A stretch of DNA of 64,000 bases from positions 696,708 to 760,707 of the forward strand of contig NC_052169.1 of NCBI RefSeq assembly GCF_902713615.1, written 5' to 3'. Origin of the DNA: Scyliorhinus canicula. Its lineage: Eukaryota. Each line of letters opens with the position of its first letter. The first letter of the stretch is position 1. Of this stretch, positions 1 through 64,000 are shown in pieces. The notes beneath the pieces are model-generated. The model was not told where the DNA came from. It worked only from the letters and a program-made list of their open reading frames with translations, and did no database searches. The position numbers and the translations under genes are program-made.

Positions 1-1189
1 CATTTGGTCGAGAATGACTTATCTCAATTCCAATACAAGTGTGTTCCTTCCTAAATACAGAGACCAAAACTCCACACAATAAGAATCCAGGTGTGGTCTC
101 ACCAAAACCCTGTCCAATTGGAGCATGACTGATTTATATTTATCCTCCAACCACCCGCAATAAAGGTGAACATGCCATTTTGCTTCCTAATTGTTTGCTG
201 AACCTCAATTCCCTGTGAAGACATCAGAGTCTCTGAACATCACCATTTACAAGTGTCACACCTTTTTATTTTCTACCCTGAGAGTTACCTGACCGTTCCT
301 CAGCGAGGTTCACGGACGCATAGAATGTGCTGGAAATTAACCAGATCAAACAGGAGATTACCAGCACTGATTACCAGTACTGGAAACTATCCCACGGCCT
401 CTCCATCCAGTAAGGCTGTCATGTTGGAACCACTTAAACCTGACTTACGGTGAGCTCACTGATCTGTGAGAGACAAGAGACCTCGAGTTGTGCAGCATCA
501 GCATTGAGAGATGAGGAAATCTCACCACTAATCACACTAGCTGTGATAGTGTCACTGAAGGTGCATCAGACCACAGATTCCCCCAAGCACCACTATTCTG
601 CTCACTGCCAGACAGGCCCCTGGATCTGACGGGACAGTTTACATCAGTTTTCCCAGTTTTCCTTCCAACAATCTTTAAACAGTGAAAAGAAAACACTTGC
701 CCTCCACCCCCAATACCAGTCTGCTCCGCCCTTACCTGGGAAAACTGTCACCCCAGTCCCCCCCCCCCCACCTACCGGGATACCAGCCACCACTACCCCA
801 TCCAGAATGGCAATCAATCTCCCCCACCGCAGGGGAGCAGCCTCTGTAACGACAGGACAGAGGTACAGTGGGAGGGGGCACCATCACCCCAAGCCCTGGC
901 AAGACCTTTTCCTGCTGCATCAAATAAACATGACAACCCCCCCCCCCCCCCCCCCCCCCCAAAGCACAGCCCAGGTTCTGTAAACAGTGACCCGCGGGGC
1001 TCACAACGTTGTCACTGGCGACCTGGTGGTGATGAACTGCAGCTGGGGGGGGGGGGGACAGGTCTATTCCCCCACCTCCTGGCAGCATGCCTGTGCAGAG
1101 CAGGGATGCTGCGGAGACTGTGCAGCCGGCAGTATCGCTCCTCTCTGCAGCTGGAGCCCGGCTTTGTGGGAGGTCGGCGCCGGGGAGGG

Positions 1190-3055
1190 GGAGGTGGGGG
1201 TCTCAGGGCTGCAGGGGGAGGGTGGGGGTCTCCGGACTGTAGGGGGAGGGTGGGGGTCTCCGGGCTGTAGGGGGAGGGTGGGGGTCTCCGGGCTGTAGGG
1301 GGACGGTGGGGGTCTCCGGGCTGTAGGGGGAGGGTGGGGGTCTCCGGGCTGTAGGGGGAGGGTGGGGGTCTCCAGGCTGTAGGGGGAGGGTGGAGATCTC
1401 CGGGCTGCAGGGGGAGGGTGGGGGTCTCCGGGCTGTAGGGGGAGGGTGGGGGTCTCCGGGCTGTAGGGGGAGGGTGGGGGTCTCCGGGCTGTAGGGGGAG
1501 GGTGGAGATCTCCGGGCTGCAGGGGGAGGGTGGGGGTCTCCGGGCTGTAGGGGGTGGGTGGGGGTCTCCGGGCTGTAGGGGGAGGGTGGAGATCTCTGGG
1601 CTACAGGGAGAGGGTGGGGGTCTCTGGGCTGCAGGGAGAGGGTGGGGTTCTGTGGGCTGCAGGGAGGGGTTGGGGGTCTCCGGGCAGTAGGGAGAGGCTG
1701 GGGTGGGTGGGGGTCTCCGGGCTGTAGGGGGAGGGTGGAGATCTCCGGGCTGCAGGGGGAGGGTGGGGGTCTCCGGGCTGTAGGGGGGGGGTGGGGGTCT
1801 CCGGGCTGTAGGGGGAGGGTGGAGATCTCTGGGCTACAGGGAGAGGGTGGGGGTCTCTGGGCTGCAGGGAGAGGGTGGGGTTCTGTGGGCTGCAGGGAGG
1901 GGTTGGGGGTCTCCGGGCAGTAGGGAGAGGCTGGGGTGGGTGGGGGTCTCCGGGCTGCAGGATGAGGGTTGGGGTCTCCGGGCTGTAGGGAGAGGCTGGG
2001 GTGGGTGGGGGTCTCCGGGCTGCAGGGAGAGGGTGGGGGTCTGGGGGGGGGTCCTCCGGGCTGGGGGTCTCCGGGCTGCAGAGGCGCTTGGGGGTCCCCG
2101 GACTGCAGGGAGAGGGTCCCCAGGCTGCAGGGTGAGGGTCCCCGGGCTGCAGGGTGAGGGTGGGGGTCTCCGGGCTGCAGGGAGAGGGTCCCCGGGCTGC
2201 AGGGTGAGGGTCCCCGGGCTGCAGGGTGAGGGTCCCCGGGCTGCAGGGTGAGGGTGGGGGTCTCTGGGCTGCAGGGAGAGGGTCCCCGGGCTGCAGGGTG
2301 AGGGTCCCCGGGCTGCAGGGTGAGGGTCCCCGGGCTGCAGGGTGAGGGTGGGGGTCCCCGGGCTGCAGGGTGAGGGTCCCCGGGCTGCAGGGTGGGGATC
2401 CCCGGGCTGCAGGGTGAGGGTCCCCGGGCTGCAGGGTGGGGGTCTCCGGGCTGCAGGGAGAGGGTCCCCGGGCTGCAGGGTGAGGGTGGGGGTCCCCGGG
2501 CTGCAGGGAGAGGGTCCCCGGGCTGCAGGGTGAGGGTCTCCGGGCTGCAGGGTGAGGGTCCCCGGGCTGCAGGGAGAGGGTGGGGGTCCCCGAGCTGCAG
2601 GGTGAGGGTGGGGGTCTCCGGGCTGCAGGGAGGGGGTCCCCGGGCTGCAGGGTGAGGGTGGGGGTCTCCGGGCTGCAGGGAGGGGGTCTCCGGGCTGCAG
2701 GGTGGGGGTCTCCGGGCTGCAGGGTGAGGGTGGGGGTCTCCGGGCTGCAGGGTGAGGGTGGGGGTCCCCGAGCTGCAGGGTGAGGGTGGGGGTCTCCGGG
2801 CTGCAGGGAGGGGGTCTCCGGGCTGCAGGGTGAGGGTGGGGGTCTCCGGGCTGCAGGGAGGGGGTCTCCGGGCTGCAGGGTGAGGGTGGGGGTCTCCGGG
2901 CTGCAGGGAGGGGGTCTCCGGGCTGCAGGGTGAGGGTGGGGGTCTCCGGGCTGCAGGGAGGGGGTCTCCGGGCTGCAGGGTGAGGGTGGGGGTCTCCGGG
3001 CTGCAGGGTGGGGGTCTCCGGGTTGCAGGGAGGGGGTCCCCGGGCTGCAGGGGGT
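1190..3055. repeat. G-rich minisatellite, ~23-29-bp units (ggggtctccgggctgcagggtgagggtg)
   Basis: Visible tandem periodicity; multiple G-runs per unit, so G-quadruplex potential. Confidence 0.95.
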
Positions 3056-3861
3056 ATCGGGGGGGGGGGCTGCCTCCATCCCCTCCGCTCCTGCCGCTTA
3101 CCTGTCTGTTCCGCTCTCAGCCTCTGTTCCTTTGTGTTCCCGGTCCCAGTGCATGGGGCCCCGGACCCTGCATAGGACACACCCGCCGCACCCGGCCGGC
3201 TGAATGCAGCACTCTGGTCCCACATTCAGATTCCGGGGTGGCGGCAGACTGCCCAGCAACAGCCCCGGAACCCAGGACCCTGAATGTGTGATATCACCAC
3301 CCAGCCCAGGACCCTGAATCATCATTTCCTCTGAGCACAAAGTGCTGGAGATGGTCAGGGTCAAACTGGGGCACAGATAAACTTCACATTGTAACCTGGA
3401 GTGAGCAGCTCGGCAGGGACAGCAGCTAAATCCATTCCAAACCCCATTCTGCAGATGGGAACCATGGGCAGGCATTGCAACATCAGCTGTGAAGTACATG
3501 GGGAAAGGACATGATGATGCTGGGGGATCTGTTAGAATTAGAAAACAGCTTTGAGACAGAAGGTGGCCGTTGGGATAAACATTTCCAGGCCAGTCCTCTG
3601 TTAGAGCAGCTCAGCTAGCCCAGCTCCCGGTCTTTTCCCTGCACTTTGTTTCCTCTCTGATAATTATCCCTTTTGAAAAACACCAGTGAGTCTGTCTCCA
3701 CCACGTTCTCGGGCTCCTGCGTACCAGATCCTAACCATTCACTGCAAAAAATACATTCTTTCCTCATGTTACCTCGGGATCTTTTCCAATCCCCTTAAAT
3801 CTTTGGTTCATCAAAAATAAGAGTGGATTTGTAAAGGGTACCTACCCACCTGGTGGACTTT

Positions 3862-4085
3862 AAAAAAAAATAATTTAGAGTACCCAATTATTATCTTTTC
3901 TAATTAAGGGCCAATTTAACGTGGCCAATCCACCTACCCTGCACATCTTTGGGTTGTGGGGAGAAACCCACGCAGACATGGAGAGTGTGCAAACTCCACA
4001 CGGACAGTGACCCAGAGCCGGGATCGAATGTGGAACCTCGGTGCCATGAGGCAGCAGTGCTAACCACTGCGCCACCATGCTGCCC
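3862..4085 (-). mobile_element. HE1-type V-SINE (short variant with A-rich tail)
   Basis: tRNA-like head gggcagcatggtggcgcagtggttagcactgctgcctca..gttcgatccc and V-core gtgtggagtttgcac..ggtggattggccac. Confidence 0.85.
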
Positions 4086-4709
4086 TTGAATGTTATTCAT
4101 ATGGACTTTCAAAAGGCACTTGATAAAGGTCCGCCCTAATGACCAGTTACCTAATGTTTTCTTGAAACCTTGAATCCATAGAATCCCTGCAGTGCAGACC
4201 ATTCGGCCCATTGAGTCTGCACCGACTACCAAAAGGCCATCCTACATAAGCCCCTCTCCCTCACCCTATACCCGTAACCCTTACCTTCACATCTTTGGAC
4301 TGTGGGAGGAAACCTTCTGTCACAGGAGATGATGGCTTGTTTAGTGGTGGTCAGCTCTCTCTTAAGCATCACCCGGTGTGGTTCAGGAGCTCCACTTTGG
4401 CATGGCAGCCTCCGCACATTTACTGAAGAGGGAGACAATGGGCTGAGGTGGTGAACAATTCTCTGACCGGTTTTCTCTGGGACCCTTCTCAGCCGGCTGA
4501 GCTTTGTGTTTCTGCTCACAGCTTCCAATGCCCATTCAAATAGTCAGCATCCAGCAGTCACAGCTGTCAGTAACTATCTCTCACTCATCAGTGTCAATGT
4601 CCTCTCCCTCACATTGTCAGCGTCCTTCCTGCTTCGGCTTGTTTATATTCTGTTTATTCCCTTGTTTACCCCTTTCTTTTATTTTTGCTATTACATTTTT
4701 GATCCATGG

Positions 4710-5886
4710 ATGATTTATGGGCCTGCGCCTGCAAGAAGCAGCCTTTAATTCAAACAAGCAGGTCCCAGAAGGCTGTTCTGCTTTAGATTGGTGAGTGGAG
4801 ATTGGCTGGCCTCAGCGATCACTCGATTTGATTGACGTGGCTGGTAGTCAATGAATTGGCCCAAAAAGCTGTGTTCTGCCTGGTAACAGGTGGTGATTGG
4901 ATCTGATCCCACTGAAATGGTTCAGAGACCCAAGGAGCTTTCAGTTTCGTTTTGGCAACTGAGACAGAACACTCACTCGCTTTCCACTCCATTTTTCTCC
5001 AGCGCACAGTGTTTCTGACTTGGATTACAGGATAACCATTACAGGCTGTGCAGGAAAGGTTTAGGATCTGATAACTCACGCCAGAAATATCCAGCTAATT
5101 CTCCCCAAAAGGCTAGTGTAGAACCAACTCTCGCTGCAGAAAGGCTGGTGTGAACTGACCAAATGTTTCTCCAGAAATGGCAGAAGCCTGGGAACGTAAG
5201 TTTGATGTGAAGCAAGGGGCCTCTCCAGGAGACGATGAGAGTAATATTGCTACGCTGCAAGGAAGATCATTGCAGGCTGTAAACCAGGGCATACTGTGAA
5301 GAAAGCAGGCTGCGAACCAACATTTGATGATCTTCACCCTTATTATATTCACCTCCCCCCCCCCCCCCCCCCTCCTCCCGGCATGTTTCTCTATCTTGTG
5401 TGTGTGGTAGAGGATAGGACAGTTAAAGGGGGTAGTAGGTTAGCTTGTTGTTATTCAGTTGCATTTACTGCACATTTCATCATTATCCTCGTTAGAAATA
5501 AAGTCAATCATGTTTCAACTTACAAATCTGGTGACTGTAATTATTGGGCAGCCAGAAAACACAGGAGCAGAATTAGGCCATTCACCCATCGAGTCTGCTC
5601 CGCCATTCAATCATGGCTGATATTTTTCTCATCCCCATTCTCCTGCCTTTTCCCCATAACCCCTGATCCCCTTCAAGAACCTATCTATCTCTGTCTTAAA
5701 GACACTCAGTCAATTGGCCTCCACAGCCTTCTGTGGCAAAAGAGTTCCACAGATTCACCACTCTCAGCGAAGGGCTAAACATTTCAGGATTTTGTTATAA
5801 GAATTATTGGTTAATTCACTTGTGTTGTGACTCCAGGGCCCGTGCAGCTGGAATTGACCACACACTTGCCCAGGGTGGACAAACAA
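4710..5886 (+). mobile_element. Probable solo LTR with a CR1 3' fragment inserted at ~5553-5770 (minus)
   Basis: TG..CA-like ends, AATAAA near 5498, no coding potential; resembles shark LTR 3' ends as I recall them (ttacaaatctggtgactgtaattattgggcagcc..ggaattgaccacacacttgcccagggt). Confidence 0.45.
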
Positions 5887-5889
5887 TAT

Positions 5890-6590
5890 CTAATTTAGAG
5901 GTAGCAGAGGTATCACCACCCAAGAGGCCATGACACAGTGGACAGTTCGCTGTACAGACATTCTTTTGGTATACATCTGTCATCCATCCTATAATGCAAC
6001 CGAGCCAATACAGAGTTAGCAATGAGTGTACGCTGACGGAATTAACAAATTCCAGGAACTCAGAGTTTGTGACCTTGTCCCACCAAGAGATGCCACAGAT
6101 ACAGCTGCGGTAGCAAAGTTGGAAATGTTCAGCCTTTTCTTCTGCCTAGCATACATTGTCCAGGTTTCACTTCGGAGGGAAGTGTTACGGAGTGAAGTGC
6201 AATAAGGGCACAGGCTTGGTAAACTTGCAGATTGCCGTTTTGTCAGGCTGCAGTTGTTCCACAGACTGTTTTTACATAACAGCTGCAGTTTTGCAGTATA
6301 TGTGATGATTCAAGTGTCAAGTGACAGATTATTGGTGACCGTGGAGCTTAGATATGTGAAGCATTCAACAACCTGTCACATTGTCAATGGTGATAAGTGG
6401 TGGTTGGACAATGTCCTGGACCATGACATTTAATCAAACCAAACTCTTTACAGCCGTGTGTCTGACTATTGTGAGGGATCCTGGAAACAAGTCCAGACAG
6501 TGTGCCTGTTACTGTCAGTGATTTTAGTTTGCATGCAAACTGGAAATGTATTAGTGACACATCAAGCAAAGGTTAGAGATTAACACAAAG
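5890..6590 (-). mobile_element. Old RTE-clade LINE RT/C-terminal fragment
   Basis: Minus translation SETWTMYARQKKRLNIF..ICGISWWDKVTNSEFLE resembles RTE YGSETWTLY..RLNSFHLRCLRRILGISWQDKVTNTEVL. Confidence 0.75.
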
Positions 6591-6849
6591 ATGAAGCAAG
6601 TTTGTGAAAAGCTTGGATTTCAGGCTAGTTTACAGATTAAATTCTGTCTCTCAGCCCTGATACATAAATCTTACATAATCAAATCCTATTTCCTCTTCCT
6701 CTCCTCAGGCCATTAGACACAAAGGGGAATTATGATGATCATGGCAATGGTGGCCTTGCTCTTTTCCACTGTGGCAGTGCAGAGGGGTGGATTCTCTGTC
6801 CCATGCAGGTATCGGGATTCCCAATCGGGCAGAGAATGACGGGTCACTC

Positions 6850-7292
6850 AAAAATTGGGATGCAGAGGCGATTCTCCAGAATGTTGCCTGGGATGAAACA
6901 TTTAAGTTATGGAGAGGTTGGGTAGGTTTGGGTTGTTTTCGCCGGGGCAGAGAAGACCGAGGGGTAACCTGATTGAGGTGTGCAAGACTCCGGTGGATAG
7001 GGAACAGCTGTTCTCCTTAGTTGAAGAGTCAGTCATGAGGGGACACAAGTTCAAGGTTTTGGGGCGATTTCAGGAAAAACAGTTTTACCCAGAGTGGTTT
7101 GGGAGGGTGGTAGAGGCGGACTGCCTCACATCCTTAAAAAGTACCTGGATGAGCACTTAGCATGTCTTAACATTCGAGGCTATAGGCCAAGTGCTGGCTA
7201 ATGGGATTAGGTGGGTAGCTCAGGTGTTTTTCATGTATCGGTGCACACTCGATGGGCTGAAGGGCCTCCTCTGCACTATTGTGATACTGCGA
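6850..7292 (+). mobile_element. CR1 LINE 3' fragment
   Basis: ERLGRFGLFSPGQRRPRGNLIEVCK; tail gatgggctgaagggcctcctctgcact. Confidence 0.8.
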
Positions 7293-8159
7293 CTGTGTGA
7301 ATTTTCCGCTACCCCGCCGCTGGCCTCAGTTAACTAGCTGCCTCACGCCTGGGGCACCCTGCAAATCCGCAATTTGCATGCGTTTAAATCTGATTAAAGG
7401 GCTAGAAGACCAAATCTCCCCCCCACCCCCCGTTATGCATCACCCCTCACAGCTGGTGTCATGCCAGCGGGCAACATTTACAAGCTGGGCCCAGGCATCA
7501 TGGCCGTTGAGGGGGAGCAAGGAGGCAAGCAAACTATTGAAACTCTTTGGGCTTGCTGGGGGGTGTGCCTGGATCTCAGGGAGTAGAGAGAAATGACTTG
7601 GTGGCAAATACATGGACTTGGGCTGTCCCCCTCAGGATTGGGCAGCCCTGGCCACGGCCCCCATTGCTGCATAAAATCATTTAAACTCACCTCCTGGCTG
7701 CAACTACAGGCTCCTGGCTATTGAGACTGCTGAAGGGATCCTGCAAATATTTATAAACACTCTTGCTATGATTGACAGCTCCTCACCACATCAAAAGGAG
7801 TTAAGTGGTTTCACTTCCTCTTTTCCCCAGAATTGTGGTTAGCATCAAAGGGAAAAATCAATAAACAACCCACCAAGCAGCTGCAACTGACCCATAAAAC
7901 TGTCAATCACAGGCTGGTGAACGTTTTTCTCAATGAAATTGATAGGGAGTTTTGCATTTCAAAGGCTGGCAGACGATTTGAGTTTTAGAGTTGGCCTCTG
8001 ACACTCCGAACAGCTGCTGCTTTAAAGACTTCTGTCTGAAGTGGAAATACAGCGAACACAGCGATCTTTCATTGAACTGCCCGGTCTGTTCTTCAGCTGT
8101 CAGGCAGGGGTGACTGATGGGGGTGGGGTTTGCCAGATGTTGACTGGGAGAGTGCATCC

Positions 8160-8325
8160 TCCGATTGGGGGGGGGAAGAGAGCAACCTCTGATTGGGGGG
8201 GGAAGAGAGCAGCCTCCGATTGTGGGGGGGGGGGGGGGAAGAGAGAGAGAGAAGAGAGCAGCCTCCGAATTGGGGGGGGGGGGGGGAGAAGAGAGCAGTG
8301 TCTGATTGGGTGGGGGTGGGGGGGG
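8160..8325. repeat. Short degenerate tandem repeat (gagagcagcctccgattggggggggg)
   Basis: About 5 copies with variable poly-G. Confidence 0.7.
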
Positions 8326-8384
8326 TCACCCTCATGCAGTCTGTGAGGGGCTGACCCATCATGCCTGCAGTGGGCCGGGGGAAG

Positions 8385-9415
8385 GATTAGCACTGGAGAA
8401 GGGTGACTAGTGGTATTCCACAGGGATCCGTGCTCGGACCACTGTTGTTTGTGATATACATAAATGACCTGGAGGAAGGTATAGGTGGTCTGATTAGCAA
8501 GTTTGCAGATGATACTAAGATTGGTGGAGTTGCAGATAGCGAGGAGGACTGTCAGAGAATACAACAAAATATAGATAGATTGGAGAGTTGGGCAGAGAAA
8601 TGGCAGATGGAGTTCAATCCAGGCAAATGCGAGGTGATGCATTTTGGAAGATCAAATTCAAGAGCGGACTATATGGTCAATGGAAGGGTCTTGGGGAAAA
8701 TTGATGTGCAGAGAGATCTGGGAGTTCAGGTCCATTGTACCCTGAAGGTTGCAACGCAGGTCGATACAGTGGTCAAGAAGGCATACAGTATGCTTGCCTT
8801 CATCGGATGGGGTATTGAGTACAAGAGATGGCAGGTCATATTACAGATGTATAGGACTTTGGTTCGGCCACATTTGGAATACTGCGTGCAGTTCTGGTCG
8901 CCACATTACCAGAAGGATGTGGATGCTTTGGAGAGGGTGCAGAGGAGGTTCACCAGGATGTTGCCTGGTATGGAGGGTGCTAGCTATGCAGAAAGGTTGA
9001 GTAGATTAGGATTGTTTTCGTTGGAAAGACGGAGGTTGAGGGGGGACCTGATTGAGGTTTACAAAATTATGAGAGGTATGGACAGGGTGGATAGCAACAA
9101 GCTTTTCCCCAAGAGTGGGGGTGTCAGTTACAAGGGGTCACGATTTCAAGGTGAGAGGGGAAAAGTTTAAAGGAGATGTGCGTGGAAAGTTTTTTTACGC
9201 AGAGGGTGGTGGGTGCCTGGAACGCTTTACCAGCGGAGGTGGTAGAGGTGGACATGATAGCATCATTTAAGAGGCATCTAGACAGGTATATGAATGGGCG
9301 GGAACAGAGGGAGGTAGACCTTGGAAAATAGGAGACAGGTTTAGATAAAGGATCTGGATCGGCGCAGCCTGGGAGGGCCGAAGGGCCTGTTCCTGTGCTG
9401 TAATTTTCTTTGTTC
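8385..9415 (+). mobile_element. CR1-clade LINE (HER1-like), 5'-truncated RT and 3' tail
   Basis: ORF 8403-9170: GIPQGSVLGPLLFVIYINDL..SKFADDTK..YRTLVRPHLEYCVQFWSP..SLERRRLRGDLIEVYKI; tail gggccgaagggcctgttcctgtgctgtaa. Confidence 0.95.
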
Positions 9416-9419
9416 TTTC

Positions 9420-9645
9420 CCCATTACCCATCCTAACCTTTTTGGACACGAAGGGCAATTTATCATGGCCAATCCACCTAACCTGCACATCTTTGGACTG
9501 TGGGAGGAAACCGGAGCACCCGGAGGAAACCCACGCTGACACTGGGAGAACATGCAGACTCCGCAGTGTCCCAGTGGAGAGTCGAACCTGGGACCCTGGC
9601 GCTGTGAAGCCACAGCGCTATCCACTTGTGCTACCGTGCTGCCCC
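9420..9645 (-). mobile_element. HE1-type V-SINE
   Basis: Core gggtttcctccgggtgctccggtttcctcccacagtccaaagatgtgcaggttagg on minus. Confidence 0.88.
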
Positions 9646-10992
9646 AACCCATGAAATTCATGACCACAGAAAGCTGCGGAGGCTGAACACATTTAAGAAG
9701 GAAATGGATTGAGGGGGTATGGGGAGAGCGCAGGATGAGTGAGATAGAGGATCAGCCGTTATCATATTATCAGGTTTTCTGCTGCTCCTATTTTCTATGT
9801 CTTCTATCTTACACTTATCCGCAATAAATTCACAAATATCAGAGTGACTAATACAAGAATTCAGGGGAAAGTTATTTCCCCAGAGTGTGGTTAGATGGGG
9901 AACTATTGCACCACGACGAGCAATTCCATTGGGTTTCTCAGTCAAGCTCATTGTTGTCAATTGCAGTCAGTAAAGTTGCCTCACTCATTTCCATTAAGAT
10001 CAAATTCCTCATGAACAACTGTTGTTTTTCACCCTTCCGCCAGTTTATTATCCTCAAGCAAGATGAACCCTGAACGTACACAGCTTTGAGTTTCATTGAT
10101 AGTTGGAAGGCTATCTGTTCTTGTAGCTGTTTTGAATCTCTGATGTTGTAATAATCATACTTGAAGCTTTGAAAGATGAGAGCTCTTTATGTTTAATATT
10201 TGCCATGCTGCCTTGTACAAAGGAAAGACCAATTTGAATTGGTTCTGTTACATATCACGTGACTCTCCCATTTATCCATGAAATGTGGTCCCCGGAACAC
10301 TTGCACATAACAATTAATTCCTAACTCTTCACAGATAATACAATATATAACATCACTCTTTCTATAAAACGTAATGCCCCTATCAATGGAGCTGTTCCAG
10401 TCATTAACTTTCTTAAACTAAAGAAAATTATCGACTTTTGGAAATAACTTCATCTAAAAAGAGTCTTTACAGCATGTATTCTTTTTTTAAAAATATTATT
10501 CACAGTATCTCTTCAGTGGTAAGAAGACCATCTTTTAGATTTGACTTTTGTTGCTCTGGGGCGAGTTGGTACATTACAGAGGCGATGTTGTGCGTGTTGT
10601 TTATGGTACTGCAGGAGTCATGCTTGCTGTTGCTAATGTTGTGTCGTTTGCTGGTGATGTTGTGGAGATTATTTCCCTGGTTATTGATGATTCCACTGTT
10701 GCTGATGATTTGATCTGTATTTTCCAGCCCTGGTTTAGGTTGAATATGGAGTCCGTTTCTTTTGATTTGTTTACTGGTTTCGCTCTCAATTTGGTTGACC
10801 TTGATGTCTCAGCTTCAGCAACGTTTGCTGAGCTGCAGCCTTTCATTACTGGATCCTGTACATTTACACGTTGTCCTTTCAGTAGCTGAGGTGGGGATTT
10901 TGCCGTTTTGTTGAAGTGCTAACCTCATGTTGTCTCACTTCATCCTGTCATTTTGCTTGGCTGCGTAGACTTATATCTGCTTCCATTCAGGA

Positions 10993-11488
10993 ATCATAGA
11001 ACCTACAATGCAGGAGGAGGAGGCCATTTGGCCCATCGAGTCTGCACCGGCCCTTGGAAAAGCACCCCGCCTAAGCCCACACCGCCACCCTGTCCGGGTA
11101 ACCCCACCTAACCTTTTTGGACACTAAGAGCCAATTTAGCATGGCCAATATACCCAACCACTGGTTAGGGCTGGTGGGCTAAGACAATTGGCTTGAAATG
11201 CAAAACAAGACCAGCAGCGCGGGTTCAATTCCCGTTTCAGCCTCCCTGAAAAGGTGCCGGAATGTGGCGACTAGGGGGTTTTCACAGTAAATTCATTGAA
11301 GCCTACTTGTGACAATAAGCGATAATTATTATTATAATAACCTGCACATCTTTGGACTGTAGGAGGAAACCAGAGTACCCGGATGAAACCCACAGGAAGT
11401 ACCTGCAGATTCCGCACAGCCGGGAATCGAACCCGAGACCTTGGCACTGTGAAGCAACTGTGCTAACCCCTGTCCTACCGTGCCGCTG
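10993..11488 (-). mobile_element. HE1-type SINE interrupted by a different tRNA-SINE (11160-11338, + strand, (tta)n tail)
   Basis: HE1 halves flank an insert with gggttcaattccc B-box and gcctacttgtgacaataa..(tta)n tail. Confidence 0.8.
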
Positions 11489-11739
11489 ATTTCATGTCAG
11501 CCTTGGGAGGGGTGGATCAGAGTGACAATAAGGCACGGTTTGGGTCTTCCTTTTTCTCTTGCCATGTCGATGGATTCTCTGACCGTCTAGAATTGTCTTT
11601 CTATAAACCCGTGTCCTCAAGGGTAGCATCAGCCTTTCAACAGTGTTCTCAGACTTGCATTTTCTAGCTGAATTTTTCAATCTTGTTACAAAATTGTCAA
11701 TTGGCTCACCTAAATCCTGTTTGAGGCCTTGAAATTAAA

Positions 11740-12325
11740 ATCATGTAATTTACAGCGCAGGAGATCATTCGACCCATTGAGTCTGCACCTGCCCTTAATA
11801 ATAATACTCTTTATTGTCACAAGTAGGTTAAATTAAATCTTTGTCTCAAATAGGCTTACATTAACACTGCAATGAAGTTACTATGAAAAGACCCTAGGCG
11901 CCACATTCTGGAGCCTCTGCAGGTACACGGAGGGAGAAATCAGAATGTCCAATACCCAAATTACGTCTTTCGGGACTTGTGGGAGAAAACCCATGCAGAC
12001 ACAGGGAGAAAGTACAGTGACCCAAGCAGGGAATTGAACCTGGGACCCTGGAGCTGTGAAGCAACAGTGCTAGCCACTGTGCTACCATGCCACCCACATT
12101 TCTGTTGGAAAGCCCACTCCTCCACTCTATCCTGGTAAACCCAGTAACCCCACCTAATGTTTTGGGCACTGAGGGGCAATTTAGCATGGCCAATCGACTT
12201 AATCTGCACATCTTTGGACTGTGGGAGGAAACCGGAGCACCCGGAGGAAATCCACTCAGACACGGGTAAAAAGTGCAAACGCCACACAGGCAATGACCCA
12301 AGGTCGGAATTGAACCCAGGACTGT
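11740..12325 (-). mobile_element. Nested SINEs: HE1 split by a (tta)n-tailed V-SINE (11797-12090)
   Basis: HE1 tail at 11740-11795 resumes at ~12095; the insert has a V-SINE head and the tta tail. Confidence 0.78.
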
Positions 12326-12667
12326 GCCGCCCTGGTAGATCAGATGATTCAACTTTAACTGGAGATGGGTACTGAATCTTTCAAACATATTGTCTGGGTT
12401 TTTGCTGTCCTCTATAGGAAGCTCCCAACCATTAAAATAAATGTAATCCTAGATCTCCTGTCCAGAGGATATAGCTGACCCTCTCTTTGTATTTGTGCTT
12501 TTTAGGGAACAACTAAATGTCTTAATATACAACATCATTAACTTTGCTATTTATCATGGACTGAAGTCATCGCTGTGCTTGATCGACATTTCAGATTTGA
12601 TTTTCGCAGGCTTCATCCAGATTTTTTTCTGACACTAAAACGGGGACCAATTTACCAAATCGGAATT

Positions 12668-13022
12668 ATAGAAATCATAGAATTTATAGTGCACAAGGAG
12701 GCCATTCGGTCCATCGAGTCTGCACCGGCTCCTGGAAAGAGCACCCTACCCACGGTTAACACCTCCGCCCTATCCCCATAACCCAGTAACCCCACCCAAC
12801 ACTAAGGGCAATTTTTGGACACCAAGGGCAATTTATCATGGCCAATCCACCTAACTTGCACATCTTTGGACTGTGGGAGGAAACCGGAGCACCCGGAGGA
12901 AACCCACGCACACACGGGGAGGATGTGCAGACTCCGCACAGACAGTGACCCAAGCCGGAATCGAACCCGGGACCCTGGAGCTGTGAAGCAATTGTGCTAT
13001 CCACAATGCTACCGTGCTGCCC
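12668..13022 (-). mobile_element. Full-length HE1-type V-SINE
   Basis: Head, V-core and CR1-like tail (gatggaccgaatggcctccttgtgcactataaattctatga). Confidence 0.9.
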
Positions 13023-13334
13023 CAAAATGAATTGAATCATTTAAAAATGCTTGAGGTTTACAGGCTGCCACCATGCTGTGTTCCTCTTGACGTTTGATTT
13101 GCTGACGTTGATAATAATCACACTTATGTTCGGAGAGATAAGAATTATTAATGTTTAATATTCTCCACCTGTCCAGCGAGGCTGTGAACGTGGCTCCTTA
13201 ACTGGCACAACCCCCCCCCCCCCCGCCCCCCTGTGCTGGGTATTCAGAGCCTCTGACGGGGAAACTGATAGGAAAAGTGGTTAGTTCTGTCTTAATATTA
13301 ATATTGTGAAACTTACCGGCCCGGTGCAGGGGGG

Positions 13335-14100
13335 CGGTCAGCTCCCGGCGGGGTAGAGGCCGCTCCCGGGGGGGGGGGGGGGTGGGGGAGAGGCCGCTCC
13401 CGGGGGGGGGGGGGGGGAGGAGGCCGCTCCTGGTGGGGGGGGGGGAGAGAGGCCGCTCCCGGGGGGGGGGGGGGGAGAGGCCGCTCCCGGGTGGGGGGGT
13501 GGAAGAGGCCGCTCCCGGGGGGGGGGGGGGGGGGGGGGGGAGAGAGGCCGCTCCCGGGGGGGGGGGGGGGGGAGAGAGGCCGCTCCCGGGGGGGGGGGGG
13601 GGGGGGAAGAGAGAGGCCGCTCCGGGGGGGGGGGGGAGAGAGGCCGCTCCCGGGGGGGGGGGGGGGGGAGAGAGGCCGCTCCGGGGGGGGGGGGAGAAGA
13701 GAGGCCGCTCCCGGGGGGGGGGGGGGGGGAAGAGAGGCCGCTCCCGGGGGGGGGGGGGGGAGAGAGGCCGCTCCCGGGGGGGGGGGGGGGAAGAGAGGCC
13801 GCTCCCGGGGGGGGGGGGGGAAAGAGAGGCCGCTCCCGGGGGGGGGGGGGGGGAAGAGAGGCCGCTCCCGGGGGGGGGGGGGGAAGAGAGGCCGCTCCCG
13901 GGGGGGGGGGGGGGAAGAGAGGCCGCTCCCGGGGGGGGGGGGGGGGAAGAGAGGCCGCTCCCGGGGGGGGGGGGGGGGGGAGAGAGGCCGCTCCCGGGGG
14001 TGGGGGGGGGGGGGGGGGAAGGCGCTCCCGGGGGGGGGGGGGGGGGGGAGAGGGGCCGCTCCTGTGGGGGGGGGAAAGAGAGGCCGCTCCTGGTTGGGGG
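13335..14100. repeat. Poly-G minisatellite (gagaggccgctccc + G10-20) upstream of the MPHOSPH10 promoter
   Basis: More than 20 tandem units with variable homopolymer length. Confidence 0.95.
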
Positions 14101-14391
14101 GGGATGCCGCTCTCCGCTCCAGCCAGCTAGGGTGGTTCACGGATCCCATTCTGACGGACTGGAGACCCCGGGCCTCGCCGGCACCGAGCGCCACGTTGCT
14201 ATGGTGACGGCGGCCGGCGCTCCGAGTGAAGGAAACGTTTAAAAACTGGCGGCAAAGGTGAAGCGGAAGTGGCGGCTGGTGTTCCGGATCCGGGGCTCGG
14301 GGGGAATCCCGGTGTCGCGTTCCAGGGTTCCGGGGGCGGGTTTCCGGTTCCGGGGACGCTCTCAGTGTGACGCCGGCGGGAAGATGGCGGC
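14100..14391. promoter_or_regulatory. CpG-island promoter of MPHOSPH10, probably bidirectional, with RFX X-box, ETS and YY1 motifs
   Basis: CpG-dense; GTTGCTATGGTGAC (14195-14208; GTCACCATAGCAAC on minus, X-box consensus); GCGGAAGTG (14263-14271, ETS/GABPA); AAGATGGCGGC (14381-14391, YY1, overlapping the ATG). Confidence 0.7.
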
Positions 14392-14451
14392 GCTGGCGGA
14401 AAGCGCGCGGAGGCTGGAGCGCGCGGTGCAGAAACCCGAACTCCTGCTGAG
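14384..14451 (+). CDS. MPHOSPH10: MPHOSPH10 coding exon 1 (U3 snoRNP/SSU processome protein MPP10)
   Basis: ATG in aagATGgcggcg inside a CpG island; MAALAESARRLERAVQKPELLL; donor AG|GTAAAC (phase 2) joins exon 2 in frame; resembles vertebrate MPP10 N-terminus (..RPECFLTIQEGLA..). Confidence 0.88.
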
Positions 14452-14455
14452 GTAA

Positions 14456-17352
14456 ACCCGGGACCGAGCGGGAGCCGGACCCGAGCGGGAGTCGGATCCG
14501 GGACCGACCGAGAGCCAGACCGGGAGTCGGATCCGGGACAGAGCGGGAGCCGGCCCCGGGACAGAGCGGGAGCCGGACCCGGGTCAGAGCCGGACACGGG
14601 ACCGAGCGGGAGCCGGACCCGGGACCGAGCGGGAGCCGGACCCGGGACAGACTGAGAGCCAGACCGGGAGTGGGAGCCGGACCCGGGACAGAGCCAGGCC
14701 GGGACAGACCGGGAGCCGGACCTGGGAGAGAGCAGGAACCGGACCCGGGAGAGAGCAGGAACCGGATGCGAGTTATACTGACCGAGAGACCTGGACCGAG
14801 TTATACTGACCGAGAGACCTGGACCCGAGTTATACTGACCGAGAGACCTGGACCCGAGTTATACTGACCGAGAGACCTGGACCCGAGTTATACTGACCGA
14901 GAGACCTGGACCCGAGTTATACTGACCGAGAGACCTGGACCCGAGTTATACTGACAGGAACCGGACCCGAGTTATACTGACCGAGAGAGCAGGCACCGGA
15001 CCCGAGTTATACTGACAGGAACCGGACCCGAGTTATACTGACAGGAACCGGACCCGAGTTATACTGACAGGAACCGGACCCGAGTTATACTGACAGGAAC
15101 CGGACCCGAATTATACTGACCGAGAGAGCAGGAACCGGACCCGAGTTACACTGACCGAGAGAGCAGGAACCGGACCCGAGTTATACTGACCGAGAGAGCA
15201 GGAACCGGACCTGAGTTATACTGACCGAGAGAGCAGGCACCGGACCCGAGTTATACTGACCGAGAGAGCAGGAACCGGACCCGAGTTATACTGACCGAGA
15301 GAGCAGGAACCGGACCTGAGTTATACTGACCGAGAGAGCAGGCACCGGACCCGAGTTATACTGACCGAGAGAGCAGGAACCGGACCAGAGTTATACTGAC
15401 CGAGAGAGCAGGCACCGGACCCGAGTTATACTGACAGGAACCGGACCCGAGTTATACTGACCGAGAGAGCAGGAACCGGACCCGAGTTATACTGACCGAG
15501 AGAGCAGGAACCGGACCAGAGTTATACTGACCGAGAGAGCAGGAACCGGACCAGAGTTATACTGACCGAGAGTCCAAGGAACCGGACCAGAGTTATACTG
15601 ACCGAGGGAGCAGGAACCGGACCCGAGTTATACTGACCGAGAGAGCAGGCACCGGACCCGAGTTATACTGACCGAGAGAGCAGGAACCGGACCCGAGTTA
15701 TACTGACAGGAACCGGACCCGAGTTATACTGACCGAGAGAGCAGGAACCGGACCCGAGTTATACTGACCGAGAGAGCAGGAACCGGACCCGAGTTATACT
15801 GACCGAGAGTCCAAGGAACCGGACCAGAGTTATACTGACCGAGAGAACAGGAAACGGACCCGAGTTATACTGACCGAGGGAGCAGGAACCGGACCCGAGT
15901 TATACTGACCGAGAGAACAGGAAACGGACCCGAGTTATACTGACCGAGGGAGCAGGAACCGGACCAGAGTTATACTGACCGAAAGACCTGGACCCGAGTT
16001 ATACTGACCGAGAGAGCAGGAACCGGACCCGAGTTATACTGACCGAGAGAGCAGGAACCGGACCCGAGTTACACTGACCGAGAGACCTGGACCCGAGTTA
16101 TACTGACCGAGAGAGCAGGAACCGGACGCGAGTTACACTGACCGAGAGAGCAGGAACCGGACGCGAGTTACACTGACAGGAACCGGACCAGAGTTATACT
16201 GACCGAGAGAGCAGGAACCGGACCAGAGTTATACTGACCGAGAGTCCAAGGAACCGGACCAGAGTTATACTGACCGAGGGAGCAGGAACCGGACCCGAGT
16301 TATACTGACCGAGAGAACAGGAAACGGACCCTAGTTATACTGACCGAGAGAGCAGGAACCGGATGTGAGTTATACTGACCGAGAGACCTGGACCCGAGTT
16401 ATACTGACCGAGAGAGCAGGCACCGGACCCGAGTTATACTGACCGAGAGAGCAGGCACCGGACCCGAGTTATACTGACCGAGAGAACAGGACCCGAGTTA
16501 TACTGACCGAGAGAGCAGGAACCGGACCCGAGTTATACTGACAGGAACCGGACCCGAGTTATACTGACCAAGAGAGCAGGAACCGGACCCGAGTTACACT
16601 GACCGAGAGACCTGGACCCGAGTTATACTGACCGAGAGAGCAGGAACCGGACCCGAGTTATACTGACCGAGAGAGCAGGAACCGGACCCGAGTTATACTG
16701 ACCGAGAGACCTGGACCCGAGTTATACTGACCGAGAGAGCAGGAACCGGACCAGAGTTACACTGACCGAGAGAGCAGGAACCGGACCCGAGTTATACTGA
16801 CCGAGAGAGCAGGCACCGGACCCGAGTTATACTGACCGAGAGAGCAGGAACCGGACCCGAGTTACACTGACCGAGAGACCTGGACCCGAGTTATACTGAC
16901 CGAGAGAGCAGGAACCGGATGTGAGTTACACTGACCGAGAGAGCAGGAACCGGATGTGCGTTACACTGACCGAGAGAGCAGGAACCGGACCCGAGTTACA
17001 CTGACCGAGAGAGCAGGAACCGGACCCGAGTTATACTGACCGAGATAGCAGGAACCGGACCCGAATTACACTGACCGAGAGAGCAGGAACCGGATGCGAG
17101 TTATTCTGACCGGGAGAGCAGGAACCGGACCCGAGTTACACTGACCGAGAGAGCAGGAACCGGATGTGAGTTATACTGACCGAGAGAGCAGGAACCGGAC
17201 CAGAGTTACACTGACCGAGAGAGCAGGAACCGGATGTGAGTTATACTGACCGAGAGAGCAGGAACCGGATGTGAGTTATACTGACCGAGAGAGCAGGAAC
17301 AGGATCCGAGTTATACTGACCATGAGAGCAGGAACCGGACCCAAGTTACACT
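14456..17352. repeat. MPHOSPH10 intron 1 minisatellite; ~23-bp CpG-rich units grading into 26/29/35-bp units (gacccgagttatactgaccgagagagcaggaaccg)
   Basis: Tandem periodicity starting ~5 nt after the exon 1 donor and filling almost all of intron 1. Confidence 0.95.
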
Positions 17353-17538
17353 GGCTGGTAACGCTCTGACCGGTGGTGAGCCGCCTGGTTTCAGACTCTT
17401 CCAAATAGACTTTCCTACAGGAGTTAATATGTTTAATATAAATTAGAGGGTGGGGGATTGACATTTGTAAGAAGCGAATGTTGAGTTGTTGTGTTTCAGG
17501 GTGAGATGTGTAACCATGTCTCTCTCTCTCTCTCCTAG

Positions 17539-18235
17539 TGTACAGGATGGTTTGGCATTGGACTTCACTGTTCTCACTAAGGAGCTGTATGATTTACAGA
17601 AGGCACAAGAGTCCGATACTACTGCTGGAAGCCCGCTGAAGGAGCTGGTCATAGAGCAGTTTGATGAGGAGCAGATCTGGCAGGAGATTGAACTGCAGAA
17701 TCATTCGGTCTTAAACTATTTCAAAGATACAGTGGCTTTTTTACTTCAGAGCCCCTTTAGCAGACTGATTAATACCGGAGATGTGGAGATTGAAGCTCCT
17801 GAGGAAGACATTGAAAATAATGAATCTGCAGAAACAGATGGTGAGATTGTTGAGGGTAGTGATGGGGAGGAGGAAGAGTTAAAAAAACAGGCAATAAAGA
17901 GAAAACCTATTCAAAGAGAAAATGCGAGTGATGAACTCTCTGATGAAGACTCTGACCTCAACTTTGATATTGATGAAGTTGAGGAAAGGACTAAACTTCA
18001 GAGGAAATGCTCTCGATTTGCCAGTAACTCAGAACTAGACGATAAATTTTTTAGACTTTCGGAAATGGAAGATTTTTTAGAGAAAGTTGAGAAAGAAGAA
18101 GAGAAGCAGAAAGATAATGATGAAATAGATTATTTTGAAGATATTCCCTCTGAAGATGAAGAACTTGGAGATTATTTTGAAGATGTTCCCTCTGAAGATG
18201 ACGAAGTTGTCCTAAAAACAAAGACTAAGATAAAG
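17539..18235 (+). CDS. MPHOSPH10: MPHOSPH10 coding exon 2
   Basis: Acceptor (tc)n-ctag|; VQDGLALDFTVLTKELYD..GSPLKELVIEQFDEEQIWQEIELQN..DDKFFRLSEMEDFLE..IDYFEDI, hallmark MPP10 motifs; donor AAG|GTAATA. Confidence 0.97.
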
Positions 18236-18259
18236 GTAATAATATTCCTCCAGTATTCC

Positions 18260-21200
18260 GCCCTGCTCCGTGGCGTGGGGCCGGCTCGGTGCCCCTGCTC
18301 CGTGGCGTGGGGCCGGCTCGGTGCCCCAGCTCCGTGGCGTGGGGCCGGCTCGGTGCCCCAGCTCCGTGGTGGGGCCGGCACGGTGCCCCTGCTCCGTGGC
18401 GTGGGGCCCCTGCTCCGTGGTGGTGCCGGCTCGGTGCCCCTGCTCCGTGATGGTGCCGGCACGGGGCCCCTGCTCCGTGGTGGTGCCGGCACGGGGCCCT
18501 GCTCCGTGGCGTGGTGCCCCTGCTCCGTGGTGGTGCCGGCACGGGGCCCCTGCTCCGTGGCGTGGGGCCCCTGCTCCGTGGCGTGGGGCCGGCACGGGGC
18601 CCCTGCTCCGTGGTGGTGCCGGCTCGGTGCCCCTGCTCCGTGGTGGTGCCGGCACGGTGCCCCTGCTCCGTGGCGTGGGGCCCCTGCTCCGTGGTGGTGC
18701 CGGCTCGGTGCCCCTGCTCCGTGGTGGTGCCGGCTCGGTGCCCCTGCTTCGTGGTGGTGCCGGTGCGGTGCCCCTGCTCCGTGGTGGTGCCGGCGTGGGG
18801 CCCCTGCTCCGTGGCGTGGGGCCCCTGCTCCGTGGTGGTGCCGGTGCGGTGCCCCTGCTCCGTGGTGGTGCCGGTGCGGTGCCCCTGCTCCGTGGTGGTG
18901 CCGGCGTGGGGCCCCTGCTCCGTGGCGTGGGGCCCCTGCTCCGTGGTGGTGCCGGTGCGGTGCCCCTGCTCCGTGGCGTGGGGCCCCTGCTCCGTGGCGT
19001 GGGGCCCCTGCTCCGTGGTGGTGCCGGCACGGTGCCCCTGCTCCGTGGTGGTGCCGGCACGGGGCCCCTGCTCCGTGGTGGTGCCGGCACGGGGCCCCTG
19101 CTCCGTGGTGGTGCCGGCACGGTGCCCCTGCTCCGTGGTGGTGCCGGCACGGTGCCCCTGCTCCGTGGTGGTGCCGGCACGGTGCCCCTGCTCCGTGGCG
19201 TGGGGCCCCTGCTCCGTGGTGGTGCCGGCACGGGGCCCCTGCTCCGTGGCGTGGGGCCCCTGCTCCGTGGTGTGGGGCCGGCTCGGTGCCCCTGCTCCGT
19301 GGTGTGGGGCCGGCGCGGTGCCCCTGCTCCGTGGTGGTGCCGGCTCGGTGCCCCTGCTCCGTGGTGGTGCCGGCACGGTGCCCCTGCTCCGTGGCGTGGG
19401 GCCCCTGCTCCGTGGTGGTGCCGGCACGGGGCCCCTGCTCCGTGGTGTGGTCGGCACGGTGCCCCTGCTCCGTGGCGTGGGGCCCCTGCTCCGTGCCTCG
19501 GGGCCGGCTCGGTGCCCCTGCTCCGTGGTGGGGCCGGCACGGTGCCCCTGCTCCGTGGCGTGGGGCCCCTGCTCCGTGGTGGTGCCGGCACGGGGCCCCT
19601 GCTCCGTGGTGGTGCCGGCTCGGTGCCCCTGCTCCGTGGTGGTGCCGGCTCGGTGCCCCTGCTCCGTGGTGGTGCCGGCTCGGTGCCCCTGCTCCGTGGT
19701 GGTGCCGGCTCGGTGCCCCTGCTCCGTGGTGGTGCCGGCACGGGGCCCCTGCTCCGTGGTGGTGCCGGCGTGGGGCCCCTGCTCCGTGGTGGTGCCGGCT
19801 CGGTGCCCCTGCTCCGTGGTGTGGGGCCGGCGCGGTGCCCCTGCTCCGTGGTGGTGCCGGCACGGTGCCCCTGCTCCGTGGTGGTGCCGGCACGGTGCCC
19901 CTGCTCCGTGGTGTGGGGCCCCTGCTCCGTGGTGTGGGGCCGGCTCGGTGCCCCTGCTCCGTGGCGTGGGGCCGGTGCGGTGCCCCTGCTCCGTGGTGGT
20001 GCCGGCACGGTGCCCCTGCTCCGTGGTGGTGCCGGCACGGTGCCCCTGCTCCGTGGTGTGGGGCCCCTGCTCCGTGGTGGTGCCGGCACGGGGCCCCTGC
20101 TCCGTGGTGGTGCCGGCTCGGTGCCCCTGCTCCGTGGTGGTGCCGGCTCGGTGCCCCTGCTCCGTGGTGGTGCCGGCGTGGGGCCCCTGCTCCGTGGTGG
20201 TGCCGGCTCGGTGCCCCTGCTCCGTGGTGGTGCCGGCACGGGGCCCCTGCTCCGTGGTGGTGCCGGCTCGGTGCCCCTGCTCCGTGGTGGGGCCGGCTCG
20301 GTGCCCCTGCTCCGTGGTGGTGCCGGCTCGGTGCCCCTGCTCCGTGGTGGTGCCGGCTCGGTGCCCCTGCTCCGTGGTGGTGCCGGCACGGGGCCCCTGC
20401 TCCGTGGTGGTGCCGGCTCGGTGCCCCTGCTCCGTGGTGGTGCCGGCTCGGTGCCCCTGCTCCGTGGTGGTACCGGCTCGGTGCCCCTGCTCCGTGGCGT
20501 GGGGCCGGCACGGTGCCCCTGCTCCGTGGTGTGGGGCCGGTGCGGTGCCCCTGCTCCGTGGTGGTGCCGGCTCGGTGCCCCTGCTCCGTGGTGGTGCCGG
20601 CACGGTGCCCCTGCTCCGTGGCGTGGGGCCCCTGCTCCGTGGTAGTGCCGGCACGGGGCCCCTGCTCCGTGGTGTGGTCGGCACGGTGCCCCTGCTCCGT
20701 GCCTCGGGGCCGGCTCGGTGCCCCTGCTCCGTGGTGGGGCCGGCTCGGTGCCCCTGCTCCGTGGCGTGGGGCCGGCTCGGTGCCCTGCTCCGTGGTGGTG
20801 CCGGCTCGGTGCCCCTGCTCCGTGGTGGTGCCGGCTCGGTGCCCCTGCTCCGTGGTGGTGCCGGCTCGGTGCCCCTGCTCCGTGGTGGTGCCGGCACGGG
20901 GCCCCTGCTCCGTGGTGGGTGCCGGCTCGGTGCCCCTGCTCCGTGGTGGTGCCGGCTCGGTGCCCCTGCTCCGTGGTGGTGCCGGCTCGGTGCCCCTGCT
21001 CCGTGGTGGTGCCGGCTCGGTGCCCCTGCTCCGTGGTGGTGCCGGCTCGGTGCCCCTGCTCCGTGGTGGTGCCGGCTCGGTGCCCCTGCTCCGTGGTGGT
21101 GCCGGCTCGGTGCCCCTGCTCCGTGGTGGTGCCGGCGTGGGGCCCCTGCTCCGTGGTGTGGGGCCGGCTCGGTGCCCCTGCTCCGTGGTGTGGGGCCGGT

Positions 21201-21820
21201 GCGGTGCCCCTGCTCCGTGGTGGTGCCGGCACGGTGCCCCTGCTCCGTGGTGTGGGGCCCCTGCTCCGTGGTGTGGGGCCGGCTCGGTGCCCCTGCTCCA
21301 TGGCGTGGGGCCGGTGCGGTGCCCCTGCTCCGTGGTGGTGCCGGCACGGTGCCCCTGCTCCGTGGTGGTGCCGGCGTGGTGCCCCTGCTCCGTGGTGGTG
21401 CCGGCACGGTGCCCCTGCTCCGTGGTGTGGGGCCCCTGCTCCGTGGTGGTGCCGGCACGGGGCCCCTGCTCCGTGGTGGTGCCGGCTCGGTGCCCCTGCT
21501 CCGTGGTGGTGCCGGCGTGGGGCCCCTGCTCCGTGGTGGTGCCGGCACGGGGCCCCTGCTCCGTGGTGGTGCCGGCTCGGTGCCCCTGCTCCGTGGTGGT
21601 GCCGGCTCGGTGCCCCTGCTCCGTGGTGGTGCCGGCACTGTGCCCCTGCTCCGTGGCGTGGGGCCCCTGCTCCGTGGTGGTGCCGGCACGGGGCCCCTGC
21701 TCCGTGGTGGTGCCGGCTCGGTGCCCCTGCTCCGTGGTGGTGCCGGCTCGGTGCCCCTGCTCCGTGGTGGTGCCGGCTCGGTGCCCCTGCTCCGTGGTGG
21801 TGCCGGCACGGGGCCCCTGC
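18260..21820. repeat. MPHOSPH10 intron 2 minisatellite, 30-bp unit (cccctgctccgtggtggtgccggctcggtg) interspersed with a 21-bp variant
   Basis: Tandem periodicity; accounts for the >1000-aa ORFs on both strands. Confidence 0.97.
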
Positions 21821-21918
21821 ACGGGCTGCAGGAATTGCAGGGTCATGTTCTGTGAACTGAGTAAGGAACACTAATAATACTGTTTTTATGTATTTGAAAT
21901 TTGTTTGCTGTTTGTCAG

Positions 21919-22070
21919 ACCAAGAGTTCCAGGAACCTGCAGTACAAGGATTTCTTCGACCCAGTCGATGGTGAGAAACCTGCGGTAGAAGGTGGCGATG
22001 AGGAGAATGGGAGTGTTGAGGCCGAAGGAGAACCAGAGCCAGAATTTGAGGAGGAGGAAGAAATCAATGA
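21919..22070 (+). CDS. MPHOSPH10: MPHOSPH10 coding exon 3
   Basis: tttgtcag|; TKSSRNLQYKDFFDPVD followed by acidic tract; donor GA|GTATGT (phase 2). Confidence 0.93.
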
Positions 22071-22844
22071 GTATGTTTTCTGATGTTTTTTCCATTTACT
22101 CCTTTCCCAGCCAAGGCCTAGGCACTGGATCCACCTCCAGTTGCAGCATCACTGGCATCGCTCTGACAGGACTCTCCCTGTCTTGGGTGAGATCGAGTGT
22201 CAGGTGACTCATTAACACTGGGTGTCAGATCACTGCCTATCCTCCTAGGAATGTCAGCCTAGTTTACCCATTTCCTTTCTTCCACATACGATCCAAGTCC
22301 ACTGATGCTGCGCTTCCTCCTGTTGACTCATTCCAGGTGAAGGTTCGCAACACGGTGCGTCTGCAGAAGACACTGCCTTGATTTTGTATTCTGTACCTGA
22401 TGATGTCCAGCACCCACTGGCCTTAACAGTTCCCTCTTTGCTTTGGCTTTTAATGATGTGTATCTGGGTCGCTGAACCTCTTTATTTGTGTACAATTCGT
22501 CAGGGCACTGAGACCAGACATAGAAACCTAACCAGTGATGTAACTGGTTAGCGATGGGATGGAGTCTGGGCCACCGGATTTACAGCGATCAGTTTCCTCA
22601 GAACCATTGCCAATTGAGTCCTGCAGAAGCGATTAAAAGAATTATAAGCTGCAGTGCTCCAGCAATTGGTCTGTGTCTTACACCCTTCTGGCAATCTGTA
22701 AGATTTTGAATTATTGTCTCTCACTAATTAGCAAAGAATAAGATAAGTTCAAGCTGAAAATAGATATATTCCTTAGACAAACTAATAGAGTGTAGATCCC
22801 ATATTTATTTGTTGTATTAATTTGGTTTTCTTTCTGTGACTCAG

Positions 22845-23013
22845 AGACCAGGAGGAAGTGGCTGAATCCAAGAATGGCCAAGAGGCCAAGGGAGTGCATA
22901 AGAAAGTCACTTTTGACCTGTCGGATGACAGTGATGGGGATGAATCGGCCGTCAGCACAGGAGCAAAGAAGCCAGACGAGACCAAATCAGCCTTTGAAAA
23001 ACGTCAAGAAAAG
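22845..23013 (+). CDS. MPHOSPH10: MPHOSPH10 coding exon 4
   Basis: ctcag|; HKKVTFDLSDDSD..KSAFEKRQEK; donor AAG|GTGATT; phase consistent with exons 3 and 5. Confidence 0.93.
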
Positions 23014-23782
23014 GTGATTATTGGAATTACACTTAGTTCAGGCACAGGGTACAATATCTCCCCCCTGATACTTCCCTACGCTTTAAAATAGCCCCAAAGG
23101 AGTTACTGGGGAAATGACCAAAGGTTTTGTCAAAGAGATGTGTTTAAGGGAAGGACTGCAGATGAAGATATTTAGAGAGGATTTCAGAGTCTATATGGCT
23201 GGCGGTATGGCTACCAATAGAGGCACGATGAGGAGGAGGGAGACATGAAAGGTTGCAGTTTGAGCAAAGAGATTTTTGTGGTGGAGGCTGGAACAGGTTA
23301 CAGAGATATGAAGGGTAACAACGATTTAATATGAGGATGAGAATATTAACTTTGTGGGGAAGCGAGAGGTGATGTGCGAAATCGTAATACAAAGAAAGCC
23401 TTGAAAAGACCCCGTGTTCTTATCTCTTCCCCCGCTGCTGCCTGACTGGCTAGGGCATTTCCAGTGTTTTCAGTTTTCATTTCAAATCTCCGGCAGCTGC
23501 AGTGTTTTGCTCTGGGAAAGTGAGGGCTGTTGTTGTTACAAGAGGTTCAAACTGAAGGGATTGGACAGAGTAGATGGAAACAGTCTGTTCTTTGATTAAG
23601 GGATATAAATGTAAAATGATTTAGACAGGAGCAACATTTTTACTCCAGGTTGAGAGGTTGTGGAGTTAGTTTAGGAATGGGTTGGATCAGTGGTTGAGGG
23701 AACATGTGCTGCTGGTGTCCAGCCTGTCATTTCTGTGCAATGTAATTCCATAGGTAATGGCACCGTGTTTTGTTTCCTGTAG

Positions 23783-23924
23783 CTAAACGCACAAATCCAG
23801 CAGCTGGAGAAATCCGCCTTGGAGCAGAAGCCTTGGCAGCTCCTGGGAGAGGTCACAGCTCAGAAACGTCCAGAGAATAGCCTGCTGGAGGAGGACCTCC
23901 TGTTTGACCATGCAGTCAGGAAGG
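23783..23924 (+). CDS. MPHOSPH10: MPHOSPH10 coding exon 5
   Basis: cctgtag|; LEQKPWQLLGEVTAQKRPENSLLEEDLLFDHAVR, conserved MPP10 core; donor G|GTAGGT. Confidence 0.96.
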
Positions 23925-24036
23925 GTAGGTCTTCCCTTCGCACACTCCCCTCAATACTGGGGCAGAGGGGTGGGTGGAGAGAGGTCGGCAAAGACCACTT
24001 GTTATGTTTACGGTATGTCAGAATGTATGAGACAGT

Positions 24037-36400: not shown

Positions 36401-39400
36401 GAGCCTGGTCACTGTGAGAGCCTGGTCACTGTGAGAGCCCGGTCACTGTGAGAGCCCGGTCACTCCGAGCGCCTGGTCACTGTGAGAGCCTGGTCACTGT
36501 GAGAGCCTGGTCACTGTGAGAGCCTGGTCGCTGTGAGAGCCTGGTCACTGTGAGAGCCTGGTCACTGTGAGAGCCTGGTCACTGTGAGCTCCTGGTCACT
36601 GTGAGCTCCTGGTCACTGTGAGCTCCTGGTCACTGTGAGCTCCTGGTCACTGTGAGCTCCTGGTCACTGTGAGCTCCTGGTCACTGTGAGAGCCTGGTCA
36701 CTGTGAGAGCCTGGTCACTGTGAGCTCCTGGTCACTGTGAGAGCCTGGTCACTGTGAGAGCCTGGTCACTGTGAGAGCCCGGTCACTGTGAGAGCCCGGT
36801 CACTGTGAGAGCCCGGTCACTGTGAGAGCCTGGTCACTGTGAGAGCCCGGTCACTGTGAGAGCCTGGTCACTGTGAGAGCCTGGTCACTGTGAGAGCCCG
36901 GTCACTGTGAGAGCCTGGTCACTGTGAGAGCCTGGTCACTGTGAGCTCCTGGTCACTGTGAGAGCCTGGTCACTGTGAGCTCCTGGTCACTGTGAGAGCC
37001 TGGTCACTGTGAGAGCCTGGTCACTGTGAGAGCCTGGTCACTGTGAGAGCCCGGTCACTGTGAGAGCCTGGTCACTGTGAGAGCCCGGTCACTGTGAGCT
37101 CCTGGTCACTGTGAGAGCCTGGTCACTGTGAGAGCCTGGTCACTGTGAGAGCCCGGTCACTGTGAGCTCCTGGTCACTGTGAGAGCCTGGTCACTGTGAG
37201 AGCCTGGTCACTGTGAGCCTGGTCACTGTGAGAGCCTGGTCACTGTGAGAGCCTGGTCACTGTGAGAGCCTGGTCACTGTGAGAGCCTGGTCACTGTGAG
37301 CGCCTGGTCACTGTGAGCTCCTGGTCACTGTGAGAGCCTGGTCACTGTGAGAGCCTGGTCACTGTGAGAGCCCGGTCACTGTGAGAGCCTGGTCACTGTG
37401 AGAGCCTGGTCACTGTGAGCGCCTGGTCACTGTGAGAGCCTGGTCACTGTGAGAGCCCGGTCACTGTGAGAGCCCGGTCACTGTGAGAGCCCGGTCACTG
37501 TGAGAGCCTGGTCACTGTGAGAGCCTGGTCACTGTGAGAGCCTAGTCACTGTGAGAGCCTGGTCACTGTGAGAGCCCGGTCACTGTGAGAGCCTGGTCAC
37601 TGTGAGAGCCCGGTCACTGTGAGAGCCTGGTCACTGTGAGCTCCTGGTCACTGTGAGAGCCTGGTCACTGTGAGCTCCTGGTCACTGTGAGAGCCTGGTC
37701 ACTGTGAGAGCCTGGTCACTGTGAGAGCCTGGTCACTGTGAGAGTCTGGTCACTGTGAGAGCCTGGTCGCTCCGAGCGCCTGGTCGCTGTGAGAGCCTGG
37801 TCACTCCGACCGCCTGGTCACTGTGAGAGCCCGGTCACTGTGAGAGCCTGGTCACTGTGAGAGCCCGGTCACTGTGAGAGCCCGGTCACTGTGAGAGCCT
37901 GGTCACTGTGAGAGCCCGGTCACTGTGAGCGCCCGGTCACTGTGAGAGCCCGGTCACTGTGAGAGCCCGGTCACTGTGAGAGCCCGGTCACTGTGAGAGC
38001 CCGGTCACTGTGAGAGCCCGGTCACTGTGAGAGCCTGGTCACTGTGAGAGCCTGGTCACTGTGAGCTCCTGGTCACTGTGAGCTCCTGGTCACTGTGAGA
38101 GCCTGGTCGCTGTGAGAGCCTGGTCGCTGTGAGAGCCCGGTCACTGTGAGAGCCTGGTCACTGTGAGAGCCCGGTCACTGTGAGACCCCGGTCACTGTGA
38201 GAGCCTGGTCACTGTGAGAGCCTGGTCACTGTGAGAGCCTGGTCACTGTGAGAGCCCGGTCACTGTGAGAGCCCGGTCACTGTGAGAGCCTGGTCACTGT
38301 GAGAGCCTGGTCACTGTGAGAGCCTGGTCACTGTGAGAGCCCGGTCACTGTGAGAGCCTGGTCACTGTGAGAGCCTGGTCACTGTGAGAGCCTGGTCACT
38401 GTGAGAGCCTGGTCACTGTGAGAGCCTGGTCACTGTGAGAGCCTGGTCACTGTGAGAGCCCGGTCACTGTGAGAGCCTGGTCGCTGTGAGAGCCTGGTCG
38501 CTGTGAGAGCCTGGTCACTGTGAGAGCCTGGTCACTGTGAGAGCCTGGTCACTGTGAGAGCCTGGTCACTGTGAGCTCCTGGTCACTGTGAGAGCCCGGT
38601 CACTGTGAGCGCCTGGTCACTGTGAGAGCCCGGTCACTGTGAGAGCCTGGTCACTGTGAGAGCCTGGTCACTGTGAGAGCCCGGTCACTGTGAGAGCCTG
38701 GTCACTGTGAGAGCCTGGTCACTGTGAGAGCCTGGTCACTGTGAGAGCCTGGTCACTGTGAGCTCCTGGTCACTGTGAGAGCCTGGTCACTGTGAGAGCC
38801 TGGTCACTCCGACCGCCTGGTCACTGTGAGAGCCTGGTCACTGTGAGCTCCTGGTCACTGTGAGAGCCCGGTCACTGTGAGAGCCCGGTCACTGTGAGAG
38901 CCCGGTCACTGTGAGAGCCCGGTCACTGTGAGAGCCCGGTCACTGTGAGAGCCCGGTCACTGTGAGAGCCCGGTCACTGTGAGAGCCCGGTCACTGTGAG
39001 AGCCTGGTCACTGTGAGAGCCTGGTCACTGTGAGAGCCTGGTCACTGTGAGCGCCCGGTCACTGTGAGAGCCTGGTCGCTGTGAGAGCCTGGTCACTGTG
39101 AGAGCCTGGTCACTGTGAGAGCCTGGTCACTGTGAGAGCCTGGTCACTGTGAGAGCCTGGTCACTGTGAGAGCCTGGTCACTGTGAGAGCCTGGTCACTG
39201 TGAGAGCCTGGTCACTGTGAGCTCCTGGTCACTGTGAGAGCCTGGTCACTGTGAGAGCCCGGTCACTGTGAGAGCCTGGTCACTGTGAGAGCCTGGTCAC
39301 TGTGAGAGCCTGGTCACTGTGAGAGCCCGGTCACTGTGAGAGCCTGGTCACTGTGAGAGCCTGGTCACTGTGAGAGCCTGGTCACTGTGAGAGCCTGGTC

Positions 39401-42400
39401 ACTGTGAGAGCCTGGTTACTGTGAGAGCCTGGTCACTGTGAGAGCCTGGTCACTGTGAGCTCCTGGTCACTGTGAGAGCCTGGTCACTGTGAGAGCCTGG
39501 TCACTGTGAGCTCCTGGTCACTGTGAGAGCCTGGTCACTCCGACCGCCTGGTCACTGTGAGAGCCTGGTCACTGTGAGAGCCTGGTCACTGTGAGCTCCT
39601 GGTCACTGTGAGAGCCTGGTCACTGTGAGAGCCTGGTCACTGTGAGCTCCCGGTCACTGTGAGCGCCTGGTCACTGTGAGCGCCCGGTCACTGTGAGAGC
39701 CCGGTCACTGTGAGAGCCCGGTCACTGTGAGAGCCTGGTCACTGTGAGAGCCTGGTCACTGTGAGAGCCTGGTCACTGTGAGCTCCTGGTCACTGTGAGA
39801 GCCTGGTCACTGTGAGAGCCTGGTCGCTGTGAGAGCCTGGTCACTGTGAGCTCCTGGTCACTGTGAGAGCCTGGTCACTGTGAGAGCCTGGTCACTGTGA
39901 GCTCCTGGTCACTGTGAGAGCCTGGTCACTGTGAGAGCCTGGTCACTGTGAGCTCCCGGTCACTGTGAGCGCCTGGTCACTGTGAGAGCCTGGTCACTGT
40001 GAGAGCCTGGTCACTGTGAGCTCCTGGTCACTGTGAGAGCCTGGTCACTGTGAGAGCCTGGTCACTGTGAGAGCCTGGTCACTGTGAGAGCCTGGTCACT
40101 GTGAGAGCCTGGTCACTGTGAGAGCCTGGTCACTGTGAGCGCCTGGTCACTGTGAGAGCCTGGTCACTGTGAGAGCCTGGTCACTGTGAGAGCCTGGTCA
40201 CTGTGAGCGCCTGGTCACTCCGAGCGCCTGGTCACTGTGAGAGCCTGGTCACTGTGAGAGCCCGGTCACTGTGAGAGCCTGGTCACTGTGAGAGCCTGGT
40301 CGCTGTGAGAGCCCGGTCACTGTGAGAGCCCGGTCACTGTGAGAGCCTGGTCACTGTGAGAGCCTGGTCACTGTGAGAGCCCGGTCACTGTGAGAGCCTG
40401 GTCACTGTGAGAGCCTGGTCACTGTGAGAGCCTGGTCACTGTGAGCTCCTGGTCACTGTGAGCTCCTGGTCACTCCGAGCGCCTGGTCACTGTGAGAGCC
40501 TGGTCACTGTGAGCTCCTGGTCACTGTGAGAGCCCGGTCACTGTGAGCTCCTGGTCACTGTGAGAGCCTGGTCACTGTGAGAGCCTGGTCACTGTGAGAG
40601 CCTGGTCACTGTGAGAGCCCGGTCACTGTGAGAGCCCGGTCACTGTGAGCTCCTGGTCACTGTGAGAGCCTGGTCACTGTGAGAGCCTGGTCACTCCGAG
40701 CGCCTGGTCACTGTGAGAGCCTGGTCACTGTGAGAGCCTGGTCACTGTGAGCGCCTGGTCACTGTGAGAGCCTGGTCACTGTGAGAGCCTGGTCACTCCG
40801 AGCGCCTGGTCACTGTGAGAGCCTGGTCACTGTGAGCTCCTGGTCACTGTGAGAGCCTGGTCACTGTGAGAGCCTGGTCACTGTGAGCGCCTGGTCACTG
40901 TGAGAGCCCGGTCACTGTGAGAGCCTGGTCACTGTGAGAGCCCGGTCACTGTGAGAGCCTGGTCACTGTGGGAGCCTGGTCACTGTGAGAGCCTGGTCAC
41001 TGTGAGAGCCCGGTCACTGTGAGCTCCTGGTCACTCCGAGCGCCTGGTCACTGTGAGAGCCTGGTCACTGTGAGCTCCTGGTCACTGTGAGAGCCCGGTC
41101 ACTGTGAGCTCCTGGTCACTGTGAGAGCCTGGTCACTGTGAGCGCCTGGTCACTGTGAGCGCCTGGTCACTGTGAGAGCCTGGTCACTGTGAGCTCCTGG
41201 TCACTGTGAGAGCCTGGTCACTGTGAGCGCCTGGTCACTGTGAGCGCCTGGTCACTGTGAGAGCCCGGTCACTGTGAGAGCCTGGTCACTGTGAGAGCCT
41301 GGTCACTGTGAGAGCCCGGTCACTGTGAGAGCCTGGTCGCTGTGAGAGCCTGGTCACTGTGAGAGCCTGGTCACTGTGAGAGCCTGGTCACTGTGAGAGC
41401 CCGGTCACTGTGAGAGCCTGGTCACTGTGAGAGCCTGGTCACTGTGAGAGCCTGGTCACTGTGAGAGCCTGGTCACTCCGAGCTCCTGGTCACTGTGAGA
41501 GCCTGGTCACTGTGAGAGCCTGGTCACTGTGAGAGCCCGGTCACTGTGAGAGCCCGGTCACTGTGAGAGCCTGGTCACTGTGAGAGCCTGGTCACTGTGA
41601 GAGCCTGGTCACTGTGAGAGCCTGGTCACTGTGAGAGCCCGGTCACTGTGAGAGCCCGGTCACTGTGAGAGCCTGGTCACTCCGAGCGCCTGGTCACTGT
41701 GAGAGCCTGGTCACTGTGAGCTCCTGGTCACTGTGAGAGCCCGGTCACTGTGAGAGCCTGGTCACTGTGAGAGCCTGGTCACTGTGAGCTCCTGGTCACT
41801 GTGAGAGCCCGGTCACTGTGAGAGCCCGGTCACTGTGAGAGCCCGGTCACTGTGAGAGCCTGGTCACTGTGAGAGCCTGGTCACTGTGAGAGCCTGGTCA
41901 CTGTGAGAGCCTGGTCACTGTGAGAGCCTGGTCACTGTGAGAGCCTGGTCACTGTGAGAGCCTGGTCACTGTGAGCTCCTGGTCACTGTGAGAGCCCGGT
42001 CACTGTGAGAGCCCGGTCACTGTGAGAGCCTGGTCACTGTGAGAGCCTGGTCACTGTGAGCGCCCGGTCACTGAGAGAGCCTGGTCACTGTGAGCTCCTG
42101 GTCACTGTGAGAGCCTGGTCACTGTGAGAGCCCGGTCACTGTGAGCGCCCGGTCACTGTGAGAGCCCGGTCACTGTGAGCTCCTGGTCACTGTGAGAGCC
42201 CGGTCACTGTGAGAGCCTGGTCACTGTGAGCGCCCGGTCACTGTGAGAGCCCGGTCACTGTGAGCTCCTGGTCACTGTGAGAGCCTGGTCACTGTGAGAG
42301 CCTGGTCACTGTGAGAGCCTGGTCACTGTGAGAGCCCGGTCACTGTGAGAGCCTGGTCACTGTGAGCTCCTGGTCACTGTGAGAGCCTGGTCACTGTGAG

Positions 42401-45400
42401 AGCCTGGTCACTGTGAGAGCCTGGTCACTGTGAGAGCCTGGTCACTGTGAGAGCCTGGTCACTGTGAGCGCCCGGTCACTGTGAGAGCCCGGTCGCTGTG
42501 AGAGCCTGGTCACTGTGAGAGCCCGGTCACTGTGAGAGCCCGGTCACTGTGAGAGCCTGGTCACTGTGAGAGCCTGGTCACTGTGAGAGCCTGGTCACTG
42601 TGAGAGCCTGGTCACTGTGAGCGCCCGGTCACTGTGAGAGCCCGGTCGCTGTGAGAGCCTGGTCACTGTGAGAGCCCGGTCACTGTGAGAGCCCGGTCAC
42701 TGTGAGAGCCTGGTCACTGTGAGAGCCTGGTCACTGTGAGAGCCCGGTCACTGTGAGAGCCCGGTCACTGTGAGAGCCCGGTCACTGTGAGAGCCTGGTC
42801 ACTGTGAGAGCCTGGTCACTGTGAGAGCCTGGTCACTGTGAGCTCCTGGTCACTGTGAGAGCCCGGTCACTGTGAGAGCCTGGTCACTGTGAGAGCCTGG
42901 TCACTGTGAGAGCCTGGTCACTGTGAGAGCCTGGTCACTGTGAGAGCCTGGTCACTGTGAGCTCCTGGTCACTGTGAGAGCCTGGTCACTCCGACCGCCT
43001 GGTCACTGTGAGCTCCTGGTCACTGTGAGCTCCTGGTCACTGTGAGAGCCTGGTCACTGTGAGAGCCTGGTCACTGTGAGAGCCTGGTCACTGTGAGAGC
43101 CTGGTCGCTGTGAGAGCCCGGTCACTGTGAGAGCCCGGTCACTGTGAGAGCCCGGTCACTGTGAGCGCCTGGTCACTGTGAGAGCCTGGTCACTGTGAGA
43201 GCCTGGTCACTGTGAGCTCCTGGTCACTGTGAGAGCCTGGTCACTGTGAGAGCCTGGTCGCTGTGAGAGCCCGGTCGCTGTGAGAGCCTGGTCGCTGTGA
43301 GAGCCTGGTCGCTGTGAGAGCCTGGTCGCTGTGAGAGCCTGGTCACTGTGAGAGCCCGGTCGCTGTGAGAGCCTGGTCACTGTGAGAGCCTGGTCACTGT
43401 GAGAGCCTGGTCGCTGTGAGAGCCTGGTCGCTGTGAGAGCCTGGTCGCTGTGAGAGCCTGGTCACTGTGAGAGCCCGGTCGCTGTGAGAGCCTGGTCACT
43501 GTGAGAGCCTGGTCGCTGTGAGAGCCTGGTCGCTGTGAGAGCCTGGTCACTGTGAGAGCCCGGTCGCTGTGAGAGCCTGGTCACTGTGAGAGCCCGGTCG
43601 CTGTGAGAGCCTGGTCGCTGTGAGAGCCTGGTCACTGTGAGAGCCTGGTCACTGTGAGAGCCGGGTCACTGTGAGAGCCTGGTCACTGTGAGAGCCTGGT
43701 CACTGTGAGCGCCCGGTCACTGTGAGAGCCTGGTCACTGTGAGAGCCCGGTCGCTGTGAGCTCCTGGTCACTGTGAGAGCCCGGTCACTGTGAGAGCCCG
43801 GTCACTGTGAGAGCCCGGTCACTGTGAGAGCCCGGTCACTGTGAGAGCCTGGTCACTGTGAGAGCCCGGTCACTGTGAGAGCCTGGTCACTGTGAGAGCC
43901 TGGTCACTGTGAGAGCCCGGTCACTGTGAGAGCCCGGTCACTGTGAGAGCCCGGTCACTGTGAGAGCCTGGTCACTGTGAGAGCCCGGTCACTGTGAGAG
44001 CCTGGTCACTGTGAGCTCCGGTCACTGTGAGAGCCTGGTCGCTGTGAGAGCCTGGTCACTGTGAGCTCCTGGTCACTGTGAGCTCCTGGTCACTGTGAGA
44101 GCCTGGTCACTGTGAGAGCCTGGTCACTGAGAGCCCGGTCACTGTGAGCTCCTGGTCACTGTGAGAGCCTGGTCACTGTGAGAGCCTGGTCACTGTGAGA
44201 GCCTGGTCACTGTGAGAGCCCGGTCACTGTGAGAGCCTGGTCACTGTGAGAGCCTGGTCACTGTGAGAGCCTGGTCACTGTGAGAGCCCGGTCACTGTGA
44301 GAGCCTGGTCACTGTGAGAGCCTGGTCACTCCGACCGCCCGGTCACTGTGAGAGCCTGGTCACTGTGAGAGCCTGGTCACTGTGAGAGCCTGGTCACTGT
44401 GAGAGCCTGGTCGCTGTGAGAGCCTGGTCACTGTGAGAGCCTGGTCACTGTGAGAGCCTGGTCACTGTGAGAGCCCGGTCACTGTGAGAGCCCGGTCACT
44501 GTGAGAGCCTGGTCACTGTGAGAGCCTGGTCGCTGTGAGAGCCTGGTCACTGTGAGAGCCTGGTCACTGTGAGAGCCCGGTCACTGTGAGAGCCTGGTCA
44601 CTGTGAGAGCCCGGTCACTGTGAGAGCCCGGTCACTGTGAGAGCCTGGTCACTGTGAGAGCCCGGTCACTGTGAGAGCCTGGTCACTGTGAGAGCCTGGT
44701 CACTGTGAGAGCCTGGTCACTGTGAGAGCCTGGTCACTGTGAGCTCCTGGTCACTGTGAGCGCCTGGTCACTGTGAGCTCCTGGTCACTGTGAGAGCCTG
44801 GTCACTGTGAGCTCCTGGTCACTGTGAGAGCCTGGTCACTGTGAGAGCCTGGTCACTGTGAGCGCCTGGTCACTGTGAGCCTGGTCACTGTGAGAGCCCG
44901 GTCACTGTGAGAGCCCGGTCACTGTGAGAGCCCGGTCACTGTGAGAGCCCGGTCACTGTGAGAGCCCGGTCACTGTGAGAGCCTGGTCACTGTGAGAGCC
45001 TGGTCACTGTGAGCGCCTGGTCACTGTGAGAGCCTGGTCACTGTGAGAGCCCGGTCACTGTGAGAGCCTGGTCACTGTGAGAGCCTGGTCACTGTGAGAG
45101 CCTGGTCACTGTGAGAGCCTGGTCACTGTGAGAGCCTGGTCACTGTGAGAGCCTGGTCACTGTGAGAGCCTGGTCACTGTGAGAGCCTGGTCACTGTGAG
45201 AGCCTGGTCACTGTGAGAGCCTGGTCACTGTGAGAGCCTGGTCACTGTGAGAGCCTGGTCACTGTGAGAGCCTGGTCACTGTGAGAGCCGGTCACTGTGA
45301 GAGCCTGGTCACTGTGAGAGCCCGGTCACTGTGAGAGCCTGGTCACTGTGAGAGCCCGGTCACTGTGAGCGCCCGGTCACTGTGAGCGCCCGGTCACTGT

Positions 45401-45770
45401 GAGAGCCTGGTCACTGTGAGAGCCTGGTCTCTGTGAGAGCCTGGTCACTGTGAGAGCCTGGTCACTGTGAGAGCCTGGTCACTGTGAGAGCCTGGTCGCT
45501 GTGAGAGCCTGGTCGCTGTGAGAGCCTGGTCACTGTGAGCGCCTGGTCACTCCGACCGCCTGGTCACTGTGAGAGCCTGGTCACTGTGAGCTCCTGGTCA
45601 CTGTGAGCGCCCGGTCACTGTGAGAGCCTGGTCACTGTGAGAGCCTGGTCACTGTGAGAGCCTGGTCACTGTGAGCTCCTGGTCACTGTGAGAGCCTGGT
45701 CACTGTGAGCGCCTGGTCACTGTGAGCGCCCGGTCACTCCGAGCTCCTGTTCGCTCCGAGCGACTGTGAG
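33468..45770. repeat. MPHOSPH10 intron 8 giant minisatellite, 17-bp unit (cctggtcactgtgagag), ~720 copies
   Basis: 12.3 kb of uninterrupted 17-bp periodicity with a few recurring variants (cccgg, gagct, gagcg, gtcgct, ctccga). Confidence 0.98.
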
Positions 45771-45892
45771 GCTCACACTTTGCAATGAGTTGTGTCCTGA
45801 GCTGCCCTCGGGCGAGGTAGGAGCGGAACGGTTGTTTAAACGTCTCCAGTGATGAGGAATGAGTTTGTAATGACATTTGTTTCTCTTGTCAG

Positions 45893-46000
45893 CCTGTGCC
45901 TGAAGTGAAGGTGGTCTCTAACTTGCCATCCATCAGTATGGAGGAGGTGGCACCAGTGAATATCAGTGATGCCACGTTACTGGCACCAGAAGAAGTCAAG
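45893..46000 (+). CDS. MPHOSPH10: MPHOSPH10 coding exon 9
   Basis: cttgtcag|; [36 protein letters not shown]; donor AAG|GTAAGA. Confidence 0.96.
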
Positions 46001-46257
46001 GTAAGAGACGAAAGAGGAAAATAATGTAAAGGCAAATGGTGCTGAGCCCTTGGCTGGAATGACAGCCCGCAGTGGCCAGTCTTTGTTACCTCACAGCCGC
46101 TGGGAAACAAATGCAACATTAGCCTCTAAACGTTTGGGGTTTTAGGAAAGGAATTTAAGCTTGTACCTCTGCTCCTGATTGTGTTAGTGACTGCAGGAAA
46201 GTGAATATGCTTTTGTTGAGAAAACCCTGCAGGATTGGGCCCAGCTGTGAAACATCT

Positions 46258-46790
46258 TATTGGATTGGATTTGTTTATTGTCACGTGTACCGAGGTACAA
46301 TGAAAAGTATTTTTCTGCAAGCATCTTAACAGATCATTAATTACACGGGAATAAAAGAAAAAAATACATAATAGGGCAACACAAGATATACAATGTAACT
46401 ACATAAGCATTGGCATAGATGAAGCGTACAGGGGTGTAGTGTTAATGACGTCAGTCCATAAGAGGGTCGTTTAGGAGTTTGGTAATAGCGGGAAAGAAAC
46501 TGTTTTTGAGTCTGTTCGTGCGTGTTCTCAGACTTCTGTATCTCCTGCCCGATGGAAGAAGTTGGAAGAGTGAGTAAGCCGAGGGAGGGATCTTTGATTA
46601 TGCTGCCCGCTTTCCCCAGGCAGCAGGACGTGTCAATGGAGGCAGGTTCGTGTGATGGACTGGGCGGTGTTCACGACTCTCTGAAGTTCCTTGCGGTCCT
46701 GGGCCGAGCAGTTGCCATACCAGGCTGTGATGCAGCCAGATAGGATGCTTTCTATGGTGCATCTGTAAAAGTTGGTACGGGTTAATGTTG
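46258..46790 (-). mobile_element. Rex1/Babar-like LINE 3' fragment
   Basis: NFYRCTIESILSGCITAWYGNCSAQDRKELQRVV..LLPSGRRYRSL on minus; (caatc)n tail. Confidence 0.8.
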
Positions 46791-47008
46791 ATGTTCAACA
46801 CATTTGATTTACTGCATTGCAGCATTTCATTGTCAGTGTGTCTGTCAAGGGGGAGGGTGCCAGAATGGGCACAAAAAGAGACTATTGTTCAATGGATGCT
46901 GGTTTATTATTATTATTAGTGTATTGTTGAGCATTATTATTGGTTTATTATTGTATTGAATGAGATGCGAGTCTGTGGTTGGTGTCTGAGCTGTGCTGAT
47001 AATTACAG

Positions 47009-47239
47009 GAGAAGAGTCGGGCCGGGGACGTCCAGGGAGACTTGGAAAAGACAGAAACCGATAAGAAACGGGAGAGGAGGAGAAAGAAGAAAGTGAAACG
47101 TCTCCGACTGAGAGCAAAAGCGGCGCATCAGAAAGTGTTGGAGAAGCTGAATGTGAAGCTGAGCACTGACCAAGTGAAGGAAAAGAATGCTGAGAAAGTG
47201 AAGCAATTAACCCAGGAAGGGAAGGCGTTGCTGCTGAAG
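47009..47239 (+). CDS. MPHOSPH10: MPHOSPH10 coding exon 10
   Basis: ttacag|; EKSRAGDV..EKTETDKKRERRRKKK..GKALLLK, basic C-terminal region; donor AAG|GTGAGT. Confidence 0.95.
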
Positions 47240-47395
47240 GTGAGTACTGACACACAGTGATTAAACCAGAGCCGGGTTGGCAGTGTAATCAGGCTGTTTA
47301 TCATGTATCTCTCTGACTCAGGGAGAAGGAGAGATTAAATTAGTTTTATAATGTTTTATTTCCTTTGCCAGGTAATCACTATTGTTGCTGTTAGT

Positions 47396-47674
47396 ATAGA
47401 ATCATAGAATTTACGGTGCAGAAGGTGGCCTTGCAGCCCATCGAGTCTGCACCGACCCTTGGAATGAGCACCACACTTAAGCCCACACCTCCACCCCATC
47501 CCTGTAACCCAGTAACTCCAGCTAACCCCACTATGGGCAATTTATCATGGCCAATCCACCTAACCTGCACATCTTTGGACTGTGGGAGGAAAGTGGAGGA
47601 AACCCACGCAGGCACGGGGAGAACGTGCAGACTCCGCACAGACAATGACACAAGCCAGGAATCAAACCTGGGAC
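47396..47674 (-). mobile_element. HE1-type V-SINE (5'-truncated)
   Basis: V-core and tail on minus. Confidence 0.85.
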
Positions 47675-47694
47675 CAGTGTTATTTAAATTGATT

Positions 47695-48042
47695 CCATAA
47701 GACCATAAGACATAGGAGTGGAAGTAAGGCCATTCGGCCCATCGAGTCCACTCCGCCATTCAATCATGGCTGATGGGCATTTCAACTCCACCTACCAGCA
47801 TTCTCCCCGTAGCCCTTAATTCCTCGCGACATCAAGAATTTATCTATCTCTGCCTTGAAGCCATTTAGCGTCCCGGCCTCCACTGCACTCCGCGGCAATG
47901 AATTCCACAGGCCCACCATTCTCTGGCTGAAGAAATGTCTCCGCATTTCTGTTCTGAATTTACCCCCTCTAATTCTAAGGCTGTGCCCACGGGTCCTCGT
48001 CTCCTCGCCTAACGGAAACAGTTTCTTTGCGTCCACCCTTCC
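47695..48042 (-). mobile_element. CR1 LINE 3' fragment
   Basis: RVDAKKLFPLGEETRTRGHSLRIRG..FFSQRMVGLWNSLP; (tcttatgg)n tail. Confidence 0.88.
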
Positions 48043-48465
48043 ATATTCCTTCAAAGCCCTATCGTTTTAGAAAAATACTGCACTTATTAGAAAAATACAG
48101 CACCACTGTCACCAATATTATAGAACATTACAGCGCAGTACAGGCCCTTCTGCCCTCGATGTTGCGCTGTCCTGTGAAACCCCTCTAAAGTCCCTCTACA
48201 CTATTCCCTTATCGTCCATATGCCTATCCAATGATTATGGGTGGATCCTTGTGCAAAGAACCAATCTGATATTAACCTATCCTTTTTGATCCATTGTGTA
48301 TTTCCAGCATTCACTGTTTTATCTCATTCTTAGATCGGTTCATTTACCCAAGTTACATTGAACCTCTACATTACCTGCTCATTCTTGAATACAATCTCTC
48401 ACTTGGTCAATTACTGACTTCCCTATTTTACTATCTACTGCTTTAGATCAGACACTCCTTTAGGT

Positions 48466-48887
48466 CAGTGGAGGGCAACCTGTGGCCCGGGACCACATGG
48501 AGCCCCTCCGGGTTCAGAGTGCAGCCCACGAGATGTTTTTGTTGACTGTTGCAGAGTTGCAACATGGCTTCTGGTTTCCATCCACACAGCTTTTTGCCTA
48601 GCTGTGTGACAGTGATTGGGGCGTGAAGTGAGCTACACGCTGATTGCTCACACTTACTGTGAGAGCCGTGTAAATATTCAAGTGTAAATATTTCTTTGTT
48701 TTTACCACTTGAAGTTGGTAGTTCTATTAATATTCGAATGATTAAGGATTTACTATAACTTAAGAAATATTTGGTGTGTATTAAATGTATTCAACCATTT
48801 TCAAGGGTCTTAGTTGTTGAATATGCCCAATTTCAACCTTAAGCCCCACTGAGATGGAGGGCCACCCGCCTAGGTTGCCCACCACTG
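48466..48887. mobile_element. hAT (Charlie-like) non-autonomous DNA transposon
   Basis: TIRs cagtggagggcaacct / aggttgcccaccactg; 8-bp flanks ctttaggt / cttcagat (degenerate TSD). Confidence 0.75.
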
Positions 48888-49086
48888 CTTCAGATACTCC
48901 CTGAGGGAGTACCCTGAATAGGAGTTCCTGTTTATTGTTGTAGACCGTGGCACTAGGCAGCATTGTATGGAATAATCTGTATCTTCAATGCCTTTGTTTC
49001 CCAATAGAATTCACCAGGAGGGAAAAGCCAAATTTTCTCTTTCAAAAGTGAACGTTTAACTTGATTTTGTTTTTAACTATTAAAAG

Positions 49087-49236
49087 GATGAAGGGAAAGA
49101 CAAAACTCTACGCTCGTCAAAGGCCTTCTTCTCCCAGTTACAAGATCAAGTGAAAGCTGAGCTGAAAGGAGCCAAGATTGGAGCCAAGAAGCAGAACAAA
49201 CACAGAGAGCTTTCAGCAAGCAAGCTGAAACTTTAA
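49087..49236 (+). CDS. MPHOSPH10: MPHOSPH10 coding exon 11 (last, TAA stop)
   Basis: taaaag|; DEGKDKTLRSSKAFFSQLQDQVK..SASKLKL*, typical MPP10 C-terminus; spliced CDS sums to 2034 nt (677 aa). Confidence 0.95.
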   Translation, partial: DEGKDKTLRSSKAFFSQLQDQVKAELKGAKIGAKKQNKHRELSASKLKL

Positions 49237-49291
49237 TACAGCTCCTTCAGACTGAATCATCTCTTTCCTGTACATTCAAAGAACAATCTCA

Positions 49292-49317
49292 AATAAAACA
49301 TGACTTTTCCCAAATAA
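49292..49317 (+). terminator. MPHOSPH10 polyadenylation signals (two AATAAA)
   Basis: AATAAA at 49292 and 49312, 56 and 76 nt after the stop, followed by GT-rich sequence (gagtttttcgctttgttg). Confidence 0.7.
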
Positions 49318-49351
49318 AATACAGAGTTTTCGCTTTGTTGTACGGGAGTGT

Positions 49352-49570
49352 TAATCTTTATTGTCACAAGTAGGCTTACATTAACACTTAATTTAAGTTA
49401 CTGTGAAAATCCCCTAGTCGCCACACTCGGGCGCCTGTTCGGGTACACCAAGAGAATTCAGAATGTCCGATTCACCTAACAGGCACGTCTTTCGGGATTT
49501 GTGGGAGAAAACCAGAGCACCCGGAGGAAACCCATGCAGACACGGGGAGAACGTGAAGACTCCACACCCA
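49352..49570 (-). mobile_element. (tta)n-tailed V-SINE fragment just after the MPHOSPH10 poly(A) signals
   Basis: Tail gcgactaggggattttcacagtaac..gcctacttgtgacaataaag on minus. Confidence 0.8.
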
Positions 49571-50314
49571 AGATTCACCGGTCGTGTAATAGAGCTGCAT
49601 CAGGCACCTGTTTAAGCTCAAACATACTGACCAGTGTGACAAAAACATTTTTTTAAAAAGTTTTAATTCATTCATGGGATGCGGGTGTTGCTGTCTAGGC
49701 TAGCATTTATTGTCCATCCCTAATTACCCATAGTGGAGGTAACCCACAGTGCTGTTCAGGAAATACTTTTAGGGGTATGACCCAGTGACAGTGAAGCAAC
49801 GATTATAGTTCCAAGTGGGGATAGTGAGGGGCTTGGAGGAAAACCTACAGGTTGTGATGTTCCCATGTGTCTGCTGCCAGGTCCTCCTAGATGATAACAG
49901 TTATTGGTTTGGAAGGTGCTGTGCAAGGAACTTTGGTGAGTTCATGCAGTATAACTTGTAGATAATACACACAGCTGCTGCTGTCTGCCAGCAGAGGTGG
50001 GACTGAATGTTGATGGAGTGCAACTAAAGGGGCTGCTTTGTCCTGGATGGTATTGAGCTTCTTGATTGGCAAATTGAGAGAATTCCTTCACACTCCTGAC
50101 TTTGCCATGTGGATAGATGGTGGATAAACTTTGGGGAGTCAGGAGGTGAGTTACTTACTGCAGAATTCCCAGCGTCTCACCTGCTCTTGTAGCTGCAGTA
50201 TTTACATGGTGAGTCCAGTTCAGGTTTAGTCAATGGATGTTGATAGTTTGTTGGGTTTATCTTACTTGTTATACACAAGATTCAAAGTGGTAAGTGAGCA
50301 AAATCTTAGATATT

Positions 50315-50822
50315 TGATTTATTATTGCCACATGTATTAGTATACAGTCAACTTAATATGAGGTAGGTCCATTCAAAGGTCTGATGGTAGTAGGGAAGAA
50401 GCTGTTCTTGAGTCGTTTGGTACGTGACCTCTAACTTCGATATCTTTTTCCTGACGGAAGAAGGTGGAAGAGAGTATATCCGGGGTGTGTGATTATGCTG
50501 GCTGCCTTTCCAAAGCAGCGGGAATTATAGACAGAATCAATGGATGGGAGGCTGGTTTGCGTGATGGATTGGACTACATTCACAATCTTTTGTAGTTTCC
50601 TGCGGTCTTGGGCAGAGCAGTCTCTATACCAAGCTGTGATGCAACCAGAAAGAATGTTTTCAATGGTGTACCTGTAGAAGTTGGTGAGAGTCGTAGCTGA
50701 CATGCCAAATTTCCTTAGTCTGAAAAAGTTGAGTCCTTGGTGGGCTTTCTTAACTATAGTGTAGGCATGGGGGGGACCAGTACAGGTTGTTGGATATCTG
50801 TACACCTAAAAACTTGAAGCTC
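50315..50822 (-). mobile_element. Rex1/Babar-like LINE 3' fragment
   Basis: KKAHQGLNFFRLRKFGM..NFYRYTIENILSGCITAWY..LLPSGKRYRS. Confidence 0.8.
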
Positions 50823-51085
50823 TGATGCGTGTAAGTGAATTGGCTGGGAGCCTGATTGATTGGATCATTCAGTTCAAATACAAACGTCCAGCAGTGTGGA
50901 TAAATATCTGGAATTGAGTAAAAGACATAATGTCTCCTTGCCCTGGATATCTTCATATTTATAAATTACTCCCTTGATGAGATCTCTGGGGCCAGCGTTG
51001 TGACGGGCTGTAAATCCCTCACACTGTAGGAGGCCATTCAGCCCCATTGGGTCTGCACGAACCCTCTGAAAACATCAGCCTAGGC

Positions 51086-51890
51086 GCAGGCTGTGATTGG
51101 CGGAGCCGTGTGCGGGCTGTGATTGGTGGGGCTAGGTGTGGGCTGTGATTGGCGGATCCGGGCGCGGGCTGTGATTGGTGGGGCTAGGTGCAGGCTGTGA
51201 TTGGTGGAGCTGTGCGCGGGCTGTGATTGGCGGTGCCGGGCGTGGGCTGTGATTGGTGGTGCCAGGCGCGGGCTGTGATTGGTGGGGCTAGGTGCAGGCT
51301 GTGATTGGTGGAGCCGTGCGCGGGCTGTGATTGGCGGTGCCGGGCGTGGGCTGTGATTGGTGGATCTGGGCGGAGATTGTGATTGGTGGATCCGGGCGTG
51401 GGTTGTGATTGGTGGATCCGGGCGCGGGCTGTGATTGGCGGGTCCGGGCGCGGGTAGTGTTTGGTGGTGCTGGGCGCGGGCTGTGATTGGTGGTGCCGGG
51501 CGTGGGCTGTGATTGGCGGGTCCGGGCGTGGGCTGTGATTGGTGGGTCCGGGCGCGGGTAGTGATTGGTGGTGCCGGGCGTGGGTTGTGATTGGTGGATC
51601 CGGGCGCGGGCTGTGATTGGCGGTGCCGGACGCGGGCTGTGATTGGTGGATCCGGGCGCGGGCTGTGATTGGCGGGTCCGGGCGTGGGCTGTGATTGGTG
51701 GGTCCGGGCGCGGGCTGTGATTGGTGGATCCGGGCGCGGGCTGTGATTGGCGGTGCCGGACGCGGGCTGTGATTGGTGGATCCGGGCGCGGGCTGTGATT
51801 GGCGGTGCCGGGCGCAGGCTGTGATTGGCGGTGCCGGGCGCGGGCTGTGATTGGTGGATCCGGGCGCGGGCTGTGATTGGCGGGTCCGGG
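51086..51890. promoter_or_regulatory. Tandem array of ~30 x 26-bp units carrying inverted CCAAT boxes, abutting the FAN1 ATG
   Basis: Unit gggctgtgATTGGyggrtccgggcgc (CCAATCACAGC on minus, an NF-Y-type context); first ATTGG at 51096, last at 51876; CpG-rich. Confidence 0.8.
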
Positions 51891-52824
51891 ATGTTGGGTG
51901 GGAAGCGGCTCCGTTCCGGCCTCTCGCTCCGGGCCCGGCGGGAAAGCGCTGCAGCCCGGGGCGGGCTCGAGACCCCAGCCCGGGGCGAGGGGGAGGGAGC
52001 GGCAGGGCCCCCCGGAGGACACAGCGGCTTCGGGGCTGAGGGGAAGCCGGAGGGCAGCCGGAGGCGGCGGCTCCAACTCGCAAAGAGACACCGGGGGGAG
52101 GGAGACGTTCCGGGCCGGGGTCAGGGTCCCGGGGGGCTGGGCCGGGGTCAGGGTCCCGGGGGCCGGGGTCAGGGTGAGGGTCCCGGGGGTCCGGGCCGGG
52201 GTGAGGGTCCCGGGGGGCTGGGCCGGGGTGAGGGTCCCGGGGGCCGGGGTCAGGGTCCCGGGGGCCGGGGTCAGGGTCCCGGGGGGCTGAGCCGGGGTGA
52301 GGATCCCGGCCGGCCTGGGGGGCTGAGCCAGATTGAGGGTCCCGGGGGTCCGGGCCGGGGTGAGGGTCCCGGCCGGCCTGGGGGGCTGAGCCAGATTGAG
52401 GGTCCCGGGGGTCCGGGCCGGGGTGAGGGTCCCGGCCAGGGTGAGGGTCCCGGGGGGCTGGGCCGGGGTGAAGGTCCCGGGGGGCTGGGCCGGGGTGAGG
52501 GTCCCGGGGGGCTGAGCCGGGGTGAGGGTCCCGGCCAGACTGAGGGTCCCGGGGGTCCGGGCCGGGGTGAGGGTCCCGGGGGGCTGGGCCGGGGTGAGGG
52601 TCCCGGCCGGGGTGAGGGTCCCGGGGGTCCGGGCCAGGGCGAGGGTCTCTTAGGGCTGGGCCAGGGTGAGGGTCCCTTGGGGCTGGGCCGGACGGACGGT
52701 TTCCCGCTGCCTTATTATCTGAGGAATTTCCTGATTGCGCTGCAGGCGGTTCTCCGGAGTGAAGATAAAGAACTTTTTGATGAAGGAGACGCGCTCTGGT
52801 TGGGAATGTTCCAGAATCTCTCAG
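51891..52824 (+). CDS. FAN1: FAN1 (FANCD2/FANCI-associated nuclease 1) first coding exon, containing an in-frame GRGEGPGGL repeat
   Basis: First ATG after the CCAAT array; MLGGKRLRSGLSL resembles human KKRPRRSLSI; 3' part PYYLRNFLIALQAVLRSEDKELFDE..FQNLS matches FAN1 [26 protein letters not shown]..FYQLS; donor TCAG|GTGAAT (phase 1). 3' part is high confidence, start codon less so. Confidence 0.85.
52108..52690 (+). repeat. Coding minisatellite in FAN1 (27-bp consensus ggccggggtgagggtcccggggggctg, with shorter variants)
   Basis: Translates as GRG(E/Q)GPGG(L/P) repeats with no frameshift or stop up to the conserved PYYL block. Confidence 0.9.
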
Positions 52825-53119
52825 GTGAATGGCCTGAGTGAGTGTCGGGATCTCCTGCTGCACTTGGCCTCAGTGCCACAGGGCAGGAGTCCCCCGACAA
52901 AGGACATTGAGCGAGAACCAGGTCTGTTCCCTCTGGTTGAATGTCCGGCTGGCGCTGCAGGAACTTCCCGTCCTCGCTCAGCCCGAGGTTGCTGCTGTTG
53001 AGTTGGTGAAATAGCTGCAGGATCCACCTGCACCTCCCTCAACACCAGCACCGCCTGAAGGGCAGAAAAACTCCAGTCTGGCAGCGCCTGTGGAGAGCAG
53101 CCATTTAACTCTCAGTCCT

Positions 53120-53296
53120 ATTTTAGGGGCAATTTAGCGTGGCAAATCAACCTACCCGGCACATCTTTGGGTTGTGGGGATGAAACCCACCAGACACGGG
53201 GAGAATGTGCAAACTCCACACGGACAGTGACCCAGAGCCGGGATCGAACCTGGGTCCTCAGCGCCACAGTCCTAGTGCTGACCACTGCGCCACATG
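53120..53296 (-). mobile_element. V-SINE fragment
   Basis: Head and core on minus. Confidence 0.8.
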
Positions 53297-53304
53297 CATC
53301 CCGA

Positions 53305-54690
53305 GCTTATCAATACTCTTAAGAGTTCTGCCATTTACTGTAAATTTCCCATCTATATTAGACCTTCCAAAATGCATTACCTAATTTTTCAGGATTAAAC
53401 TCCATCTGCCATCTCTCCGCCCAAATCTCCAACCAATCGATATCGTGCTGTATCCTTTGGACGGTCTTCATCACTATGCGCAATTCCACTAACCTTTGTG
53501 TCATCTGCAAACATACTAATCAGACCAGTTACATTTTCCTCAAAACCATTTCTATATACTACAAACAGCAAAGGCCCCAGCACTGATCCCTGCGGAACAC
53601 CACTAACCACTGCCTTCCATTCAAAAAACACTCTTCCATTGCTACCCTCTCTTATGTGATCGAGCCGGTTCTGTATCCATCTTGCCAGCTCACCTCTGAT
53701 CCTGTATGACTTGACCTCCTGTGCCAGCCTGCCATGAGGGACCTTGTCAAATGCCTTACTGAAATCCATGTGGACAACATCTAATGCCCTACCCTCATCA
53801 ATCATCTTCGTCACTTCCTCGAGTTAGTGAGACATGACATCCCCTTCACAAAACCATGTTATCTCTCGCTACGTCCACTTGTGGGAGTAAATCCTGTTTC
53901 GAAGAATCCTCTCCAATAATTTCCTTAACATTGACGTATGGCTCACTGACCTGTAATTTCCTGGATTATTCTTGCTACCCTTCTTCAACAAAAGAACAAT
54001 ATTAGCTATTCTTGAATCCTTTTAGACCTCCCCGGTAGCCAGTGAGGATACAAAGATATCTCTCAAGGCCCCAGCAATTTTCTCCCTTGCCTCTCTCAGT
54101 TATCTGGGGTATATTAAATCAGACCTTAATGTTTTCCAAGACCTCCAATACCTCCTGCTTTTTGATTTCAACATGACCCAAACTATCTACATACCCTTCC
54201 CCAGACTCGCCATCAACCAAGTCCTCTTTGGTGAATAATAATAATAATAATCAGTCATTGTCACAAGTAGGCTTCAAATGAAGTTACTGTGAAAAGCCCC
54301 TAGTCGCCACATTCCGGCACCTGTTCGGAGAGGCTGGTACGGTAATTGAACCCGCGTTGCTACCATTGTTCTGCATTACAAACCAGCTGTTTAGCCCACT
54401 GTGCTAAACCAGCCCCTGAATATTGATGCAAAGTACTCATTTAATACCTCGCCCATTTTCTCTGGCTCCACTCATAGATTCCTTCCCCTGTCTTTGAGTG
54501 GGCCAACCCTCTCCCTGACTACCCTCGTGCTCTTTATATTCATATAAAAAACCTTGGGATTTTCCTTAATCCTGATGGCCGATTACTTTTTGTTTCCCCT
54601 TTTACCACTTCTGACTCCTTGCTTAAGTTTCTACTTTCCTTGCATTCCACACTTGCTTTGTGAGTTCCCAGCTTCCTAGCCTTGACAAAT
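53305..54690 (-). mobile_element. CR1-clade LINE ORF2 (RT) fragment, degraded, with a SINE insertion
   Basis: DVVHMDFSKAFDKVPHGRL..GVPQGSVLGPLLFVVY..FADDTK. Confidence 0.92.
54234..54416 (-). mobile_element. tRNA-SINE with (tta)n tail (same family as 11160-11338), inside a CR1
   Basis: ggggctggtttagcacagtgggctaaacagctgg..gggttcaatt..gcctacttgtgacaat..(tta)n. Confidence 0.8.
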
Positions 54691-55214
54691 GCTTCCTTTT
54701 TCATTTGTCTCCGATCACTGACCTACCCACACTGCAAAGCTCCTTATTTGCTCTAAAAATCCTTCACAATTTGAACGTACCTATTAAACCTTCCTTTAAC
54801 CTTCTCTACTCTAAAGATAACCTCCCTCGTTTCTCTTGTAGCTCCACATTATTGATGTCCCTCATCCCTGCTGTCATTGCAGTAAATTCCCGCTGCACCC
54901 TCTTCAAGGCGATGGCATTCTATAGTGTTCGGAATTGGACTGGTCAATGCTGCTGAGATCTAAGCAGTATTTTATAAAGGTTCACTGTGTACTTGCCAAC
55001 AACTTCTCCAGAACCTTTAAATGTAATAAAACACCCAAAGGCGCTTCATTCTAAAACAGTATCCTTATCTGAGGAAGGATGTTCCTGCCCAAGAGGAACT
55101 GCAGCTAAGGTTTGTATTCGCTGGAGTTCAGAAGAATGAGGGGGGGGGGGGGAAACTTCTAGAAACTTATAAAATTCTAACAGGACTGGAAAGGGTAGAT
55201 GCAAGAACGATGTT

Positions 55215-55520
55215 AGACATAGAACATACAGTGCAGAAGGAGGCCATTCGGCCCATTGAGTCTGCACCGACCCACATTAAGTCCTCACTTCCACCCTATC
55301 CCTGTAACCCAATAACCCTCCTAACCTTTTTGGACACTAAGGGCAATTTATCATGGCCAATCCACCTAACCTGCACGTCTGTGGACTGTGGGAGGAAACC
55401 CACGCAGACGCAGGGAGAACCTGCAGACTCCGCACAGACAGTGACCCAGCGGGGAATCAAACCTGGGACCCTGGCACTGTGAAGCCAGAGTGCCATCCAC
55501 TTGTGCTACCGTGCTGCCCC
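55215..55520 (-). mobile_element. HE1-type V-SINE
   Basis: Head, core and tail on minus. Confidence 0.88.
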
Positions 55521-55521
55521 A

Positions 55522-55801
55522 TTCTCCCGATGGTGGGTGTGTCCAGAACCAGGGGTCTGAGGATATGTTTAGCAGAGCGATGAGAAGAAATTTCTTCGCC
55601 CTGAGAGTGGTGAGCCTGTGGAATTCGTTACCACAGGAAGTAGTATATTTATCAAGAAGCGGTTAGATATAGCACTTAGGGTGAAGGGTATGGGGGGAAA
55701 GCAGGATCAGGCTATTCCGTTGGATGATCAGCCATGATCATAATGAATGATGGAGCGGGCTTGAAGGGCTGAATGATCTCCTCCTGCTCCTATTTTCTAT
55801 G
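55522..55801 (+). mobile_element. CR1 LINE 3' fragment
   Basis: gtccagaaccaggggtc..gtggaattcgttaccacag..gatcagccatgatcataatgaatg..ctcctgctcctattttctatg tail. Confidence 0.8.
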
Positions 55802-56355
55802 ACACTGAGCCACGTGATGAAGTATTAGCTCAGATGACCAAAAGCTTGGCCAAAGGGGTAGGTTTTAAGCAGCTTCTTAAAGTAGGAAAGTGAGGTAGAG
55901 AGCTGGGGAAAAGCAGAGAGGGAATTCCAGAGCTTGGGATCCAGGTAATTAAAGGCTCGGCTGCCGATGGTGGAACCATTGTGATTGGAAAAGAGGCGCG
56001 GAATAAAGAGAAGTAGAACCCCCCCCTCGAGCTGTGGGACTGGAAGAGTTACAAAGGTAGAGAGTAACACAGCGATTTGTAAACACGGATGAGAATTTTA
56101 AAATCCAAGACTTTGTTTGACTGGGCTTGTGGGTCAGTGAGCACAGGGGTGAGAGACAATCAGGATCTGCTGCAAGTTAAAACATGGGCAGCAGAGTTTT
56201 GGCTGATTTGAAGTTTGCAGAGGGAGAACAGCCAGGGGTGTTGGAATCGTCTAGTCTGGAGGAAATGACGGCCCCCACCTATATTTTTACAATTTATCCT
56301 GCTGTTTGGGTCTGATACTCTTCCTGTACTTACGGGTGTTCCATCTTATTCACAG

Positions 56356-56496
56356 CTGCCGGGCAGATGCTCTATGTGCGACTCTTTCAACGGAAGCTGA
56401 AATGGCTAAAAGTGATAAAACTGAGCTATGCAGAGATTGGTGAGGATCTAACCCCCACCATCGAGGAGCTGCGGCTGGCAGGCTTGTTACAGACAG
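56356..56496 (+). CDS. FAN1: FAN1 second coding exon
   Basis: ttcacag|; [47 protein letters not shown] matches FAN1 [31 protein letters not shown]; 141 nt, phase 1 to phase 1. Confidence 0.96.
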
Positions 56497-56498
56497 GT

Positions 56499-56806
56499 AA
56501 TAATAATAATCTTTATTAGTGTCACAAGTAGGCTTACATTAACACTGCAATGAAGTTACTGTGAAAAGCCCCTAGTCGCCACACTCCGGCGCCTGTTCGG
56601 GTACACTGAGGGAGCATTCAGAATGTCCAATTCATCTAATAAGCACGTCTTTCGGGACTTATGGGAGGAAACCGGATCACCCGGAAGAAACCCACGCAGA
56701 CACGGGAAGAACGTGCAGACTCCGCACAAACAGCGACCCAAGCCGGGAATCAAACATGGGTCCTCGGTGCTGTGAAGCAACAGTGCTAACCATTATACCA
56801 CCATGT
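56499..56806 (-). mobile_element. (tta)n-tailed V-SINE abutting the FAN1 exon 2 donor
   Basis: Tail reads aataataataatctttattagtgtcacaagtaggc directly after CAG|GT. Confidence 0.88.
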
Positions 56807-56887
56807 GCTGTAGAGCGGATATGTAGGCTTACAAAGCAAAAGGATGTGGCAGCAAATGTGACAGATCAGCTATTTAGGTAATGATAC

Positions 56888-59800
56888 CCAGAGTGCGGCA
56901 GGAAGGGTCAGAGTGCGGCAGGAAGGGTCGGAGTGCGGCAGGAAGGGTCGGAGTGCGGCAGGAAGGGTCGGAGTGCGGCAGGAAGGGTCGGAGTGCGGCA
57001 GGAAGGGTCGGAGTGCGGCAGGAAGGGTCGGAGTGCGGCAGGAAGGGTCGGAGTGCGGCAGGAAGGGTCGGAGTGCGGCAGGAAGGGTCGGAGTGCGGCA
57101 GGAAGGGTCGGAGTGCGGCAGGAAGGGTCGGAGTGCGGCAGGAAGGGTCGGAGTGCGGCAGGAAGGGTCATAGCGCGACAGGAAGGGTCATAGCGCGACA
57201 GGAAGGGTCATAGCGCGACAGGAAGGGTCATAGCGCGACAGGAAGGGTCATAGCGCGACAGGAAGGGTCATAGCGCGACAGGAAGGGTCATAGCGCGACA
57301 GGAAGGGTCAGAGCGCGACAGGAAGGGTCAGAGCGCGACAGGAAGGGTCATAGTGCGACAGGAAGGGTCAGAGCGCGACAGGAAGGGTCAGAGCGCGACA
57401 GGAAGGGTCAGAGCGCGACAGGGCCGCACGGTAGCATGGTGGTTAGCATAAATGCTTCACAGCTCCAGGGCCCCAGGTTCGATTCCCGGCTGGGTCACTG
57501 TCTGTGCGGAGTCTGCACGTCCTCCCCGTGTGTGCGTGGGTTTCCTCCGGGTGCTCCGGTTTCCTCCCACAGTCCAAAGATGTGCGGGTTAAGTGGATTG
57601 GCCATGCTAAATTGCCCGTAGTGTCCTAAAAAGTAAGGTTAAGGGAGGGGGGTGTTGTTGGGTTACGGGTATAGGGTGGATACGTGGGTTTGAGTAGGGT
57701 GATCATGGCTCGGCACAACATCGAGGGCCGAAGGGCCTGTTCTGTGCTGTACTGTTCTATTCTATAAGGAAGGGTCAGAGCGCGGCAGGAAGGGTCAGAG
57801 CGCGGCAGGAAGGGTCAGAGCGCGGCAGGAAGGGTCAGAGAGCGGCAGGAAGGGTCGGAGCGCGGCAGGAAGGGTCAGAGCGCGGCAGGAAGGGTCGGAG
57901 CGCGGCAGGAAGGGTCGGAGCGCGGCAGGAAGGGTCGGAGCGCGGCAGGAAGGGTCAGAGCGCGGCAGGAAGGGTCAGAGAGCGGCAGGAAGGGTCGGAG
58001 CGCGGCAGGAAGGGTCAGAGAGCGGCAGGAAGGGTCGGAGCGCGGCAGGAAGGGTCAGAGCGCGGCAGGAAAGGTCACAGCGCGGCAGGAAGGGTCGGAG
58101 CGCGGCAGGAAGGGTCGGAGCGCGGCAGGAAGGGTCGGAGCGCGGCAGGAAGGGTCGGAGCGCGGCAGGAAGGGTCAGAGCGCGGCAGGAAGGGTCAGAG
58201 CGCGGCAGGAAGGGTCAGAGCGCGGCAGGAAGGGTCGGAGCGCGGCAGGAAGGGTCAGAGCGCGGCAGGAAGGGTCAGAGCGCGGCAGGAAGGGTCAGAG
58301 CGCGGCAGGAAGGGTCAGAGCGCGGCAGGAAAGGTCACAGCGCGGCAGGAAGGGTCAGAGCGCGGCAGGAAAGGTCACAGCGCGGCAGGAAGGGTCGGAG
58401 CGCGGCAGGAAGGGTCGGAGTGCGGCAGGAAGGGTCAGAGTGCGGCAGGAAGGGTCGGAGTGCGGCAGGAAGGGTCGGAGCGCGGCAGGAAGGGTCAGAG
58501 CGCGGCAGGAAGGGTCGGAGTGCGGCAGGAAGGGTCAGAGCGCGGCAGGAAGGGTCGGAGCGCGGCAGGAAGGGTCAGAGCGCGGCAGGAAGGGTCAGAG
58601 CGCGGCAGGAAGGGTCGGAGCGCGGCAGGAAGGGTCGGAGCGCGGCAGGAAGGGTCGGAGCGCGGCAGGAAGGGTCAGAGCGCGGCAGGAAGGGTCGGAG
58701 CGCGGCAGGAAGGGTCGGAGCGCGGCAGGAAGGGTCAGAGCGCGGCAGGAAGGGTCAGAGAGCGGCAGGAAGGGTCGGAGCGCGGCAGGAAGGGTCGGAG
58801 CGCGGCAGGAAGGGTCGGAGCGCGGCAGGAAGGGTCGGAGCGCGGCAGGAAGGGTCGGAGCGCGGCAGGAAGGGTCAGAGCGCGGCAGGAAGGGTCAGAG
58901 CGCGGCAGGAAGGGTCAGAGCGCGGCAGGAAGGGTCGGAGCGCGGCAGGAAGGGTCAGAGCGCGGCAGGAAGGGTCAGAGAGCGGCAGGAAGGGTCAGAG
59001 AGCGGCAGGAAGGGTCAGAGCGCGGCAGGAAGGGTCAGAGCGCGGCAGGAAGGGTCAGAGAGCGGCAGGAAGGGTCGGAGCGCGGCAGGAAGGGTCGGAG
59101 CGCGGCAGGAAGGGTCGGAGCGCGGCAGGAAGGGTCCGAGCGCGGCAGGAAGGGTCAGAGCGCGGCAGGAAGGGTCAGAGCGCGGCAGGAAGGGTCAGAG
59201 AGCGGCAGGAAGGGTCAGAGCGCGGCAGGAAGGGTCAGAGCGCGGCAGGAAGGGTCAGAGCGCGGCAGGAAGGGTCGGAGCGCGGCAGGAAGGGTCGGAG
59301 CGCGGCAGGAAGGGTCGGAGCGCGGCAGGAAGGGTCGGAGCGCGGCAGGAAGGGTCGGAGCGCGGCAGGAAGGGTCAGAGCGCGGCAGGAAGGGTCAGAG
59401 AGCGGCAGGAAGGGTCAGAGAGCGGCAGGAAGGGTCAGAGAGCGGCAGGAAGGGTCGGAGCGCGGCAGGAAGGGTCAGAGCGCGGCAGGAAGGGTCGGAG
59501 CGCGGCAGGAAGGGTCGGAGCGCGGCAGGAAGGGTCGGAGCGCGGCAGGAAGGGTCGGAGCGCGGCAGGAAGGGTCGGAGCGCGGCAGGAAGGGTCGGAG
59601 CGCGGCAGGAAGGGTCGGAGCGCGGCAGGAAGGGTCGGAGCGCGGCAGGAAGGGTCAGAGCGCGGCAGGAAGGGTCAGAGCGCGGCAGGAAGGGTCAGAG
59701 CGCGGCAGGAAGGGTCAGAGCGCGGCAGGAAGGGTCAGAGAGCGGCAGGAAGGGTCAGAGCGCGGCAGGAAGGGTCGGAGCGCGGCAGGAAGGGTCGGAG

Positions 59801-60075
59801 CGCGGCAGGAAGGGTCGGAGCGCGGCAGGAAGGGTCGGAGCGCGGCAGGAAGGGTCGGGTGCGGCAGGAAGGGTCGGAGCGCGGCAGGAAGGGTCGGAGC
59901 GCGGCAGGAAGGGTCGGAGTGCGGCAGGAAGGGTCGGAGCGCGGCAGGAAGGGTCAGAGCGCGGCAGGAAGGGTCGGAGCGCGGCAGGAAGGGTCGGAGC
60001 GCGGCAGGAAGGGTCAGAGCGCGGCAGGAAGGGTCGGAGTGCGGCAGGAAGGGTCGGAGTGCGCAGGAAGGGTCA
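56888..60075. repeat. FAN1 intron minisatellite, 20-bp unit (gagcgcggcaggaagggtcr), interrupted by a SINE
   Basis: Tandem periodicity either side of 57421-57765. Confidence 0.97.
57421..57765 (+). mobile_element. Full-length HE1-type V-SINE inserted in the 20-bp minisatellite
   Basis: gggccgcacggtagcatggtggttagc..ggttcgattccc..gggccgaagggcctgttctgtgctgtactgttctattctat. Confidence 0.92.
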
Positions 60076-60760
60076 GTGTACAAACATTAAAACAGCAGCA
60101 AATAGGGTCAAAAATGGTAACAAGGCAAAATTAATGGTTCTTAAATGCATGTAGTATTCAGCACAAAATTAATGGCACAATTCAAGGTTAATGGGTGATC
60201 TTATAGCTGTTACATAAACATGATTACAGGGAGATCAAAACTGGGAACTAAATATTCAGGGGTTTGTGACTTTTCGTAAAGAAAGGCAAGAAGGAAAGGG
60301 TGGTGGGGTATCTTTGTTAGCACGAGAAGGAATAAGTACAATAGCAAGATATGATCTTGGATCAGAATATGTAGAATTCATATGGGTGTTGGTCAGAATT
60401 AACAAGGGGAAGACGACACCAGTGGGAGTAGTCTATGGCCCTAAACAAGTAGCTGCACTGTAGGATGGAGAATAAATCAGGAGATAGATAATAAAGGCCT
60501 GTAAAACACTTTAATCATGGTTGACTTTAATCTTCATGTAGATTGGGAAAATCAGAAGTAGCGACGAGGAATGTTTCGTAGAGTGTTTTCAGGACAGTTC
60601 CCTGGAACAATATGTTGTGGATCCAACCAGGGATCGGGCTATTTTGGATTTGGTAATATAATAAACAATCTGAGTAAACGTTCCCCGAGGAAACAGTGAC
60701 CATAACATGGTATAATTTAGCATTCAATTTGAGAGTGAGAAACTTGGGTTGGAAACAATT
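60076..60760 (+). mobile_element. CR1-clade LINE ORF2 N-terminal AP-endonuclease fragment
   Basis: Degenerate WELNIQG..FRKERQEGKGGGVSLL..VEFIWV..GVVYGP..DFN..FLEQYVVDPTRDRAILDLV. Confidence 0.85.
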
Positions 60761-60789
60761 GTGAAAATGTTTTTATTAAATTTTGTACA

Positions 60790-61016
60790 TTAGGGTTAGA
60801 TGGGGTTATTGGGTTACGGGGATAGGGTGGAAGTGAGGGCTTAAGGGGGTCGGTGCAGACCCGAAGGGCCGAATGGCCTCCTTCTGCACTGTATGTTCTA
60901 TGACACTGGGAGAATGTGCAAACTGCACACGGACAGTGACCTGGGGCCGGGATCGAACCTGGGTCCTCGGCACCCTGAGGCAGCAGTGCTAACCACTGTG
61001 CCACCGTGCTGCCCCC
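60790..61016. mobile_element. Two abutting SINE fragments in opposite orientation
   Basis: HE1 tail on + (60790-60902) followed by a SINE head on minus (60903-61016). Confidence 0.75.
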
Positions 61017-61206
61017 TTCTCCGGATGCTGAGCTGGATGTACCTGGAGTACGTGATGTCACTGCCTGAGACATACTCAGGATCGTATGGAGCGACAGGAG
61101 AAATGAACTGCGAATCCCCTCCAAGACCCACTCGTTACCCAGACACTCCCAACCCCCACCCTGCCACAGCATTTAAACACTGACAAAGTTCTTTTTACTC
61201 TCTCAG

Positions 61207-61405
61207 GGTCGGAGCTCTGCGATGTCTCCGAGGCCCTGGACCTGTTGTCAGCTCCTGAGCTCAAACTATTGGCTAAAAGCTTCCACCTGCGAACCCAGGG
61301 TCAGAGGGCAGAGATTCTGAAGTCCCTGCTACGTTTGGCCAAACAGCAATCGATCTTCAGCAGTAAACAGAAACCGTCCAGTCCCGGCCTCACCATCCTC
61401 AACAG
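61207..61405 (+). CDS. FAN1: FAN1 third coding exon (SAP domain); gene continues beyond the window
   Basis: ctctcag|; SELCDVSEALDLLSAPELKLLAKSFHL..LLRLAKQQSIF..ILNR matches FAN1 SAP region (LELLSAPELKSLAKTFHL); probable donor AG|GTCTTT is weak. Confidence 0.92.
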
Positions 61406-61509
61406 GTCTTTCAAAAGGCGACATTTTATCTTTGTACCATCTGCTGTTAGAGCAGAGCCGACACTGCCCAGTAGGAGGCAGCAGCGAGAGGCCGGGTGGC
61501 GGGGACTCT

Positions 61510-64000
61510 GCCCCAGGGAGGGGAGGGGCCGGGGAGGGGCCGGGGCGGCGGGGAGGGGGTCGGGGCAGCGGGGAGGGGGCGGGGCGGCGGGGAGGGGCCG
61601 GGGCGGCGGGGAGGGGGTCGGGGCAGCGGGGAGGGGCCGGGGCGGCGGGGAGGGGCGGGGAGGGGCCGGGTGGCGGGGAGGGGTCGGGGCGGCGGGGAGG
61701 GGCCGGGCGGCGGGGAGAGGGATCCGGGCGGCGGGGAGGGAGCCGGGCGGCGGGGAGGGGGGCCGGGCGGCGGGGAGGGGGCCGGGCGGCGGGGAGGGGT
61801 CAGGGCGGCGGGGAGGGGTCAGGGCGGCGGGGAGGGGGTCCGGGCGGCGGGGAGGGGTCAGGGCGGGGCGGGGAGGGGGGCCGGGCGGCGGGGAGGGGGT
61901 CCGGGCGGCGGGGAGGGTCCGGGCGGCGGGGAGGGGGGCCGGGCGGCAGGGAGGGTCCGGGCGGCGGGGAGGGGCCGGGCGGCGGGGAGGGGGTCCGGGC
62001 GGCGGGGAGGGTCCGGGCGGCGGGGAGGGGGCCGGGGGGGGGGGGCGGGGGAGGGAGGGCTCGGGCCGGGCGGGGAGGGTCAGGTGGGCGNNNNNNNNNN
62101 NNNNNNNNNNNNNNNNNNNNNNNNNNNNNNNNNNNNNNNNNNNNNNNNNNNNNNNNNNNNNNNNNNNNNNNNNNNNNNNNNNNNNNNNNNNNNNNNNNNN
62201 NNNNNNNNNNNNNNNNNNNNNNNNNNNNNNNNNNNNNNNNNNNNNNNNNNNNNNNNNNNNNNNNNNNNNNNNNNNNNNNNNNNNNNNNNNNNNNNNNNNN
62301 NNNNNNNNNNNNNNNNNNNNNNGGAGGGGTCCGGGTGGCGGGGAGGGGTCAGGGCTGCGGGGGGAGTGATTCAGGGCGGCGGGGAGGGGGGCCGGGCGGT
62401 GGGGAGGGGTCAGGGTGGCGGGGGGAGTGATTCAGGGCGGCGGGGAGGGGGTCCGGGTGGCGGGGAGGGGTCAGGGCTGCGGGGGGAGGGGGTCAGGGTG
62501 GCGGGGAGGGGTCAGGGTGGCGGGGAGGGGGGTGGGGTCCGGGTGGTGGGGAGGGGGTCCGGGTGGCGGGGAGGGGGTCAGGGTGGCGGGAGGGGAGTGG
62601 GGTCCCGGGTGGCGGGGATGGGGTCAGGGCCTGCGGGGGGAGGGGGTCAGGGTGGCGGGGAGGGGGGTCGGGGCGGCGGGGAGGGGGTCAGGGTGGCGGG
62701 GAGGGGGTCAGGGCGGCGGGGAGGGGGTCCGGGCGGCGGGGAGGGGGTCAGGGCGGCGGGGAGGGGGTCAGGGCTGCGGGGGGAGGGGGTCAGGGTGGCG
62801 GGGAGGGGGGTCGGGGGCGGGGGGGAGGGGGGTCGGGGCGGCGGGGAGGGGGTCAGGGTGGCGGGTGAGGGGGTCAGGGTGGCGGGGAGGGGGTCCGGGC
62901 GGCGGGGAGGGGGTCAGGGCGGCGGGAGGGGGTCAGGGCGGCGGGGAGGGGTCAGGGCGGCGGGGAGGGGGTCAGGGCGGCGGGGAGGGGGTCAGGGTGG
63001 CGGGGAGGGGAGTGGGGTCCGGGTGGTGGGGAGGGGGTCCGGGTGGCGGGGAGGGGGGCCGGGCGGTGGGGAGGGGAGGGGGGTCAGGGCGGCGGGGAGG
63101 GGTCCGGGCGGCGGGGGAGGGGGGCAGGGTGGCGGGGGGGGGAGTGGGGTCGGGTGGTGGGGGAGGGGGTCCGGGTGGCGGGGAGGGGGCACGGGCCGGG
63201 GGTGGGAGGAGGGAGGGGGTTCAGGGCGGTGGGGAGGGGTTCAGGGGGGCGGGGAGGTGGTAGGGGGGTCCGGTGGGTGGGGAGGGGGTGGGGCGGCGGG
63301 CGAGAGGGGGTCAGGGCGGCGGGAGGGGGTCGGGGCGGCGGGGGGAGGGGGTCGGTGGGCGGCGGGGGAGGGGTCGGGGCGGCGGGTGAGGGGGGGTCGG
63401 GGCGGCGGGGGGGAGGGGGTCGGGGCGCGGCGGGGGGAGGGGGTCGGTGGCTGGGGAGGTTGGTCGGGGGGGGGGGAGGGGGTCGGGGCGGGGGGGAGGG
63501 GGAGTCGGGGCGGCGGGGAGGGGGGGGTCGGGGCGGGCGGGGGGAGGGGTCGGGGCGGCGGGGGATGGGGGCGGGCGGCGGGGGGGGGAGGGGGTCGGGG
63601 CGGCGGGGGGAGGGGGGAGGGGCGGCGGGGGGAGGGGGGAGGGGCGGCGGGGGGAGGGGGGAGGGGCGGCGGGGAGGGGGGTCGGGGCGGCGGGGGGGAG
63701 GGGGTAGGGGCGGCGGGGGAGGGGGTCAGGGCGGCGGGGAGGGGTCAGGGTGGCGGGGGAGGGGGTCAGGGCGGCGGGGAGGGGTCGGGGTGGTGGGGAG
63801 GGGTCGGGCGGCGGGGAGGGGGTCGGGGCGGCGGGGGGAGGGGGTCGGGGCGGCGGGGGAGGGGGTCGGGGCGGCGGGGAGGGGGTCAGGGCGGAGGGGA
63901 GGGGGGTCGGGGCGGCGGGGAGGGGTCAGGGTGGCGGGGAGGGGGTCAGGGCGGCGGGGAGGGGGTCAGGGCGGCGGGGGGAGGGGGTCAGGGCGGCGGG
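61510..64000. repeat. Extremely G-rich ~19-20-bp minisatellite (gggcggcggggaggggtca) in FAN1 intron
   Basis: Degenerate tandem periodicity running to the window end. Confidence 0.93.
62091..62322. other. Assembly gap (232 N)
   Basis: Run of n inside the G-rich array. Confidence 1.

Follow-up and report, generated by a model that had tools for sequence, protein, structure and literature searches.

Does the FAN1 gene in a 64,000-nucleotide stretch of Scyliorhinus canicula DNA (the whole stretch is called the window below) truly begin with a repeat-bearing exon, and what has become of the recruitment motifs that FAN1 ordinarily carries in that position? Contact between the SPYF motif (MIP) of FAN1 and MLH1 is the current mechanistic account of how this DNA-repair nuclease slows CAG expansion in Huntington's disease. 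Canonical metazoan FAN1, of the human KIAA1018/FAN1 type, carries, in order, a PIP box, a UBZ4 finger, the MIP SPYF and the MIM, followed by the HTH-SAP-TPR-VRR_NUC core. The PIP box is of the I-x-S-F-F type, the UBZ4 finger has the spacing C-x2-C-x11-H-x4-C, and the MIP reads S-x-(Y/F)-F. A 2021 review describes FAN1 of multicellular eukaryotes as well conserved in its PIP and UBZ (PMC7990447). In the human protein, the MIP (residues 124-131, with SPYF at 126-129) engages MLH1 at its S2 site in competition with MSH3, and the MIM (residues 152-163, with L155 and L159 critical) binds the S3 site (PMC13473659).

Results

The gene is a FAN1 orthologue, in which both the HTH and the SAP features are found. 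Its first three coding exons lie in the window as follows:

51891..52824, + strand: FAN1 coding exon 1, from ATG 51891 to the phase-1 donor G/GT at 52824/52825
51891..52111, + strand: unique N-terminal coding part, aa 1-74 (alignment A1; BLASTP to Scyliorhinus torazame P0200)
52112..52691, + strand: in-frame coding minisatellite, aa 75-266, with a basic unit of 27 bp or 9 aa (GRGEGPGGL) (TRF, anchor spacing)
52692..52824, + strand: conserved end of coding exon 1, TDGFPLPYYLRNF...FQNLS, where the FAN1 HTH domain begins; the phase-1 donor comes next
56356..56496, + strand: FAN1 coding exon 2 (...LLQT), matching Pfam FAN1_HTH (PF21315) positions 41-80, with phmmer matches to FAN1 proteins
61207..61405, + strand: FAN1 coding exon 3 (GSELCDVSEALDLLSAPELKLLAKSFH...ILN), the SAP subdomain (Pfam Fan1_SAP)

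The initial annotation had described an open frame from ATG 51891 to a phase-1 donor that encodes 311 residues without cysteine, about 190 of them in repeats, and that ends in a PYYLRNF..FQNLS block; re-reading of the sequence bore this out in every part. The frame comprises 311 codons plus one base, and the composition of its product is G115 P35 R34 L30 E28, with Cys 0. The unique part contains a basic motif, KRLRSGLSLRARR, at 51903-51941, which alignment A1 shows to be homologous to KKRPRRSLSLSK of bony-vertebrate FAN1, and a LAKRHR core at 52077-52094, which aligns with the MIM motif SKLSR(K/R). The last 40 residues, PYYLRNFLIALQAVLRSEDKELFDEGDALWLGMFQNLS, correspond to the conserved beginning of the FAN1 HTH (the PYYLRNF block), and the exon-1 tail is matched in tblastn by lungfish-like, coelacanth, paddlefish and bichir FAN1, with E values from 1.7e-4 (coelacanth) to 2.5e-8.

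With Pfam, neither exon 1 as a whole nor its tail or unique head taken separately gave a match; residues 143-189 of the S. torazame protein P0200 match FAN1_HTH positions 2-47. Exon 2 scores below the 27-bit cut-off of PF21315 (E 8.1e-5, 22.9 bits) because the FAN1_HTH domain is split across two exons, and exon 3 exceeds the 27-bit cut-off of Fan1_SAP (PF21169; E 1.8e-16, 60.4 bits). The junction by which the PYYLRNF...FQNLS tail is joined to 56356 is the same as in P0200, and S. torazame FAN1 (P0097) is nearly identical over exons 2 and 3. Precomputed matches place the TPR (PF21170) and VRR_NUC (PF08774) domains in every chondrichthyan model, the S. torazame orthologue included; in the gene studied here they would fall past the window's 3' end. 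The gene shares with canonical FAN1 the N-terminal basic motif, the PYYL/HTH block and the SAP exon and, through its S. torazame orthologue, the TPR, the VRR_NUC and an MTMR10-like neighbour.

The region upstream of ATG 51891 contains the following features:

22876..47260, + strand: last five coding exons of an Mpp10 (MPHOSPH10-like) gene (tblastn of P0001; Pfam Mpp10), with approximate tblastn matches of P0001 at 22876-23013, 23822-23926, 32003-32167, 45893-46021 and 46964-47260
51083..51880, + strand: 26-bp minisatellite of about 31 copies, each with ATTGG, the complement of CCAAT (TRF, sequence)
51822..51824, + strand: in-frame TGA, which closes the exon-1 frame 22 codons upstream of ATG 51891

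The query for the upstream gene, P0001, is a Rhincodon chimeric Mpp10-FAN1 model, of which residues 1-262 match Pfam Mpp10 (E 7.8e-75). About 4.6 kb, occupied by transposon fragments and the 26-bp array, separates the end of Mpp10 (ca. 47260) from the FAN1 ATG; because Mpp10 lies upstream on the same strand, the space for any upstream FAN1 exon is bounded. No further in-frame ATG occurs between the TGA and ATG 51891. The 26-bp minisatellite stops 10 nt 5' of this ATG and is presumed to represent the promoter/5'UTR region. In S. torazame, Mpp10 is followed after 2.4 kb by FAN1 and then, on the opposite strand and tail-to-tail with it, by a 3-PAP/MTMR10-like gene; the window stops short of the corresponding position. 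Human FAN1 and MTMR10 are also neighbours, and on the strength of this shared adjacency we take the locus to be orthologous.

We considered whether the missing motifs might be an artefact of annotation or assembly, such that the real FAN1 keeps its PIP, UBZ and SPYF in a missed exon, in a misassembled stretch or in a paralogue. The locus is hard to assemble: tandem arrays make up 46.6% of the window, with further arrays of periods 17, 19, 20, 22, 26, 28, 30-31, 33 and 35, and there is an N gap at 62091-62322. The stretch examined is, moreover, 64 kb only. Set against this, two independent Scyliorhinus assemblies both have Mpp10 as the immediate upstream neighbour, in the orientation of FAN1, and the window holds no remnant of the UBZ or MIP. 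Since no Pfam model detects the UBZ, even in UBZ-bearing FAN1, the search for it was built on a Cys/His pattern and tblastn. The pattern C-x2-C-x8-14-H-x3-6-C does not occur on the + strand of the 64-kb window, and SP(Y/F)F does not occur in any of its six frames. The tblastn queries were short motif-centred peptides, as whole N-termini gave mostly low-complexity matches; PIP-UBZ peptides from 15 UBZ-bearing FAN1 proteins and MIP-MIM peptides from 13 of those matched the window only at the level of noise (best E 0.07). The earlier statement that exon 1 has neither UBZ4 nor SPYF is upheld by these searches, and the comparisons below, with other assemblies and with transcripts, make an artefact scarcely credible.

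We assembled a chondrichthyan set of 16 public FAN1 proteins, from 15 elasmobranch species and Callorhinchus milii (P0264, XP_042199072.1, 767 aa), or 17 with that of the window. The set was gathered by phmmer with exon 2, by a word search with the Pristis protein and by cluster look-ups. It comprises galeomorph sharks (S. torazame, Mustelus, Carcharodon, Cetorhinus, Stegostoma, Rhincodon, Hemiscyllium and Heterodontus), a squalomorph shark (Pristiophorus) and batoids (Pristis, Hypanus, Mobula, Narcine, Amblyraja and Rhinoraja). The cross-species proteins are computational gene models, except for a Logan skate transcript ORF (P0088), which was used in the motif scan only. These proteins range from 570 to 928 aa, compared with ca. 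1000-1085 aa in bony vertebrates, and they follow a common plan: M..P.PKRPR..LSLRARR, 30-60 poorly conserved residues, KLSRR(H/Y)R, a G/A/P/E-rich linker and then PYYL. A KLSRR(H/Y)R-type motif is present in 13 of the 16 public proteins, and the linker before PYYL varies from 28 to 223 aa among species.

The PIP, the Cys/His finger of the UBZ and SPYF are absent from all 17 chondrichthyan proteins, including that of the window. Likewise, a PIP-like (S/T)FF ahead of PYYL was found in no chondrichthyan protein, by motif scan and, for Callorhinchus P0264, by direct reading. The initial annotation had suggested that the loss is a trait of this lineage; the trait proves wider than guessed, as it extends across the cartilaginous fishes to the chimaera. 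Because the 16 other proteins come from other, independent assemblies (P0088 being a transcript ORF), the same result in all of them argues against an assembly artefact. A paralogue is similarly disfavored: no cartilaginous-fish sequence was among the 64 proteins found with a UBZ-bearing N-terminal query, and neither this search nor the word search with the Pristis protein yielded a UBZ-bearing chondrichthyan protein.

In alignment A1, the PIP-UBZ-MIP block is a single gap between LSLRARR and the KLSRRHR-like motif. Relative to canonical FAN1, some 130 residues with the PIP, UBZ4 and MIP are gone in chondrichthyans, only a SKLSRR-like core is left of the MIM, and a G/A/P/E linker, either short or expanded by repeats, stands in for the long disordered region ahead of PYYL. 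The minisatellite had been thought to sit in place of the UBZ and SPYF; however, by A1 these motifs would have lain in what is here the unique stretch 51942-52076, and the array follows LAKRHR, in the variable linker. Independent in-frame repeats have arisen in the linkers of Stegostoma, Hemiscyllium, Hypanus, Pristis and Callorhinchus, as well as in the species of the window. The repeat units include:

Stegostoma: APAQGEGAAPA x17
Hemiscyllium: APGEGA x12
Hypanus: VSPATGEAAASV x8
Callorhinchus: GDTARGDTGPG-type
species of the window: GRGEGPG x9

The comparison across species that the initial annotation had proposed for dating the loss can now be given. In the FAN1 tree, Chondrichthyes are monophyletic with 100/100 support, and Callorhinchus is sister to the elasmobranchs. 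The bony vertebrates sampled keep the PIP, UBZ and SPYF, except for one incomplete model. The UBZ and SPYF are present in amphioxus, which also has a MIM-like motif, and in the hemichordate Ptychodera; the UBZ occurs in starfish, sea cucumber, jellyfish and spider as well. Because amphioxus, the hemichordate and the sampled bony vertebrates keep the module and Chondrichthyes are monophyletic, these sequences indicate that the PIP, UBZ and SPYF were most likely lost once, on the stem of the cartilaginous fishes. An N-terminus without C-x2-C..H..C also occurs in isoform X3 of the lamprey Lethenteron reissneri (P0055) and in the gastropods Haliotis (P0045) and Batillaria (P0074). The lamprey protein, a single model and isoform, resembles those of chondrichthyans in having no finger, yet it keeps PIP-like, SPYF and SKLSR motifs; that of Batillaria, a single gene model, is also fingerless but retains SPYF.

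Two Logan transcripts (P0102 and P0116) were considered as candidate chimaera sequences and rejected, as the tree groups both with coelacanth and they are thus lungfish-like.

Part of the MIM may have survived this loss. The extended MIM (residues 145-163) includes I150, and chondrichthyans lack the preceding strand, in which the I150 equivalent would lie. The L159 equivalent is invariant in alignment A1, and the L155 equivalent is Leu in batoids, Heterodontus and orectolobiforms and Arg in Scyliorhinus, Mustelus and lamniforms. As judged from the alignment, KLSRR(H/Y)R is probably a retained MIM-like core or vestige. The proposal that this FAN1 is uncoupled from the Fanconi and MutL routes therefore needs dividing: both the UBZ and the MIP are gone, whereas the MIM-like core is kept, so that uncoupling from MutL appears to be only partly implied.

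The exon-1 array consists of about 192 aa of GRG(E/Q)GPGG(L/P)-type units, which TRF describes as 22 copies of period 27 with 65% matches; the exact copy number is that of one assembly. Successive GGTCCC anchors are separated by distances divisible by 3 in all 19 cases (27, 21, 63, 36, 18, 54). Of the remaining + frames, one is interrupted by a stop in almost all units and the other by five stops within the array. In the sister species S. torazame, the protein P0200 (GCB76148.1) has the same head (MLGRKRLRSGLSLRVRRESAAARGG...RRRRLQLAKRHRGEG) and the same tail, starting REDGFPLPYYLRNFL, and the distance between them is about 65 residues, as opposed to 205 in the FAN1 of the window, with the flanks and the frame kept. 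Array length thus shifts fast while frame and flanks stay, the picture of a coding VNTR under frame constraint. Coding minisatellites and in-frame VNTRs in disordered linkers likewise have unit lengths in multiples of 3, conserved flanks and fast copy-number change between sister species; what distinguishes the FAN1 array is its host, as this DNA-repair nuclease has itself been linked to the restraint of repeat expansion.

Could the GRG-rich array instead be a gained module, PRMT-methylated, condensate-forming or nucleic-acid-binding, that substitutes for the lost recruitment motifs? Its 14 GRG in 192 aa, its very high Gly content and its maintenance in frame would suit such a role. Classical RG/RGG motifs are spaced 0-4 residues apart, and an RGG/RG-motif domain is recognized by motifs that are clustered at this spacing and conserved in orthologues. 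The array departs from this on every count: it has no RGG, its 16 RG are 6-21 residues apart, and the S. torazame linker of 65 aa has few RG, with A/P/G/E repeats without Arg in other species. Nor does it have a net positive charge, as Arg and Glu are one-to-one (R18 versus E18+D1, i.e. net neutral). We therefore regard a gained module as very unlikely, and an RG-rich domain does not stand as a feature of the lineage. Rather, RG-richness is specific to the species of the window, and the array is best read, from its composition and its variation between species, as a probable tolerated disordered spacer.

A second question is whether exon 1 is translated as drawn. Two public models omit all or part of it: the S. 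torazame RefSeq model P0097 (XP_072348738.1, 606 aa) begins MLYVRLFQ at the exon-2 Met, and an old Callorhinchus model (P0022) joins RRARGE straight to DRELF, omitting the repeat and PYYL. Exon 1 has thus not always been accepted by annotators. Both models would fit a scheme in which translation starts downstream, e.g. at the exon-2 Met, or in which the array is removed as an exitron, the apparent RG-rich domain then being 5'UTR or part of a minor isoform; the 13 GTGAG donor-like sites within the array point the same way. However, the only acceptor-like site in exon 1 is at 52723, and splicing to it from a GTGAG donor (phase 1) would put the downstream codons out of frame, which makes a productive isoform by internal splicing of the array unlikely. 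The length variants of the array are all multiples of 3, which also speaks against a UTR or an exitron, and the PYYL..VL stretch, as positions 2-47 of FAN1_HTH, argues against a downstream start. The chimaera-elasmobranch split is more than 400 My old, and conservation of KRPR..LSLRARR, KLSRRHR and PYYL in frame across 17 species over such a time would be unexpected for a UTR.

Transcripts bear on the same question. The transcript contigs in the comparison are from skates only. One of them (L002), 2470 nt long and intron-less, encodes a complete UBZ-less protein of 705 aa (P0209), whose ATG is preceded, 5 codons away, by a TAG in the same frame; because of this stop, the UBZ-less ORF is complete in skate mRNA. 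A second contig (L001) adds only adapter and 26 nt of 5'UTR. In skate mRNA contigs, then, a stop in frame closely precedes the homologous start, which disfavors both a downstream start and a missed upstream exon. RNA-labelled runs hold 25-37% of the sampled words of 51891-52700, typical runs holding about 0.28 of the words of both 51881-53100 and 51891-52700; as shares of sampled words, these values are compatible with the presence of the unique 5' part and the exon tail in transcripts and are uninformative on the array. Overall, a downstream start or removal of the array is unlikely to account for these data. We infer that the array is retained in the mature mRNA of the window's species and is translated, in which case it would act as a largely neutral, net-uncharged flexible spacer.

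Discussion

Considering the evidence jointly, we think it highly probable that 51891-52824 is the true first coding exon of an orthologous FAN1, that the chondrichthyan N-terminus is one without PIP, UBZ4 and MIP, and that its linker expands by slippage-type events. The PIP-UBZ4-MIP segment would have been deleted, leaving KRPR..LSLRARR, KLSRR(H/Y)R, a disordered G/A/P/E linker and the HTH-SAP-TPR-VRR_NUC core. The linker, in turn, would be a hot spot of tandem expansion of the replication-slippage type, with distinct in-frame repeats emerging in distinct species; in the species of the window, a 27-bp unit would have grown to about 190 residues, S. torazame having about 65. Since the essential nuclease core is encoded further on in this frame, only changes of length by multiples of 3 would persist.

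The consequences for recruitment can be outlined from what is established for the canonical protein. The UBZ is required for foci and not for MMC resistance, which is conferred by a SAP-dependent early phase (PMC7990447). With neither UBZ nor PIP, chondrichthyan FAN1 would not be expected to read Ub-FANCD2 or Ub-PCNA, and late retention in foci should consequently be lost. Early SAP-dependent recruitment, and with it cross-link resistance, would remain; recruitment would then proceed by a UBZ-independent SAP/DNA route and possibly by a weakened MIM-type contact. Without a MIP, moreover, coupling of MutSbeta to MutL would presumably not be blocked through competition at S2.

A nuclease core without a ubiquitin-binding finger is likewise seen in the FAN1 of Schizosaccharomyces pombe and of bacteria (Pseudomonas aeruginosa). 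These UBZ-less enzymes are reported to be active in cross-link repair or flap cleavage (PMC7990447; PMC4201288), and S. pombe is without the Fanconi core pathway (PMC7990447). The two situations differ, in that S. pombe and bacteria lack that pathway, whereas the UBZ-less state of chondrichthyans is a secondary loss within vertebrates, with N-terminal vestiges kept. Our literature search found no published report on FAN1 in sharks or on loss of the UBZ in a vertebrate. The chondrichthyan protein models were already public.

One might go further and propose that chondrichthyan FAN1 has been without ubiquitin-guided recruitment or a MIP since the stem, more than 400 million years ago, and that suppression of tandem-repeat expansion was thereby relaxed, feeding minisatellite-rich genomes in which the exon-1 array and the 47% array content of the locus are included. 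We consider this improbable, and a link between the change in FAN1 and the minisatellite richness of the locus is speculation. The FAN1 core evolves faster in an otherwise slowly evolving clade, which suggests altered constraint on the whole protein.

For annotators, these findings carry a warning, since several pipelines cut short the first exon of chondrichthyan FAN1, a genuine coding exon with a repeat in it. For the biology of FAN1, a vertebrate class that is naturally without the PIP, UBZ and MIP and that keeps the nuclease core and a MIM vestige amounts to a ready-made separation-of-function allele. With shark FAN1 one can thereby ask directly which activities of the enzyme depend on the reading of ubiquitin or on competition at the S2 site of MLH1.

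Minisatellite arrays in and around FAN1

Tandem minisatellite arrays make up 46.6% of the window, where they are spread over positions 1186-64000; their units are 17 to 35 bp long and unrelated to one another. Among these arrays, an intron of the upstream neighbour gene, Mpp10, holds a 17-bp array of 722 copies that extends over 12.3 kb at 93% identity.

Tandem minisatellite arrays in the window, with a reverse-transcriptase-like ORF in FAN1 intron 1
1186-3052, tandem minisatellite array
13355-14103, tandem minisatellite array
14955-17353, tandem minisatellite array
18261-21820, tandem minisatellite array
29246-31187, tandem minisatellite array
33470-45738, tandem minisatellite array
51083-51880, tandem minisatellite array, 26-bp unit
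52112-52691, tandem minisatellite array, 27-bp unit, FAN1 exon 1
53395-53814, minus strand, reverse-transcriptase-like ORF, FAN1 intron 1
56889-60076, tandem minisatellite array
61530-64000, tandem minisatellite array

The 27-bp unit of FAN1 exon 1 (52112-52691) has the core GGGTGAGGGTCCC(C)GGG in common with a 22/50-bp array at 2092-3052, 50 kb upstream. Alignment of the two scored 23-26, compared with a maximum of 20 among shuffles; the two arrays may be members of one G-rich family.

The 26-bp array at 51083-51880 ends 10 nt upstream of the FAN1 ATG, and its unit includes ATTGG, the complement of CCAAT. The start of FAN1 transcription is presumed to lie in or beside this array. Within the gene, the stretch 53190-53229 of intron 1 lies among transposon-like ORFs, of which the reverse-transcriptase-like ORF at 53395-53814 is one, and intron 3 has a run of 232 N bases (62091-62322) within a G-rich array of 19-20-bp units.

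FAN1 gene models in cartilaginous fishes and other animals

Exon 1 of chondrichthyan FAN1 has been wrongly modelled time and again in public gene models. The Rhincodon typus model g46962.t1 (P0001) joins the C-terminus of Mpp10 to FAN1 exon 2, the old Callorhinchus model XP_007908186.1 (P0022) leaves out the repeat and the conserved PYYL block within exon 1, and for S. torazame the RefSeq model now in use begins with the Met of exon 2.

The Cys/His finger is also missing from FAN1 models of Lethenteron reissneri (P0055, isoform X3), Haliotis (P0045) and Batillaria (P0074); the lamprey isoform retains PIP-like, SPYF and SKLSR motifs. The UBZ may have been lost recurrently among animals, or these three finger-less proteins may reflect isoform or gene-model effects.

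Evolutionary rate of the FAN1 core

Cartilaginous fishes are commonly regarded as a slow-evolving clade. In the FAN1 tree, however, root-to-tip lengths for the conserved core, taken from one shared node, come to ca. 0.5-0.7 substitutions per site for cartilaginous fishes, compared with ca. 0.15-0.31 for bony vertebrates, so the long cartilaginous-fish branches were unexpected. They suggest that the whole FAN1 protein may be under altered constraint in cartilaginous fishes.
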